Origin: an uncultured Actinomycetes bacterium | Lineage (GTDB): Bacteria; Actinomycetota; Thermoleophilia; RBG-16-64-13 | Length of the DNA: 64,000 bases | Reading direction: 5' to 3' | NCBI GenBank assembly: GCA_963841735.1 | Contig: CAWJDT010000001.1 | Coordinates: 160,001-224,000, forward strand | In this document: positions 1 through 64,000 of the stretch, piece after piece | Position numbering within the stretch: the first letter of the stretch is position 1 | Layout of the letters: each line of letters begins with the position of its first letter | The notes under the pieces: model-generated | What the model saw: the letters and a program-made list of their open reading frames with translations, nothing else | Database searches by the model: none | Told to the model about the DNA's origin: nothing | Position numbers and translations under genes: made by a program

Positions 1-175
1 GCGCTGCGACGGCGAGAGCCTCTTCCTCCGTCTTGGCGAGAGCGCCGGCGGGCACAGGGATGCCGTACGCGGCGAACAGGGCCTTCGCCTGCCACTCATC
101 CAGAGCCGAGGCGCCGGAGGCTAAGGCGGAACTGATCAGCTCGGCTGCGACGGTGGTTTCGGGTCTCACACTCAT
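1..175 (-). CDS. 5' part of acetate/acyl-CoA ligase (ADP-forming) with N-terminal ATP-grasp domain; runs off the window
   Basis: Manual translation from ATG at 175: MSVRPETTVAAELISSALASGASALDEWQAKALFAAYGIPVPAGALAKTEEEALAVAA. It matches the L.E..aK.ll..yGIP start of ATP-grasp_5 and resembles 58699..59397. Confidence 0.75.
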   Translation of the reverse strand, partial: MSVRPETTVAAELISSALASGASALDEWQAKALFAAYGIPVPAGALAKTEEEALAVAA

Positions 176-353
176 GACTTGTTCCGATCCTTCAGATTCT
201 TGCGGACGCGACATACGAGCGCATCCGTCCGCGACATATGCCCGTTCGTTCTGCGGTCCATATGGTAACTGTTTAGACCTTTAAGGTCAAGGGCAGAGCT
301 GCCCGGCGCGCGAGCCGCTCCCCCGTTATCCCGGTATCAGAACGCGAGCGTGG

Positions 354-1709
354 TCACACGGTGCAGCGGAGAACGTAGAGCCCGGCGTGCTGCGTGTCGA
401 CGAAGATGTTGCCCCGATTGTCTACAAGGACATCCTCCGTGGTACCGAGGCGGGGTCCCGGAAAGTTGTCGCCGGCGGCGTTGTTGAACGTCCACTTCTG
501 AGGATCGGGCGGGATGAAGTACGCGATCTCGCGCGGAACGTAGGCATCGTTGATGTCATAGACCCGCAGGCCGGCGTGGAAGTAGGCGCAGTAGAGGCGG
601 TCGTTACGGTCTTCAAGGGCGGGGTGATAGTGCGGCTCGTGGATGTTGTGCGGCCCGAACGGCCCCACGCCCCAGCCGGGGATCTCGTTGAAGTTCTTGT
701 ATGGGTAGCCCGCCGGGATCTCCGGATAGGGAAACACTGCGACGAGAGTGGGATCAGCAGGGTTGGAGATGTCGACCATGCCGATGAAGTTGAGAGGCTG
801 CACCGACGCGTGCACCTGCTCACTGCTATAGACGTGGAACCGCTCGCCCTCGCTGGTCATGATGGCGTAGTCGCGCTTGGAGAGAGGCATCACTGTATGG
901 CAGCGGGCGCCGCTGAGCTTGCCGGCGAACGGCGGCATGTGACGCAGTTGCCCAACCAGCTTCGGCAGAGAGATGTCGGCGATGTCGAGGATGACCATGC
1001 CGGCTCCGCCCCAGCTCACGTAGGCGAGTTCGCCCTTGGGATAGGCCGAGCCATGCATCATCGGACCGTCAAGCATGTTGAGTTGCGGGTCGTCGTGCGG
1101 TCCGGTGCTGGTCGCGGGCAGATACCCCGCCTCGAATTGCTCGGGCACCCACCAGCGGCCGGCTTCGACCGGGTTCTTCGGGTCGATGATGTCGAGAATG
1201 CGATAGATATAGCCGCGGAATCCCTTGCAGGAGGCGCTCAGGTGGACGTAGCGGCCCCCGTTGTAGAAGAACCGATGGACCCCGCCCCCGCCTTCACAGA
1301 ACCATTTGGACAGCAGCTTTGGCTCGGCCGGGTCCTTCACGTCCCAGATGTATACGCCCTCTTCGTAGGGGTCGCCCCATTCGGTGGCGTGAAGCATGGG
1401 CAACGTCCCCCCCAGTGCGGTGATCATGAGACCATCGGCCACCTGGATCTTGGGAGTGCCCTGTCCTTTGAGATCCGGACCGGGGATGAACTTGAGATAC
1501 TCCGGCTTGGTGGGGTCGGTCACCTCAACGACGGCCCAGCCCGAATGCTTGAAGTGGGCCCCATAAAGGTAGTACCTGCCATCGACTTCCTGCATCGCCA
1601 TCTGAAACCAAGGCATGTCATTCAAGTCGTGATAAGCGAGCACATCGATGTTCTTCGCGAATGCTTCTTTGCCGCCCATGAGGATCGTGCCTTCCCTCGT
1701 TATTGTCAA
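354..1709 (-). CDS. LVIVD-repeat beta-propeller protein, function unknown
   Basis: Repeated G..vvDv.dP..P motifs (VVEVTDPTKP, IWDVKDPAEP, ILDIIDPKNP, ILDIADISLP, VDISNPADP, VYDINDAYVP). No signal peptide. The start may be the ATG at 1680. Confidence 0.8.
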   Translation of the reverse strand: MTITREGTILMGGKEAFAKNIDVLAYHDLNDMPWFQMAMQEVDGRYYLYGAHFKHSGWAVVEVTDPTKPEYLKFIPGPDLKGQGTPKIQVADGLMITALGGTLPMLHATEWGDPYEEGVYIWDVKDPAEPKLLSKWFCEGGGGVHRFFYNGGRYVHLSASCKGFRGYIYRILDIIDPKNPVEAGRWWVPEQFEAGYLPATSTGPHDDPQLNMLDGPMMHGSAYPKGELAYVSWGGAGMVILDIADISLPKLVGQLRHMPPFAGKLSGARCHTVMPLSKRDYAIMTSEGERFHVYSSEQVHASVQPLNFIGMVDISNPADPTLVAVFPYPEIPAGYPYKNFNEIPGWGVGPFGPHNIHEPHYHPALEDRNDRLYCAYFHAGLRVYDINDAYVPREIAYFIPPDPQKWTFNNAAGDNFPGPRLGTTEDVLVDNRGNIFVDTQHAGLYVLRCTV

Positions 1710-1763
1710 TGTATGCCGGCAGACTGCATACTCCGGCGCGGTCGCCGCGCGGGAACACCCGCA

Positions 1764-1835
1764 TTGGTCTACCTAGTGGCCAATTATACTAAAGGTGCGG
1801 GGCGCATTGTCAAGACATGTCACTTTGGTATAGTA
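1764..1835. promoter_or_regulatory. Divergent promoter region with candidate FadR-type operators
   Basis: TTGGTCTACCTA (1764-1775) and TTGGTATAGTAA (1825-1836) resemble the FadR-family TGGTnnnACCA box. The minus strand has TTGACA (1808-1813) and TATAAT (1783-1788), 19 bp apart. Confidence 0.4.
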
Positions 1836-1866
1836 AGTATGCCACAGGGCTGATCATGGAGGGGTA

Positions 1867-2616
1867 ATGTGCGCTGACAGCGCAGGGGCAAAGCCCATAG
1901 AGGACATCTCACTCGTTACAGAGACGGCCAGCGACAGCGCTGTCCGCTTTATTCGCGCCATGATATTCGCCGGAGAGATCGGCCCTGGTGACCGGCTCCC
2001 CCCCGAGAGAGACTTGGGCCTCCGCCTAGGCATCTCGCGGATGACCCTCCGTCTGGCCCTCAAGGCCCTCGAGAGCACAGGGTACATCGTCACCACCCGG
2101 GGCTCGCGCGGAGGCTCCCGGGTGACCGACCCCGAGTCGCTCACCCAATGCTGGAACCAGTGGATGCATCGCCACGCTGGGGAGCTGGAAGACATCTTCG
2201 AGTTCCGCATCACGGTGGAGACCAGGCTGGCCGCACTCGCGGCCGAACGTCGCACCGACGAAGACTTGCTGGCCATGGAGCGAGCGGCGGCCAGTGAGAA
2301 CAGCCCCAGGGAATGGGCAGCGATCCTACGCGCCGACATGGACATCCATCGCGCCATCGCCCGGGCGGCCCGCAGCCCCTGGTTGGAGCGGGCCATGATG
2401 GGCGCGCGGGGGGAACTGTTCATCCCTGTCGACCTGAACCGCCTCGACGAGGGAGATCCGCGCGTGCAACACACCCACCGCGCCATCCTCGACGCCATCC
2501 GCAAGCAGGACGGGAGCGCAGCCGCCAAACATATGCGGGTGCACATAGAGTTCGTCAAGGGCCTGACCTACCGGGTCCTTGAGGCCTCCGGGATACCACC
2601 CAACGGCGACCGCTAG
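1867..2616 (+). CDS. GntR/FadR-family transcriptional regulator (wHTH + FCD)
   Basis: PGDRLPPERDL..LGISRMTLRLAL..LES.G wHTH; FCD motifs EFR..VE, D.DIH..I..AA, H..ILDAI. Confidence 0.92.
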   Translation: MCADSAGAKPIEDISLVTETASDSAVRFIRAMIFAGEIGPGDRLPPERDLGLRLGISRMTLRLALKALESTGYIVTTRGSRGGSRVTDPESLTQCWNQWMHRHAGELEDIFEFRITVETRLAALAAERRTDEDLLAMERAAASENSPREWAAILRADMDIHRAIARAARSPWLERAMMGARGELFIPVDLNRLDEGDPRVQHTHRAILDAIRKQDGSAAAKHMRVHIEFVKGLTYRVLEASGIPPNGDR

Positions 2617-3197
2617 TTCGCTCTGTCCTGATCTATCGCAGCGAAGATGGCCGTCGCCAGGCCTAGGCGACGGTCGAGTAGATTCGCTACATCCATACGG
2701 AAATTGAGGGCCAGCTCATAGCCCACCACGTTGCCTCTCTGGCGTAACTCCCCCACAATGGCGCTTCCCACCGTGATGTCCATAGCCTGCAACAGTGCGG
2801 CTCCCGGCATCGCGTTCGTGACCGGCCGGCCGGTCTCTCTCGCAAGAACCTTGCCCACCGGCGTGTCGTCGGCATCCGCTATCGACCAGACACCCTCGAT
2901 GTAGTCCCCACCAGCGTCGACAGCCAGTGCGATCCGGCCGACCCTCTGCCCGGTCTCGGCGTCGGTCACATCCAGCTCTGTCCCGGTCGACTCGATGTCG
3001 GCGAGCGCTAGGATCTCGCGCGTCCGCTGCTCATCTTCGTAGGCACGGATGACACTGGGCTCTGGGAACGCTCCTGTCGTCTCTTCGATGAACAAGAGCG
3101 GTTCGTCATGCCGCAGACCATAGAGACGGTACTTGCCGCCAGAGAGGCGCCCGTGCCGTTTAAGGACGAAAGCGCTGTCGCTAAGTGCCGCGTGCAT
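2613..3197 (-). CDS. Hypothetical protein, LURP-one/scramblase (Tubby C-terminal-like) fold
   Basis: Beta-rich repeats (ELDVTDAETGQRVGRI, WSIADADDTPVGKV) ending in the hydrophobic helix DRRLGLATAIFAAID. Confidence 0.55.
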   Translation of the reverse strand: MHAALSDSAFVLKRHGRLSGGKYRLYGLRHDEPLLFIEETTGAFPEPSVIRAYEDEQRTREILALADIESTGTELDVTDAETGQRVGRIALAVDAGGDYIEGVWSIADADDTPVGKVLARETGRPVTNAMPGAALLQAMDITVGSAIVGELRQRGNVVGYELALNFRMDVANLLDRRLGLATAIFAAIDQDRAN

Positions 3198-3242
3198 CTT
3201 TCAGTCACCCCGCGTTGTTCTGATGGTTGGCGATGAAGAGGG

Positions 3243-5492
3243 CTACGGCAACAGCCCCTTAACCTGCCCGATTACCGGCTCGATCATGGCGACATAGCTG
3301 AAGCGCTTAACAGCCGCGCGGTTGGCGGTGATAAGGGCGACGATGGGCGGCGGCACAGAACCGTTGAGCGGGCTGAGCAGCAAGAGGCCGCGGTCCTTGG
3401 CCAGGAACGGCCCGGCGGCCAGGGCGTCGGGGAACTTGTCTCCGGTGGCGATGCCGGTGTGCGTATAGGTAAGTCCGGCATAGGCCTGGGCCCACTTGGC
3501 TACGTTGGCGTTGGTGTAGTAGCGATCGGCCCCGGAGAGGTTGTAGTACTTGATGTTGGCCGGCGTGGTGACATAGGTGCCCACCTTGATGACCTGGGTG
3601 ATGCCTAGCTCAGATAGAGCCTGGCCGGCTTTGGGGTTAAGTTTCGGCTCAGGTACAAGCTTGGTGATGGGTTCGGTCAACAGGATGGGCCATAGCTTGG
3701 CACAGGCCAGCGGAGAGACCCCCAGGGCATCGGGGAAGTTGGTGCCTATGGTGATGATGGCGGTGGCGCCGGTGAGGTCGCCCACCTTCTGCTGCAGGGC
3801 CTTGGCCACCCGGTAGCTCATGTCGTAGACGGTGGTCCCATTGATGGGGATGACCGTGATCCCGGGGAACGCTGACCGGATGGCGGTTATCACCGCGGTG
3901 GAGAAACCGATGCAGAACACGGTGCTGGGCGCCAGCCTCAGTATCTCGGTCCTCACTTCATTCCTGAGGCCGGCACTGGGGGTAAGCAGAACCGGGCCGC
4001 CGTAAGCGGCGGCCAGCGGAGCTCCGCACAGGGCTTCGGGGAAAGTCTCACCGGGAGCCAAGACCAGCCCGGAGCCGGCGGGCAGAGCCGCCGGGCAGAT
4101 GGCCTTGGAGAGGCGGACGGCGGTGTCGTAGCGGTCGACGCCGCGGTAGGAGTTGTAGGTGAGGGTTGCCGGGTTCATTACGACGAAGGTATCCGATATA
4201 TCACCGTTGGAGTCAGGGGTGAGAAGGTTGGTCGCCTCCGACTCGAAAACAACGTAGCGACCGTCGGCGCTTATGAGTGGAGTCCCACTCCAGCCATCGC
4301 CTTGGCCTCCGGCCCCGGTCACGCTCAACCGCGTGGTGGTACGTCCAGCGCAGTCGCGCACATAGACGTCCCCCTGAGTATTGGTGGCTCCGGACACGAG
4401 ATCGGTAGCGAACGACTCGAATACCACGTAACGGCCGTCTCCGCTGATGGAGGGCCAACCGCTGTTCAGGTGGTCGCCCTGGATACCAGTGCCACTTACG
4501 CTCACCCAAGCGGTGGTGCCGCCCGTGCGGTCGCGGACGAAGACATCCCAGTCGTAGTTGTCGTCACCCGCGACAAGATTGCCAGCCAGGGTATCGAAGG
4601 CCACGTACCGGCCATCGGCGCTGATGGACGGGTAGTCACTCCAATCGTCACCCTCTGCCGCTCCGGACCCTACACTCACCCGTTCGGTGGTGGCCGCTGT
4701 GCGATCACGAACGAAGATGTCCGCGACACCGTTGTTGTCATCTGCCACCAGATTGGTCGCTTCGGAGCCAAAACATACATACCGCCCGTCGGCGCTCAAA
4801 CACGGCCAACGACTACTGTTGTTGGCCTCCGCGCCGGCGCTGTCAACGCTCACGCGCTCGACGGCCCCGGTGGCCCGCACCCAGACGAAGATATCCTGAC
4901 CGTAGCTGCCTAGCCCCAGATTCAAATTGGTGTCATTCGGCACGAGGTTGGTGGCAAACGACGAGAAGGCCACCACGCTGCCGTCGGCACACACGTAGGC
5001 GTAGCCGCTTTCGTCGTCTGCTTCGGTACCGTCGCTAGAAACGCTGATGCGGATGGTCGTCTTGGTAGCCATCTCGTAAAGAAAGATGTCGCGGTCGTCA
5101 TTGGTGTCGCCGGCGACCAGATTATCGGCCGCCGAGGTGAAGGCCACCCACGCCCCGTCGGCGCTGATTCTTGGAAAGGTGCTCGGCCCGTTGCCCTCGG
5201 TGCCGTCGGAAGCCACGCTCACCCGGAAGGTGATACTGGTCTTCCTGTCGCGGACGAAAACATCCTCCTCCGAATTCGTATCGTCGGCGACCAGATTGTC
5301 CGCATCGGACTGGAAGACCACATACCGGCCATCTCCGCTGACGCAGCCCTCGCTGTTCAGGTCGTTGGCTTGGACGCCCGCGCTGCTGACGCTCACCCGC
5401 TCGATTACCCGGGCCTGCGCGACGTTTGGCCAAGCCATCAGGGTCAGCGCCGCAATCGCTACCGCGAAGGATGCGGCCTTGGCTCTGGTCAT
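3243..5492 (-). CDS. Secreted TolB/PD40-like beta-propeller protein with C-terminal cell wall-binding repeat 2 (CWB2) domain
   Basis: Signal peptide ending AQA-R, GGAGG RBS, about 7 repeats of RVSV..G..gn..S..P.ISADGRYV.F.S.AtNLV..DtN...DvFV, then CWB2 motifs GVDRYDTA, FPDAL, ILLT, GADRYYTN. Confidence 0.85.
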   Translation of the reverse strand: MTRAKAASFAVAIAALTLMAWPNVAQARVIERVSVSSAGVQANDLNSEGCVSGDGRYVVFQSDADNLVADDTNSEEDVFVRDRKTSITFRVSVASDGTEGNGPSTFPRISADGAWVAFTSAADNLVAGDTNDDRDIFLYEMATKTTIRISVSSDGTEADDESGYAYVCADGSVVAFSSFATNLVPNDTNLNLGLGSYGQDIFVWVRATGAVERVSVDSAGAEANNSSRWPCLSADGRYVCFGSEATNLVADDNNGVADIFVRDRTAATTERVSVGSGAAEGDDWSDYPSISADGRYVAFDTLAGNLVAGDDNYDWDVFVRDRTGGTTAWVSVSGTGIQGDHLNSGWPSISGDGRYVVFESFATDLVSGATNTQGDVYVRDCAGRTTTRLSVTGAGGQGDGWSGTPLISADGRYVVFESEATNLLTPDSNGDISDTFVVMNPATLTYNSYRGVDRYDTAVRLSKAICPAALPAGSGLVLAPGETFPEALCGAPLAAAYGGPVLLTPSAGLRNEVRTEILRLAPSTVFCIGFSTAVITAIRSAFPGITVIPINGTTVYDMSYRVAKALQQKVGDLTGATAIITIGTNFPDALGVSPLACAKLWPILLTEPITKLVPEPKLNPKAGQALSELGITQVIKVGTYVTTPANIKYYNLSGADRYYTNANVAKWAQAYAGLTYTHTGIATGDKFPDALAAGPFLAKDRGLLLLSPLNGSVPPPIVALITANRAAVKRFSYVAMIEPVIGQVKGLLP

Positions 5493-5556
5493 GTGCCCTC
5501 CCGACATAGTTCGACTGCAGTTAAGTCTAGCCGTGAGAACGGTGGAGAACAAGCAC

Positions 5557-5591
5557 ATTCCGCCCGGCCCCTGGCCGGGGCCGGGCGGAAT
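5557..5591 (-). terminator. GC-rich stem-loop between the two CWB2 genes
   Basis: ATTCCGCCCGGCCCC-tggcc-GGGGCCGGGCGGAAT, perfect 15-bp stem just after the stop at 5601. Confidence 0.7.
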
Positions 5592-5600
5592 ACCGGTGCC

Positions 5601-8236
5601 CTACGGCAGCAAGACCTTCACCTGGCTGATCACCGGCTCGATCATGGCGACGAAGGTGACAGTCTGCACATCGACTCGGTTGGCGGTGATGAGGGCGCTC
5701 GTGGCCCGCTGCAGGGGCCCGTTGAGCGGGCTGAGCAGCAAGAGGCCGCCGTCCTTGGCCAAGTACGGCCCGGCGGCTAGAGCATCGGGAAACTTCCCGC
5801 CGGTGGCGATACCGGTGTGGGTGAAGGTAAGCCCGGCATAGGCCTGGGCCCACTTAGCCACGTTGGCGTTGGTGTAGTAGCGATCGGCTCCGGAGAGGTT
5901 GTAGTACGTGATCTTGGCCGCTGTGGTGACGTAGGTGCCCACCTTGATGACCTGGGTGATGCCTAGCTCAGATAGAGCCTGGCCGGCTTTGGGGTTAAGG
6001 GACGGCACCGGCACACGCGCGGTGCCGGGTTCGGTCAAGAGTATGGGCCACAGCTTGGCACAGGCCAGCGGAGAGACCCCCAGGGCATCGGGGAAGTTGG
6101 TGCCTATGGTGATGATAGCGGTAGCACCGGTGAGGTCGCCCACTTTTTGCTGCAGGGCTTTAGCCACCTGGTAGCTCATGTCGTAGACATCGCTACCGTT
6201 GATGGTAATGACGTTTGTGCCAGGTAGAGCAGCCTTTACCGCGTTTACCGCCGTCGTGGAAAGACCTATGCAAAACACGTACTTGGGCGCCAGTCTCTGC
6301 AGTTCGGTCCCCACTTCCTTGCTGAGTCCAGCCTTGGGGGTAAGCAGTACCGGGCCGCCGTAGGCGGCGGCCAGCGGAGCACCGCAGAGGGCTTCGGGGA
6401 AAGTCTCACCCGGGAGCCAGCACCAGCCCGGAGCCGGCGGGCAGAGCCGCCGGGAAGGTTGCCATGGAGAGGCGGACGGCGGTGTCGTAACGGTCGACGC
6501 CGATATAGCGTAGATAGGCTGGGAGATGCAGGATCCACTGTGACCACGACGGTGTCGGTCCCGCTGAGGCCCCCGCTGTCGTCAACCGTCACCCTCACAG
6601 TGTATTTGCCGACGGCGGAGTAGAGATGTGACAGCGAGAAAGCCTTGGCGCCGCTGAGACTCAGGGGCTTAGCCCCCGAGCCGTCTCCGTAGTCCACGGT
6701 AGCGGTCCAGGTCTCAGCATCGGGGTCGGTGAAGGAGCCGGTGCGGGTGAACGTGGAACCAACGGTTGTGGTGGCGTCGCTGCCCGCCGCAACCACGGGA
6801 GCAGACGGTCCAGAGGCTCCGTAGATCCAGATGATGCCCTCCCGGTCGCTGGACGAGAGTTCGCGCGACTGTGTGCCGACCGCCCGCATGCCGTACATCA
6901 CCTTGCCCGTATCGCTCGACCCGTATAGATCCCTCAGCTTCAACCAATGGCCCATTTCGTGCAGGGCGATGCTCTGCACGTCCATGGTCCCGCCGGTGCC
7001 GTCACCCCAGTAGAGATTGTCGTTAAAGCAGATGTCGACCTCAAGAAGCAGTTGATCCCAGGATGAGGCCCATGAGGTGGCGATGACCCCGGAGGGAAGC
7101 AGCGTGGAACTCCAAAACAAGTCGTTCCGCTCGTCTTCGCCGTTCCAGGTGGTAGTCGAGCAGGTTCCCGAGTCGACCAAGAGGAAGTCGGCCGCGCCGC
7201 TCCAGGTAGCAGCCGCGGCATCGATCATAGCCCGCTCTTGAGTGGTGTCGCCGGTGTTTGGGTTGACCCGGAAGTTGACGACCGGAGTGTTCCAGTAGAG
7301 CGAGCCGTAGCCGAACGTAACCTCGAAGTTATACCCGGCGCTGGCCTGGCCGCTGGAGTTGGTCACAATCACCGGCCCACTACTTGCCGAGGCAGGATAG
7401 CCGTAGACCTCTCCCACCGGCACCTCGACCACGATGGACGTGTCGCCCCATGACACGATCGGCGCGCTGATGGTCGGCTGCCCCAACTTATAGAAGAACC
7501 TCACCGATCCCTTAGCCGTTCCGAAACCGGTGCCCGTAATGGTCACCCTGTCGCCTGTGCCCGCCGGAGCAGACCCGGGGTTGATGCCGGTTATAGCGGG
7601 CACGGCCAAGGCGCCTACTCCACCCGCCAGGGCCGTGGATGATTCCACGGACGGTACGATGTCATAGACCGTAGCAGACGACGGGATGGGGGGCATTCCG
7701 GCTCCGGTCGCCGACAGGGCCCGTCCGATACTTGCGCGCACTGAGGTCAGCGACTGCGAGAGCGCTTTAACCATGCCGCCGGTTACGTCCAGCTTGCCCT
7801 GCATCCCCCCGATAACGCGGCCCTGCGCGTCCAAGAACAGCAGGCAGGTCTCTCCTGGAGTAAAGACCGGCATTCCATCGACTTCCACGCGGTAATCACC
7901 TATCTCGCCGCCCAGCACCGGCACGGTGATGTCGGCATGCGCGCTCCCCTTGAGGACATCAATCACCTGGAGGTCGAAGTAGGTCTGTGGCATAGCGGAT
8001 GAGCTCCCCACCGGTCCGACAAGGACCACGCGGTACGGGGCCTCCACGACCTCGGCAACGACCACCGTGCTGGCCCTTTGGGCCAATTGCTCAATCGTCA
8101 GGGTCTCCAGAACCGTCGCCTTCGCAACGGAGGGCATCAAGAAGAACACCATCGAGGCCAAGGAGAATAGAAGAAGCAGCAGTACCGCTGCGACAAACCT
8201 CGGAGTGGTTTTGACCGTATTCATCCCGGTCGCCAT
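5601..8236 (-). CDS. Secreted metzincin (matrixin/M10-like) metalloprotease with IPT/TIG, PKD and CWB2 domains; two frameshifts
   Basis: Signal peptide, IPT (PAITGINP..G..VTITGTGFG), HEMGHWLKLRD zinc motif plus Met-turn KVMY, PKD (TVDYGDGS..HLYS..GKYTVRVTVDD). CWB2 is recovered after removing single bases near 6521-6523 and 6409-6411. Confidence 0.8.
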
Positions 8237-8431
8237 GCTACCACCGCCATTCCTATGCAGGCGCCCGGCAGTGACTAGAGTCACTCCGAGCCTCTTAACA
8301 AGACACTATGTACATCGGCACCTGAGGCCCTTCGCTTGAGCCGCCGCACGGCGCCGTCCACGGCAATGCGGCCCCCCGGGCGCCCCGTTTCGCGCGGGCG
8401 CCGGCGGGGGCCTTCATCGCCTACAGGATGT

Positions 8432-8932
8432 CTATTTGAAGTCGAGCGTTACGATATCGCTGACCCAGGCCTTGCCGTCCATGCCCGGCATCACGGCGTT
8501 CAGAGTGCCATCGTCGCCTATGGCGATCATGGCGTTGACGTCAAGCTCGGCGAGCGTGACTTGGCCCATGAAGCCGTCGGACGCGGCCATGTCCAGCAGC
8601 GTGGCGCCAGATTGGACCCCCACCGAGGTCATCAAGTCACTCAGCAAGACGCCCGTGTACTCGGTAGCCCCCTTCTTGGGATGCTCGGCGGTAATGGTGC
8701 TCATCTTCATCGACTGGAGATCGGCGACCAACAGGGTCCCCGGACTGTCCACCAGGCCTTTGACCACCACTGCGCCGCTTGTGACTTCCGTCGCCGCAGC
8801 CGTGGTAGAGGTAGCCGCAATCGCCGTCGTGGTGGTCTCGTCGGAACCGCCACAGGCGGCCGCGAAGGCCAAGATACCGAGCAAAGCCAGGCAGGACGCC
8901 AGAAGTAGCAGTGAGCGGGTGCGCGATCTCAT
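8432..8932 (-). CDS. Lipoprotein with Oxidored_molyb-like domain lacking the catalytic Cys
   Basis: Lipobox AAACG, Thr-rich linker, then VKGLVDSP..L...L, YTGVLLSDL, AASDGF, WV..I motifs; AAGGAG RBS. Confidence 0.65.
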   Translation of the reverse strand: MRSRTRSLLLLASCLALLGILAFAAACGGSDETTTTAIAATSTTAAATEVTSGAVVVKGLVDSPGTLLVADLQSMKMSTITAEHPKKGATEYTGVLLSDLMTSVGVQSGATLLDMAASDGFMGQVTLAELDVNAMIAIGDDGTLNAVMPGMDGKAWVSDIVTLDFK

Positions 8933-9182
8933 GTTCTCGATTCTCCTTTGTCGGGCTCCGCACAGTCGTTATACTGTGTCCAGGATAATACTCAGCGCAG
9001 TATAACCGGCCCGTTGCGCATGTGGCAAGTCGGAATAAGCCGGCAAATCAGCCCAGCGGCCGCGGTCAGGCGGGCGGAAACTGCGCACCACGGCCACCGT
9101 CGTATCCGCCACTGCGCAGGTTTCGGTACCATGGGGATGAGCAATCCACACAGGTGGCGGAAGAACGAGGAAAGGCTGTGGC

Positions 9183-10115
9183 ATGAAGGTGCCGGCCATC
9201 GGCGCGATACATGAGCGCATCACTGCGATCACGGACGTCTCTTACCCTCTGTACGTGGTTCAGGGAGAAGAGAGCGCTCTGCTCATCGACTCCGGCGCGA
9301 ATCTGCTGGGCCCTCGCTACCTCGCTTCGCTCAACGCCATGTTCCCCCGTGGCGGGCACCCCGGCCAACTCTTCCTTACCCATTCGCACTGGGACCATGT
9401 GGGGTCGGCGGACTATCTAAGGCGGCACATCCCCAGACTGCAGATCGGCGGGCACCCACGACTCGCGACAGTGGTGCGTAAGCCCTCGGCTCTGAAGACG
9501 ATGAACCGTCTCAGCATGGACCAGGTCGAACTTCTCGATCGCAACCCCGCCGGTGAGGACTTGACGCTGCACCCGTTTGAGATCGACGTCCTGCTACAGC
9601 AGGGAGACGAATTCGACCTAGGTGGACTCACCTGCAGGGTATATGAAACCCCGGGCCACACCAGAGACTCCCTGGCCTACTACTTTCCGGAGATCAAGGT
9701 CCTCTTCCCGGGCGATGCGTCAGGGGTTCTGAGGGGCGAGAAGGGCACCTTGATACAGCCCGAATTCGTAGCTTCCTACCAGGGCTACGTGGACTCCCTG
9801 AAACTCATGACCGCCCTTGAGCCGGAGATCATCTGCCTGGCGCACAACTGGGTGCTGACCCAAGCGGACGCGATGCAGTTTCTCGCCGATTCCTTGGCCG
9901 AAACGTTCCGATACCGAGAGCGTATAGAAGGTTACCTAGAAGCTGCCCACGGCAGCGTCGAGGAGACGACTCGAGAGATGGCGCGCGCCGAATACGGTCC
10001 CGAAGGCAGGATGGGCCCGCCGAGCACAGCCCACTTGATGAATCTGTCAGCCCAGGTCAGGCACATCGCCGAGTGCCTTGGCCGCGGCGAAGGCTCGGCG
10101 GACTCGGGGGGCTAG
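9183..10115 (+). CDS. MBL-fold metallo-hydrolase
   Basis: LIDSG, THSHWDHVG, TPGHT, GDA and LAH motifs. Confidence 0.9.
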   Translation: MKVPAIGAIHERITAITDVSYPLYVVQGEESALLIDSGANLLGPRYLASLNAMFPRGGHPGQLFLTHSHWDHVGSADYLRRHIPRLQIGGHPRLATVVRKPSALKTMNRLSMDQVELLDRNPAGEDLTLHPFEIDVLLQQGDEFDLGGLTCRVYETPGHTRDSLAYYFPEIKVLFPGDASGVLRGEKGTLIQPEFVASYQGYVDSLKLMTALEPEIICLAHNWVLTQADAMQFLADSLAETFRYRERIEGYLEAAHGSVEETTREMARAEYGPEGRMGPPSTAHLMNLSAQVRHIAECLGRGEGSADSGG

Positions 10116-10375
10116 CGCTTTTCTATGTACAGCTCTCCGGCACGCTGCACCAAACGGATGGAGCCCGGATAGTGCTTTGATATGGCATTTCGGAAGCTGG
10201 CAACGGCTGACTTGATCGCCACATCGCCAAGTTCGATTTTGACGGATCGCTGGTCGCTGTTATCCTGAAGATACTTATAAACAGCCTCAACGGTAGCAAC
10301 ATATTTGCTCGTTCTCAGCCCCCGTGATGCCTGTGGAACAGGAACCGGTTTGAAACCAAAAGTCTCAGCTGCCAT
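10112..10375 (-). CDS. Small basic hypothetical protein (87 aa)
   Basis: GGAGG RBS before ATG 10375; compact ORF convergent with the MBL gene. Confidence 0.6.
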   Translation of the reverse strand: MAAETFGFKPVPVPQASRGLRTSKYVATVEAVYKYLQDNSDQRSVKIELGDVAIKSAVASFRNAISKHYPGSIRLVQRAGELYIEKR

Positions 10376-10471
10376 GATGCTTCCTCCCAATAAGATGTGC
10401 TGCTAATCTCACAAGTAGAGTCTAACCGCTAGAACCTAGTGAGATGGGGATATTACCACCATCACCGTAGA

Positions 10472-11314
10472 TCATGACATCATCACATCCCCCAGATTAA
10501 CGCTGCCGGTTTTCAGTGCTACGTCTATTCTTCTCTCACGGCCCAAGAACGAAACCAAAACCACATAGACGCCGCTTTCCCCTTCCAGATGGTCGAACTT
10601 GAAGTCTCCGTAGCAGTCCGTCAACGCGATCGCGATGATCCCCCCGTCCCGAGTCAGGGTCACTGTGGCGCCCTGTGCACATTCGCCCACGCCGTCCTTC
10701 TTGTGCGAGACGCTTCCACCGATAAAACAGTGGCTATAGAGGTACAGGTTCTTGTAGTACACCCGTGGCCTCGTCTCCATTTCGGGCTGGAGGGTATGAA
10801 GCTCTTCTGCCTCGGCTCGGGCCGCCATTTCGTTGTCTTCAACACAGACCGCCACCAAAGCGCCGGTGGGACAGGACTGCACGCAGCGGGGCTTATCCCA
10901 CTTACCGTCCAGTAGGTGAGCGCAGAGGGTGCACTTCTGGGGAACGTTCCTCTCCTCGTTCCAGAAGATAGCGCCGTATGGACAGGCCTTGACCAGGTCC
11001 TTCTGCCCAGCCGCCTTTTGGGGGTCGATGATCACGATGCCGTCGGCGCGCTTGTAGACGGCCTGGCGAAGGGCCTTCTCGATACAAGGAGCGTCGTCAC
11101 AGTGCATACATGGTGTCGGCCGGTAGGCCACGTCCATCATGGGTGCCGCTCCCCGCTCTTTGCGCATGATGTTCATCCAGCGATGCCCGTGCAGCGGTTG
11201 GGCCAGGGCGCAGCCGGGCCAGTCATTCCCCACGTGCTCGTCTTTACAGGCCAGGAAGCAGTTGTTGCAGTCCTCGCATCTGGCTACGTCGATGATCAGG
11301 TTCCATCTACGCAT
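10472..11314 (-). CDS. bthL: Transhydroxylase beta-subunit-like Fe-S protein (3x[4Fe-4S] + C-terminal beta-sandwich), copy 1
   Basis: CEDCNNCFLACKDEH, GHRWMNI.RKERG, YRPTPCMHC..APC, CPY, KCTLCAHLLD, PRVYYKNLY and G.FKFD.L match Pelobacter acidigallici BthL as recalled. Confidence 0.85.
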   Translation of the reverse strand: MRRWNLIIDVARCEDCNNCFLACKDEHVGNDWPGCALAQPLHGHRWMNIMRKERGAAPMMDVAYRPTPCMHCDDAPCIEKALRQAVYKRADGIVIIDPQKAAGQKDLVKACPYGAIFWNEERNVPQKCTLCAHLLDGKWDKPRCVQSCPTGALVAVCVEDNEMAARAEAEELHTLQPEMETRPRVYYKNLYLYSHCFIGGSVSHKKDGVGECAQGATVTLTRDGGIIAIALTDCYGDFKFDHLEGESGVYVVLVSFLGRERRIDVALKTGSVNLGDVMMS

Positions 11315-14300
11315 TGACGGCTTCTTTCTCTTTCCATTTCTCGACTTCTATCAGGCAGCTGTTCACGGCGATTGAATGCGACCGCTTTATGATGGAGCGG
11401 TGAGGGGTCAGCAGGTTCACACTGCCGGCACGATCGGGGGAGCTGCCCGGTTCGCCGATCGGATCGTAGGAGGCCGACGCTTCGTAGGAGTGCACGGTGC
11501 CCTGCGATATCCGCTCGGTGACCTGAGCCGCGCAGATGACCGCGCCCCTATCGTTGTGCAGTCTCACCAGATCGTTGGTCTTGATGCCCCGCTTTTCGGC
11601 GTCGCTGGGGCTGATCCGAGCGATCCAGTAGTAGTAGCCGTCGATAAGGACGCGGTGGTCCTTGATGTCGTTGATGGTGCTGTCCTTGGCGTCCCCCATG
11701 GAGTGGAAGCTGTAGCGCGGATGAGGCGAGATCAGGCTCAGCGGATACTTCTCAAACAATCCCTCGGTGTGGATACCCTCCCAGGACGGCATGTAGGTGG
11801 GAATGGGGCGCCGCTCGGGATCATCGGGAGCGAAGCGCTTGAGGCTCGAGCACGAGAACTCGAATTTACCCGACTGTGTCTGCAGGCCGTGCAGGTACTC
11901 CTTGTAGTCGGCCGGAAGAGGGGCCAGCTTCAGGTGTGTCTTTGGGACGGCCCTCGGCGAACCACCGAAAAGAAACCGGGTCGCGCATCTCCTCCTTGGG
12001 CGCCCCCAGCACGTAGTAGCCCTTCTTCAGAAACCGCTTCCAGGAGATCTTCTTGGACAGGTCGCTCGCCTCAAAGAGCCGCCGCACCCAATCCAGTTCG
12101 GTGACGCCCTCCGAGTACATCATCCCCAGCCCCAGACGCTGCGCCAGTTCGTAGAAGATCTGGTAGTCCGATTTTGATTCACCCAATGGTTCGATGCACT
12201 TGTGCTGCAGGACGAAGATGCGGTGATTGCACTGGTTGAAGCTGTGCTGGATAAAGCCGGCGCAGTTGGCGGATTCGCTGATGTCCCATCGTTCGAAACT
12301 GGTGCAGGCCGGCAGGATGATGTCGGCGAACTTGGCTTCGCCCTCGAACCAGATGCCTTGGTTGACAACAAATTCGAGGTTCTCGGTGCGGTAGGCGTCG
12401 ACCCAGCGATTGGTATCGCTCATGGTGCCTATGAAGGCGCCGCCGTACCTGTAGTACATCCGGACGGGCGCGCACCCCTCCATGGGGTAGCTGACCTTGG
12501 CGAACTGGGATTCGATGGAAGTGGGGTCCAGCATATAGCCCTCAGCCCTGCCCTCCAGGATCGCTTCCGGCAGGCGCTGCTTGGGGACTCTCTGAGGCAC
12601 CGTGTTGATGGTGGGGAGTTGCGGCATGCGCTGGTACATACTGACGATGCTCGCGTTGCTCTTCACATCTCCGGACAGTCCCCCCTCACAGTAGCCGGGG
12701 AAGTAGAAGTGGGTGTCCACGGGGGTACCTTGCTGAGCGGAGCCCATGTTGACCCCGGGTTTGCCGATGCCCTGCATGGCCATCATGCAGACCATGATGC
12801 GCGCCCATTCGATGCCGGAGGCCGAGCGGCAGGCGCCGCCGAACCCAGTCAGGCCGCCGGCGGCCAGATAGGTGCGCTTGTTCCCCCACTCACGGGCTAA
12901 GGCGCGGACATCTTTCGCCGGAATGCCGGACTCCGGCTCCTGCCACTCGGGCGTCTTGGCTATGCCATCGCTCGTCCCGAGGATGTAGTCGTTCCACTCG
13001 TCGAATCCGGTGGTCCTTGCTTCGACGTATTCCTTGTCATACAGACCTTCGACGAGCCACGTGTGCACGATGGCCAGGGCCATGGCGTTTTCGGTGCCCG
13101 GCCTGGGCGCGAACCACTTGCCGCCGAACAGGGCCGCCGTACTGTTGTAGTAGGGGTCGACGTGGACGAACTTCACGCCCAGATCTTTAAGCCACTGCCG
13201 CCGGACGGTGCCTTCGAAAGCACCGTAGACCCCGCCTGTGGCTTCCGGGTCGCTCGACCAGAACACAACCATCTCGCAGTGTTTCAAGCAGTCTTCAACG
13301 GTGCCGTAGGACTCAGGCGCACCGAGCCGCATCGAATGGCCCCAGTGATGCGAGGCGCCCCAGTACCAACCCTCCCAAGAATCGGGGTTCATGACAGCCT
13401 GCGTGTGGCCGATGAGGTTCATGAAGCGGGCCCTGGCGCTGATGTGATAGCCCAGATAGCCAAAGGTGTGATGCGACGGGTGGGTATTGAGGATGGCGCC
13501 GGGACCGTGCTCCGTCTTCATCCGTCTTGATCTCTCCGGCGACTATTTCGAGAGCCTCGTCCCAGCCAATGCGTTCATATCCTGAGATGCCGCGATTACG
13601 GGGGTTGCGCTCGCCTTTGGGATCGAAGTCGACCCGCTTCATGGGATAGAGCATCCGCTCGGACGAATAGACCATCGATTTCCAGGCCTGGGCGTGAGGG
13701 GAGATCGTCGATCTGCGCGGCGGCGTGAAGCTTCTCCCTCGGGCCTCGATGGTCCACGGTTTTGGGTCGGTGTCGTCGAACTCGATGGGCGTGATGCGGA
13801 TGATCTTGCCGGCCTTCACATAGACGAAACACGGCCCTCCATTGGTGTTGCTGGTGTAGCGCTTGACACCATCTCCCGCGTCGGTTCCGTGCTTCCGGCA
13901 AGACATAAGGCTCAACATGACGGATAGTGTTTCGAAGAACCACGACCCCAGAAGATCCGAGCCCTCGTACGTGATCTGAAAGTTCTTGAGCGCGTTCTGC
14001 ATCTCCAACTGGGCCGTGTTGAGCCCCATCATCCTTGCCGGAAGGCCCTGCTCCCTAAGACCAAGGCGGGCGCAAAGAGAAGCCAATGCCTTCTTCACGA
14101 ACACACTGACGGCAACGTGCTGGTCGGAGAATCTTATGGTGTAGTCCGCACGCCGGTCGATGCCTCGCGCGGATCGCATCCGGCCATCCTTGAGATAGAA
14201 GCATCTGCCCACGGAGCCGTCTTGGAGCTCGATCTGAAAGTCCACGTCCTTTTGCCTCAACCGGGCGGCGAACTCGGGAAAGCGCCAAGCGGTGAAACGC

Positions 14301-14359
14301 ACCAACGGCGCCAGCGAGAACAGAACCAGCGAAAGCAGAGTCTTCTTGAACATGAGCAC
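11307..14359 (-). CDS. AthL-type Mo-bisPGD oxidoreductase large subunit, copy 1, with N-terminal SCP2-like extension; two frameshifts
   Basis: Joins ORFs 13313..14359, 11866..13521 and 11307..11792 through +1 bases near 13527 and 11929. Motifs [54 protein letters not shown]. Confidence 0.85.
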
Positions 14360-14403
14360 CGTGTCCTTCCGTGTTGAGCGTCCGCGCGATAAGCAGACTT
14401 TTC

Positions 14404-14477
14404 GTTAAGGCTTTAACCTTCTCGTTAATGCTTTAACCTTATAGTTAGCGCTTTAACCTTATAGTTGGTAGATCAAC
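14404..14477. promoter_or_regulatory. Array of four palindromic operators (GTTA-N6-TAAC) at exact 20-bp period
   Basis: GTTAAGGCTTTAAC 14404, GTTAATGCTTTAAC 14424, GTTAGCGCTTTAAC 14444, GTTGGTAGATCAAC 14464; minus-strand TTGACA at 14483-14488. Confidence 0.8.
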
Positions 14478-14494
14478 CACCATGTCAAGAATGA

Positions 14495-14959
14495 CTACCC
14501 CCCGGTACTGCTGATGATCCTGCGGACGACTTCCTTGGCCGTTTGTAGGTCGGCGTCGGAAATACCATCGAGCGCCCACGCCATGTTCTCCTCGGCGAGA
14601 GCGACTAGAGCCGGCAGTACTGCACGGCCTTCCGGAGTCAGATAGACCAAGTTGGAGCGTCCGTCTTCGGGATCCGGACGGCGGACGATGAGGCCCTGCT
14701 TCTCCAACTTGCCGATCAGGTGAAAGGCCGCCACCTTGCTCCGTTGGAAAGAGCTTGCCAGAGCCTGCTGAGATAAGCCGTCCTGCTTCCACAGACAGCC
14801 CAGAAAGGCCCATTGTTCGGGAGTGACGGCATAGCCAGCGTTGCTGAATCTAACCGCCAGGGTGTCACGCAGCCGGTTGGAGCAGGTCGCCATCAGCCAA
14901 GACAGCGGGTCCGTTGGAAAGCCGTCGGTAATGACCAACTGTTCGTCCTCTGACTTCAT
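14495..14959 (-). CDS. MarR-family transcriptional regulator
   Basis: TPEQW..L..L...DGLSQ..LA, LEKQGLIVR..DPEDGRS.LVYLTPEGR. Confidence 0.93.
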   Translation of the reverse strand: MKSEDEQLVITDGFPTDPLSWLMATCSNRLRDTLAVRFSNAGYAVTPEQWAFLGCLWKQDGLSQQALASSFQRSKVAAFHLIGKLEKQGLIVRRPDPEDGRSNLVYLTPEGRAVLPALVALAEENMAWALDGISDADLQTAKEVVRRIISSTGG

Positions 14960-14994
14960 TCTGCTGGCCTTCTCGCTAAACGTACCGGTTATTA

Positions 14995-15029
14995 GTTAAC
15001 AGCTTAACGGTCTCGCGATCTCTCGTCAA
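14995..15029 (-). promoter_or_regulatory. marR promoter with overlapping operator
   Basis: -35 TTGACG (15024-15029), 17-bp spacer, -10 TAAGCT (15001-15006), overlapped by GTTAACAGCTTAAC (14995-15008). Confidence 0.7.
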
Positions 15030-15036
15030 CAAGAAG

Positions 15037-15078
15037 GCGGCGCCGACCGTGACCCAAAGGAATCACGTTCGGCGCCGC
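15037..15078 (-). terminator. Intrinsic terminator after the UroD-like gene
   Basis: GCGGCGCCGA...TCGGCGCCGC stem followed by CTTCTTGTT on the minus strand. Confidence 0.6.
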
Positions 15079-15087
15079 TGAAAACTC

Positions 15088-16443
15088 TTAGCCCCGCCAG
15101 TTGCGCCCAGTCTCGATCATGGCCTTAAGGTTCTCGGCCTTAGCATCGTCAAGCGCGGCCCCGTTGCGCAGGTAGAAGCCGCCGTCCTTGGCACACGTGT
15201 CGAGCAGGTCGGTAACGTACTCTTCGACCTCGGCCGCACCCGCCAGCGCCAGAAGCGCGGTGGGCACGTTGCCGGATATACAGGCGTAGCCCCCCAGGGC
15301 TCGCTTGGCAGCAGCCATGTCGGTCTGATCGAGCAGCCACATGGCGCTGCCGGCAGGCAGATCGTCGTCGGCGATGATGTCCAAACGCTTGCCGTAGCTG
15401 CCCTGAGCGAACATGGTCGGAACCAAGCCCTGGTCGATAAGACCCTTCATCACGGCCTTCAGTGTCGGCCAGTAGAAGGTGCGAAAATCCGCATCCGACA
15501 TGAAGTTGTCGGCGCCCTTGTGCAGCCAGAACATGACGAGGGGCGATTCGGCCCAGGCCCCCTGACGCACACACTGGTCGATCATCAGCGGGACGAACCG
15601 TTCAGCCGCCTCAAGGATCTTGTCCGGTTGACGGAAACGGTCGAGCATGATGCCTTTGGTGCCGCGCAGGGTGTCGGCCAAAACATCGTACGGGGCTTTG
15701 GCCGAGCCGGTCCACTCGGGCGGTATACCCAGACGACCCGCCGCCTCGGCATCAGCGGCCTTTGTCACCTTCATCCACGCGAAACACTCCCCGGCCACCG
15801 CGGCCAACTGCTGCATTCCTTCGACCAGTCCTGGAGAGGCAAAGCCGAGCATGTTGTAGGGCATGGCGGCCGCTTCCATGAAATCTGTGAATGGCGGCAT
15901 GGCTGCCAGGGGGCCGAAGGCCGAGCCGAAGCGGGGCAACAACGACCGCCGAAAGTAGCCTTCGGGGTCGGCGATAAGGGCGTCGTACTCATCCGCCTTC
16001 ATGTACTCGGCTTCCAGGTACTGCCAGGGGGTCTCGTCCGGTAGACCATGCCCAGGCCAGTCGACGAAGTTCAGCCCCAGCAGCTCAAACACCTTCGCGG
16101 GAGAGACAGTCTTCACCTGAAAGTCCGGGCGAAAATCCTCGTGGAACTTGACGAGTGCCGTGGCGGATCTCTGGTAGTCGTACATGGCCTCTTTCTTGGT
16201 GAGACCGCTGTACTTGCCCGAGTAGAAGCCCACGTTCGCCGAGACCGGCACGCGCTCCGGCTTCTTCAGTGTGATGGCGTCAACCAGGAGTTGGACGCGC
16301 TGCTTGTAGTCGTCTTGGACGGCATCGCTCGCGAACTCGACCCCACGCGCGCTCGACCACCGCTGGAAACGACGCTCGCGACGCTCTTTCCAGTCCAATT
16401 TATCCCAGCCGTCAAACATCGGGTCCGGTGCACCCCAGCTCAT
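15088..16443 (-). CDS. UroD/MtaA-CmuA-fold protein, probable corrinoid-dependent methyltransferase, copy 1
   Basis: KPERVPV, APYD...LRG....D, FMS..F.TFYWP.LK, TDM..AK..LG...CISGNVP, GGFYL; AAGGAG RBS. Confidence 0.8.
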   Translation of the reverse strand: MSWGAPDPMFDGWDKLDWKERRERRFQRWSSARGVEFASDAVQDDYKQRVQLLVDAITLKKPERVPVSANVGFYSGKYSGLTKKEAMYDYQRSATALVKFHEDFRPDFQVKTVSPAKVFELLGLNFVDWPGHGLPDETPWQYLEAEYMKADEYDALIADPEGYFRRSLLPRFGSAFGPLAAMPPFTDFMEAAAMPYNMLGFASPGLVEGMQQLAAVAGECFAWMKVTKAADAEAAGRLGIPPEWTGSAKAPYDVLADTLRGTKGIMLDRFRQPDKILEAAERFVPLMIDQCVRQGAWAESPLVMFWLHKGADNFMSDADFRTFYWPTLKAVMKGLIDQGLVPTMFAQGSYGKRLDIIADDDLPAGSAMWLLDQTDMAAAKRALGGYACISGNVPTALLALAGAAEVEEYVTDLLDTCAKDGGFYLRNGAALDDAKAENLKAMIETGRNWRG

Positions 16444-17849
16444 ATTCGCTCCTTCATAGAACCTAGCGACTTCGTTACACAAGGAATGGTTGTTACATCG
16501 ACGTTCTCGTTGCGGTTCTCATTCAAGTAGGGGAACCGAGATACTGTGGCTCGGATCTCCTTCTGCCGGGTCCCTGGATCGCCCCAGAGCACGGTGACCT
16601 GGGTACCGAGTTCGCCGTGCCCCACATCGATGGAGCAAAGCGACAGCATCGCCCGATAGTAGTAGCTGTAGGCCCGGCCGGAACTCACTCCGACGATTCT
16701 ACCGTCTCGCAGTACCTGGTCGGCGTGCATGATGTGGCCCCCATGACGCTGGCCCAGATCGATCGGGTCCATCCACGCATAGGGCTCGCCGTCTCTGTAT
16801 TGCGACAAGTGCACGTCGAGCAGATCCTCGATGTCCCAGACCAGGGTGACCATCTTCCGCCGTGGTTGCTGCACTTCTTTCTCCAGGGCGACGCGTCCGA
16901 TGAAGTCGTGATCGAACTTGATGGTCTTCCCCCATCCGAGTTCCACCGGACTACGGTAGCGCAGCTTGATGTCCGCCCCCATGCTCCCGGCCAAGGTTGC
17001 CGGCAGCCCGTCCATCTCCGGGGGCATGCCGAGAAACGCCATGAAGCCTTTGTCGTCCCCCCAAGGCAGCGGGAAATGGACGAAAGACTGCGGAAAGCCG
17101 TTCTGGGTGTGGTTCATCTGATAGACACGCCAGCCGAGCTTGGTCAGCCCGAAGGGTTCTCCCGCCGCTACGATGGCGTCGTAGAGAAGTACCGCTTCGC
17201 TGGTAGAACCGTGGACCTCGTAGGCGAGAGTCCCTGCCATGCCCATGCGGGTGATCCGTACATCCATGCCCTGGATGCTGCTCATACGGTGATGGCCGAA
17301 CTTGATGTCATGCAGGCACTCGCCGGTAGCCACCTCAAGTATCTCGAGAGACCGCGGGCCGCCAAGCTGAAGCAGCAAGCGATCGTTCACCCATTCGCCC
17401 CGCGCGTCGTACCCACCCGTGTAGAACTTATAGGCTGCGTAAGGCGCCAGGAAGTAGGTGATGAAGTCGTCTTCCGCCACTCGTAGCAGCACACCGTGGG
17501 CTATGACCATCCCCTGCTCGTTGCACATGATGGCGTGCTTCAGGGTGCCGACGGCGAAGTTGGCGAAGCTGTTCACGCAGATATCGGAGAAGAACCTCAG
17601 CGCATCGGGCCCCTTTACCCGGAACGTGGGAGCAGGATTGAGGCCCGCGTGTAGGTAGCAGCCCGTCTTCCAGGACACCTCCTCCTCACGCCATCCGCTG
17701 TACTCAAGAGGGACGACGGAGTCGAGTCCCATACCGAACACCCTGCTATAGATGTAGAAATCCACATTGGGGTCGTACGCGGCATACGGGAGGTGGGAGA
17801 AGCTCCTCTCCGCTCCGTCGTGTGGCGCCGCTTCACCTATGCCGCCCAC
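16440..17849 (-). CDS. GcvT-family THF-dependent demethylase, LigM/DesA-like
   Basis: PLEYSGWREE..SWK, GPDALRF.SD..VNS, RMGMAG...YE, KFDHDFIGR.ALE, RKMVTL.W, YSYY.RAMLSL..ID, GT.VTVLWG. Confidence 0.85.
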   Translation of the reverse strand: MGGIGEAAPHDGAERSFSHLPYAAYDPNVDFYIYSRVFGMGLDSVVPLEYSGWREEEVSWKTGCYLHAGLNPAPTFRVKGPDALRFFSDICVNSFANFAVGTLKHAIMCNEQGMVIAHGVLLRVAEDDFITYFLAPYAAYKFYTGGYDARGEWVNDRLLLQLGGPRSLEILEVATGECLHDIKFGHHRMSSIQGMDVRITRMGMAGTLAYEVHGSTSEAVLLYDAIVAAGEPFGLTKLGWRVYQMNHTQNGFPQSFVHFPLPWGDDKGFMAFLGMPPEMDGLPATLAGSMGADIKLRYRSPVELGWGKTIKFDHDFIGRVALEKEVQQPRRKMVTLVWDIEDLLDVHLSQYRDGEPYAWMDPIDLGQRHGGHIMHADQVLRDGRIVGVSSGRAYSYYYRAMLSLCSIDVGHGELGTQVTVLWGDPGTRQKEIRATVSRFPYLNENRNENVDVTTIPCVTKSLGSMKERI

Positions 17850-17856
17850 GCTCGCC

Positions 17857-18552
17857 TCACACTCCCAACCACTTGTGCTGTATTTCCTTGCTGCCGCGGA
17901 GTTCATCAGCCGTGCTTGTGTGAACAACCGTCCCATTGGCGATGATGTACACATAGTCCGCCACCGTGAGGGCCATGTTCAGGTTCTGCTCGGCCAAGAA
18001 CACGGTGAGCTTTCCCTTTAGGCGACAGATAACCTGGCCGATCTGCTTGATGACCATCGGCGCCAGCCCCTCGGACGGCTCATCCATGATCAGTAGCTCC
18101 GGATTGGCCATCAGTGCCCGGGCGACCACCAACATCTGCTGCTCACCCCCGCTCAGCAGATTACCGCTCAGCCCGGCGCGCTCCTTCAGAATGGGAAACA
18201 GCTCGTGGATCTTCTCAATGTCCCAGGCATCGTCCTCCTTGACCTTCCTCTCCGCGATGGTCAGGTTCTCTTGCACGCTGAGTGACGAGAAGACGCCACG
18301 CCCCTGGGGCACGAAGGCGATGCCCTTACGGGCGATCTGGTGAGGTTCAAGACCGCTGATGACCTCGTCCTTGAACAGTATCTGGCCATTCCGCGGGGGT
18401 GTCAGGCCCATGACCGAACGCATGAGCGTGCTCTTGCCCATACCGTTCCGGCCCAGGATCGCCACCACGCTGCCCGTCGGCACATCAAGGGAGAGGTCCC
18501 ACAGCACCTGCCGGTCCCAGTAGAAGGTGTCTATGTTCTTCACAGTCAGCAA
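17857..18552 (-). CDS. livF: Liv-type ABC ATP-binding protein
   Basis: GRNGMGKS, LSGGEQQM, MDEPSEGLAP; TTG start overlapping livG. Confidence 0.92.
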   Translation of the reverse strand: MLTVKNIDTFYWDRQVLWDLSLDVPTGSVVAILGRNGMGKSTLMRSVMGLTPPRNGQILFKDEVISGLEPHQIARKGIAFVPQGRGVFSSLSVQENLTIAERKVKEDDAWDIEKIHELFPILKERAGLSGNLLSGGEQQMLVVARALMANPELLIMDEPSEGLAPMVIKQIGQVICRLKGKLTVFLAEQNLNMALTVADYVYIIANGTVVHTSTADELRGSKEIQHKWLGV

Positions 18553-19295
18553 GCCTCATCGCCTCCCAGATAGATCTCCCGCACCTTGGGATCGGCACTG
18601 ATCTCGTCCGGAAGACCCTTGGTGAGTATCTCGCCGTCGTATAGCACCATGATCATGTCCGCCAGGTTGAACACCAGATCCATGTCGTGAGCGCAGAAGA
18701 CCAGCGTCGTATCAACTGCCAGCTCGCGGATCACCTCGGCAAAGGCCGCCGCCTCCGCGGTCGGCAGGCCGGCGCTGGGCTCGTCCAGCAGAACCACCTG
18801 CGGCTTTGACGCAAAGGCGGCGAGCAGCTCTACCAAGCGTTGCTCCCCATATGACAGTGTGTGCAGAGGCTCAGACCGCTTGTCGCCAAGGCCCACCGTA
18901 TCGAGCAGCCGCTCGGCCTCATGCAGGCAATCCTTGCGCTTGTCCAGCGCACTCCACATTTGAAAATGCGACCCCCGCGCACCGTAGACAGCCAGCAACA
19001 CATTGTTCAACACCGACTGGTAGAAGAAGAGGTTGTTAACCTGATAAGACCGCCCCAGCCCCGCATGCAGACGTTTGTAGGGAGCCATGTTGGTTATCCG
19101 CTTCTCGCCCAGAAACACATCTCCACCGGACGCGGGGAGCTGTCCGCCGATAACGTTGAGCAGCGTACTCTTGCCCGCGCCGTTGGGCCCTATGAGGGCC
19201 AGCCTCTCCCCAGGCTCCACGCCGAAGGTGACACCGCTCAGGACACACAGCCCACCGAAGCTCTTCGACAGATTCTCCACCCTAAGCACCGTCAT
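18546..19295 (-). CDS. livG: Liv-type ABC ATP-binding protein
   Basis: GPNGAGKS, LSYGEQR, LLDEPSAG, HDMD, V.EIYLG. Confidence 0.92.
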   Translation of the reverse strand: MTVLRVENLSKSFGGLCVLSGVTFGVEPGERLALIGPNGAGKSTLLNVIGGQLPASGGDVFLGEKRITNMAPYKRLHAGLGRSYQVNNLFFYQSVLNNVLLAVYGARGSHFQMWSALDKRKDCLHEAERLLDTVGLGDKRSEPLHTLSYGEQRLVELLAAFASKPQVVLLDEPSAGLPTAEAAAFAEVIRELAVDTTLVFCAHDMDLVFNLADMIMVLYDGEILTKGLPDEISADPKVREIYLGGDEAC

Positions 19296-21259
19296 GGCCG
19301 CGACCCGTCATCCGAGAGCTGGTCAAGACCGACCTTGCGCGCTCGTGTCGACCACAACTTGTCCCAGATTCTGGACAGGTACCGGGCTAGGCCGCCCTTG
19401 AGGAACATCACGCTCAAAACAAACAGGCCGCCCATGATCAGATACCAGCGCGCCCCTAGATAGAGACTGGAGTAGTACTCTGCAAGCACGATGACAGCAG
19501 CGCCCAGGCAAGGGCCCCAGAGAGTGCCACCCCCGCCGATGATCACCATCAGCATCGGCCACGCGGACCTCTCCAGCGCAAAGTCTGTGGGCACCATCGT
19601 GTTGTTCTGGTAGGCCCACAGAGCCCCCGCCGCGCCGGCGAAGACCGCGGCCAGGATGATGACCGCGTATTTGGCGCCCCAGGTATTGAAGCCCAGGCTC
19701 TTCATCCGCGATTCGTTGTCGCGTATGCCCACCAACGTCCTGCCAAAACCCGAATGCGTGATGCGGTACATCAAGAGGAACCCCAGCACGAAGATCACCA
19801 GCACTAAGAAGTAGAAACTGAGATTCGTCCACTGGTGCGAACCGAACCAAAGATCGGGCTTCCTGATGCCGGGCAGACCACTCTTGCCTCTCGTCAGCGA
19901 ATTCCACTTTTCGGCTACCACGAACAGCAACTGGCCGAAAGCCATGGTTACAAGGAGGAAGTAGACGCCGGAAACCCGGAGCGATAGGAACCCTATGAAG
20001 GAGGCCAGGGCGGCGCTAAAGAACAAGGCCAGGGGGAATACGATCCAGAACGACGTGATGTCGTAGTTCTTGGTGAGTATCGCAATGACATAGCCGCCCA
20101 TGCCAAAGAAGGCGGCGTGTCCAAACGAGATCAGCCCCGTATGGCCCATCAAGAGGTCGAGGCTCATGGCGAATAGCGCAAATATCAGCACCTTGGTCAT
20201 CAAGGTCTGCTGAAAGGAGCCCACCGAGAGCGGTACGGCTATGAGCGCAGCCAGTACGATAGCGTAGGGTAGATACTTCTTCAGAAGACGCCGCCACGTA
20301 GGCTGAGTTGCGATTGCTGCACCTATAGACGTCGCCTTCCTTGGGGCCTTGCTTTTGTGGGCGGACGCCCTCTCCAGGGCATCCGACGCGTGCTGCCCGC
20401 CCCCCATCCGCTTGCCAAGCAGGCCGGAGGGCCTGAACAGGAGAATGACCACCAGCGCCCCGTAGATGAGATAGGCGGCCGCCTTGGGCGAGTACTTCTC
20501 CCCGAAGGCTTCGAGCAGACCCAGAAACGTGCCTCCAAGCAAAGCCCCTTGAACTGAACCGGCCCCACCCACCACCACGACGATCAGCGAGGTAAGTAGG
20601 GTCGTCCACGCAAGACCGCTTTCTACGCTGTATGTCTGAGAGCCCAAGAGGCCACTTAATCCTGCCACAGCCGAGCCCAGCACGAAGACTCCGGTGAAGA
20701 GCACCTTCAGGTTGACCCCAAGCGCGCTCGCGACTTCCTTGCTGTCCATGCCGGCCCGCACCTTGGCACCGACTTTCGTCTTGTCTTGGAACAGCCAGAG
20801 GAGCAAAGCCATGACCAGGCCAAACGCGATGAGGAAGAAGCGCCACAGAGAGAGCGTGACGCTACCGACCTGTACCGAAGCGGAGAAGATCGAGGGCGAT
20901 ATGCCACTCTGTGGCAGCGTCCCCCATATCCAGGTCGCCGACCCTATGAGCACGTATATGAAGCCGATGGTGAGAAGCACCTGGTCGGCTTCCTGCTTGT
21001 AGAGCCGCCGAAGGAAGCCCGTCTCGATCAGCAGACCGAGCGCCGCGGCGCAAGCCGCGGCGGCCAGACCCCCTACCCAGAAGTTCCCAGTCTGCTTGGC
21101 CACGTACAGGCCTACAAAGGCACCCACCATGTAGAGGGCGCCGTGGGCCATGTTCACGATCCTCATCAGGCCCATGGTCAGGGATAGCCCGGTAGCCAGG
21201 AGGAAGAAGATGGACCCGCGAGAGAGTCCGATAACAAAGACGGACAGCACTTCACCCAT
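19292..21259 (-). CDS. Fused LivH-LivM ABC permease
   Basis: N.AHG..YM and VVVVGG.GS..GA (LivH), followed by G.TG.ISFGHAAF and IIGG.GT.WGP (LivM); many TM segments. Confidence 0.9.
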   Translation of the reverse strand: MGEVLSVFVIGLSRGSIFFLLATGLSLTMGLMRIVNMAHGALYMVGAFVGLYVAKQTGNFWVGGLAAAACAAALGLLIETGFLRRLYKQEADQVLLTIGFIYVLIGSATWIWGTLPQSGISPSIFSASVQVGSVTLSLWRFFLIAFGLVMALLLWLFQDKTKVGAKVRAGMDSKEVASALGVNLKVLFTGVFVLGSAVAGLSGLLGSQTYSVESGLAWTTLLTSLIVVVVGGAGSVQGALLGGTFLGLLEAFGEKYSPKAAAYLIYGALVVILLFRPSGLLGKRMGGGQHASDALERASAHKSKAPRKATSIGAAIATQPTWRRLLKKYLPYAIVLAALIAVPLSVGSFQQTLMTKVLIFALFAMSLDLLMGHTGLISFGHAAFFGMGGYVIAILTKNYDITSFWIVFPLALFFSAALASFIGFLSLRVSGVYFLLVTMAFGQLLFVVAEKWNSLTRGKSGLPGIRKPDLWFGSHQWTNLSFYFLVLVIFVLGFLLMYRITHSGFGRTLVGIRDNESRMKSLGFNTWGAKYAVIILAAVFAGAAGALWAYQNNTMVPTDFALERSAWPMLMVIIGGGGTLWGPCLGAAVIVLAEYYSSLYLGARWYLIMGGLFVLSVMFLKGGLARYLSRIWDKLWSTRARKVGLDQLSDDGSRP

Positions 21260-21351
21260 TCGGAGCCTTGCCTTCTCTCGTCATCGCATGTCCTCCCGCG
21301 ACCATGTCGCCAGCCGCAATATGATGTCCGGTAGATTTCACTTCAGACCTA

Positions 21352-21393
21352 GACGGAGATGTGGGGGAACGGAATCAGTTCCCCCACATCCGT
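21352..21393. terminator. Stem-loop between SBP and permease genes
   Basis: GATGTGGGGGAAC...GTTCCCCCACATC inverted repeat. Confidence 0.55.
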
Positions 21394-21430
21394 CGCTATC
21401 TAGACTTCTGGCGATTCTTTCGTCAACCGT

Positions 21431-22729
21431 CTACTTGCTCAGGCCTTCCGGCGGAACGTCTTCATACGTCTTCACGAGAGCGTACTTGTATATGGGTCCC
21501 ACGTTGGGGATCTCCACCTTTATGACTTCCACGATGTAGAAGGGCTTTGTCGCGGCCTGGCTACCGGCGGCGAAGAACTCCCTGCCTTCGGGACCGACGA
21601 AGTCGGTTGCGAGCAAGGCATCGCGCAGGCTGGCCGGCGACAGGTCAGAAGCAACAGAGTTCGCCGCGGCCAAGAAGAGCTGGCCGCCCTGGACCGCACA
21701 CGCGTAGCCGTCGTCTCCGGGAGGACCATACTTGAGCGTCGGCGTGATCCCCGCGACGTAAGCCAGGTTCACGGGATCCGTAGAATCAGGGTTCCAGGCC
21801 ATAACGGTCTGGGTGCCTATCAGCTTCTCCGCGGTCGCCGGATCGGCCTGCGCTATGGAGTTCATGGCAAACGGGTCCAACATGCCTCCGTGGTACAGGC
21901 CCACGATGTCCATCTTCTTGTCGATACCCAATTCGACGTACTGCTTGAGCATCGAGATGCCCGCGCTGCCACCGTACCAAGTCACCAAGGCGTCCGCGGG
22001 CTCAAGGTTGGCCAGATAGACCGAGTAGTCCTCGCCGTAAGGAGTGTCTTGCCTCTGCACCACTGTGCCACCGAGCGCTTCGTAGTGCGCCACAAAAGGA
22101 TCGAAGAAGGATTTGGCGCCGGTGTCTTCGCCACCAATGACATCGATGGTCTTGTAGCCCAGATCGTTGTAGATGTGATCAGCGATCACAGTCATGGGCT
22201 CGAGAGTCGTACCACCAGAAGCTATGACCCACTCGTTGTCTAGGAGTTCAGAAGGAGTGGGATTGTAGAAGATGATGGGAATGCCAACCTCTTCACAATA
22301 GGCGGCCACGGCCTCTTTCTGAGCTACCTGAGTCGGGCCTATGATGGCGACGACTCCTTCGTTCTCAACCAGTCTTCTGGCCGCCTCGACAGCACCCGCC
22401 GTGTCCGACTTGGCGTCGGCCTCAACGATCTGAACCGGCCGGCCGCCCACCGTGGCGTTTGTCAGCGCGTAATCCAAACCCGCCTTCATGACGAAGCCGA
22501 CATTCTCTTGGTAGCCCGTGAGATCTACGATGTGTCCCACTTTGATGGGTTCGGTGCTTGCCACGGTCGTATCGGTCGAAGCCGCGGTCGTATCGGTCGA
22601 AGCCACAGTAGTGTCGGTGGCCGCACCAGAAGTTGTAGTAGTAGCTTCCTCGCCGCCACACGCAACGGCCGTCATGGCGACGACCAGCAGCAGTACGAGC
22701 AACCCAGCTGACACGTAACGTTTCTTCAT
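21431..22729 (-). CDS. LivJ/K-type ABC substrate-binding lipoprotein
   Basis: Lipobox AVACG, Thr-rich linker, PIKVG.I.DLTG, EAD.KSD...A.EAARRLVE. Confidence 0.9.
   Translation of the reverse strand: MKKRYVSAGLLVLLLVVAMTAVACGGEEATTTTSGAATDTTVASTDTTAASTDTTVASTEPIKVGHIVDLTGYQENVGFVMKAGLDYALTNATVGGRPVQIVEADAKSDTAGAVEAARRLVENEGVVAIIGPTQVAQKEAVAAYCEEVGIPIIFYNPTPSELLDNEWVIASGGTTLEPMTVIADHIYNDLGYKTIDVIGGEDTGAKSFFDPFVAHYEALGGTVVQRQDTPYGEDYSVYLANLEPADALVTWYGGSAGISMLKQYVELGIDKKMDIVGLYHGGMLDPFAMNSIAQADPATAEKLIGTQTVMAWNPDSTDPVNLAYVAGITPTLKYGPPGDDGYACAVQGGQLFLAAANSVASDLSPASLRDALLATDFVGPEGREFFAAGSQAATKPFYIVEVIKVEIPNVGPIYKYALVKTYEDVPPEGLSK
22560..22622. repeat. 21-bp coding tandem repeat (x3) in the SBP linker
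   Basis: gccacggtcgtatcggtcgaa / gccgcggtcgtatcggtcgaa / gccacagtagtgtcggtggcc, encoding (A/S)TDTT(V/A)A. Confidence 0.75.
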
Positions 22730-22998
22730 TGCTCCTCCGTCCCTCTTCTTAAGTAGACCCTATCGATGGAGTTCGGTCGACATGACTCGCTGTCTATTCC
22801 TCTCGGCCCCTCCTTCCGCGCTTCCTGGCCCGCCCTTTGCGTCATCATTGCGTCGCCCTCTTCAACTGGGACATGAATACGCCTATCATGACTGGGAGGC
22901 GCCCATCGTAGCGCGCTCTATAGCTATTTGCAAGGCTGTACTCTATAGTGCGGACTGGCTGGCTACACTAGTCTGCGGCCCGGACCGAGAAGGGGGTG

Positions 22999-23748
22999 AT
23001 GACGGCGAGTAACACAGCACCCGCGACAAGCAAGGAAGACGACCGCCTACCGCCCTATCAGCGGATAGCGGCCATCATCTCGGCACGCGTCGCCGACGGC
23101 ACATATGCTCCCGGAAGCAAGTTGCCGGCCGAACCTCAGTTCCGCACCGAATTCGGCGTGAGCTTGATGACGCTGCGCAAGGCCCTCGCTGTTCTGGCCG
23201 ACCAGGGGCTTGTCCATGCTGAGAAAGGTCGCGGCACTTACATCCGGACTATCGCTCTCACCGACAGCATCTTCAAATTGGAGCAACCCAACAACGGCTG
23301 GCTTGACGAATCCACGGAGAGCAGACTGTTGGGCGTTTCCACGGTGAAGGCCGATCCGCAAGTGGCCGAGAAGCTGGCCATCACTCCGGGCACGCGGGTG
23401 GTCTATCTGAGGCGCCTTATCTTGAAGTGCCAGATACCTGCCATGTACTACATCGAGTACGTGGTCTTTGATGCGCGCAAACCGCTTATCGAATCCCAGC
23501 TGCAACTGACCACGCTTGACGGCGTCCTGCAGGCGGCACGAGGCAGTGGCTTCTCACGGGGCAATGTGAAACTCACGGCGCGGTGTCTCGACGAGGAGGC
23601 CGCCCAGATTCTGCAGGTTCCCGCCTGCTCGGCGGCACTTTGTCTCGAGCATGTCTTTGAGGATGGCACTCGCAAACCGATGAGTTGGGGCCGGTTCCTC
23701 ATGCGCGCCGACTTGTTTCAGCTCTCCGCCCAGCTCGGGCCCGAATGA
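22999..23748 (+). CDS. GntR/HutC-family regulator (wHTH + UTRA)
   Basis: PPYQRI, PGSKLPAE, FGVS.MTLRKAL..L...GL....GRGTY, C-terminal UTRA-like domain. Confidence 0.9.
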   Translation: MTASNTAPATSKEDDRLPPYQRIAAIISARVADGTYAPGSKLPAEPQFRTEFGVSLMTLRKALAVLADQGLVHAEKGRGTYIRTIALTDSIFKLEQPNNGWLDESTESRLLGVSTVKADPQVAEKLAITPGTRVVYLRRLILKCQIPAMYYIEYVVFDARKPLIESQLQLTTLDGVLQAARGSGFSRGNVKLTARCLDEEAAQILQVPACSAALCLEHVFEDGTRKPMSWGRFLMRADLFQLSAQLGPE

Positions 23749-24422
23749 CCAACCTAGGAGCAGGCATGGCAGCGATCGATACTCTCGCAAACGCCCTGGT
23801 GGAACTCGACGAGGAAGGCACCCTAGGCATCGCCCGCGAGATCTTGGCGGAAGGAAACACCCCGACGCTCACCCTTATCAGCGCATGCCAACAGGCCATG
23901 CGCGTGGTGGGGGAGCGATACGAGCGCCAGGAATACTACCTAGCAGGCCTGATCCTAGCCGGAGAGCTGTTCAAGGAGGTCTTGGAGCTTGTAGAGCCGC
24001 AGGACGATGCGCCTCGCCACGTAGGCACCGCGGGCACGATCCTGCTGGCCACGGTCAAGGGCGATATCCATGATATTGGGAAGAATCTCTTCGCTTCCAC
24101 GCTTCGCGGATATGGCTTTGAGGTCGTCGACCTTGGCGTTGACGTGCCCAAAGAAGCCATAGCTGAGGCGGTCAACACATTCAGACCAGACGTCGTCTGC
24201 TTGTCGGGCCTCATCACCACGGCCTTCCAAAGTATGAAGGCCACTGTGGACTTGGTCCGGGCGCAGGTTCCCAAAGGCATGACTGCTCCCCCCGTGGTCT
24301 TGGGAGGAGGCACGGTGGACGATCAGATCTGCCGATACGCCGGAGCCGACTCCTGGAGCAGCGACGCTATCGAGGGCGTAAGGATATGTCTACGCCTGGT
24401 GGAGCAAGCGCGGCAGAGCTAG
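23745..24422 (+). CDS. Corrinoid (B12)-binding protein, MtaC/OdmA-like
   Basis: Cap M..VGERYE..EY.L, then GDIHDIGKN (DxHxxG), DLGVDV, SGL, GGG. ATGA overlap with the GntR stop; alternative ATG at 23766 with AGGAG. Confidence 0.9.
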   Translation: MTNLGAGMAAIDTLANALVELDEEGTLGIAREILAEGNTPTLTLISACQQAMRVVGERYERQEYYLAGLILAGELFKEVLELVEPQDDAPRHVGTAGTILLATVKGDIHDIGKNLFASTLRGYGFEVVDLGVDVPKEAIAEAVNTFRPDVVCLSGLITTAFQSMKATVDLVRAQVPKGMTAPPVVLGGGTVDDQICRYAGADSWSSDAIEGVRICLRLVEQARQS

Positions 24423-24459
24423 CAGGCTGCTGAACCCACGTGCTCTGGGCCCGCTTGCT

Positions 24460-25731
24460 TCAGAGGGAGCCGTACTCGTCTACGGCCTCGCGCAGAGCCA
24501 TCACGTTCTCGGGCAAGGCCTCATCGGGGATACCCAGGTTTGAGTCGATTATCAAGGCGCCCGTGTCTCCAAACATGTCGAGAAGTCTCTTCACATCGTC
24601 TTTGACCTGCTGGGGCGTCCCGGTGCACAAGAGGGAGGCGGGCACGTTGCCCCAAAAACACATCACATCCCCACACATCTCCTTGAACCGCTTGCGGTCT
24701 ATCTGGTCGAAGTGACCCGCTATCTTGCCCGCGGGAAGTTGGGCCAGATATTTGAGCCGAGAGGTGTAGTTGCCTTCGAACAGGAGAATCGGCGTCAGAC
24801 CGGCCGCAATCAGCGCGTCGACCAGTTGCACAAGGGTAGGCCAGTAGAACTTCTCAAACGCCTCTTCGCTCATGTAGTTGTCCGCACCCATATGCATGGG
24901 GACGAACACTCGAGGGTTGCCGCTCGTCCGAGCGACGGCGATAGCAGCGCCAACGGAAGAGGGGTGCATCATCTCGACGGCCGCAAGCAGTTTGTCGGGC
25001 CGCCGGTAGATGTCCAGACTGCTGCCCATCAGACCCCGAAGAAAAGCCGCTACCTGGTCGAAGGCTGCCGCGGACGACGCGTGGAAGGCGTACGGATAGC
25101 CAAGCGCCGCCATCTCTCCGATGTGTGCGCTCAAGGCCGCGTTATTCGCATCGGCCGCGTCGGCCAAACGCAGGAGCGCCTCAAGTGTGCGCCGCATGGC
25201 CGGCTCGGCCACGAGCGTGGCGCCCATATACAGCAGGCTGTAGGCATTCGAAAGCCAGTGAAGAGGTGGGAACTCCGTCTGCCCGAATCCGGAGAACGCA
25301 GTCGCGATGCGCGGCAGGAGCTTCGTCAATGTGAAATGGTCGGGATCCGCCAGGAACTCGTCGTATTCGTCCTCGGCCACCCAATCGTGCTCCACGAACT
25401 GGAAGGCAGCATCGTCGGGCAGATCGCCGCCCGGCCACCTGACCTGAAGAGTGCCCAAGGCCTCAAGGCCTTGAGACGACAGCAACCTGTTGGGCACGGC
25501 GAAGTCCCAGCCAAACGCCAGGTCGGCCTCTTTCGTCGCACTGTAACGCACGGCATCGCCATAACCGGCATCTCGATTGGAGATGCATTTGATCCTCGTA
25601 GGGAAGTAGTGGACCATGAGCGGGATGACCGGCACCCGGTCCGGCTTCTTCAGGGCAACGATGTCGTTGAAGCGCTGCTCGCGCTCGGCGTAGAGTCTAC
25701 CCGACTGGTCACTCAGACCCTTAATTTGCAC
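24460..25731 (-). CDS. UroD/MtaA-CmuA-fold protein, copy 2
   Basis: KPDRVPV, WPG..LPDD..FQF.E, LRG....D.YR.PDK, FEKFYWPTL, CFWGNVP; paralog of 15088..16443. Confidence 0.8.
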   Translation of the reverse strand: MQIKGLSDQSGRLYAEREQRFNDIVALKKPDRVPVIPLMVHYFPTRIKCISNRDAGYGDAVRYSATKEADLAFGWDFAVPNRLLSSQGLEALGTLQVRWPGGDLPDDAAFQFVEHDWVAEDEYDEFLADPDHFTLTKLLPRIATAFSGFGQTEFPPLHWLSNAYSLLYMGATLVAEPAMRRTLEALLRLADAADANNAALSAHIGEMAALGYPYAFHASSAAAFDQVAAFLRGLMGSSLDIYRRPDKLLAAVEMMHPSSVGAAIAVARTSGNPRVFVPMHMGADNYMSEEAFEKFYWPTLVQLVDALIAAGLTPILLFEGNYTSRLKYLAQLPAGKIAGHFDQIDRKRFKEMCGDVMCFWGNVPASLLCTGTPQQVKDDVKRLLDMFGDTGALIIDSNLGIPDEALPENVMALREAVDEYGSL

Positions 25732-25854
25732 GCCCGCTTCCTTCCCCTATCCCACAGACTATGTGGCCGCACGACACGCACCCCGTGTCGCCAGAAGCGC
25801 AGTCTAGCAGCTGTTGGGCCCATGCCGTTACGGCCCAAGTGCCGAGCAGCCCCC

Positions 25855-27594
25855 TCAGCCCTTCTTTCGGAGCCTCTCGGTGGCGGAGCGGTCGATCGCA
25901 TAAGTCAGCGGGTCGATCACCACCTTGTACACGTCTCTGGCCATGCTCACGGAGACCAGCTCATCGACGACGTCAGCGCGCACCGCCTCGGGGTCGCGCT
26001 CCTCGGGCCGGCCCACCCCGGCTCCGCCCCCCGTAAGAGTCGTCAGGCGGTCGCCGTCCTTCAGGTACATGTCGCGGTGTGGTTCGGTGATGTCGATAGT
26101 CTCTGCGCCTCGCTGCACCGACGCCTGGTTCAGCGGGGTATCTCCGCCTCCATGCTGTCCTTTGGCCTGTGTGCTGAAGCCCGACCAAGAGCCGCAGAGC
26201 AGTTTGGAGTCTCCGCCTTCGTTCACCGCCTTCCAGACGACCCCGGGAGCCCCGCGCCAACGGCCGGGCCCGTGCGAGTCGGTGCGGTACTCGTACTGTT
26301 CGATGCGCCAGGGAAAGCGAGCCATCTCCTCCTCGGCGTCGGTCTTGCCCACCACCCCAAGAGTGCCCATGTCGCAGGTGCACTGATATCCGTCATATCC
26401 GGTGACCGCCCCACCACCAGCAGCCGAGCAGAACGAGCTGTACACGTACATACTGTCGGACTCCTGCTCCTTGCCAATGATCAGGGGAGCGATCAGCCGC
26501 GCGTACGGCGAGACGGCTTGTTTCGGCAGGGCTTGAGACATGACATCGAGCACGGTCTCAATGGCCACGCTCCCTGTTATCGCGGTAGCGCTGGCCACCA
26601 GAGCGCCGGGGTTACAGTCCACCACTGAGCCCTCGCGGGTAATCACATGTATGGGCCGCATACTGCCCTCGTTGTGGTAGGCAGCCAGCTCACTGCCCAA
26701 GAAGAGAAAGCTGGTGCAGAGCACGTCGCTCATTAGCGGCGGGTAGTAGCAGTTGATCATGCCGGCCACCTGATCATCCGAGCCGGAAAAGTCGAAGTAG
26801 ATCTCGCCGCCCTTGATAGTGAGCTCGCAGCGGATGGTGACCGGTCGCCCTAGGGCGAGCCCGTCGTCGTCGGTCTGAGCCTCGGCGGTCCACGTGCCTT
26901 CGGGCCACTGCGCGATCTTGGCCCGCACGGCCTTCTCGGTACGCTCGATCATCTCTCTCACGCACGCCGTCACCGTGGCCTTGCCATACTTGTCGAGCAG
27001 CTGCACCATCCGCTGCTCGGCCACGGTGGTGCTGCCCATGAGCGAGGCCATCTCGCGCCGCATCATGTCAGGCAACCGGTTGTTGGCCAGGATCAACTCC
27101 ACCACGTCTTCGCGTAGTACGTTGTCCTCGGCCACCTTGATCATGGGGATATGGAAGCCCTCCGCGATGGAGTCGTGGGCCAAGAAGTGGCTACCGGGCT
27201 GGGCACCGCCGTTATCGGCCACGTGCGTGCCCATGCAGGTGAAGAAGACCAGTTCGTCCTGGTAGAAGATCGGCTTGACGAACACCCAGTCAGGAAGGTG
27301 CACCGCACCTTCACGAGGCAGGTTGGTCAGATAGATGTCGCCCATCTTGATGCGATCGCCGAACTTCTCCTTCACACGGCGGATGGGGTAGGTGCTTGAG
27401 ATCAGGCGTGGCGGGAAACCCTCGGGTATGGCGATCGCCTGGCCTTCCGCGTCCCAGATGCCGTAAGCGAGATCGTGCAGCGTCACCACCAGCACGTTGG
27501 TGGCCGTGCGTTCCGCCGCATACCTCATCTCGCGGCAGACCCTCTGTATGTAGTGCCAGATGGTGGCTACTGCGATAGGGTCTATGGTCGTCAC
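25855..27594 (-). CDS. hyuB: Hydantoinase B/oxoprolinase-family subunit, copy 2
   Basis: DPI....I, HLPD, THVAD.GG..PGS, EG..IP, DFSGSD.Q, EE.MARFP, DS.G.GRWRG, GG.G.G.P.ERDP.AV..DV. Confidence 0.88.
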   Translation of the reverse strand: MTTIDPIAVATIWHYIQRVCREMRYAAERTATNVLVVTLHDLAYGIWDAEGQAIAIPEGFPPRLISSTYPIRRVKEKFGDRIKMGDIYLTNLPREGAVHLPDWVFVKPIFYQDELVFFTCMGTHVADNGGAQPGSHFLAHDSIAEGFHIPMIKVAEDNVLREDVVELILANNRLPDMMRREMASLMGSTTVAEQRMVQLLDKYGKATVTACVREMIERTEKAVRAKIAQWPEGTWTAEAQTDDDGLALGRPVTIRCELTIKGGEIYFDFSGSDDQVAGMINCYYPPLMSDVLCTSFLFLGSELAAYHNEGSMRPIHVITREGSVVDCNPGALVASATAITGSVAIETVLDVMSQALPKQAVSPYARLIAPLIIGKEQESDSMYVYSSFCSAAGGGAVTGYDGYQCTCDMGTLGVVGKTDAEEEMARFPWRIEQYEYRTDSHGPGRWRGAPGVVWKAVNEGGDSKLLCGSWSGFSTQAKGQHGGGDTPLNQASVQRGAETIDITEPHRDMYLKDGDRLTTLTGGGAGVGRPEERDPEAVRADVVDELVSVSMARDVYKVVIDPLTYAIDRSATERLRKKG

Positions 27595-27616
27595 GTTTCT
27601 CCCCCGACGTCACCGT

Positions 27617-29383
27617 TCAGGGCGTCGTCACGGTCGCAAGCATTCTCAGGTGCTCCGTAGCGACGCCATCTAGCTCGAGCGTGTCCGGATCGATAACGAC
27701 CCTGTAAACGTTCCTGGCCATGTCGACAGACACGAGCTCGTTTCTCACGTCGGCCACAACGGCCTCAGGATCTCGCTTGAACGGGTAGCCCAATCCAGCT
27801 CCGCCCGCGCCATGAACAACCACGTGGTCGCCCTTTATCACTTTGAGGGGCCGGTGCGGTTCGACGATATCTATCTTCTCGGAACCCCGAAGCACCCATC
27901 CTTTGTTGAGCGGGGTGGGAAGACCACCGTGTTGGCCCTCACTCGGTATTGTGAGGCCGGTCCAGGTGCCGCCGGTGAAGTTGGCGTCGCCGCCTTCATT
28001 CTCCGCTTCCCAATTGATCCCGGGCGCTCCGCGCCATTGCCCGGCGCCATGTGAATCGGTGCAGAACTCGTATTGATGGATGTGCCACGGGAACCGGGCC
28101 ATCTCCTCCTCGGCGTCCGACTTGCCGACCACCCCCAAGGTCCCCAAATCACACATGCATTGGTACCCGTCGTAGCCAGCCACAGCGCCCCCTCCGGCGA
28201 CGGCGCAGAATGAGGTGTACACATACAGGCCACTCCCATCAGGGTATTGCCCCATCACCGAAAGTGAATCCAAGGGACCGTAGGCGGCGATAGCCTTGTC
28301 GGGCAGGGCCTTAGAGAGCACAGACATGACCGACTCGATCACCAGTCCCCCGGTGATGGCCGGTCCCGCGGCGACCAACGCCCCGGGTTTGCAGTCCACC
28401 ACGGTCCCCTTGCGCGTCTTCACGTGGATCGGCTTCATGCTGCCTTCGTTGTGGTACGCGGCCAGGTCGCTACCCAAGAACAGAAAGGTCGTGCAAAGAG
28501 CGCAGCTGAGCGTTTGCTGATAGTAACTGTTGATCATTCCGGTGACTTGATCGTCACTCCTGGAGAAGTCCAAGAAGACGTCCCCGTCCTTGATAGTGAG
28601 GTCGCACCGAACGTGAACGGGTAGGTTCATGGTACAGCCGTCATCGTCGGTGGCCACATCCGTTGACCATTGTCCTTCCGGCCACTTGGCGATCTCGGCC
28701 CGTACCGCTCTTTCGGTGCGGTCGATCATCTCTCCCACGCTCGCAAGCACCGTTTCTTTGCCGTACTTGTCGAGTAGTTCGACCATCCGTTGCTCGGCAA
28801 CAGCCGTGCTGCCTAGCATCGAGGCGATCTCTCTGCGCATCATGTCGGGCAGCCGGTTGTTCTCCAGCACCAGATCCACCACGTCCTCGCGGAACTTGCC
28901 GTCCTCGAAGATCTTGATCATGGGGATGTTCAGCCCTTCGGCGATGGAGTCAAAAGCCAGAAAGTGGCTGCCGGGCCGCGCCCCGCCGGAGTCGGCGACG
29001 TGAGTGCCCATGCAGGTGAAGAACAGCAGCTCATCCTTGTAGAAGATCGGCCGGATGAAGCTCCAATCCGGCAGATGGATGGCCCCGTCCTTGGGGGAGT
29101 TGGTCAGATAGACGTCACCTGGCCTGATCTTGCCCGCAAACTTCTCCTTGACCCGCCTGATGGGGAAGCTCGAAGAGATCAACCGCGGCGGGAATCCTTC
29201 AGGTATCGCTATGGCCCTACCTTCGGCATCCCATATGCCGTACGCCATGTCGTGAAGCGTCACCACCAGCACGTTTGTCGCGGTGCGTTCGGCGGTGAAC
29301 CTCATCTCTCGACACACCCGCTGGATGTAGTGCCAGATTGTCGCGGTCGTGATCGGGTCGGTTTGAGCTGGCTGCGTCGACAC
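27617..29383 (-). CDS. hyuB: Hydantoinase B/oxoprolinase-family subunit, copy 1
   Basis: Same motif set; tandem paralog of 25855..27594. Confidence 0.88.
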   Translation of the reverse strand: MSTQPAQTDPITTATIWHYIQRVCREMRFTAERTATNVLVVTLHDMAYGIWDAEGRAIAIPEGFPPRLISSSFPIRRVKEKFAGKIRPGDVYLTNSPKDGAIHLPDWSFIRPIFYKDELLFFTCMGTHVADSGGARPGSHFLAFDSIAEGLNIPMIKIFEDGKFREDVVDLVLENNRLPDMMRREIASMLGSTAVAEQRMVELLDKYGKETVLASVGEMIDRTERAVRAEIAKWPEGQWSTDVATDDDGCTMNLPVHVRCDLTIKDGDVFLDFSRSDDQVTGMINSYYQQTLSCALCTTFLFLGSDLAAYHNEGSMKPIHVKTRKGTVVDCKPGALVAAGPAITGGLVIESVMSVLSKALPDKAIAAYGPLDSLSVMGQYPDGSGLYVYTSFCAVAGGGAVAGYDGYQCMCDLGTLGVVGKSDAEEEMARFPWHIHQYEFCTDSHGAGQWRGAPGINWEAENEGGDANFTGGTWTGLTIPSEGQHGGLPTPLNKGWVLRGSEKIDIVEPHRPLKVIKGDHVVVHGAGGAGLGYPFKRDPEAVVADVRNELVSVDMARNVYRVVIDPDTLELDGVATEHLRMLATVTTP

Positions 29384-29413
29384 TCTAGTTCTTCCCCTCG
29401 TCTAAAGCGAAGT

Positions 29414-31492
29414 TCACTCGCTGGGTGTGATTATGTAGTTGCCGAACGCATCGACCGCGCACACGCTGTGTGACGGGATGACAGTGGTCACGGTGGGCTC
29501 TTGGATTATCGCCGCGCCGTGGATCACGTTCCCTGACTCCAGCTTCTCCCCGTCATACACCGGGACCGGAGCGCACTCGCCCCCGAAGTAGCACTCTTTG
29601 GTCGCTATCAGCGCTTTGGAGGCGTCGACCGAGGCCATCTCCCGTCGTGGTATGGGCACCTTGACTGAAGCGATCTTCGCAGTCACACGCAGGTTGATCA
29701 TCTCCAGAGGCACCCAAGGAAGTGAGAAAGTGAAGAGCTCCTCGTGCAGGACGTGGAAGCGCTTCTCCATGTCCCTTATGTCGTCATCTGTGATCTCGTG
29801 GTCGGGGAGTTTGATCTCCAGCACGTGGTACTGCCCCTGATAGCGGACCTCGGCCGACTTCTCGACCACTAGGTCGTCGATCCCGACGTGGAACGCCTCG
29901 ACATCTCGGAGTGCCTCGTCGGCCATATCTCTGTAGAGTCTGTTGACCAGGGCCACGTCGGCCTTGTCCGTCCTGGCGAGGGAGGAGCGGACATAGTCTC
30001 GGCCTATGTCCAGGAAGAACATGCTCCAGGCGCAGAACGCCGAAGCATAGCGCGGCACTATGGTCCTGCGCACACCCAGGATCTGGGCCACAGAGGGTCC
30101 GCACAGAGGACCGCCGCCGCCGATAGCCAGCAGGCTGAAGTCGCGGACGTCGTAGCCCTTGTGGGTGGATATCTCCGCGGTCGCATCGGCCATCGTATGG
30201 TTGACCGTGGTGAAGACTGCCCCCGCAGCCTCCTCGATGTTCATGTGGAGGACGTCGGCGATCTTGCTCATGGCCTGGCGTGACAGTTCGGGCTGCAGTT
30301 TCAGCCTGCCGCCGTTGAAGTTGTCTGGGTCTATGTAACCCAGGATGACGGCGGCGTCGGTGACGGTGGGCTCCGTGCCGCCCCGCCCGAAACAGGCTGG
30401 CCCCGGCATGGCCGAGGCGCTCTGCGGACCGACCCGGAGCAGCCCCAAGGGGTCGATCCAGGCGATACTGCCACCCCCGGCCCCGACACTCATGACGTCG
30501 GCCACCTTGATGCCCAGGCGGTCGTCGTTAAGCCACTCGCCCACCTTGAGACTGACCTTGCGATCTTTCACCAAACTCGCATCCCACGTGGTGCCGCCCA
30601 TGTCCCCGATGATGAAGTTGTCTTCGCCGATAGTCTCGCCCAAATACGCCGCGCCCGCGGGGCCGGCGGCCGGCCCCGAACCGGTGAGATACACCGGCTT
30701 GGCGATCACGGCGTCAACAGACTGCACAAACTGGTTCGCCTGGACGACAAGCAACTGGTTGTCGAAACCGGCTTCTCTCAGCGAGGACTCGAGCTTCGTC
30801 AGGTACTTATTGACGATGGGACCCACGGCGGCGTTGATCACGCAAGTGCTTTCGCGCTCGTACTCACCCATCTTCGGAAGAAGCAGACTGGAACACGAGA
30901 TGAACACCCCGGGGAGTTCCTGAGCGCATATCTCCGCCGCTCGGATCTCGTTGGCGGAGTTGGCGTAGGAGTTGATGAAGCAGACCGCGAGAGCCTCGAT
31001 CTTCTGCTCCTTGATACGCTTTAGCACCGCGCGCAGCTCGTCCTCGTCAAGCGGGGTGACGATCTCTCCAGAAGCTTTCGTCATCTCGGACACGGTGAAA
31101 CGCAGCCGGCGCGGAACCAGTGGCTCGTACGGTGGGATGTAGGCCTCGTACATGGAGTGGGTCTCGATCTTGGCCGAGCGCCGCATCTCGATGATGTCCC
31201 TGAAACCCTTGGTGGTTATCAGGGCCGTCGGCGAGAGCTTCCTCTGCACCAAAGCATTCGTCGATACCGTCGTGCCGTGCACCAACCATTCCGTCTGTTG
31301 CAGGAGCTCTCGGGTGCTCAGCCCGAAGTATGCGGCGGCGTCCACTATCGTGTTCAGCACCCCTTCGGAGAAGTCCCCCGGAGTGGTGGGGGCTTTGAAC
31401 TGGTGCAGCTGGCCCTCTCCGTCGAGGACTACGCAGTCAGTGAAAGTCCCTCCAGTGTCAATGCATACTCTGTACATATGTATACGTCCCAT
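29414..31492 (-). CDS. hyuA: Hydantoinase A/oxoprolinase-family ATP-binding subunit
   Basis: IDTGGTFTD, HGTTV.TNAL, EYER.ST..NA, SGPAAG, DMGGTT.D, GAGGGSIA, GP.SA.A.PGPAC.G.GG..PTVTDA. Confidence 0.92.
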   Translation of the reverse strand: MGRIHMYRVCIDTGGTFTDCVVLDGEGQLHQFKAPTTPGDFSEGVLNTIVDAAAYFGLSTRELLQQTEWLVHGTTVSTNALVQRKLSPTALITTKGFRDIIEMRRSAKIETHSMYEAYIPPYEPLVPRRLRFTVSEMTKASGEIVTPLDEDELRAVLKRIKEQKIEALAVCFINSYANSANEIRAAEICAQELPGVFISCSSLLLPKMGEYERESTCVINAAVGPIVNKYLTKLESSLREAGFDNQLLVVQANQFVQSVDAVIAKPVYLTGSGPAAGPAGAAYLGETIGEDNFIIGDMGGTTWDASLVKDRKVSLKVGEWLNDDRLGIKVADVMSVGAGGGSIAWIDPLGLLRVGPQSASAMPGPACFGRGGTEPTVTDAAVILGYIDPDNFNGGRLKLQPELSRQAMSKIADVLHMNIEEAAGAVFTTVNHTMADATAEISTHKGYDVRDFSLLAIGGGGPLCGPSVAQILGVRRTIVPRYASAFCAWSMFFLDIGRDYVRSSLARTDKADVALVNRLYRDMADEALRDVEAFHVGIDDLVVEKSAEVRYQGQYHVLEIKLPDHEITDDDIRDMEKRFHVLHEELFTFSLPWVPLEMINLRVTAKIASVKVPIPRREMASVDASKALIATKECYFGGECAPVPVYDGEKLESGNVIHGAAIIQEPTVTTVIPSHSVCAVDAFGNYIITPSE

Positions 31493-31508
31493 GTCGCTTC
31501 GTTTGTGA

Positions 31509-31544
31509 GGGCCCGCGCCCTGCCTGACGGCAGAGCGCGGGCCC
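31509..31544. terminator. Intra-operon stem-loop upstream of hyuA
   Basis: GGGCCCGCGC.CTGCC-tgac-GGCAG.GCGCGGGCCC. Confidence 0.5.
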
Positions 31545-31572
31545 CGGTGTCGCCAAGAAGGGTGCTGTGACT

Positions 31573-32733
31573 CTAGAACTGCCTCGGCCAGGGCTCCACG
31601 CCCGGACGGCCGGGGTACTTGGCGGCCACAGCTGCAACGCCGGGGCTGTCCAAAGCCATGAGATGACCGTTGTCATACACCACCGTGTCGCCCATCTTGA
31701 GCGACGGGTTGCGGATGTCGCCGGTGACGTGCATGTAATACGGGTACTTCTCGTTCGACGGCGGCGCCCCGATGTGTACGTGCAGGTCGCAGCTGTGTGA
31801 GTGCTCTATGATGCGGCGGTGCAGGACGTTGGGGCACTGATGCGGCGCCACGCTGGCCTGCGGATGCACACCGAAGTGGAAGACGTTGAAGTCGTACACT
31901 CCTTCGCCCACCCGTGGCTTCATCTCCTCTAAGAAACGCTTCAGGGCCTGCGCTTCCCAGCCACCCTCGATCGCCTTGATCTTGGTGTCCTCGATGACCA
32001 ACTTGATAGGCGTCTCGAGGTAGGGGGAGATACCGATGTAGCGCGACCACCAGCTGAGCATGGTCTCGAAGATGAACACCCCGTTGGTGTCGGTGATGCG
32101 GATAGGCGGGTGTACCCACTCCGGCCAAGGCAGATAGTGGCTGGCGTCTTTGCGGAAGGAGGAGTAAGGCATGCCGGGGTCGCCCTCTTTGCGGTTCTCG
32201 GCCGGCGTCGTGCGCCCTTCCAGATGCGTGCCGTTTGGGTCGGTGAGCACCCACGGGAGGTCGGGCCGCATGGCCAACGAAGACTGGTAGCGGATCTGGC
32301 TCACCAGCTCCCACGGGGTCTGCGCCCAAGCCGTGCACAACAGCGGAGCCGTGCTGGCGAAGTTACGGATCATCCAGGTCTGGGCCTCTTCGAGGAAATA
32401 CCGGAACTCCGCGATCTCCTCGGTGACCAGGTTGTTGGAGTGGTTGATCAGCAGGTCGGCGTCCCGTATCGCATTTTTTACCGCCGGCGGGAAGCGCCAT
32501 TTGTGTGGCGTGGCGGGCTCGTCTATCCACATGATCGTAGCGCGGGCGCCCCGCTCGGCCACGCCCGCCTGTATCCAGGATATGGCGTCCTCGTCTACGG
32601 GGCTGTCGCCGCCGTAGAGTCCGTCGATCTCGGCCAGGATCAGGACTTCCCAGCCAGGCTTGACCTCGGCACACTTGTCGAGCATGTCAGCTATTGCGAT
32701 TGCTGCCCCAGTAGGCATACCTACTCTACCCAT
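31573..32733 (-). CDS. Uncharacterised peptidase M29 (aminopeptidase T)/NicX-like metalloprotein, copy 1
   Basis: cA.vKpG..VLI N-terminus, T.PNGT.L, NGV..F, PIKL.I.D..I..I.GG.EA..L, HFGVHP, HVHIG, HVTGD. Confidence 0.55.
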   Translation of the reverse strand: MGRVGMPTGAAIAIADMLDKCAEVKPGWEVLILAEIDGLYGGDSPVDEDAISWIQAGVAERGARATIMWIDEPATPHKWRFPPAVKNAIRDADLLINHSNNLVTEEIAEFRYFLEEAQTWMIRNFASTAPLLCTAWAQTPWELVSQIRYQSSLAMRPDLPWVLTDPNGTHLEGRTTPAENRKEGDPGMPYSSFRKDASHYLPWPEWVHPPIRITDTNGVFIFETMLSWWSRYIGISPYLETPIKLVIEDTKIKAIEGGWEAQALKRFLEEMKPRVGEGVYDFNVFHFGVHPQASVAPHQCPNVLHRRIIEHSHSCDLHVHIGAPPSNEKYPYYMHVTGDIRNPSLKMGDTVVYDNGHLMALDSPGVAAVAAKYPGRPGVEPWPRQF

Positions 32734-32788
32734 GACGTGTTCTCCTCTCGCACTTCGTGACTCATCGACCTCTTACCACTCTCTGCTA

Positions 32789-33484
32789 CTAGACCCCCAG
32801 CCATTTCTGCTTGACCTCTTCGTTCTCGCGCAGGTCCTCGGGCTTGCCCTCCCATACCACCCCGCCCTTGCTGATGATGTAGATGAGATCGGCCGACGAC
32901 AGCGCCATGTTCAAGTTCTGCTCGGCCAAGAACACCGTCACCTTGCCCTTGAGTTGGCAGATGACGTGCCCGATCTGCTTGACCACCATAGGAGCAAGAC
33001 CCTCAGAAGGCTCATCCATAAGCAAGAGGGTGGGGTTCAACATGAGGGCGCGCGCGACCACCAGCATCTGCTGCTCGCCCCCGCTAAGCAGGTTCGCGTG
33101 GAAGCTTTGGCGCTGCTTCAAGATGGGGAACAGCTCATAGATGTTCTCTAGGTTCCAAGCTCCCTCGGCGTCGTTGCCTCGAGCCGCGACCAGCAGGTTC
33201 TCTTTGACAGTGAGCGAGGGAAAGACGATGCGCCCCTGGGGAACGAGCCCAATGCCCTTACGCGCTATCTGATAGGGAGCAAGCCCGTTGACGGCCTCGC
33301 CGTTGAAGCGCACCACTCCACTCTCAGGGCAGGGTAGCCCCATGATGGAGCGGATGATCGTCGTCTTGCCCATGCCATTTCGGCCGAGAATGGCTACCGC
33401 GCTGCCCCGTGGAACCTTCAGGGAGAGATCCCAGAGAACGTGCGTGTCGCCGTAGAAAGTGTTTATGTTCTCTAGCTCTAGCAA
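32789..33484 (-). CDS. livF: Liv-type ABC ATP-binding protein
   Basis: GRNGMGKT, LSGGEQQM, DEPSEGLAP. Confidence 0.92.
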   Translation of the reverse strand: MLELENINTFYGDTHVLWDLSLKVPRGSAVAILGRNGMGKTTIIRSIMGLPCPESGVVRFNGEAVNGLAPYQIARKGIGLVPQGRIVFPSLTVKENLLVAARGNDAEGAWNLENIYELFPILKQRQSFHANLLSGGEQQMLVVARALMLNPTLLLMDEPSEGLAPMVVKQIGHVICQLKGKVTVFLAEQNLNMALSSADLIYIISKGGVVWEGKPEDLRENEEVKQKWLGV

Positions 33485-34227
33485 GTCTCGTCACTCCCCA
33501 GATAGATCTCCTGCACCTTGGGATTGGCGCTTATCTCCTTGGGAAGGCCTTTTGCGATGATCTCCCCGAAGTACAGCACCATGATGCTGTCGGCCAGACT
33601 GAACACCAAGTCCATGTCATGAGCGCAGAAGAGGACGGTGGTGTTCACAGCCAACCGGCGGATGACGTCGGCGAAGGCGAACGCCTCTGCCGTCGGCAGG
33701 CCGGCGCTGGGCTCGTCCAACAGGACCATCCTGGGCTTGCCCGCGAAAGCGCAGAGCAGCTCCACCAAACGCTGGTCGCCGTACGACAGCACCTGAAGCT
33801 GTTCTCGCTGCCTGTCTGCCAACCCCACAAGGTCCAGCAACCTGTCAGCTTCGGCAAGCAGTGCTTGCCTCTTCTCCAGACGGCGGAACATCTGCAGATG
33901 GCGCTTCTCTGCGCCGTGAAGGGCTAGGAGCACGTTCTCCAAGACGGTCAGCTCGAAGAACAGGTTGTTAACCTGAAAAGACCTCCCCAGGCCCAAATGG
34001 AGGCGTCTGTTGGGCGAGAGCTTGGTGATGTCCCGGTCTTCCAGTAACACGTGACCACTCGATAAAGGCAGCTGGCCGCCTATGGTATTGATGAGTGTAG
34101 TCTTACCAGCCCCGTTCGGCCCGATGAGGGCCAGCTTCTGCCCAGGCTCGACCGTGAAAGACACGTTGCTGAGAACCTTGAGGCCGCCGAAGTTCTTTGA
34201 AAGCCCTTCGACTCTAAGAATGGTCAT
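33478..34227 (-). CDS. livG: Liv-type ABC ATP-binding protein
   Basis: GPNGAGKT, LSYGDQR, LLDEPSAG, HDMD. Confidence 0.92.
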   Translation of the reverse strand: MTILRVEGLSKNFGGLKVLSNVSFTVEPGQKLALIGPNGAGKTTLINTIGGQLPLSSGHVLLEDRDITKLSPNRRLHLGLGRSFQVNNLFFELTVLENVLLALHGAEKRHLQMFRRLEKRQALLAEADRLLDLVGLADRQREQLQVLSYGDQRLVELLCAFAGKPRMVLLDEPSAGLPTAEAFAFADVIRRLAVNTTVLFCAHDMDLVFSLADSIMVLYFGEIIAKGLPKEISANPKVQEIYLGSDETC

Positions 34228-36278
34228 GACTTCACCTCACCGACGCCCGTCGTGCGCGCTCGAGGCGACCGAACCCTGGCAAATCCCCACCGGTTCCATG
34301 CCTTCGACAAGTACTGCGCGAACCCACCGGGCAGGAACATCACGCAGACCACAAAGACCACGCCAAGTATGAACCACCACTTGTCCTTGACTGGGCCCCA
34401 GGCGCTTATCTTCTCCCGAGCGAAGATGATCGCCGCGGCTCCCACGCACGGTCCCCACAGAGTGGCGCGCCCCCCCAGGATTACCATCAACATAGGGAGA
34501 GAAGACATCTGCAGCGCCGCGTCCTTGGGGAACACCGAGCCGTAGCTGACCGCGTACAGTATCCCGGCCATGCCCGCAAACAGCCCGCCTATTACTATGG
34601 CGACGTACTTGAGCTTCCAGGTATTGAATCCCAGGCTTCTCATACGCTGCTCGTTCAGCCTGACGCCCACGAGCGACTTGCCAAACGAGGAACCGACGAA
34701 CCGTCGCAGGATCGCGTAACAAATGACAAAGAGGACAAGCGTGAAGTAGTAGTAGCGAAGATTAGACCAAGCACTCGCCCAATCCACCCCAAGGCCTAGA
34801 TCGGGGCGAACGATGTTCGTCAGACCGTCCGTGCCGCCGGTGACCGAGTCCCACTTGAGAGCTATCACGGATAGGACCTGTCCCAGAGCCATGGTGACCA
34901 GCAAGTAGTAGTTCCCGCTCACCCGAAGGCTTATGAAGGCGATAATCAGAGCCGCGACAAGGGTGAACGCCAGTGCTATGAGCGCGGCCAACCAGAACGA
35001 GGAGATCCCCATCTTAGTCGTTATCAGGCCGAATGAGTACCCTGCCACACCCAAGAAGGCCGCGTGGCCGAAAGACACCATGCCCGTGTAACCCATCGTC
35101 AAGTCCAGGCTCATGGCGAACAGCATGAAGATGACGACCTTGGTCAGGATGCTCTGGTCGTAGGTGCCCACAAGAGAGGGCACGATAGCCAACACCGCCA
35201 ATACGACCAAATACGGGGTCCAATTGTGCAGCAGCGTCCGCCACTTGGGTATCTCGCCGGCGATCGCAGGGAGGACCGTCTCTTTGACGCGTCGCCTCTG
35301 TGTTAGTGGGGCCGCCAGATTGCTCAGCCCTGTGCTTATCCTGGCCCGCACATCGCTGGGCCACTTCCTCTTGCGAACCTTCGGACCCTCCAAGTACTGC
35401 ACCGTCGTCGGACCCGTGGCCATCTGCCTGCCCAGAAGGCCACCAGGCCTGATCAGAAGGATCACTATCAGGGTGACATATGCTATGAAGTGCGAGTAGT
35501 CAGGGAAGTAGGCCTTGCCGAAAGCCTCAAGGAGTCCCAGAAGGACGCCGCCGACGAGAGCCCCCTGTATAGAACCAGTCCCGCCGACCACCACCACGAT
35601 CATGGACAACAGCAGAGCGTCCCAAGCCGCGTTGACGTCGATCTTCACAGCGACGGTGGCACCTATGAGTCCGCAGAACCCGGCAATAAAGGCTCCCAGC
35701 ACGAATATGCCGGTGAAGACGCCCCTGAGGTTGATCCCCAGCGCCCCCGCGATCTCCCTGTTGTCCATGCCGGCTCGGACTACAGCGCCGATCTTGGTCT
35801 TGTCCTGCAGAAGCCACAGCCCCAGCGCCATCAGTAAACCAAACCCGACGACGACCAGGCGGAAGACTTCGATCTTGATGTCGCCCACCTGCACCGAGTC
35901 GGAGAAGATGCCCGGCACGAGTTGAGCGAAGGGGAGTGAGCCCCAGATCCAGGTGACTATGTCACGGAATATGTAGATGAAGCCGATGGTCAGCAGCACC
36001 TGGCTGGTCGGCTGCCCGTAGAGTCGACGCAGGAAGACGGTCTCCAGCACCAGGCCTATCAACCCCACACACGCCGCCGCCACCAGGATGCCCACCCAGT
36101 AGTTGTGTGTGCGTGCAGCCACGGCCAAGCCCAAGTAGCCGCCCATCATGTAGAGCGCTCCATGAGCCAGGTTGATGACGCGCATCAGGCCCATGGTGAG
36201 TGTCAGACCGGCCGCCAACAGGAAGTAGACGGTGCCGGTGGACAACCCTTGCACAAACACAGACAGTATTTCGCCCAT
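34224..36278 (-). CDS. Fused LivH-LivM ABC permease
   Basis: Paralog of 19292..21259 with a longer linker; NLAHG, SFGHAAF. Confidence 0.9.
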   Translation of the reverse strand: MGEILSVFVQGLSTGTVYFLLAAGLTLTMGLMRVINLAHGALYMMGGYLGLAVAARTHNYWVGILVAAACVGLIGLVLETVFLRRLYGQPTSQVLLTIGFIYIFRDIVTWIWGSLPFAQLVPGIFSDSVQVGDIKIEVFRLVVVGFGLLMALGLWLLQDKTKIGAVVRAGMDNREIAGALGINLRGVFTGIFVLGAFIAGFCGLIGATVAVKIDVNAAWDALLLSMIVVVVGGTGSIQGALVGGVLLGLLEAFGKAYFPDYSHFIAYVTLIVILLIRPGGLLGRQMATGPTTVQYLEGPKVRKRKWPSDVRARISTGLSNLAAPLTQRRRVKETVLPAIAGEIPKWRTLLHNWTPYLVVLAVLAIVPSLVGTYDQSILTKVVIFMLFAMSLDLTMGYTGMVSFGHAAFLGVAGYSFGLITTKMGISSFWLAALIALAFTLVAALIIAFISLRVSGNYYLLVTMALGQVLSVIALKWDSVTGGTDGLTNIVRPDLGLGVDWASAWSNLRYYYFTLVLFVICYAILRRFVGSSFGKSLVGVRLNEQRMRSLGFNTWKLKYVAIVIGGLFAGMAGILYAVSYGSVFPKDAALQMSSLPMLMVILGGRATLWGPCVGAAAIIFAREKISAWGPVKDKWWFILGVVFVVCVMFLPGGFAQYLSKAWNRWGFARVRSPRARTTGVGEVKS

Positions 36279-36460
36279 TGGTAGCTCCGGTTCCCTTTTC
36301 TGTTTGGGATTGTCTCGAGATCAGGTTATCTTGCCCGCGCCGGCCGGCGCTAGAGGCAGATCCCATCCGGCGTGCGTCACGTGTGTCTCTACCCTTGGAC
36401 TTTGGTGGCTATGATTATCGAGTCTATGGCCCTGTCCCTGGTGCTAGATGGTGTAAGCAT

Positions 36461-36512
36461 GGATGCGGGGGCAGACCCCCTCCGTATCGAAGCGGGTCTG
36501 CCCCCCGCATCC
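36461..36512. terminator. Stem-loop between SBP and permease genes
   Basis: GGATGCGGGGGCAGACCC...GGGTCTGCCCCCCGCATCC. Confidence 0.6.
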
Positions 36513-36550
36513 TATGCCCTATACATTTAGTCAGACTCTACGTACGTTCC

Positions 36551-37876
36551 CTACTTGGCAACAGTAGTCGCGGTAGCGCCGGCCGCACCACCTACAACGA
36601 GGCCGCCCGGCGGGACTGCATCGTAGGTCTTGATCGTCTCAAAGTGATAGGGGAACTGGTCCGTAGTGGCACCCTTTACCTCTTTCACGATGTAGACGGG
36701 AACGGTGGCAGCCTGCTGGCCTGCAGCAAAGAAATATGAGCCCTGAGGTCCGTCCCACTTGGTCCCCAGAAGAGCGGTCAGAAGCTCCTGCGGTGTAGTG
36801 ACGCCGCCATTGGCTTCCAGGGCCTTGATGAACAGCTCAGCAGACTGGTACGGGTTGACGTTGCTGCCGTCCAAGACGACATTGTCACCCCAGGCAGCCT
36901 TGGCTTCCTTGATGAACTCCTGGTTCATGGCCGAGTCGAGTTCGGGCGAGTACTCCATGGGAGTCGGCACGTCGACCAGAGCTTCAGCGACGTCCGGGTT
37001 GTTCTCAGCGATCTTGGCATATACCCACGGGTCGAAAGTGGCACCGTGGAACGCACCAACGATCGGCATCTTGTCGATGATGCCCATCTTGACGTACTGG
37101 ATAAGCATGCCGATTCCGTCGCCGGGCATCCACGCGGCCAGAGCGTCGGCGGCCGGCAGCGTCGTCAGGAAGGGCCCGAAGTCGGAGGTGCCCGCCGGCG
37201 GCCACACCTGAGCGTCAACGGTGCCGCCCAGAGCGGTGAAGGTGCCGATGAAGGGCATCAAGAAGCCCTTGCCGCCGGCGCCTTCCTGCCCGAGAGTGTT
37301 GACCTTGCGGTAGCCAAGGTCGTTGTAGACGTAGTCAGCCATGACACTAGGCTGCTGGGAGTTGGTGCCCATAGCCGCAACCAGCCAAGAATTGCCGGTC
37401 TCAAGCAGAGGATCGGGGCACGGACTGAATAGGATCAGTGGGATTTGGCCCGCATTCTTGATGTAATCGTTTACCGCGAACTTCTCGCCGGCCTCATTGG
37501 GGCCGAAGATGGCCACGACCTTGTCCTGCTCAACCAGCTTCCGCGCCTTGTCCACCGCGGTAGCCGGACTGTCGGCGGCATCTTCGGAGATTATCACTAT
37601 CGGCCGATCGCCGATCCGGTTGCCGATGGCATCGAACGCCAGCTTCAGCGACTTCTCCATATTCAGCCCGGTGGTGGCTTCTAGCCCGGTCAGGTCGCAG
37701 ATGAAGCCGATCTTGATGGGCTCGCCCGTCGCGGGCGCCAGAGTAGTTACGCTTCCGTCGCCCGTGCCGGGCGCTGCCGTGGTAGTAGCGGCGTCCTCGG
37801 TTCCGCAGGCCACCGCCGTCAACGCAATCACCAATAGAAGTATGAGCATACCAGCCAGCAAATAGCGCTTCTTCAC
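36551..37876 (-). CDS. LivJ/K-type ABC substrate-binding lipoprotein
   Basis: Lipobox AVACG, PIKIGFI.DLTG, ED.A.SP..A..KARKLVE.D.V. Confidence 0.9.
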   Translation of the reverse strand: MKKRYLLAGMLILLLVIALTAVACGTEDAATTTAAPGTGDGSVTTLAPATGEPIKIGFICDLTGLEATTGLNMEKSLKLAFDAIGNRIGDRPIVIISEDAADSPATAVDKARKLVEQDKVVAIFGPNEAGEKFAVNDYIKNAGQIPLILFSPCPDPLLETGNSWLVAAMGTNSQQPSVMADYVYNDLGYRKVNTLGQEGAGGKGFLMPFIGTFTALGGTVDAQVWPPAGTSDFGPFLTTLPAADALAAWMPGDGIGMLIQYVKMGIIDKMPIVGAFHGATFDPWVYAKIAENNPDVAEALVDVPTPMEYSPELDSAMNQEFIKEAKAAWGDNVVLDGSNVNPYQSAELFIKALEANGGVTTPQELLTALLGTKWDGPQGSYFFAAGQQAATVPVYIVKEVKGATTDQFPYHFETIKTYDAVPPGGLVVGGAAGATATTVAK

Positions 37877-38064
37877 TTTTCCACCCTCCTGTTTCGTAGT
37901 CAGCTAGGTGACACTCGAACAGAGACAGAGCCGCTTGCTCTGAGTTGCCTTCGCCTCCTCCTTTCGTCCGACGCATACGCTGCGGCTCACTTCGTCATGT
38001 ATGCCGTGTCCAAGCGGTCTCATAGTTAGGCCAAACGGCCTGGCCGAGGCAAGGCTTGGAGACA

Positions 38065-39300
38065 TCACGAGTCCGTCTCTTGTAGGCGCGCCTGCCCAGG
38101 CATCGCTTCGAGGATCTTGCGAGCTTCGTCGAGGTGCGTTTCGTAGACACCCTTGTGCACTGCCAGCCTCTCTTCAAGAAACTCGAGGATCTCCTGCCCC
38201 TCACCGGCGTGCGGACTCCTGCTTGCCTTGAGCTCAATAGCCCATGTATCCCACACTCCGGTCAGAGCCCGCTTCCACTGCTGCCTGTCTTCGTCGGTGG
38301 GCTCATAGACAGGCATGTTGCCAACGCTCTTGTCGTACTCTTCCAGCTGCATCCTGGCTTGCTGAGTGATCTCCTCGTTCACAACCGCGTATGTGATCGA
38401 ATCTTCACGGGTGCTCACGCTCATGATGGCCGCCTGGATATCAGGAGGCATGGTGTTCCATACATCCTTGTTCATTATCATCGCCCAAGGCCTGTACATG
38501 AGGTCTAGGTGGGTGCGATAGGTGGTGTAGTCCTCTACACCCGCAGCCATGATGTATGACCACGTAAGAAAGGCTCCATCCGCAAGACCCCTCTCCATGG
38601 AGGGCGCCAGATCGCCGACCATGATGTCGACCGGTTCGCCCCCCAGCTCCTCGAGGATCCAGTCTTCGACCTTGCCACCGGAACGCATCTTCATGCCGAC
38701 GAGATCCCCCGGCGCCATGACCTTCTTGGTACCCACGTACTGGCCACCCGAGATGCAGGTCACACCTATGAATACTACGTCGCTGAACTCCTCGTCGCAG
38801 TAGTCCTCATAGAGATCCCACATGGACGCGGTGGCCACAGCCGGATCGGGAAACATCAAGGGCATAGAGCCGACCTCGAATATCGGGAACGCTCCCTGGC
38901 TGTATTCAGGCTCAACCACAGCTATGTCACAGGTGCCCGACAGAACGGCGTCATATTGCTGGTCGTCCTTGGCCAAGGCCCCACTCCCGTAGTGCTTGAT
39001 ACTAACCCGTCCATGGGTGGCAGCTTCTACAGCCTTCGACCACGGCACCACATGCGCCGTATAGAGGCTGGCCTCCTCACTGAAGCCAAAGGAGACCTTC
39101 AGTTCCCATGTCTGACCGACGTCCTTCACCACGGGGATACCGGAACTCGCCTCTGAATTCCCACCATCGGTGAGCGCCATCAAGTTCAGGAGACCGAACA
39201 CCAGCGCCACAGCTATGGGTACGGCGAGCAACACCGCCCTGATAACCATGGCCCTCCTCCTATTGCCGTGACCATCCGCCGTGTTCATGGCCCCTATCAC
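38065..39300 (-). CDS. dctP: Orphan TRAP solute-binding protein with N-terminal TM anchor
   Basis: EAAT.GRV.I, V.SGTCDI, DL.G.KMRS, MERG.ADG, MNKD.WN.MP.D.Q; hydrophobic N-terminal helix without a lipobox Cys. Confidence 0.85.
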   Translation of the reverse strand: MIGAMNTADGHGNRRRAMVIRAVLLAVPIAVALVFGLLNLMALTDGGNSEASSGIPVVKDVGQTWELKVSFGFSEEASLYTAHVVPWSKAVEAATHGRVSIKHYGSGALAKDDQQYDAVLSGTCDIAVVEPEYSQGAFPIFEVGSMPLMFPDPAVATASMWDLYEDYCDEEFSDVVFIGVTCISGGQYVGTKKVMAPGDLVGMKMRSGGKVEDWILEELGGEPVDIMVGDLAPSMERGLADGAFLTWSYIMAAGVEDYTTYRTHLDLMYRPWAMIMNKDVWNTMPPDIQAAIMSVSTREDSITYAVVNEEITQQARMQLEEYDKSVGNMPVYEPTDEDRQQWKRALTGVWDTWAIELKASRSPHAGEGQEILEFLEERLAVHKGVYETHLDEARKILEAMPGQARLQETDS

Positions 39301-39451
39301 TCGGCAAGTCGACTCATCACATTCTGAAGAACCGCCAGAGACCTTGCAATCACCTTCGTCGTGTAACTATTGGCGGTGCTACTCCTACATAAGTTAGGCC
39401 GTGGCTGCTGCTGTGGCGTGACGCTCCGGCGCCTGACATAATCATGGCATC

Positions 39452-40582
39452 ATGCTTCAAGCTGCTACTGCCAAGATTGGCCCCATCGCCCGCAGGATCT
39501 TCACGAACCCGCACTTCTGGACACTCGTCGCGCTGTCGGTGATGCTTCTCTTCATCTACCAAGCGTGGCCTTGGCGGGACTGGCAGTTCGCGAGTGGATT
39601 CTGGAGCCATTTCTCCTGGCTTTCGGGACTCAGCTCGTTCGTCACCAACGTGGAGCTCAAACTCAACATATTCGGCGTACTGTTCTTCGTGCCCATCATC
39701 TACGGTTCACTGACCCTCTCTTGGCCCGGTGGCATCTTCGCGTGGCTGCTCTCCCTCATCTGGTTGCTCCCTACCCTCAGCCCCTGGGGCACCAGATGGA
39801 TGGTGAGCAACTTGGTGCTGCTGCTGCTTCCCGCTTTGTTGGCAGCGATAATGGCGGGCGAAAGGCGTTGGCGAGAGAGCGAGAGACGCCACTACGCCGA
39901 GCGCGAGCAGCTCGGCCGCGTCTACGTCGCCCGACTGCTTCAGGCCCAAGAATCGGAGCGCCGTCGCATCGCCCAAGAGATACACGATCAGACGCTGCAG
40001 ACTCTCCTGGCCATTGCCAACAAGCTGGACTCTCTCGCATCCTCTGCTGCAGAAGCGCTGCAGAAGAGGGGCATCGCGTGGACGCGACAGAAGCTGATGG
40101 AGAGCATGGACGACCTGCGAAGACTGAGCGTTACGCTGAGACCCAGCATCTTGGACAACTTCGGGCTCGTCGCCGGTATCAGGTGGCTGACGGACAACTC
40201 TGTAGAGGGAAGTTGTCGCATATCTACTCGCGTCAAGGGGCGAGCTCCGGAGACCATGTCGAGCCTCGCTGAAGCCACGGCTTTTCGTGTAGTTCAGGAG
40301 GCCGTGGTCAACATACAGCGCCACTCCGCGGGCAAGACGGCCAGTGTCGCCCTGGAGTTTGCAGAAGACGAGCTACGCCTGGAGATTCAGGACGATGGCG
40401 TCGGTTTTGAACGCCCAGAGAAGCTCGCGCAGTACGCCGCGGACGGCAAACTCGGGATCATCGGCATGGAGGAGCGGGCTCTATCGTCCGGGGGCACTAT
40501 CCAGGTGCAGTCGCATCCCGGAAGAGGCACCCGCATCCGAGTCACGATACCCTATTCAGCCGCAGAACAGGCGCTACCCTAG
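39452..40582 (+). CDS. Membrane sensor histidine kinase (HisKA_3, NarX-like)
   Basis: About 4 TM segments, ERRRIAQEIHD, LRPS.LD..GL, FRVVQEAV.N..RHS, DDGVGF, G..GM.ER, GT.I. Confidence 0.92.
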   Translation: MLQAATAKIGPIARRIFTNPHFWTLVALSVMLLFIYQAWPWRDWQFASGFWSHFSWLSGLSSFVTNVELKLNIFGVLFFVPIIYGSLTLSWPGGIFAWLLSLIWLLPTLSPWGTRWMVSNLVLLLLPALLAAIMAGERRWRESERRHYAEREQLGRVYVARLLQAQESERRRIAQEIHDQTLQTLLAIANKLDSLASSAAEALQKRGIAWTRQKLMESMDDLRRLSVTLRPSILDNFGLVAGIRWLTDNSVEGSCRISTRVKGRAPETMSSLAEATAFRVVQEAVVNIQRHSAGKTASVALEFAEDELRLEIQDDGVGFERPEKLAQYAADGKLGIIGMEERALSSGGTIQVQSHPGRGTRIRVTIPYSAAEQALP

Positions 40583-41305
40583 ATCGTCCAAGGTCAATAG
40601 GCCCGACTTCAAACTCACGAACACAGCCTCAGTACGAGAGTGCACGTTCAGGCATTGGAATATCTCGACAAAGTACCCCTTCACAGTGCCCTCGCTGATG
40701 TTCATAGTGGTGCCTATCTGCTTGTTCGATAGCCCCTGGGCCGCCAGCTTGAGCACTTCCATCGTCTTGGTTGACATGGAGTGATTGGGACCACTCTGGG
40801 CGGCCTTGCCCCTACCCGGTTCCTCTACGTGCTGCAGGGCGTACTTCACCACCTCTTCTGAGATGCCGGGTGCCAGTACCAGATCACCGTCCATCAGGCT
40901 GCGTATGGTATTGATCACCTCGGGACCGTATATGGACTTCACCAGATAGCCGCTGGCGCCTGCCTGCAGGATACTGAATATCGTGTGAATGTCGGTGTGC
41001 ACTGTCAGGATAAGCACCGCGGCCTCGGGGCTTGCGTCCTTGATCCGCCTAGTGGCTTCCACACCGTTCATGACCGGCATGCTGATGTCCATGATCACAA
41101 CGTCCGGATCAAGGGTCTCAACCAGCCGGACCGCCTCCGAACCGTCACCTGCTTCGCCGACCACTTCAAGATCATGCTCTCGCTCGATCAATTCTCGCAG
41201 CGCTCGGCGCATCAGCGGATGATCATCGGCCAGCAGGATTCTGGTCTTCTGCGGTGTGGTCCTGTTCGACTCATGTTCGGTCAACGATATCTCCACCCTC
41301 GACAT
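40574..41305 (-). CDS. NarL/LuxR-family response regulator
   Basis: LLADDH, PDVVIMDISMP, GASGYLVK, GLSNKQIG...ISEGTVK; alternative TTG start at 41284. Confidence 0.92.
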   Translation of the reverse strand: MSRVEISLTEHESNRTTPQKTRILLADDHPLMRRALRELIEREHDLEVVGEAGDGSEAVRLVETLDPDVVIMDISMPVMNGVEATRRIKDASPEAAVLILTVHTDIHTIFSILQAGASGYLVKSIYGPEVINTIRSLMDGDLVLAPGISEEVVKYALQHVEEPGRGKAAQSGPNHSMSTKTMEVLKLAAQGLSNKQIGTTMNISEGTVKGYFVEIFQCLNVHSRTEAVFVSLKSGLLTLDDLG

Positions 41306-41355
41306 GTCGATAGAAGCCTCCGAAGGCAGGAAGAACAGCATACATCACAAACAAG

Positions 41356-41398
41356 GCGGCCCCGGCCGCTGCCCGCGTCGGGCAGCGGCCGGGGCCGC
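41356..41398 (-). terminator. Intrinsic terminator after the thiolase operon
   Basis: Perfect 20-bp stem GCGGCCCCGGCCGCTGCCCG / CGGGCAGCGGCCGGGGCCGC followed by CTTGTTTG on the minus strand. Confidence 0.75.
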
Positions 41399-41437
41399 TC
41401 GAAGACTTCGGCTTTAGGGCCGGTCTGACTGGCTAGA

Positions 41438-42622
41438 TCAACCTAGCTCGTTGCCGGCGATAAGCACGCTCACAGTCGCCGAGCCCGGCTCGCCACCCTG
41501 GTTGTGAGTCAAACCCAGACGCGGGTCCTTGACCTGGCGCTTGTCGGCCTTGCCTTGAAGCTGCTTGTAGACTTCGTACAACATCCGCAGCCCGGTGGCG
41601 CCGATGGGATGCCCAAAGCACTTCAGACCGCCATCGGTATTGACGGGCAGATCGCCCTCTAGACCGAACGAGCCGGCTTCGATGTCCTCTTTGACCCCGC
41701 CCCGGGGGCTGAACTGCAGGTCCTCCATGATGGTCATCTCGGTGATGGAGAAACAGTCATGCACTTCGGCGATGCTGATCTCTTTGCGCGGGTCCTTGAT
41801 TCCGGCTTCCTTGTAGGCAGCCATGCCTCCGCGATAGGTCTCCTCCACGTGCGCCAGATCGTAGACCTGGCTCATCCAGCCCTCACGCGCACTCTGACAT
41901 ATCGTGGCGGCCTTGATGTAGATGGGATCCGGCCTGAACTTCTTTGCCAGGTCGGCTCGGCAGATCACGGCCGCTGCCGCTCCGTCGCTCACGCCGCAGC
42001 AATCGTATAGACCCAGCGGGTACGCGATCATTGGAGCGTTGATAGCCTGCTCCAGCGTGATCTCCCTCTGGAAATGCGCCTTCGGATTGAGAGATCCGTT
42101 GTGATGATTCTTGACGTCGATCATCGCGAGGAGTCGCTTGCCTTCCTCGAAACTCAGACCATATTTGGCGAAGTAGCCGGTGGCCAGCATGGCAAAGCCC
42201 GCCGCCGGTGTCTGAGTGGTGATGCGGTAGCTCCAGGTAGCGACGGGCCGTGTCTGCGGAAGGCCGGAGAACCCGGTGTCCTTCAGCTTCTCAGCTCCGA
42301 CGGCCAAAACGACGTCGTACACGCCGGCGGCCACGGCGTAGGCGGCCGCTCTGATGGCTTCCGATCCGGTGGCACATTGGTTCTCCACATGTGTCACCGG
42401 GATGTAGGCGAGCTTCAGCGGGGTCGACATGATGGTGCCCGACTCGCCTGCGAAGACGCTGCCCCACCAGGCTGCCTCGATATCTTTGGGCCCGATGCCG
42501 GCGTCTTCAAACGCTTCATACGCCGCGTCGATGATCATATCTTCTAGGCTCTTGCCCCAGTTCTCACCGAACTTGACGCAGCCCATTCCAACGATGGCGA
42601 CTCTGTCTTTGATGCTATCCAC
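41438..42622 (-). CDS. SCP2-type/archaeal-type thiolase
   Basis: VENQCATGS (catalytic Cys), DGAAA, EVHDCF, GHPIGATG, HNQGG; GTG start overlapping the upstream gene. Confidence 0.9.
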   Translation of the reverse strand: MDSIKDRVAIVGMGCVKFGENWGKSLEDMIIDAAYEAFEDAGIGPKDIEAAWWGSVFAGESGTIMSTPLKLAYIPVTHVENQCATGSEAIRAAAYAVAAGVYDVVLAVGAEKLKDTGFSGLPQTRPVATWSYRITTQTPAAGFAMLATGYFAKYGLSFEEGKRLLAMIDVKNHHNGSLNPKAHFQREITLEQAINAPMIAYPLGLYDCCGVSDGAAAAVICRADLAKKFRPDPIYIKAATICQSAREGWMSQVYDLAHVEETYRGGMAAYKEAGIKDPRKEISIAEVHDCFSITEMTIMEDLQFSPRGGVKEDIEAGSFGLEGDLPVNTDGGLKCFGHPIGATGLRMLYEVYKQLQGKADKRQVKDPRLGLTHNQGGEPGSATVSVLIAGNELG

Positions 42623-44063
42623 GGCTTGTTCCCTCACATCTGACCGGCTGGCACTTCCACCAGTAGTTGTGGATGCCTCCAATGTAATAGAGTCGGCGGA
42701 ATGTCATTTCCAGTGGTAACCCTACCTCGATCGCGGCCGGGTCTCGGTCTGTCATGTCGCACATGATGCGACCACCGCCCTCGAAATCCACGAAGGTCAC
42801 CGTCACCGGCGAATCGGTGGTCTCCACGATATGGTCATGAGAGAACGAGAACACCTTCGCGGGCACATCGACGAAGTTGTACGGTTCCATCTCATCCTTG
42901 GCCTGACAATTCACGCACACGCGTTGCGGCGGGTATTGCGGAGTGCCACACTGTGTGCACTTGGTGCCCGTGAGGCGCATCTCCCACTGCACTTCGCGCC
43001 ATTGAGCTGCCGGCGAAGGTGTGCGTAGTTCCATGGCCGGCCGGGCGGGCGGCTGTATGGTGACCAGCTCCCGCCAGCGCAGGTACTTGGTGTAGCTTTG
43101 TAGATTGAGCTTGGAAGCCAAGTGCTTCTGGATGCCCCGCCGATCGGTGAACGAACCTATCCGCTCGGTGGTTTCCAGAATGACCACGTCACAGCCATTG
43201 CCATAGCTGGCCAGCAGTATCCGCTCGCCGCCGCCTTTGGCCCGCTCGAGCGCGGCCACCAGGCTCATGAGACTCATGGCACAGCCTGTATCACCGACGC
43301 CGGCGTGAAGCACGTCCTGAACCTGCGTCTTTTCGTCAAAGCCCAGCTTCTTCGCGAGCGCGCGCAGCTGGCGGATATTGGGCGAATTGAGCGCCAAGTG
43401 CGCAATGTCTCCCGCCGTCAGCCCATGCTTCTTCAGTGCTGCCGAAACACTCTGCGCCATAACGCGACCGAAGCCCTCATCCATGGAGAAACGTTCTTCG
43501 GCCGACCGCACAAACGTGTCTTTGTCCGACCGCCAGACATCTTGGATCTCGTAGTATCTGGTCTCGAACTGTTTGACCTCGGCGATCGTGTCGGTGCCAC
43601 CGATCAGCAGGGCGGCAGCCCCGTCGCCGAAGTTCATCTCGCCGGGTCCGGAAGGATAGCCTAGGCGAGTATCCGCGGCACAGACCAAGATGTTCTGGGC
43701 GGAGCCGCTCATCACGGCGTCCAGAGCCGCCCTGAGGGCGTTGGTGCCGCTCCTCAGGGAACCGGAGAAGTCCATAGTGATGGCTTCCGGAGCCAGGCCC
43801 AGGACCGCGGCGATGATGGCTGCGCTTTGCTTCTCTTTATAGGGCGCCGTGGTGGACGCGAAGTACAGTCCTCCGATGGACGCGCGATCTATGCCCTTCA
43901 GGCAGTCTCGGGCGGCAGCCACGGCCATGGTCAAGCTGTCTTCGTCGTAACTGGCGACGGCTCGCTCGCCAGGAGCGGGCGCGCTTCCCCAGGCCTGGGC
44001 TATCTCTGCCCGGCTCAGCCTGAAGAACGGTATATATGCTCCGTAGGAGGTTATTCCAGCCAT
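42615..44063 (-). CDS. HMG-CoA synthase-like domain (no catalytic Cys) fused to DUF35 Zn-ribbon/OB-fold
   Basis: GI..YGAYIP..RL, DEDSLTMA, GDGAAA, ASYG.G; GSLRSG where active enzymes have ACxG; C-terminal CTQC..PQYPP..VCVNC plus OB-fold. Confidence 0.85.
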   Translation of the reverse strand: MAGITSYGAYIPFFRLSRAEIAQAWGSAPAPGERAVASYDEDSLTMAVAAARDCLKGIDRASIGGLYFASTTAPYKEKQSAAIIAAVLGLAPEAITMDFSGSLRSGTNALRAALDAVMSGSAQNILVCAADTRLGYPSGPGEMNFGDGAAALLIGGTDTIAEVKQFETRYYEIQDVWRSDKDTFVRSAEERFSMDEGFGRVMAQSVSAALKKHGLTAGDIAHLALNSPNIRQLRALAKKLGFDEKTQVQDVLHAGVGDTGCAMSLMSLVAALERAKGGGERILLASYGNGCDVVILETTERIGSFTDRRGIQKHLASKLNLQSYTKYLRWRELVTIQPPARPAMELRTPSPAAQWREVQWEMRLTGTKCTQCGTPQYPPQRVCVNCQAKDEMEPYNFVDVPAKVFSFSHDHIVETTDSPVTVTFVDFEGGGRIMCDMTDRDPAAIEVGLPLEMTFRRLYYIGGIHNYWWKCQPVRCEGTSRG

Positions 44064-44075
44064 ATCAACTCCCAC

Positions 44076-44903
44076 TTACTTGCTCAGCACTATCTCGCCA
44101 AGATAGATGTCCTTGGAGGTCTTGGCCTCGCGGCTTGCCGCCTTGTAGCCGGGCGCCTGCACTTTGACCGTGTATTTCGTATTCTCCGCCAGACCCTCGA
44201 ACTCAAAATCGCCAAAGCCGTTGGTCTTGGCGGTCTTCGTTGCCCCGTCGCCGCTGATGACGACTTCGATTCCGGTAGCGACCTCATCAACGTCTCCGTA
44301 GATGACGGTGCCGGCCACGAACTTCTTGGGCAGATGCTGGTAGACGACCTTCTCTCCCATGGCATATTCGGGACGCAGGGGCTCGGCCCCGGCGGCTACC
44401 AGCTTGGAAACTGCGCTGGCGGGATCGTCAAGATCACCGAAGACGAGAGCACCGCTGGGGCAGGACTCCACGCAGCGGGGTTCCTTCTCGCCGGCATCCA
44501 GAAGGTGGGCGCAGAAGGTGCACTTCTGGGCCAGTTGCAGCTCTGCGTTCCACTCGATCTGGCGATAGGGGCAGAGGTTGACCAGATCCTTGTTGCCCTT
44601 GGCTTTCTCCGGATCGATCAAGACGATGCCGTCGGCGCGGCGGTAGATGGCCCCGCTCTGGTCGAGCTTGACGCAGGACGCTGAGTCGCAGTGGCTGCAG
44701 GTCGTGACGACGTGGTCCACCTTGACATGGGGATACTGACCGCGCTCGATCTCGTTTACCGTTAGCCAGTTGCCGCCACTCATCGGCTGCGGCGCCGAGT
44801 AACCGGGGTACTCGTTACCCGCGTACTCGTCCCGGCAGGTGAGGAAGCAGTTGTAGCACCCCACACATGTATTGACGTTGATTACCATTCCATACCTGGA
44901 CAC
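44076..44903 (-). CDS. bthL: Transhydroxylase beta-subunit-like Fe-S protein, copy 2
   Basis: CVGCYNCFLTCRDE, ERG.YP, CSHC..ASC, DGIVLIDPEKAKG, CPY, KCTFCAHLLD, TNGFGDFEF. Confidence 0.85.
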   Translation of the reverse strand: MSRYGMVINVNTCVGCYNCFLTCRDEYAGNEYPGYSAPQPMSGGNWLTVNEIERGQYPHVKVDHVVTTCSHCDSASCVKLDQSGAIYRRADGIVLIDPEKAKGNKDLVNLCPYRQIEWNAELQLAQKCTFCAHLLDAGEKEPRCVESCPSGALVFGDLDDPASAVSKLVAAGAEPLRPEYAMGEKVVYQHLPKKFVAGTVIYGDVDEVATGIEVVISGDGATKTAKTNGFGDFEFEGLAENTKYTVKVQAPGYKAASREAKTSKDIYLGEIVLSK

Positions 44904-44905
44904 TG

Positions 44906-47440
44906 TTATGCCTCCCACTTGCAGACTTCGACGAGATAGGACATGTTGGCCTCGCCGCAGGCGTTCTTGCTGGTCCAGCGAGACGGCGACAGCAGGTTCA
45001 CGCAACCACCTCTGTCGATGCTCTTCGAATTGCCCGGCTCCAACGGATCGTACTTGGCACCCGCCTGGTACGAATGCACCAGACCCGGACGGACTCGCTC
45101 TGTCACCAAGGCCACGCCGAGCACTCTGGCGCGGTCGTTGTACACCATGACGAGGTCGCCGTCCTTGATACCCCGAGCCTCAGCATCGCCTGGGTTCAGG
45201 CGCATGGGCCAGTAGGCGTACCCGTCCTTGATGATGCGATGCTGGCGGATGTCGTTCAGCCAGTCGATCTTGTTGTCCTGGTGGGTGTGATACGAGAACT
45301 TAGCGTGCGGGGTCATGATGATCAGCGGGTACTTGTCGACCAAGCCCTTAGTCTCGTGACCCTCAAAGAGCGGGATGTAGCGCGGCATGATGGGCCGCTC
45401 TTCGTCATCAGGGAAGTACTTCTCCAGGATGGTGCGCTTGAACTCGATCTTGCCCGACGGGGTGGCCATCTCCGCGGCCTTGTCGGTACCCGCCATCGGA
45501 TTGAAGCGGTCGGGGGTGTCCACAGGGCGACCCTCGTAGTACCACTGGTTCGAGATGGTGGGCTTGTAGTCCTCGGGCAGTGAGGGCACTACGAAGTAGC
45601 CCTTCTTCTTAAACTCTTCGTAGGTGACGTGCTTGGGCAGATCGGTGATGTTGAAGACCTTCTTGATCCAGTCCTCTTCAGAGTTGCCTTCGGTGTACTC
45701 CTGCAGGAAGCCCAAGCGTTCGGCCAACTCGCAGTAGATCTGGTAGTCGGGCTTCGATTCCCACAGGGGCTCGATGCACTTCTGCTGGTACATGAGGATG
45801 CGGTGGTTGCAGTTGACGTTGCCGTTGCCATAACCACCCGGCTGAGCCCACTCCGAGATGTCTTCGTGCTCGAAGTTGGTGCTTGCCGGCAGGATGATGT
45901 CGCCGAACTTGGTCTCGCTCTGCCAGTGGCAGTCCTGCATGACCACAAACTCCAGCTTGGGCGACTGGTACATGCGCACCCACTTGCTGGTATCGCTCAT
46001 GGTGCTGATGAACGAGCCGCCGTGACGGTGGATCATGCGGATCTCAGCACCGTTGGGGCCGGCCTCGGGATACTGCATCTTCTTGAACTGCTGCTCGGGA
46101 TACTGCACACAGAAGCCCTCACCCAGCCATTCGAGATGCCCGTCGAGGATGGCCTCCGGAAGGTTCAGGCGATACACCTTCTGAGTGACCTCGTTGCGGT
46201 CGGGGAAGGTGGGCTGCTCGGCCACCAGGCCGAAGACGTCCCAACCGCAGTCTGAGTAGCCCGCGCTCTTGAACGTCATGTCGAGCGGAGCCCCGTGCGC
46301 GGTGCCGCCCCAGATGTTGACGCCCTCCTTGCCGATGCCCATCATAGAGGCAAGGTGCACGATGAGGCTGCACCATTCGGTGGCATAGGAGTTGCGGCAG
46401 GCACCAGCGGTGCCGTACATGGAGCCGGTGGCCAGCATGGTCTTCTTGGACATCCACTGCTTGGCCACAGCTTTGATGGTATGCGCGGGGATGTCGCAGA
46501 TGGGAGCAGCCCACTCGGGGGACTTGGGCACACCGTCGGTCTTGCCGAGGATGTAGTCCTTCCATTCGTCAAAATACATGGTGCGGTTCTCGACGAACCA
46601 GTGATCGTAAGTGTCATCCTGGATCCACTGATACGCGATGGCCTCCGCCAGAGCGGCGTCGGTGCCGGGACGCGGGGCAAGCCACTTGTCGGCCATGTGA
46701 GCGGCCGTAGCGTTGCAGTAGGGATCGATGAAGATCGCGCCGATGCCCAGTTCGCGCAGCCACTCGCGCCAGATGACCGTCTCTTGGCCGCCGTAGCCAC
46801 CGGCTGACGTGTTGGGATCGACCGACCAGTAGACCACCTGCTCGGTGTTCTTCATAGCCTCAGACAGCATGTCGAAGCAGTCGCACTGGCCAAACCGCCA
46901 GTACCAGCCCCAGGTGTGCATGCTGCCCCAGTGCCAGCCTTCCCAGCTATCCGGGTTGTCCAACAGCTGGGTGTAGCCCAGGATGTTGTAGAACCGGGGC
47001 ATGGGACCCATCTTGTAGTACAGAAGACCGTAGTTGTGGTGCGAGGACACGTAGGCCGTGACCGCGGCCTTCCCATAGGCGCCTTGGATGCGCTTGATCT
47101 CGCTGGTCACCAGGTCGAGAGCCTCGTCCCAGGTGATGCGCTCGTACTCGTCCTTGCCGCGCAGCTCGGGATGCCGCTCGCCGTTGGGATCGAAGTTCTT
47201 GCGCTTCATGGGGTACTTGATGCGGTTCTCAGAGTACACGCGCGTCCGCTCAGCGATGTTGAACGTGTTGATGGTGGTCTTGCGCGGGTCGCTGAACTTC
47301 TTGCCCTTGGCTTCGATGGTCCAGTGACCACCGTCTTCTTCGGTCAGGCGCAACGGACGCATGCGAGTGATGACCCCGTCCTTGACGGTGACCTTCAGCA
47401 TGCCTCCTATGCCTGTATTAATGAATTCCTGTTCTGCCAT
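44906..47440 (-). CDS. AthL-type Mo-bisPGD oxidoreductase large subunit, copy 2 (intact)
   Basis: [52 protein letters not shown]. Confidence 0.88.
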   Translation of the reverse strand: MAEQEFINTGIGGMLKVTVKDGVITRMRPLRLTEEDGGHWTIEAKGKKFSDPRKTTINTFNIAERTRVYSENRIKYPMKRKNFDPNGERHPELRGKDEYERITWDEALDLVTSEIKRIQGAYGKAAVTAYVSSHHNYGLLYYKMGPMPRFYNILGYTQLLDNPDSWEGWHWGSMHTWGWYWRFGQCDCFDMLSEAMKNTEQVVYWSVDPNTSAGGYGGQETVIWREWLRELGIGAIFIDPYCNATAAHMADKWLAPRPGTDAALAEAIAYQWIQDDTYDHWFVENRTMYFDEWKDYILGKTDGVPKSPEWAAPICDIPAHTIKAVAKQWMSKKTMLATGSMYGTAGACRNSYATEWCSLIVHLASMMGIGKEGVNIWGGTAHGAPLDMTFKSAGYSDCGWDVFGLVAEQPTFPDRNEVTQKVYRLNLPEAILDGHLEWLGEGFCVQYPEQQFKKMQYPEAGPNGAEIRMIHRHGGSFISTMSDTSKWVRMYQSPKLEFVVMQDCHWQSETKFGDIILPASTNFEHEDISEWAQPGGYGNGNVNCNHRILMYQQKCIEPLWESKPDYQIYCELAERLGFLQEYTEGNSEEDWIKKVFNITDLPKHVTYEEFKKKGYFVVPSLPEDYKPTISNQWYYEGRPVDTPDRFNPMAGTDKAAEMATPSGKIEFKRTILEKYFPDDEERPIMPRYIPLFEGHETKGLVDKYPLIIMTPHAKFSYHTHQDNKIDWLNDIRQHRIIKDGYAYWPMRLNPGDAEARGIKDGDLVMVYNDRARVLGVALVTERVRPGLVHSYQAGAKYDPLEPGNSKSIDRGGCVNLLSPSRWTSKNACGEANMSYLVEVCKWEA

Positions 47441-47561
47441 AACCTGTTCACTCCATGACTTGACTCGTGGACGCCAATATTCTCTCAGTCGCCTCTCGCC
47501 ACCTCGTCTACGACCACCCTGGCCCAAGAAGCTTGCACGACTTCTTGCCCATTGTGCCCCC

Positions 47562-50100
47562 CTAGCCTTCCCACTTGGCCACTTCGACCAAGCACGAGTT
47601 CTGAGCCTCGCCGGGCACGTTCTTTGACACCATCTTCATGGGTGTGAGCAAGTTCACGCAGCCACCCCGGTCGGGGCTGCCGGCCTTACCTGGCTCCAGC
47701 GGGTCGTACTTGGCCCCCGCCTCGTAGGAGTGCACGGTGCCGGGCCGCATGCGCCCGGTGACGATGGCAGCGCATATGACCGTGCCGCGGTCGTTGAAGA
47801 GCTTCACAAGGTCGCCGTGCTTGATGCCACGAGCCGCCGCGTCCACCGGGTTGATGCGAACGGGCCAGTACGCATAGCCGTCGATCTTGACCCGATGCTG
47901 TGGGATGTCGTCCAGCCAGTGGCTCTTGTTGTCGTTATGGGTGTGATACGAGAACCGCGGATGCGGCGAGATCATCTGCAGCGGGTACTTCTCCACCAAC
48001 TCAGAGGTGTTGTACCCTTCCCAGCTGGGGATGTACCGGGCCATGGGAGGCCGCTCTTTGTCGTTGGGGTCGAAGGCCATGAGGGTCTGCGACACGAACT
48101 CCACCTTGCCACTAGGCGTGGCCAGATTGGGCCCATTGTGCGGCGGGTTCGGCGGATTCCTCATCTCCGAGGGCACGTCGGCATCGCGGCCTTCATAGAA
48201 CCAGCGGAAAGATACGATTGGCTCTTCATCATCTGGCCTGCACGGCACCACGAAGTAGCCCTTCTCCTTGAACTCATCGAAGGTGACGTACTTGGGCAGG
48301 TCAGACTTGTCGAAGACTATGCGGTTCCAGTCGTCGATGGTGTGGCCTTCGGTGTACTCCTGCTCGATGCCCAGCCGCTTCGCGAGCTCCGTGTATATCT
48401 CGTAGTCGGGCTTCGACTCCCACAGAGGATCTATGCACTTGTGCTGATAGATGATCACCCGGTGGTTGCTGTTGAAGTCGTTGAAGCCGTAGCCGCCGGC
48501 CGCGCCCCACTCCGAGAGGTCGGAGTGCTCGAAGTTGGTGCTGGCGGGCAGGATGACGTCGCCGAACTTGGTCTCACTCTGCCAGTGGCAGTCCTGCATC
48601 ACGACGAACTCCAGGTTGGGGTGCTGATACATCTGCACCCACTTGTTGGTCTCGCTCATGGTGCTGATGAACGAACCGCCGTGGCGGTGGATCATCTTGA
48701 TGGGGGCGCCGTTGGGCCCTTCCTCCGGACAGGTGAAACGGTGGTACTGCTGCTCGATATTCTGGCCGCAGAAGCCCTCGCCTATCCAGCTGACCGGCGG
48801 GTTCATGACGATCTCGGGCAGCAGGTGGCGATAGGTCTTCTGAGACACCGGGTTGCCCACGGGAAAGTACGACTTCTCGGCCACCGTGCCGAAAGCGTCC
48901 CAGCCGTTATCGGAGTAGCCGAACATGTGGAAGCCCATGTCCAGAGGCGAGCCCTTGCCGGTGCCGCCCCAGAAGTTGACGCCCTCCTTGCCGAAGCCCT
49001 GCATAGCCATGAGATAGATGCACAAACGGCACCACTCAGTGGCGTAGGCCTGGCGGCAGGCACCGGTGGCTCCAAAGATGCTGGCCACAGCCAACATGGT
49101 CTTCTTGGCCGCCCACTCGCGCGCCAGAGCCGTGATGGTGTGAGCCGGGACGTCACAGATAGCCTCCGCCCACTGCGGGGTCTTGGGAGTCTTGTCCTCG
49201 CCCTCACCTAGTATGTGCTTCTTCCACTCGTCAAAGCCGTAAGTACGGTTATCTATGAAGAAGTGGTCGTATGTATCCTCGGTCAACCACACATAGGCGA
49301 TAGCCTCGGCCAGCGCCGCGTCGGTGCCCGGCCTAGGCGCTATCCACTTGTCGCCCATGGTGCTCATGGTGCAGTTGTTGTGCGGGTCGATGACCACGAA
49401 CTGGATGCCCAGCTCCTTCATCCAAATGCCGCCAGATCAGGTTGTCCTGGCCGCTGTACATGTAGGAGGTGCTGTTGGGGTCCACCGACCAGAAGATGAT
49501 CTGCTCGGTGTTCTTGAGCGCATCCTGCAGGAGTTCGGACTGCTCGCAATGGCCCAAACGCCACCAGTAGCCCCAGGTATGCGTGGCCCCCCAATGCCAA
49601 CCCTCCCAGCTGTCTGGGTTGTCGAGGCACTGGCTGTAGCCCAAGATGTTGAAGAAGCGGCCCAAGGGCCCGAGTTTGTAGTGCAGGAAGCCCCAGTTGT
49701 GATGGGACGAGGTCATCGCGGTGATGGCCGCCGGGCCGTGTTCCTTACGGATACGGGTGATCTCACCGGCCACAAGGTCGAGGGCCTCATCCCACGAGAT
49801 ACGCTCATACTCGTCCTTGCCCCTAAGCTCCGGATGCCGGTCGCCGTTGGGGTCGAAATTCTTCCGTTTCATCGGGTACTGGACGCGATTGGTGTACACC
49901 CGCTGCCGCTCCGGCACCTCGTAGCTCTGGAGGGTGGTCTTGCGAGGCGGGGTGAACTTCTGTCCATGGGCTTCGATGGTCCACGAGGGAGCATCGGTAT
50001 CGTCGAAGATTATCGGGCGCATCTTCGTGATGACCCCGTCTTCGACGAAGACCCTCACCGGACCGCCTACTGTGCACTGTATTAAGACCTGCTCAGACAT
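47562..50100 (-). CDS. AthL-type Mo-bisPGD oxidoreductase large subunit, copy 3; one frameshift
   Basis: ORFs 49333..50103 and 47562..49421 join as IWRH-WMKELG after removing one base at 49424-49426; same motifs as copy 2. Confidence 0.85.
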
Positions 50101-50604
50101 CAATTTCTCCCTGTTCGCTAGACCGGCCAGGCAACGACACCGCTAGGAAGTCCTTGTAGAGTAAGACCCAGTACCTTCTGCTAGGGCCTTGAGAACACTT
50201 CGGGGTACTACCTCTGGAAGGTGTCCAGGTTGTGCGCTCAAAGTCTACCAAGAACCCGCCCGAAACCACACCGGCAGACGGGCCATCAACGATACTGTCC
50301 GGCGTGTAAGGGGGGCCAGAGGCCACACACAGTGACCCTTGGCCCCCCACATCAGCCTGCAAGCGGATCGGAAGTCCTCCTCGACATCCAACGCGATCCG
50401 CGCCGTACTCCAGACCAGTACCAACTGGCCTTTCTCAGCTTGACGGTGCCCGCCTGATCGATCTCAAAAGCCTTCGGCTCGAGGATGTTCATCCTCTATT
50501 GGATCGATCTCCTAGACCATTGCTCTTTCATTTCTTACAAGACTCTCGAACTTGACTTGATCTCGGTTCCAAGACTAACCGAAGGCCTGCACCACCGCGC
50601 TCGA

Positions 50605-51927
50605 TCAACCTCCTCCTGCCGTCAGACCCGGCAGCCAAGTGCTGATCCAGGGCAAGAAGATGAGCAACACCAGCATGATGGCCATGGTGCTCACAAATGG
50701 CCAACACCCTCGGAAGATCGTATACATAGGCACATCTCTGTGCATGCCCGATATGGTGAACACCACTACTCCCACCGGTGGCGTGATGCACCCGATCATG
50801 ATGCAAAGCACCGTGACGACGCCCAACTGCAGCGGCGAGAAACCCAGGGTCACGGTCAACAGGTTGAAGAAGATGGGCAGAGTGATGATCATGACCGACC
50901 ATATGTCCATGAGGCAGCCCAGGATGAAGTAGAGCAGGCACACCATGATCAGGACCAAGTACTTGTTGAGTTCGGCCTCTACCAGCGCATTGGAAAGGCT
51001 TGTGGCGATTTCGGTGGAGGTCAGGAAGTAGCTGAAGTACCGGGCCCCCATGACAAGAAGTAGGATCATGGCTGACGTCTTGATTGCATCCATGAACGAG
51101 CGACCGAGAGCCTTCCAGGTGAGCTTCCGATACGCCAGGCTTGCCAACGTGATGGCGACAGTGCCTGCCGCCCCGGCCTCAGTAGGGGTGAATATGCCTC
51201 CCATGAGACCACCCATGACCACACCGAACACCACGATGATGCCAATCAGGCCCTTTAGTGAAATCAACCTCTGCTTCCAGCTCACCGCTCGTACTTTGAG
51301 GAGAGGCTGGGGTTCATCTTGCACTGCAGCCAGATCTGCGCCATGAACATGGCGGTCAGCAGGATGCCCGGGACTATGCCGGATATAAAGAGATCACTGA
51401 TGGACGTCTCGGTTATGAACCCGAAGACCACGAAAGCCGCGCTGGGGGGGATGAGGATGCCTAGGTTGCCACCGGCGCATATGGAGCCGAGGGAAAGGCT
51501 GTCCTTGTAACCATACCTTCTCATCTCCGGTAGGGCAGCCTTGTTCATGACGGCCGCCGTGGCGATGTTGTCACCGCAGACGGCCCCGAAGGCCGCGCAC
51601 GAGCCAACCGTGGCCATGGCCAAGCCACCTCGGTAGTGTCCCAGCCAGTTCTTGAAGGTCTCGAAAGCCGCGCGGATCACACCGCCCTCGCCGGCGATGA
51701 TGCCCATCACGACAAACAAGGGGATGATCACCAGAATCGGTGAGGAACCGACCTCGTAGATGGTTGTCGACAACCCAGCCTTCGCGGCTCGCCAAGCCTC
51801 GGGTCATCCAAAAACCCAAGAACCCTGCCACCATCAGCGACAGCCCCACGTGCAATTTCAGGAACATAAGGATGAAGAAGATCACCGACCCTATGACCGC
51901 GCTAGCCCACAAGGGAAGTGAGCTCAT
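50605..51927 (-). CDS. dctM: TRAP large permease; two frameshifts
   Basis: IPLFV.MG, GGLA, A.FGAVCG, LPEM..YGY, GG.LG.LIPPS, GIFTPTEAG, ITPPVG across three frames (breaks near 51790 and 51300). Confidence 0.85.
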
Positions 51928-52479
51928 CTCTTCACCGCCCTATCGATAGAAGTTCAACAACCTTAGCAACCATATGGGGATCAGAGTGGCCATCCCGAAG
52001 GCTGATAGATAAGCAAACGGGTAGATAGGCAAACCGAGCACTCCCATGGTCGTCTGCCCACGGCTCTGCACCTTGACGCCCCAGGACCACCAGTTGCCAG
52101 ACCGCTATGACCAAGATGACGACGGCGAGAGCGTAGATGATGGGAGCTACTGTCTTCTGCACCCTCTTCGGAAGATGGTTGGCCAGAACGTCTACAGACA
52201 TCTTCTCGTGTCCCATGTGCTCTAGCCCATGGCGGTGAAGACGATGATCACCAACGACTGCTCGATCAACTCCTGCGTGCCCGGCACGGGCGCACCGAAC
52301 TGCCGACCGATGATGGAGTACACGATCGTCAGAACAAGCGCACCCAGAACCGCGACACCGATGTACGCGATCCACGTGTAGACGGGCTTGAGAAACGCCT
52401 CGACTGAATTGACGAATGCGGATAGACCCGATGTAGGCTGCGCCCCCTCAGCCTCAGGTTGCCCATGTTCGCTCATCAT
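51924..52479 (-). CDS. dctQ: TRAP small permease; several frameshifts
   Basis: GRQFGAPVPG..EL, H..VD.L..LP, and corrected C-terminus VQSRGQTTMGVLGLPIYPFAYL; breaks near 52225, 52080 and probably 51950. Confidence 0.75.
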
Positions 52480-52498
52480 TGTCCTTTCAGTGAAGAGA

Positions 52499-52531
52499 GA
52501 TCGGCCCTGGCCGGCGCGACCAGGGCCGATC
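52499..52531. terminator. Stem-loop between dctP and dctQ
   Basis: GATCGGCCCTGG...CCAGGGCCGATC. Confidence 0.6.
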
Positions 52532-52544
52532 AGAGGGCTCTTGC

Positions 52545-53714
52545 TTACAGTTGGCCGGCTTTAGGCCTCGCGTCGAGGACCGCCTGCGCTTCAGCCTCGT
52601 AGTCCTGGTAGTACGACGCGTATTCCGCGGACTTTGCAGCTATGAAGTCCAGGATCTCCTGACCCTGGTCGGCGTACGGACTGTCACTAGTCGCGAACTG
52701 ATCGAGCCAACGCTGCCAGACGGGCTGCAGTGCCTCTGTCCAGAGCGCGTACTCTTCGGCGGTGGGTTGATAGATGGGGGGATGGCCCAGCTTTACGTCC
52801 TGAGCCTCCAGATTAACCTTGCTTTCATTCGTAGCCTTCTCATTCGCTATCGAGTAGATGACTGAAGGTATCTGGCCTGTCGCGGTCATGATGGCGTCTT
52901 GAACGTTCGGGGGCATGGAATTCCAGACGTCCTTGTTCATGCAGATGACCCAGGGGCGATACATCAGCTCCAGCGTGGTGCGATATTCCGTAAACCTGAC
53001 CGCGCCAGAAATGAAGACCAGCGACCAGCTAAGGAAGGCGCCGTCGGCAAGCCCTCTCTCCAGCGAAGTCCCCAGATCACCGAGCGGGATGTCGATAGCC
53101 TCTGCACCCAACTGCTCGAGAATCCAGGACTCGACTTTGCCGCCGGAGCGCATTTTCACGCCGGCAAGGTCCGCGGGGACCTTGACTTCCTTGTTGCCCA
53201 CGTACTGAGCGCCCGCGATGCAGGTGATGGCGAGAACCTTGACGTCCTTCATCTCATCGCTGTACGTATTCGCAACGTCCCACATCACAGCCGCACCAAC
53301 GGCCGGATTCGGGAACAGCTTGGGCAGAGAGCCCACTTCGAACACTTTGAAGGCACCGGCGGTGTACTCAGGCTCAATCACGGACAGGTCGCTCGCACCC
53401 GAGACCAGGAAGTCGTACTGCTGCTCGTCCTTGGCCAGAGTACCGTCGGAATAGTGCTCGATGGTCACCCTACCGTCGGTCGCCGCCACCACAGCATCGG
53501 CCCATGGCTTGACGTAGGCTATACCAAGGCTGGACGCACTGGGAACGCCATAGGAGAACTTCAGATTCCATGTCTGCCCGGTGTCTGCGACCGGCGTGGC
53601 CGTAGTCACGGTGGTGTCGTCGGTCTTATCCCCGCCGCACGCCGACAAGACGGCGACGAGACCCAAAACCAACGCCAGGACCAAGAGAACGATAGCCCAT
53701 TTGCTCTTTTTCAT
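52545..53714 (-). CDS. dctP: TRAP solute-binding lipoprotein
   Basis: Lipobox LSACG, AGGAGGAG RBS, KMRSGG, ERGLADG, MNKDVWN. Confidence 0.9.
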   Translation of the reverse strand: MKKSKWAIVLLVLALVLGLVAVLSACGGDKTDDTTVTTATPVADTGQTWNLKFSYGVPSASSLGIAYVKPWADAVVAATDGRVTIEHYSDGTLAKDEQQYDFLVSGASDLSVIEPEYTAGAFKVFEVGSLPKLFPNPAVGAAVMWDVANTYSDEMKDVKVLAITCIAGAQYVGNKEVKVPADLAGVKMRSGGKVESWILEQLGAEAIDIPLGDLGTSLERGLADGAFLSWSLVFISGAVRFTEYRTTLELMYRPWVICMNKDVWNSMPPNVQDAIMTATGQIPSVIYSIANEKATNESKVNLEAQDVKLGHPPIYQPTAEEYALWTEALQPVWQRWLDQFATSDSPYADQGQEILDFIAAKSAEYASYYQDYEAEAQAVLDARPKAGQL

Positions 53715-53801
53715 CTCACTCCTCCTCAACCCCATCTTACAGTTCAGAAAACTAGAACACCCTCTCGCACTGTCAAACAGCGAGCTCTAGCCCTCACCTC
53801 C

Positions 53802-54207
53802 CTACAGTCCGTGTAGCTGTTCCTCCGGCACGATGACATAGTGGCCGAAGGCGTCGACCCTGCATACCCATTACAGATATGACGGTGGTCGCCGTCGGCG
53901 TCTGGATGATATTGTCAGCCTCCAGCTTGAGGCCGCCATGCATCGGAGTGGCGGCACACACGTTGGCGAGATAACAGTCGTTCGTCCGAATGACTGCCTT
54001 CGAAGCGTTGCCCGCTCCAATGGCCGTCTTATGAATGAGAAGCTTGCCCGACTTGCTCTTGGACGTCATACGCACTTTCATCATCTCCACGGGCACGCCG
54101 CTCTCGAGCGCACGGCACAGACCCTGGCACCGGATCTCAGCGCACTTCTCCATCACCAGATCGTCACGCGTGACTTCGAACATCTCTACGCCCAAAGGAC
54201 ATTGCAT
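53802..54207 (-). pseudogene. Degenerate, internally deleted C-terminal fragment of a hydantoinase A gene
   Basis: DDLVMEKCAEIRCQG, VPVEMMKVRMT, ASKAVIRTNDCY, LKLEADNII, PTATTVI and (+1 frame) VCRVDAFGHYVIVP align with the end of 29414..31492. Confidence 0.7.
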
Positions 54208-54277
54208 TCTCCTTCAGCGAAGCACGGTTGCTGTACCTCTGGCCCCATGGGGCCAGAGGTACAGCCGTCAGGCCGGT

Positions 54278-55456
54278 TTAGAGTTCGACGAATTGAACGA
54301 ATACCGGGTTGGGAACTGAAACCTCCGTCAGGACCTTCAGGCTTCCATCATCTGCATTCACTGCATATGACCGGATCACATCCGCCGGGCGGTCCGGGAC
54401 GAGCAAGAACGCGCCTGAAGGCGACATCGTCATGCAGCGTGTCGCCCCTGCGGGATCATCAGACTTGCTGACGGAGACCGATCCCGCCTTCGTTAGATGA
54501 CCATCCGCGGAGATGCTGAACCAGACGATGGTGTCTTCGCCACGGTTGTTCATGTATGCGAAGCGACCGTTCGGATGCACCTGCACGGTGGCCGGCTCGT
54601 TACGGCCCTTGAAGCCCGAGAGCGTCGACTGCTTGTCGATGAACTTGAGCACCCCGGTGGAAGCATCAAAGTCGAAGGACCACAGTTCAGAAGAGAACTC
54701 GCACGTCATGAACATGCGGCCTGTGTTCTTGTCAAAGGCACAGTGCCTAGGACCGGCTCCTTCCGGGCACTGGTAGACGGAGGCGAGCTCCAGTCTGCTC
54801 CCGATCCGGTAGACGTAGACCCGGCCGCCCGCCTTCTCACACGCCACCACGTATTTGCCTGACGGATCGATGACCACTTGATGCGCGTGAGGACTGGCCT
54901 GCGAGTGGCCTCCGCCCTGCGGGGAATCGTTCGGGTCGACGCCGTGCCCGGTGAATACATGCACGTCCTGAACATCGCCGATGGAACCGTCCGCGGCAAG
55001 TTCGTACTGGACTACGGTCGAATCGTCGTATTCGAACTTCTCAGCCCACTTGCCATCAGAGGTCTCGACGACCTTTACCACCCAGTCGAAGAAGGCATGG
55101 TTGGCGGTATAGAGACGCTTCTCTTCCTCGTCCACTGTGACCGCGGCCGGCATCGCTCCGACAGACGGCTGCGAGTTGATGAAGGTCAGCTGTCCGGACT
55201 TCTGATCTACCTTCCACGCCGACACGTTAGAGGCCGGCTTGATGGGCCCGCGTCCGTCGGTCTTTCTTTCGTCGCACGCATAGAGGACTCCCGCTTTTGG
55301 TGCATACGCGAGATAGCCCGGCCTCTTCGGCTTGTCATCCACCCCGCCGATAGCGGTGATCTTGCTTCCGTCCTCGCTGACTTCGAAGATCTTGATGCCG
55401 CCGCCCTGAAAATTCGCAACGTGGTTACACCCCACGTAGGCAATCAGCTTGCTCAT
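54278..55456 (-). CDS. Lactonase family 7-bladed propeller (Pgl/3-carboxymuconate cycloisomerase-like)
   Basis: AYVG, LTFIN.Q, ANH, PHAHQ...DPSG, GAGPRH..F, E.SS, HPNGRF.Y.NNRG, R...SPSG.FL, P.P.FV. Confidence 0.85.
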   Translation of the reverse strand: MSKLIAYVGCNHVANFQGGGIKIFEVSEDGSKITAIGGVDDKPKRPGYLAYAPKAGVLYACDERKTDGRGPIKPASNVSAWKVDQKSGQLTFINSQPSVGAMPAAVTVDEEEKRLYTANHAFFDWVVKVVETSDGKWAEKFEYDDSTVVQYELAADGSIGDVQDVHVFTGHGVDPNDSPQGGGHSQASPHAHQVVIDPSGKYVVACEKAGGRVYVYRIGSRLELASVYQCPEGAGPRHCAFDKNTGRMFMTCEFSSELWSFDFDASTGVLKFIDKQSTLSGFKGRNEPATVQVHPNGRFAYMNNRGEDTIVWFSISADGHLTKAGSVSVSKSDDPAGATRCMTMSPSGAFLLVPDRPADVIRSYAVNADDGSLKVLTEVSVPNPVFVQFVEL

Positions 55457-55486
55457 ACATTTGCTCCTGTCTATCGCTTGGGTACC

Positions 55487-56641
55487 CTAGATTCTCTCGG
55501 GGATGCCGGGAAGATCGGGGTATTTGGCAGCGATCTTCTTCAGCTCAGGATTGTCGAGCTCCAACATCCAGCCCTTATCCCATGCGACCTTGCCGGCGAT
55601 CTTGAGGTCGATATCCATGAGGTCACCGGTAACATGGGGGTAGAAGTTGTAGTTCGGGTTGGCCGGGGCGGAGCCCAGGTGCCAATGCACGCAGCGCGGA
55701 CCCGAATGCTCGATGATGCGCCTGTAAGTGTCGTTCGGGCACTGGTCTTTCGTTACGTTGGCGTTCGGGTGGATGCCGAAGTGGAAGGTGTCGAACTTCT
55801 TCATGCCTTCGCCGACTCTTTCCTCCAACTCGCCCAGGGTGTGCTTGAGCAGATCGGCTTCCTTGCCGCCGGTGATGCTCACCATCTTGCTGTCTTTGAC
55901 CTCGATCTTGATCGGCGTCTCCCAGACCGGGGGCAGGCCCATGTAGCGAGCCCAATAGGGCAGCATGCGATCGAAGTACATGACGCCATTGACGTTCTTG
56001 CAGTTGACCGGCGGGTGCACCCACTCAGGCCATGGGATGTAGTGGCTCGCATCCTTGCGCCAGGAGTTGTAGGGCATACCGGGGATACCCTCACGCTTCA
56101 CGGGGTCAAGGATGTTACCCGTAAGCTGTGAGCCGTTGGCCGCGCTCATCTCGAACTCGGCCATGTGGTTCATGAACGGGTTGGAGCTGAGGTGGCGAGC
56201 CATGACCACGAGTTCGTGTGGGGTCCGGGCCCAGTCGGTCATCATGAGCCCGGTGGTGACTGGGAACATGCGGCAGTACCAGGTCTTGCACTCTTCGATG
56301 TACTGCCGAAACTCTGCGTTCTCTTCGATGGCCAAGTCGAGGGAGAAGTTGAAGAAGACGTCGGCGTTGGTGATAGCGCCCTTGAGGATGGGCGGCACCC
56401 GCCACTCGTGCTTCTTCATTACCTCGTCTAGCCAGAGCACCGTGCAGTTGGCACCGCGCGACGCGCAAACCGCCTGGACCCAACTCACGGCGGTAGGATC
56501 GACATGGTTGGCGCTACCATAGGCACCGTCGATGTGGGCCCCGATGAGGACCTCCATACCCGGCTTGATCTCGGCGTTGTGATCCACCAACTGGATAAGC
56601 GCGTCCATCGCCGCCTTGGGGATTCCCAATGGATTACTCAT
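55487..56641 (-). CDS. Uncharacterised peptidase M29/NicX-like metalloprotein, copy 2
   Basis: Paralog of 31573..32733 (PGMPY.S.RKDASHY.PWPEWVHPP, HFGIHP, HWHLG, HVTGD). Confidence 0.55.
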   Translation of the reverse strand: MSNPLGIPKAAMDALIQLVDHNAEIKPGMEVLIGAHIDGAYGSANHVDPTAVSWVQAVCASRGANCTVLWLDEVMKKHEWRVPPILKGAITNADVFFNFSLDLAIEENAEFRQYIEECKTWYCRMFPVTTGLMMTDWARTPHELVVMARHLSSNPFMNHMAEFEMSAANGSQLTGNILDPVKREGIPGMPYNSWRKDASHYIPWPEWVHPPVNCKNVNGVMYFDRMLPYWARYMGLPPVWETPIKIEVKDSKMVSITGGKEADLLKHTLGELEERVGEGMKKFDTFHFGIHPNANVTKDQCPNDTYRRIIEHSGPRCVHWHLGSAPANPNYNFYPHVTGDLMDIDLKIAGKVAWDKGWMLELDNPELKKIAAKYPDLPGIPERI

Positions 56642-56678
56642 TCTTTCTCTCCTTTTTCGCTAATTCTGTATACCTGCA

Positions 56679-57197
56679 CTACCGCGCCGCACTGCTTTCT
56701 GCCTGCACCCTCGAAACGTACTGCACGCTGAGCTCTACATCCGTCAATCCAAGTTCGGCCAACGCCTGCTTCCTCAGCTTGCTTAGCGAAACGGCCAGCT
56801 GGTCGCGTTCGTCGGGTGTCAAGACCGACATGATCCGCTTGTCGGTCTCGTTGTGGAGCGATTGCCGGAGCGTCTCCGACCCCTTCTTGGTCAACTTGAC
56901 CACCGTCTTCGAACGACCCGAGCCCTGGTGCCTCGTCACCAAACCGTCCTTCTCCATCCTCTTGAGCATCTCGGTGATGGATTGGAGTTCCCTGAAGAAC
57001 CGACGACCGATCTCAGACGGAGTCGCTTGACCACCGTAGCTCTGGATCACCCACAAGAGGGCTCGTCGCTCGTTGCTGATGCCATACGGCTCATACTCGA
57101 CTTGGCGGGCCCTTAGGATGGCGTCCTTCGTCTGTGCTACGAGCACGAAGAGACCGAAATACTCGTCTGCCTTGAGCTCGCAGCCATCTGACACCAT
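56679..57197 (-). CDS. MarR-family transcriptional regulator
   Basis: YGIS.E...L, ATPSEI.R, SITE.LKRMEKDGLV.R, VKLT.KG. Confidence 0.88.
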   Translation of the reverse strand: MVSDGCELKADEYFGLFVLVAQTKDAILRARQVEYEPYGISNERRALLWVIQSYGGQATPSEIGRRFFRELQSITEMLKRMEKDGLVTRHQGSGRSKTVVKLTKKGSETLRQSLHNETDKRIMSVLTPDERDQLAVSLSKLRKQALAELGLTDVELSVQYVSRVQAESSAAR

Positions 57198-57213
57198 GTC
57201 AGCCCCTGTATCT

Positions 57214-57265
57214 AAGTTCGTATACGAAGTTGAGCGAGCGTATCGCACCCTAGAGCCAAAGTCAA
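57214..57265 (-). promoter_or_regulatory. marR promoter and palindromic operator
   Basis: -35 TTGACT (57260-57265), 17-bp spacer, -10 TACGCT (57237-57242); perfect palindrome TTCGTATACGAA (57217-57228) just downstream. Confidence 0.6.
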
Positions 57266-57305
57266 TAACCTCCTCTGTCGTCGCGTTTGCAGACAGAACC
57301 GGCCC

Positions 57306-58694
57306 CTATTTCCCGCTCTTGAACGCCGCGTACTCGGCCATCCGCGAAAGCACGTACACCGCCCGCTTGGGATCAGAATAGGCCGCCACACCACGGTCAG
57401 CCAGGAAGGCGTACATCTCGGGCTCCGACTCGGGCAGCGCAAACACAGACACGGCCAGTGGTTTGCTGATGCTCTTGGCCGCGGCAGCCACATGCTCCAT
57501 ACAAGCCTGGACGGGCGTCGCTATCACCAGGATCATGTCGATGCCCTCATCCTCGGCCACGATCTCGATGGCCTTGGCATACAGGCTTGGATCCAGCAGC
57601 GAGGCCACGCCGGTGTCGATTGGATTGCCGAATCCTGTGCCCACAGGCGGGAGCACTTCGCGCAGACGTGCGATGGTCTTCTCGCTAGGCCGCGGAACTT
57701 CCAGGCCCATGGAGTAGCAGTTGTCGGCCGTGCCGACACCCGTACCGCCTTGGCCGGTGATGATGGCCACACGATTGCCCTTGGGCAGCGGCAGATAGTT
57801 GAAGGCCACCGCGCACTCCACCACGTCTTGCACGCTGTGCACCTGGATGATGCCGGCCTGCTTGAACATGGCCTGCCAGATGGCGGTAGAGCCGGCCAAC
57901 GCCCCGGTATGCGAAGCGGCGGCCCGCGCGCCCTGCTCGCTCATGCCGCCCTTCCAAAGGATGATGGGCTTCGTCTTGGAGACCTCGCGGGCCACCTCGA
58001 AGAAGCGACGACCGTCCTTGACGCCTTCCATGTACGAGACGATGGTCTTGGTCTGATCGTCTTGGCCCAGAAACTCCAGGTAGTCCTCGGCGGCCAGGTC
58101 GCACTCGTTACCGCAACTGACCACGCTACTGAAGCGCACGCCCTTGGTGGAGAGGAACCAGACCAGATAGTCGACGAAAGAGCCACTCTGAGAGACACCG
58201 CCGACAGTGCCCATCTCAGTGGGGACGCCCTTCATGAGCACCTGCGGATAGGTGACCACGCCGTTGCGCGGGTTGAAGAAGCCCAGGCAGTTGGGACCGA
58301 CGATGCGGCAACCGCCTTCGCGCCCGATGCGCCCTATCTCCTTCTCGAGCTCTTTGCCCTCGGGGCCCAGCTCACCAAAGCCGGATGCGAACACCACGGC
58401 GCCGCCGACCTCGTTCTGCACGCATTCCTTCACCAGCCCCAGCACCGCGTCGGGCGGGGTCAGCAGGATGGCTAGGTCGAGCTTCTCGGGGACGGCACTG
58501 ATGCTCGGATAGCACTTGATTCCCAGGACTTCCTCGCGCTTGGGATTGATCGGGTACAGCTTCTTGCAGCCGGCGTCCCGCATACCTTCCACGAATAGGC
58601 GTCCGAAGCTGCCTTCCTTATCAGTGGCCCCTACCAGTGCCACCGACTGAGCGTCGAAGATACGCTTGAGTTGTTCAATAGTCTCTGCCGACAT
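57306..58694 (-). CDS. ADP-forming acyl-CoA synthetase, CoA-binding/ligase (alpha) subunit
   Basis: SVALVGA, YPINP, SGF.E, GPNCLG, SQSG, GNE.D, YMEG, AASHTGALAG (phospho-His), NPID. Confidence 0.9.
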   Translation of the reverse strand: MSAETIEQLKRIFDAQSVALVGATDKEGSFGRLFVEGMRDAGCKKLYPINPKREEVLGIKCYPSISAVPEKLDLAILLTPPDAVLGLVKECVQNEVGGAVVFASGFGELGPEGKELEKEIGRIGREGGCRIVGPNCLGFFNPRNGVVTYPQVLMKGVPTEMGTVGGVSQSGSFVDYLVWFLSTKGVRFSSVVSCGNECDLAAEDYLEFLGQDDQTKTIVSYMEGVKDGRRFFEVAREVSKTKPIILWKGGMSEQGARAAASHTGALAGSTAIWQAMFKQAGIIQVHSVQDVVECAVAFNYLPLPKGNRVAIITGQGGTGVGTADNCYSMGLEVPRPSEKTIARLREVLPPVGTGFGNPIDTGVASLLDPSLYAKAIEIVAEDEGIDMILVIATPVQACMEHVAAAAKSISKPLAVSVFALPESEPEMYAFLADRGVAAYSDPKRAVYVLSRMAEYAAFKSGK

Positions 58695-58698
58695 ACCG

Positions 58699-59397
58699 TC
58701 ACTCTCCCAGGATCACGCGGGCATCGACGGCAATGGCACCCTTGGAGTACGCGAAGATGGGATTGAGATCCATCTCCTTGACCTCCGGGGTCTTGGCCAC
58801 GAAGTCCGACAAACGCATTAGGATGTCTTCGAGCGCGGCCTTGTCTACCGGCTCAGAGCCGCGGAACCCTTCCAAGAGTCGCGCCGCCTTGATCTCGGCG
58901 ACGGCCTTGGTGGCATCGCCCTTGGTGAGGGGCGCAAGCTTGAAGCTCACGTCCTTGAGCACCTCCACCCACACGCCGCCCAGCCCGAACATAAGCACAG
59001 GGCCGAACTGCGGGTCGGTCGCCATGCCCACGATGACCTCCAGCCCAGGCTTGGCCATGTCCTGCACGCTCACGCCTTCGATAGCGGCGGCCGGGTTGTA
59101 GGCCTTGCACGAAGCCATGATGGCGTCCCAGGCGTCGCCGACCGCGTCAGCGTCGGCTAGGCCCACCTTGACTCCACCGGCGTCGCTCTTGTGAGAGATG
59201 TCCTGCGAGGACACCTTGAGCACGCACGGGTAACCGATCCTCTTGCTCAGAGCCACCGCTTCTTCCTTGGAGGTGGCCAGCATCATCTGAGTTGTGGGGA
59301 TGCCAAGGCTGCGGAGCAGATCCTTGGATTCCATCTCGGTGAGAACGGTCCGCGACTCTTTGCGGGCCCTCTCGATTATTTCCTTCGCACTAGCCAT
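58699..59397 (-). CDS. ADP-forming acyl-CoA synthetase, ATP-grasp (beta) subunit
   Basis: LTE.ESK, GYP.VLK, HKSDAGGV, DPQFGP.LMFGLGG..VE.LKD, EMDLNP, DAR. Confidence 0.92.
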   Translation of the reverse strand: MASAKEIIERARKESRTVLTEMESKDLLRSLGIPTTQMMLATSKEEAVALSKRIGYPCVLKVSSQDISHKSDAGGVKVGLADADAVGDAWDAIMASCKAYNPAAAIEGVSVQDMAKPGLEVIVGMATDPQFGPVLMFGLGGVWVEVLKDVSFKLAPLTKGDATKAVAEIKAARLLEGFRGSEPVDKAALEDILMRLSDFVAKTPEVKEMDLNPIFAYSKGAIAVDARVILGE

Positions 59398-59466
59398 TTG
59401 TTACCTCAGAGTGTCAAAGCTCTTTTCGTGGAGGCCTGGTCCCGCGGCTCGGCCTCCACCACAAAC

Positions 59467-59498
59467 GTCCTCGCGGCGCCCGAAGGCGCCGCGAGGAC
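59467..59498 (-). terminator. Stem-loop after the BKACE gene
   Basis: GTCCTCGCGGCGCC-ttcg-GGCGCCGCGAGGAC (minus strand), followed by GTTTG. Confidence 0.65.
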
Positions 59499-59514
59499 TT
59501 GGATCTTGTCGCTG

Positions 59515-60333
59515 CTAGACGTTGACCAGGTCTGGGTGGAGCTTCAGACGCTCTACCACTTCCTGCACCGTGGCCGGCACCAGGTTCATGGACTTGGCCA
59601 CGCCCACCAACTGCTCGACCAGCTGAGCGTTGGACGTGGCGAGTTCTTTCGGCCTGATGTACAACGTGTCCTCAAGACCGACGCGCGCGTTGCCACCCAT
59701 GGCGAGGCCGATGGTGGTAAGCGGCAGGTTGGCCTTGGAGATGGCGATCACCTGCCAGCTGGTGTCCTCGGGCAGCTCACGCACGCAGTAGGCGAGCAGC
59801 ATGGGGTCGGCCTTCATGCCGCCGGGGGTGCCCATCACAAAGGAGACCTGCAACGGCAGCGTGACAAGCCCCTTCTTCACTAGGTTCAGCATGAGGGGGA
59901 TGTGACCCGTGTCGTAGATCTCGATCTCGGGCTTGATGCCCAGCTCGAGCATGCGCTCGGCGAGTTTGTACATCATCTTGGGCGGGTTGAGGAACTCGTT
60001 GTCACCCATGGTCATGCTGGCGGGGTTGAGGGTAGCCATGGCCGGCTTGGCCTCGACGATCTTCATGCGCTCCTCGTACGGCATGCCGCCGCCGGTGGAG
60101 AGCTGCACGATTCCCGGGCAAGCCTCGCGGACGAGTTCGACGGTCCTCCTGGCGACGTCAAGATCGCAGCTGAACTGGTCGTTGTCGCGCAAATGGATGT
60201 GGATGACGGATGCGCCGGCCTCATAGGCGCCCTTCGCGGCCTCCGCGATCTCCTCCGGGGTGGTCGGCATGGCCGGAGTGTCCTTCCTGAGGGCCGCGGG
60301 GCCGGTGAGTGAAGCGGTGATGATCGGATTCAT
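59515..60333 (-). CDS. Beta-keto acid cleavage enzyme (BKACE/Kce, DUF849)
   Basis: IITA.LTG, P.TPEEI, AGA..IHIH.R, STGG, KPE.E.YD.G, GGN.RVGLED, SNAQLV; ATGA overlap with the upstream AthL gene. Confidence 0.92.
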   Translation of the reverse strand: MNPIITASLTGPAALRKDTPAMPTTPEEIAEAAKGAYEAGASVIHIHLRDNDQFSCDLDVARRTVELVREACPGIVQLSTGGGMPYEERMKIVEAKPAMATLNPASMTMGDNEFLNPPKMMYKLAERMLELGIKPEIEIYDTGHIPLMLNLVKKGLVTLPLQVSFVMGTPGGMKADPMLLAYCVRELPEDTSWQVIAISKANLPLTTIGLAMGGNARVGLEDTLYIRPKELATSNAQLVEQLVGVAKSMNLVPATVQEVVERLKLHPDLVNV

Positions 60334-62981
60334 TGCGTGATGCCTCCTAGTCGAGCTTTGTCTGCAGTTTCCATCGTGTTGTCTCCCATGGCTCCCTCCC
60401 ACTTGTCCACCTGGATCAAGCAAGAGTTGGGCGCCATGCCCGTCGAAGTAGGTGTTACAAACCGCTTGGGTGTGAGTATGTTGATGCATCCCGCGGTGTC
60501 CGGCGAGTAACCGGGTTCGCCCAGTGGCAGATAGTCCGCGCACGACTCATAACAGTGTACAGTGCCTGAGCCCACTCGTTCCGTGACCTGGGCGGCAAGA
60601 ATGACCTCCCCGCGGTCGTTGAAACTCCGGACAAGGTCCCCGTCTTCGATGCCCCTGGCCTCAGCGTCCTTGGTGTTCAGGCGAATGATCCAATAGTGGT
60701 GGCCATCAATCAGAAGCCGGTGGTCCTTTATGTCATCCGACCAGGAGCCTTTGCCGTCACCCATGGTGTGCAAAGAGAAGCGGGGGTGGGGAGTCACCAG
60801 CTGAAGCGGGTAGTCTTCCAGAAGCTCCTTGGTGCGATGTCCTTCCCAACTGGGCATGTACTGCGGGCCCATGACCGGGCGTTCCTCGTCGACGACGCCA
60901 CCGGCGTAGAACCGCTCCAGGCTGGAAGCCACGAACTCTATCTTGCCCGAAGCCGTCTGCAGTCCCTTGAGTGCCACGGTGTCCCACGGTTTGGGCCCCA
61001 GGTCGGGCGTGTCGCGCTTCCGATCCTCCGCAAACCAGCGCAAGGCGGGAGTACGCGGCCTGTCGGCCGGCGCGGGCACCATATAGTAGCCCTTCTTCTC
61101 GAACTCCTCCCAGGAAACGCGGCTGGGCAGGTCACTCGCGTGAAATAGGCGCTTGACCCAGTCGAGGTCGCTGTGGCCCCCCTCGGTGTATATCTCGCCC
61201 ATACCCAAGCGATCGGCCAGAAGCGAGAAGATCTCGTAGTCGGATTTCGACTCGCCGAGAGGTTCGATGCACTTCTTCTGAAGCACTATGAGTCGATGGT
61301 TAGGCTGATCGGTCGCCGAGGCACCCGCTCCGGTGGGGCAGGCCCACTCTCCCAAGTCCCAGCGCTCGAAGTTGGTGCAGGCGGGCAGGATGACATCGGC
61401 GAACTTGGCCTCCCCTTCAAGCCAGATGGACTGGTTGACCACGAACTGGATCTTGCCTTCGCGATAGGCCTGCACGTAGCGGTTGGTCTCGGTCATGGTG
61501 CCGAAGAAGGAGCCGCCGTACTTGTAGTACATGCCGACCGGGGAGTATCCGGGTGCCGGGTACTCGTACTTCTGGAACTGCGACTCGATGGAAGAACCAC
61601 AGAAGCCTTTGCCCCGCCACTCCAGATGCTCGTGCATCATCGCCTCAGGAATCAAGAGGCGAGAGACCGTTTGGCCTTCCGTGGAGTGCTGAGGATTGGC
61701 CGGAGGGCCCCCATCGGGCCACAGACGATTGGCCAGACGAAAACCGGCCGCGGTGGTGGCATCGCCGGAGATACCACCCTCGTTGTAGCCCGGGAACCAG
61801 AACGTGGCGTCGCAAGGGACACCCTGCGTAGTGCCCCAAATGTTGCGGCCGGGCTTACCTAGGCCCTGCATGGCGGCCAAGGCGATCATGGTGCGGGCCC
61901 ATTCGTTGCCGGTGGCAGAACGGCACGCACCGCCGAAACCACCTTTGCCGCCGGCAGCCAGAGAGGTCTTCTTGGCGCCCCACTCCCGGGCCAAGGCTCG
62001 GATCTCTGGAGCGGGGATGCCACTTTCGCCCTCAGCCCAGGCGGGCGTCTTCGGACAGCCGTCGCTGTTTCCGAGCACGTACTCCTTCCACTCGTCGAAC
62101 CCCAGCGTATGGGATTCCACGTATTCCTTGTCGTACGTGCCCTCGGTGAGCCAAGTGTAGGCGATGGCCAAACCCAGAGCCACGTCGGTGCCCAAACGGG
62201 GAGCGAACCATTTGTCGGCAAACAAGCCGGCGGTGTGATTGAAATAGGGGTCGATGAAGATCATCTTCACGCCCAGTTCTTTCAACCAAAAACGGCGGGA
62301 CGTGCTTTCGAAGGCGCTGTAGATGCCTCCGCCCGTGCTCTCCGGGTCGGCGGACCAGAAGATCACCATCTCGGTGTTCTCAAGCGCGTCTTCCAGAAGG
62401 TCATACTGCTCGGGGATGCCCAGCCGGTGACTGAAGCCCCACATGTGCATGCCGCCCCAGTGCCAACCTTCCCAACTGTCGGGGTTGTGCTCCCCATAGG
62501 TGAAGCCCACCAGGTTCATGAAGCGGTAGTAGGCGCTCGTGCGATAGCCTACGATGCCCCACATATGGTGAGAGCCCGGGGAGGTGAGAATCGCCGCCGG
62601 CCCCAGTTCCCGCTTGAGCCGCACTATCTCATCGGCAACGATGCCGAGAGCCTCGTCCCAGCTGATGGGCTCATAACCGGAGACTCCGCGGTTTTGCGTG
62701 TTCCGCTCACCCTTGGGGTCAAAATCCACCCGCTTGAGTGGGGTGAGGATGCGGTCGGGCGAGTAGATGGTCGACTTCTGAGCGACCGTGTACGGTGACA
62801 ACGTCGTGCGGCGAGGGGGCGTGAAATCACGCCCCCTCGCATGTATGGTCCACGAAGCCCCATCACTGTCGTCCAGTTCCAGAGGGACGATGCGGAGGAT
62901 CTTGCCGGCCCGCACGTCCACGTGCACCGGCCCTCCGGTGGTGAGGTTGGTGAGCCGAACGACTCCCTCAGCTTTATCCAT
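60330..62981 (-). CDS. athL: AthL-type Mo-bisPGD oxidoreductase large subunit, copy 4, closest to pyrogallol transhydroxylase
   Basis: [86 protein letters not shown], all as recalled for P. acidigallici AthL. Confidence 0.88.
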   Translation of the reverse strand: MDKAEGVVRLTNLTTGGPVHVDVRAGKILRIVPLELDDSDGASWTIHARGRDFTPPRRTTLSPYTVAQKSTIYSPDRILTPLKRVDFDPKGERNTQNRGVSGYEPISWDEALGIVADEIVRLKRELGPAAILTSPGSHHMWGIVGYRTSAYYRFMNLVGFTYGEHNPDSWEGWHWGGMHMWGFSHRLGIPEQYDLLEDALENTEMVIFWSADPESTGGGIYSAFESTSRRFWLKELGVKMIFIDPYFNHTAGLFADKWFAPRLGTDVALGLAIAYTWLTEGTYDKEYVESHTLGFDEWKEYVLGNSDGCPKTPAWAEGESGIPAPEIRALAREWGAKKTSLAAGGKGGFGGACRSATGNEWARTMIALAAMQGLGKPGRNIWGTTQGVPCDATFWFPGYNEGGISGDATTAAGFRLANRLWPDGGPPANPQHSTEGQTVSRLLIPEAMMHEHLEWRGKGFCGSSIESQFQKYEYPAPGYSPVGMYYKYGGSFFGTMTETNRYVQAYREGKIQFVVNQSIWLEGEAKFADVILPACTNFERWDLGEWACPTGAGASATDQPNHRLIVLQKKCIEPLGESKSDYEIFSLLADRLGMGEIYTEGGHSDLDWVKRLFHASDLPSRVSWEEFEKKGYYMVPAPADRPRTPALRWFAEDRKRDTPDLGPKPWDTVALKGLQTASGKIEFVASSLERFYAGGVVDEERPVMGPQYMPSWEGHRTKELLEDYPLQLVTPHPRFSLHTMGDGKGSWSDDIKDHRLLIDGHHYWIIRLNTKDAEARGIEDGDLVRSFNDRGEVILAAQVTERVGSGTVHCYESCADYLPLGEPGYSPDTAGCINILTPKRFVTPTSTGMAPNSCLIQVDKWEGAMGDNTMETADKARLGGITQ

Positions 62982-62995
62982 TGTGCCGAGACCGC

Positions 62996-63337
62996 CTAGG
63001 TGTTGACGATCACCAGCATGACGGCCGGCTTGGTGCCGTTGTTGATGACCTCTCTGCCTTCATGCGGGCCGATGAAGATCGAGTCGAGCGGGCCTAGGAC
63101 GAATTCCTCATCCGTTCCCTTGACCGTGATCTCACCTTCGACGACCAGGTACACCTTCTCTTCTACCGAATCCTCGCCGCCCCATTCGATCCCGCCCCCG
63201 GGCAGATAGTGCGACACTCCGATCCAGAACTTCTCCAACCCAGATTCGGCCTTACCCTGCAGCTTGACGGAATTCACACCGAAGTGCTTCGGCGGAATGC
63301 CGTATTTCGTCATGTCAGCCCGCGCGATTTTCTTCAC
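62996..63337 (-). CDS. Small cupin-domain protein
   Basis: FWIGVSHYLPGGG, EKVYLVVEGEITV, LGP.DS.FI...E.R...N. Confidence 0.85.
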   Translation of the reverse strand: MKKIARADMTKYGIPPKHFGVNSVKLQGKAESGLEKFWIGVSHYLPGGGIEWGGEDSVEEKVYLVVEGEITVKGTDEEFVLGPLDSIFIGPHEGREVINNGTKPAVMLVIVNT

Positions 63338-63381
63338 TGGTCTATGACCTCCTGTCCGATGCCTCGACGCCTAGATGCCGG

Positions 63382-64000
63382 CTATGCCGCGTACAGTCCG
63401 CCGTCGACGTAGATGATCTGACCGGTGATGAAGTCAGACGCGTCCGAGGCCAACAGGATGATGGCGCCCAGCAGGTCCTCGGGCACGCCCAGACGAGCCT
63501 GGGGGATCTCCGCGGTCATCTTGGAGTAGATCTCAGGCTTAGAGAGGAATTCCTTGGTCATGTCGGTCATGATCAGGGCCGGGGCGACGGCGTTGACGTT
63601 GACGCCGTGCTTGGCCCACTCCACCGCCAACGTACGGGTCAGCTGGTGTACGCCGCCCTTGCTGGTGGCGTAAGCGGAGCCGCCCATGGAGGGGGCTACC
63701 CAGCCACGTACCGAACCCATGTTGACGATCTTGCCCTTCTTCTGCTCGATCATGAGCTTGCCCACGGCCTGGCAGGGCAGGAAGGTGCCCAGAGTGTTGA
63801 AACGGACTACCTTCTCGTACTCGTCGGCCGGCATCTCTTCGGCCGAGAAACGGCAGTTAATGCCCGCGACGTTCACGAGGATATCGATGTGGCCGAACTC
63901 CTTCTTGACCTCGTCGACCATCGCCTGCATCGACTCGGCGCTGGTTACGTCATACGAAACGGCCAGAGCCTTGCGACCCAGGGCCTTGATCTCTTCGGCC
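63382..64000 (-). CDS. SDR-family oxidoreductase (5' end outside the window)
   Basis: YDVT, FG.IDILVN.AG, GKIVNMGS, YATSK (YxxxK), VNAVAP, RLG.PED, ITGQ.IYVDGG. Confidence 0.92.
   Translation of the reverse strand, partial: AEEIKALGRKALAVSYDVTSAESMQAMVDEVKKEFGHIDILVNVAGINCRFSAEEMPADEYEKVVRFNTLGTFLPCQAVGKLMIEQKKGKIVNMGSVRGWVAPSMGGSAYATSKGGVHQLTRTLAVEWAKHGVNVNAVAPALIMTDMTKEFLSKPEIYSKMTAEIPQARLGVPEDLLGAIILLASDASDFITGQIIYVDGGLYAA

Follow-up and report, generated by a model that had tools for sequence, protein, structure and literature searches.

The analysed stretch of DNA, 64,000 nucleotides long and referred to here as the window, carries six co-oriented genes on the minus strand of positions 57306-64000. 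They encode an SDR, a small cupin, an AthL-like molybdoenzyme (copy 4), a BKACE and the beta and alpha subunits of an ADP-forming acyl-CoA synthetase (ACD) (Table 1). All six were found in the ORF list and by Pfam where the preliminary description had placed them, and the ATGA coupling of AthL to BKACE that it reported was read in the sequence as an overlap of the AthL copy 4 stop with the BKACE start. The SDR gene is cut at the window end (ORF list), with its first ~46 codons lying past it. Related genomes repeat this gene order and the module is therefore not a chance juxtaposition.

Table 1. Features of the module and of associated regions in the window
Feature	Coordinates	Strand	Description
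SDR	63999..63382	-	205 aa, open at window end; PF13561 E 2.3e-53
Cupin	63337..62996	-	113 aa, GTG start; PF07883 E 1.1e-09
AthL-like protein (copy 4)	62981..60330	-	883 aa; PF21423 (AhtL-like first domain) E 4.5e-24, PF00384, PF01568
BKACE	60333..59515	-	272 aa; PF05853 E 1.2e-86
Hairpin, GC-rich, 14-bp	59467..59498	-	BKACE/ACD beta gap
ACD beta (ATP-grasp)	59397..58699	-	232 aa; PF13549 E 1e-86
ACD alpha (CoA-binding + ligase-CoA domains)	58694..57306	-	462 aa; PF13607, PF13380, PF02629, PF19045
MarR-family regulator	56679..57248	-	PF12802, PF01047
AthL copy 2, BthL, HMG-CoA-synthase-like/DUF35 fusion, thiolase	41438..47527	-	Pfam, NCBIfam

The genomic context was studied in the best 80 loci of 547 confirmed relatives. 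Their conserved core consists of SDR, cupin and BKACE, and they show three arrangements, one in the window's BKACE clade and the others in two more distant groups. The clade (SH-aLRT 99) comprises 16 tree rows, namely 15 loci and the window; L033 and L045 were added by BKACE identity and gene order, which brings the total to 17 loci. HCDH and SDR genes were present in all 14 clade loci having at least 6000 bases upstream, and ACD followed BKACE in 12 of the 15 with downstream sequence. The two more distant groups have the set SDR, HCDH, cyclase, cupin and BKACE, with the cyclase in 41/46. Of the 14 window-clade loci, 10 have an AthL-like gene within 10 kb, as do 17 of the 21 in the next group, which ties the cluster to pyrogallol and phloroglucinol. 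Direct AthL-BKACE junctions are a local variant, found in 7 of the 73 loci that have at least 500 bases upstream, every one in the window's clade, and the label requires at least three changes on the BKACE tree. Full-text literature searches found no description of an AthL-BKACE coupling, nor was one known to the preliminary description. That description had also read the module as a phloroglucinol-type lower pathway. This reading agrees with the match of AthL copy 4, with a BKACE lacking the Glu of Kce, and with homologous clusters in Thermoleophilia and Mycobacterium, where the BKACE homologues lie with SDR, 3-hydroxyacyl-CoA-dehydrogenase-like and cyclase genes.

Searching the window by tblastn gave three more AthL-like regions (44909-47425, 47565-50085 and 11262-13882), consistent with the earlier numbering as copy 4; the second and third are broken into two and three reading frames, respectively. 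By sequence comparison, AthL copy 4 is a homologue of the pyrogallol-phloroglucinol transhydroxylase large subunit. It matched PDB entry 4v4c_A over residues 7-864 with 1172 bits (E 0). Copy 2 reached 817 bits and a piece of copy 1 reached 656 bits (534 aa aligned), so copy 4 is the window copy nearest to the characterised enzyme. Copy 4 keeps the positions aligned with His144, Arg153, Asp174, Ser175 and Tyr404 of 4v4c_A, which we take to be the Mo ligand and pyrogallol contacts of the solved transhydroxylase. Like AthL/BthL of Pelobacter acidigallici (4v4c, 4v4d, 4v4e), to which it aligns over the full length, it has the AhtL-like first domain and MopB domains, and it is cytoplasmic: there is no signal peptide extension, query residue 7 aligning to chain residue 4. 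In contrast to the P. acidigallici enzyme, the gene is translationally coupled to BKACE, no adjacent BthL gene is present, and the loop at ~556-565 (solved-enzyme numbering) is altered, reading WACPTGAGAS instead of NCSGYIPDN. The former sequence marks the in-operon AthL subfamily; the BthL-linked copy of L042 has NCSGYIPDN like the solved enzyme. BthL genes in the window adjoin only copies 1 and 2, and no beta subunit gene was found beside the in-operon AthL in any of the seven AthL-adjacent loci (five of the seven were re-examined).

The missing beta subunit and the altered loop, together with the presence of four AthL paralogues in the window, which suggests divergent substrates, would also fit a related hydroxyl-transferring or hydroxylating enzyme that acts on another phenol, e.g., hydroxyhydroquinone, tetrahydroxybenzene or resorcinol, and feeds the same lower pathway. 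Given the proximity of copy 4 to the characterised transhydroxylase and its retained active-site positions, we regard this as unlikely. The lack of a beta subunit gene and the differing loop also count against the pathway reading.

The BKACE is a candidate triacetate:acetyl-CoA acetoacetate-lyase, as judged from sequence features. Its best solved relative was Kce (2y7d_A, E 2.6e-56), with which it shares the HxH and E-D motifs; the residues corresponding to Arg226 and Glu143, presumably functional positions of Kce, are conserved as well. In contrast, Glu14 of Kce is replaced by Ala13, and the equivalent position was Ala, Val or Ile in 78 of 78 BKACE sequences compared. As Glu14 binds the 5-amino group of the substrate according to the portion of Zhou et al. 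(PMC10470551) describing Kce, this replacement argues against such an amino substrate. The TAL-specific Trp16 is likewise missing and Ala occupies its site. The window BKACE reached none of the NCBIfam equivalog cut-offs, scoring 264 bits with the Kce model, 199.5 with 3-oxoadipate:acetyl-CoA acetyltransferase and 167 with 3,5-dioxohexanoate:acetyl-CoA acetone transferase (cut-off 430). The absent Trp and the scores below all cut-offs count against the pathway reading.

That BKACE and its neighbours use another beta-keto acid, such as 3-oxoadipate or a polyketide-like acid, and that the phloroglucinol link is coincidental, would be in line with this order of scores, with the missing Trp and with the published cblaster table, which holds no TAL match for this lineage (PMC10470551). 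We consider it very unlikely, however, because the Glu14 equivalent is missing throughout, because the lineage sits in SDR-HCDH-cyclase clusters whose three genes are ~40% identical to characterised phloroglucinol enzymes in the published tables, and because 27 of the 35 informative loci in the two nearer groups also have AthL-like genes. The conversion of triacetate and acetyl-CoA to acetoacetate and acetoacetyl-CoA is given as the reaction of TAL, a BKACE of phloroglucinol degradation in Clostridium scatologenes, in the relevant section of an mBio 2023 paper (PMC10470551). The idea that BKACE takes the place of the CoA-transferase/thiolase step is therefore not new.

Over its 205 aa, the window SDR was 93.7% identical to residues 47-251 of the complete SDR from L044, and its translation contains AYATSK (the YxxxK stretch). 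Its context makes it a candidate phloroglucinol reductase. The best solved relatives of the L044 homologue are generic (gluconate 5-dehydrogenase 1vl8 and sugar-acid dehydrogenases), and in the closest homologues of full length (L044, L002) Asp-Asp occupies the site for which PMC10470551 reports an NADPH motif, TR(S/N). Both observations count against the pathway reading. SDRs linked to these clusters form four monophyletic groups with just 37-44% identity between them, so that orthology with phloroglucinol reductase cannot be claimed.

Neither a ring hydrolase nor a TfD gene was found in the window, which also counts against the pathway reading. A TfD-like dehydrogenase gene lies directly upstream of SDR in all 15 window-clade relatives holding SDR. 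The HCDH of L044 is devoid of Lys56 and Asn221 of C. butyricum HBD, losses that Zhou et al. (PMC10470551), in their account of TfD, also describe for this free-acid enzyme, in agreement with BKACE acting on free triacetate. In place of the published cyclase-type ring hydrolase, most of the relatives have crotonase-fold proteins homologous to 6-oxocamphor hydrolase. By extrapolation from them, a TfD-like dehydrogenase and a crotonase-fold beta-diketone hydrolase are predicted beyond base 64000; a ring hydrolase sought there, as was proposed earlier, would thus not be of the published cyclase type. The best solved relatives of these ECH_1 proteins, encoded outside the window, are 6-oxocamphor hydrolase (1o8u, 1szo; E 6.8e-32) and the Anabaena beta-diketone hydrolase (2j5g, 2j5s; E 4e-28), followed by the next solved match at 1.7e-20. 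The positions aligned with His122, His145, Asp154 and Glu244 are kept in both ECH_1 paralogue types. The ECH_1 proteins have ~45 additional N-terminal residues, and their expected substrate would be dihydrophloroglucinol, or possibly triacetate, instead of a bicyclic diketone.

ACD beta matched 4xyl_B (E 6e-67) with the HKSD(A/V)GGV motif kept, and ACD alpha matched 4xyl_A (E 2.5e-82) and 2csu_A (E 5.1e-83) with the SHTG(A/S)LAGS loop kept; the His-containing motifs of 4xyl and 2csu are thus retained in both subunits. The Korarchaeum ACD (4xyl and others; source organism presumably Candidatus Korarchaeum cryptofilum) resembles the window ACD in its separate alpha and beta subunits, its equal domain set and its His-bearing motifs, whereas the latter comes from a bacterial host and lies inside an aromatic-degradation operon. 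In the proposed pathway, ACD would recover ATP. Alternatively, ACD might mainly activate the free acetoacetate released by BKACE to acetoacetyl-CoA, with no ATP harvest from acetyl-CoA. Pfam revealed no CoA-transferase gene in the module, ACD alpha scored 428.9 bits with TIGR02717 (acetate--CoA ligase; cut-off 567), and the subunits also matched the NCBIfam models of 3-hydroxypropionate and 4-hydroxybutyrate ADP-forming ligases. Against these points, the solved proteins closest to ACD are NDP-forming acetyl-CoA/acyl-CoA synthetases, and a phloroglucinol fermenter requires substrate-level phosphorylation, for which phosphotransacetylase/acetate kinase were not seen in the window (Pfam). A mainly activating role seems rather doubtful to us, and the two roles are compatible with each other.

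The thiolase of the AthL copy 2 block scored 546.7 bits with NCBIfam NF004810 (cut-off 403). In L009, L015 and L045, the SDR-BKACE-ACD cluster is immediately preceded by BthL, HMGCS/DUF35 and thiolase genes, and the thiolases of these loci are 88-93% identical to that of the window. The block probably belongs to the same pathway, and acetoacetyl-CoA thiolysis is suggested as its step.

An additional, conserved member of the cluster is the cupin, whose single-domain family is kept beside the BKACE genes of related loci, directly upstream of them in 44 of the 73 loci with at least 500 bases of upstream sequence. The AlphaFold model of the window cupin (pLDDT 91.1) matched the folds of the TM1459 Mn cupin and the RemF polyketide cyclase (TM 0.82 each). 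No family-wide His cluster was seen in the cupins, and His43 of the window protein is not kept in Mycobacterium.

The Mycobacterium loci found here have the order SDR, HCDH, cyclase, cupin, BKACE, which is that of M. tuberculosis Rv1714-Rv1718 if Rv1718 is, as we assume, a BKACE. The window cupin matched NCBIfam NF050094, built on the M. tuberculosis cupin, with 77 bits (cut-off 175). In contrast to these similarities, cupins of Mycobacterium and the window are only 33-41% and BKACEs 53-56% identical, and neither AthL nor ACD occurs in any of the 25 informative loci from the distant group, where Mycobacterium is joined by Solirubrobacterales and Acidimicrobiia. In the pertinent parts of the literature, Rv1714-Rv1716 are ~40% identical to Clostridium polyphenol genes (PMC5894108), Rv1717 is presented as a cupin beta-galactosidase (PMC7873859), and Mycobacterium clusters are counted as phloroglucinol clusters (survey in PMC10470551). 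Supplementary data 2 of that survey lists, for the M. simiae contig NZ_VTZN01000085.1 (our L059), matches to C. scatologenes PGR (40.8%), TfD (40.9%) and DPGC (40.1%), and its cblaster table shows no TAL match there, although BKACE adjoins the DPGC gene on this contig. This places the BKACE lineage distant from the characterised TAL and likewise counts against the pathway reading. Compared with the C. scatologenes cluster (PGR, DPGC, TfD, TAL) as outlined in PMC10470551, the window SDR would stand for PGR, the relatives' 3-hydroxyacyl-CoA-dehydrogenase-like enzyme without CoA-binding residues for TfD, and the window BKACE for TAL, and the overall chemistry is expected to be equal. The differences are the distant BKACE lineage with Ala at the Trp16 site, the cupin and AthL genes inside the operon, ACD replacing phosphotransacetylase and acetate or butyrate kinase, and the lack of cyclase-family DPGC in the window and 13 of 14 clade loci, where crotonase-fold hydrolase genes occur. 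The main text of PMC10470551 mentions neither "cupin" nor "ADP-forming" (0 each), and "crotonase" once, in a reference title.

Taken together, these comparisons make it likely that 57306-64000 constitutes the distal two thirds of an operon that serves to break down trihydroxybenzenes by an anaerobic-type pathway. Pyrogallol would be isomerised to phloroglucinol by AthL copy 4, as its homology suggests, and phloroglucinol would be reduced to dihydrophloroglucinol by the SDR, as the context suggests. The ring hydrolase and the TfD-like 3-hydroxy-acid dehydrogenase expected from the relatives beyond base 64000 would then yield 3-hydroxy-5-oxohexanoate and subsequently triacetate. BKACE would move the acetoacetyl part of triacetate to acetyl-CoA, giving acetoacetate and acetoacetyl-CoA, i.e., the published TAL reaction performed by a divergent lineage. 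The thiolase encoded elsewhere in the window would supply acetyl-CoA, which ACD may convert to acetate and ATP. The host, an uncultured soil actinobacterium related to Thermoleophilia and Gaiellales MAGs, probably ferments plant-derived trihydroxybenzenes to acetate via this operon. The key chemistry has been known since 2023; some of the enzymes employed by the window lineage appear to differ.

A feature that the preliminary description did not note is a GC-rich hairpin with a T-poor tail, which lies in the 117 nt separating BKACE from ACD beta and occurs once in the window; the 81-nt region folds with -42.8 kcal/mol (z -3.2). The hairpin may act as a partial terminator or stabilise the RNA, and such a strong hairpin at this point in this genome counts against the pathway reading. 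The corresponding gap measured 10-73 nt in 8 of 12 clade-A relatives with ACD and 126 (L001), 234 (L033), 1771 (L012) and 1917 nt (L014) in the remaining four, with BDH genes occupying it in L012 and L014. The MarR gene lies directly downstream of ACD alpha, a position conserved in relatives (in L002, L007 and L044, ACD is followed by MarR, a 384-aa protein and a lactonase), and the encoded protein is therefore likely a local regulator. A 12-bp palindrome, TTCGTATACGAA, is located at 57217-57228.

Open reading frame and Pfam analysis confirmed the six-gene module on the minus strand at 57306-64000 that the preliminary description had reported, comprising an SDR, a cupin, a fourth homologue of the transhydroxylase large subunit (AthL4), a BKACE, and the beta and alpha subunits of an ADP-forming acyl-CoA synthetase (ACD). 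The count of AthL copies was also correct, as three further AthL-like regions lie within the window.

Genes and intergenic distances of the SDR-cupin-AthL-BKACE-ACD module
Feature	Position	Strand	Remarks
SDR	63999..63382	-	open at window end; starts at about residue 47 of a 251-aa protein
Gap SDR-cupin			44 nt
Cupin	63337..62996	-	113 aa
Gap cupin-AthL			14 nt
AthL copy 4, AthL-like molybdoenzyme	62981..60330	-	883 aa
Junction AthL-BKACE			4-nt ATGA overlap
BKACE	60333..59515	-	272 aa
Gap BKACE-ACD beta			117 nt
ACD beta subunit	59397..58699	-	
Gap ACD beta-ACD alpha			4 nt
ACD alpha subunit	58694..57306	-	

Four enzymes of phloroglucinol degradation have been characterised in Clostridium scatologenes by Zhou et al. 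(mBio 2023, PMC10470551): PGR, which is an SDR; DPGC, a Mn-dependent cyclase-family enzyme; TfD, an enzyme similar to 3-hydroxyacyl-CoA dehydrogenases that acts on the free acid; and TAL, which converts triacetate and acetyl-CoA to acetoacetate and acetoacetyl-CoA. The preliminary description had proposed that BKACE replaces the CoA-transferase/thiolase route. This corresponds to the reaction already published for TAL (PMC10470551).

The BKACE of the window matched Pfam PF05853 over its full length (E 1.2e-86, profile positions 3-274 of 274) and its best solved relative was Kce (2y7d_A, E 2.6e-56). In the alignment with Kce, VIHIHLRD corresponds to IHLHIRE and GLEDT to GFEDN, and the HxH and E-D motifs, of which the HxH and the Glu are presumably metal-binding, were kept across the 78 BKACE sequences compared, with a single variant (HFH). 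In place of Kce Glu14, the window BKACE has Ala13; each of the 78 sequences carries Ala, Val or Ile there, and none has Glu or Trp. PMC10470551 describes Glu14 as binding the 5-amino group in Kce, and TAL as a BKACE in which Trp16 replaces this residue. A role as the Kce of lysine fermentation was rejected, with Glu14 absent and no lysine-fermentation genes seen in the window. BKACE scored below every NCBIfam equivalog cut-off, reaching 264 bits with the KCE model (cut-off 382), 199.5 bits with the 3-oxoadipate enzyme model (cut-off 350) and 167 bits with the 3,5-dioxohexanoate:acetyl-CoA acetone transferase model (cut-off 430). A BKACE of the window's lineage is also encoded on the M. simiae contig (L059) at about 3535-4356, adjoining DPGC at 4702-5527. 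For this contig, the cblaster table of PMC10470551, as far as available, gives identities to the Clostridium enzymes PGR (40.8%), TfD (40.9%) and DPGC (40.1%) and no TAL match, although a BKACE lies beside DPGC; within the scope of that table, this places the BKACE lineage far from the characterised TAL. A role of this lineage in the pathway, probably the cleavage of triacetate, is suggested by gene context and the missing Glu.

The conservation of the module was analysed by a genome scan with a 30-sequence BKACE alignment drawn from 2378 hits. The scan gave 547 confirmed relatives, and the gene context was taken from the best 80 loci (denoted by L and a number), in which neighbours were mapped by tblastn with the window proteins and Pfam-identified proteins of L044, L021 and L054. 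All but four of these 80 loci were from Actinomycetota (L047 and L052 from Bacillota, L079 from Acidobacteriota), and the nearest relatives were uncultured Actinomycetota, Thermoleophilia and Gaiellales MAGs with 91-92% identical BKACE. In the 73 loci with at least 500 bases upstream, among the best 80 of 547, the gene directly upstream of BKACE was a cupin (44), a 3-hydroxyacyl-CoA-dehydrogenase-like gene (HCDH, 10), an AthL (7), a cyclase (3), or another gene or nothing recognised (9). The clade that includes the window (SH-aLRT 99) comprised 16 tree rows (15 loci and the window); with L033 and L045, which were assigned from their BKACE identity and gene order, the clade has 17 loci. ACD follows BKACE in 12 of its 15 loci with downstream sequence. 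The single ACD match of the next group (L013) was only 33-34% identical.

Neighbouring genes in three groups of BKACE loci with at least 6000 bases upstream, among the best 80 of 547 (ECH_1, crotonase-fold genes)
Group	n	HCDH	SDR	Cupin	ECH_1	Cyclase	AthL within 10 kb	ACD
Window's clade	14	14	14	10	12	1	10	
Next group (BKACE 64-69% identical)	21	20	20	20	0	20	17	1
Distant group (Mycobacterium, Solirubrobacterales, Acidimicrobiia)	25	19	21	20	0	21	0	0

No cyclase, ECH_1 or TfD-like HCDH gene was found in the 64-kb window. In the window's clade, HCDH lies directly upstream of SDR in all 15 loci holding an SDR, with a gap of 34-93 nt. On the pattern of these relatives, a TfD-like HCDH gene and a ring hydrolase gene are expected just past base 64000. 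Aligned with C. butyricum 3-hydroxybutyryl-CoA dehydrogenase (HBD, 4kug), the HCDH of L044 has Leu in place of Lys56 and Gly in place of Asn221 and retains His138 and Asn188; Ser117 of HBD is replaced by Gly in the L044 protein as in the window's clade. Lys56 and Asn221 are missing both here and in TfD, for which the loss of these CoA-contact residues is reported in PMC10470551.

Among solved structures, the ECH_1 proteins of the window's clade were closest to 6-oxocamphor hydrolase (E 6.8e-32), followed by the beta-diketone hydrolase of Anabaena (E 4e-28); any enoyl-CoA hydratase came well behind (1.7e-20 at best). Two paralogue types occur, and both keep the positions aligned with His122, His145, Asp154 and Glu244, which we take to be the catalytic residues. 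In L001, L009, L011, L012 and L014 the two types are encoded in tandem, one sharing 46-50% and the other 79-91% identity with the L044 protein; L012 and L014 carry this pair between BKACE and ACD, not upstream. The distribution of the two hydrolase families is complementary: the crotonase type occurs in 12 of 14 loci of the window's clade and in none of the 46 loci of the other two groups, the cyclase in 1 of 14 and 41 of 46, respectively. Because of this distribution, and because dihydrophloroglucinol is a cyclic beta-diketone, a non-orthologous replacement of the cyclase-type ring hydrolase by a crotonase-fold hydrolase is suggested; the C. scatologenes cluster has the cyclase DPGC. The ECH_1 proteins may alternatively hydrolyse triacetate instead of dihydrophloroglucinol. 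Against the proposed replacement of the ring hydrolase stand a cyclase gene found 5.6 and 8.2 kb downstream in L009 and L045, beside another AthL-like gene, the lack of any recognised crotonase-type gene in L006 and L015, and the window itself, which contains neither hydrolase family. Literature searches returned no paper linking phloroglucinol with diketone hydrolase, oxocamphor hydrolase or crotonase.

The SDR of the module is a classical SDR (PF13561 and PF00106) with the catalytic Tyr-x-x-x-Lys present as AYATSK in the translation, and its best solved relatives are sugar-acid dehydrogenases. PGRs carry a TR(S/N) NADPH motif (PMC10470551). The corresponding stretch of the window SDR falls beyond the window end; its homologues in L044, L002 and L003 (86-96% identical) carry DDL at this site, and other SDRs of the window's clade carry TSRD. 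Most HCDHs of the clade have Ala-Arg-Arg where the other groups have Asp, and the cofactor predictions were accordingly mixed, with Asp-Asp in the SDR homologues and Ala-Arg-Arg in the HCDHs. The window SDR is 37.5-40% identical to the Mycobacterium SDR, which itself shares 40.8% identity with CsPGR (PMC10470551), and the SDR groups formed separate clades in the SDR tree.

The cupin was predicted confidently (pLDDT 91.1) and its fold matched only generic small cupins, namely TM1459 and the polyketide cyclase RemF (TM 0.82 for both), which are too general to point to a function, with nothing better than E 0.003 among solved structures by sequence. No conserved HxH or His cluster of the two cupin motifs was found in the family; the residues conserved family-wide are H18, Q27, S42, E60, Y63, E69, D85, S86, E93, R95 and N99. 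In the Mycobacterium loci (L054-L077), the cupin gene stands directly before BKACE, between the cyclase and BKACE genes. A member of the same family, Rv1717, has been published as a cell-wall beta-galactosidase of M. tuberculosis (PMC7873859). The position of the Mycobacterium cupin gene suggests a metabolic role that is worth re-examining.

The ACD consists of an alpha subunit with CoA-binding and ligase-CoA domains and an ATP-grasp beta subunit, and the His-bearing motifs SHTGALAGS and HKSDAGGV are kept. The subunits aligned with 4xyl_A (alpha, E 2.5e-82) and 4xyl_B (beta, E 6e-67). With TIGR02717 the alpha subunit reached 428.9 bits (cut-off 567), and other ligase models were far below their cut-offs.

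AthL4 contains PF21423 (AhtL-like first domain, E 4.5e-24), PF00384 and PF01568, and its residues 7-864 align with the large subunit of Pelobacter acidigallici transhydroxylase (4v4c_A) at 1172 bits. The corresponding scores were 817 bits for AthL copy 2 and, over 534 residues, 656 bits for the 551-aa central piece of copy 1; AthL4 is therefore the window's closest relative of the characterised transhydroxylase. The positions aligned with Ser175, His144, Asp174, Arg153 and Tyr404, presumably the Mo ligand and substrate contacts, are conserved, as is the FPGY motif. Ala occupies the position aligned with Tyr560, a residue that may be important in transhydroxylase. The in-operon AthL subfamily has a distinctive loop, WACPTGAGAS, in place of NCSGYIPDN in the solved enzyme. 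No gene for the Fe-S beta subunit (BthL) adjoins AthL4, which has the cupin upstream and BKACE downstream; BthL-like genes occur in the window only at 10472-11314 and 44076-45005. Likewise, no BthL match was found beside the in-operon AthL in any of the seven AthL-adjacent loci (five of which were re-examined). Elsewhere on the minus strand of the window, AthL copy 1 (11262-14359) is split into three reading frames and copy 3 (47562-50103) into two. The TRAP transporter genes at 51282-52375 are fragmentary as well, one 163-aa piece matching the DctM profile (413 positions) over positions 45-191. The split copies and fragments may be pseudogenes or reflect assembly indels.

AthL lies directly upstream of BKACE in L004, L007, L008, L012, L014, L015 and L033, all of them in the window's clade, and the exact gene order of the window is shared by L004 and L014. 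The cupin is absent from L007, L012, L015 and L033, and L008 is too short to judge. On the BKACE tree, which does not include L033, the AthL-BKACE junction requires four changes, three of which are forced by well-supported branches. In the nearest group of five tree rows, which includes the window, the junction occurs in the window only, L005 being without upstream sequence. The idea that the junction is an ancient, defining coupling was therefore rejected: it turns up here and there in a single clade, with repeated changes, and is a recurrent local rearrangement in a lineage where AthL genes are usually nearby, not a fixed coupling. That no AthL-BKACE coupling had been described agrees with our literature searches, which found no paper on this junction.

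From homology and gene order, the module and its relatives most likely represent a route from pyrogallol to acetate and ATP in which every substrate is predicted. AthL4 would convert pyrogallol to phloroglucinol, which the SDR would reduce to dihydrophloroglucinol; a hydrolase, probably of the crotonase type, would open the ring to 3-hydroxy-5-oxohexanoate, and a TfD-like HCDH would yield triacetate. BKACE would then convert triacetate to acetoacetate and acetoacetyl-CoA, a thiolase would convert acetoacetyl-CoA to acetyl-CoA, and ACD would form acetate and ATP from acetyl-CoA. In L009, L015 and L045, the cluster is immediately preceded by a thiolase gene whose product shares 88-93% identity with the thiolase encoded at 41438-42682 of the window. 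No CoA-transferase was seen among the Pfam-annotated genes of the window, and ACD could act in the activating direction for free acetoacetate as well. We tentatively consider, as a joint proposition that is somewhat doubtful in its entirety, that the lineage rebuilt the phloroglucinol pathway with a crotonase-fold, CoA-independent beta-diketone hydrolase for retro-Claisen ring opening in place of DPGC, a transhydroxylase large subunit lacking its Fe-S partner and translationally coupled to BKACE, a conserved small cupin (Rv1717 family) without the usual metal site as a pathway component, and ATP formation by an archaeal-type ACD.

The pathway and the BKACE step are already known. Absent from the literature searched were the beta-less AthL embedded in a lower-pathway operon, the conserved cupin and the ACD in this operon, and the probable ring hydrolase swap seen in the relatives. 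Phloroglucinol is a funnel for the anoxic mineralisation of tannins and flavonoids. Published gene-cluster surveys query the four Clostridium enzymes, and metagenome-based estimates of polyphenol turnover would probably overlook soil and sediment Actinomycetota of the window's kind, because they have no cyclase-type hydrolase and their BKACE is too distant for such a search. The present analysis offers testable candidates for a dihydrophloroglucinol hydrolase unrelated to the known one and for a transhydroxylase without a beta subunit, as well as a conserved cupin to which a very different function has been assigned in Mycobacterium.

The gap between BKACE and the ACD beta gene contains a 14-bp hairpin with 12 G-C pairs and a T-poor tail, which occurs once in the window; the surrounding 81-nt stretch folds at -42.8 kcal/mol (z -3.2). 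This hairpin was the sole standout of a promoter and terminator scan of 56500-64000, in which one promoter-like site (shuffle mean 1.6) and five terminator-like sites (shuffle mean 4.6) represented no excess. An Rfam scan of the entire window gave no matches. ACD alpha is directly followed by a MarR gene, for which the ATG at 57197 is a more likely start than the listed GTG at 57248. With this start, the perfect 12-bp palindrome TTCGTATACGAA at 57217-57228, about 20 nt upstream of the ATG, is a candidate operator.

The minus strand encodes a pair of paralogues (about 385 aa each, 48% identical) at 55487-56641 and 31573-32733. They had no Pfam match even at E 1, and an Atlas feature search pointed to NicX/peptidase-M29-like clusters (0.95). 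One copy is kept between MarR and a 7-bladed lactonase in L002, L007 and L044, and before the lactonase in L014. The other adjoins hydantoinase/oxoprolinase-type genes; one hydantoinase-A-type and two hydantoinase-B-type genes are located on the minus strand at 25855-31492, with caprolactamase subunits as best NCBIfam matches, far below cut-off. At 41438-44075 on the minus strand, after AthL copy 2 and BthL, a fusion of an HMG-CoA-synthase-like protein with a DUF35 zinc-ribbon/OB domain is encoded together with the thiolase, an arrangement that resembles the archaeal thiolase/HMGCS/DUF35 set. In L009, L015 and L045, genes for BthL, HMGCS/DUF35 and thiolase immediately precede the SDR-BKACE-ACD cluster. 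Finally, the region 14445-25731 encodes URO-D-like methyltransferases, a corrinoid-binding protein, a GCV_T-like protein and a branched-chain-type ABC transporter, a set with the appearance of an O-demethylase system acting on methoxylated aromatics; in L002 (3078-5595) and L044 (912-5367), genes of this sort immediately precede the phloroglucinol-type cluster.
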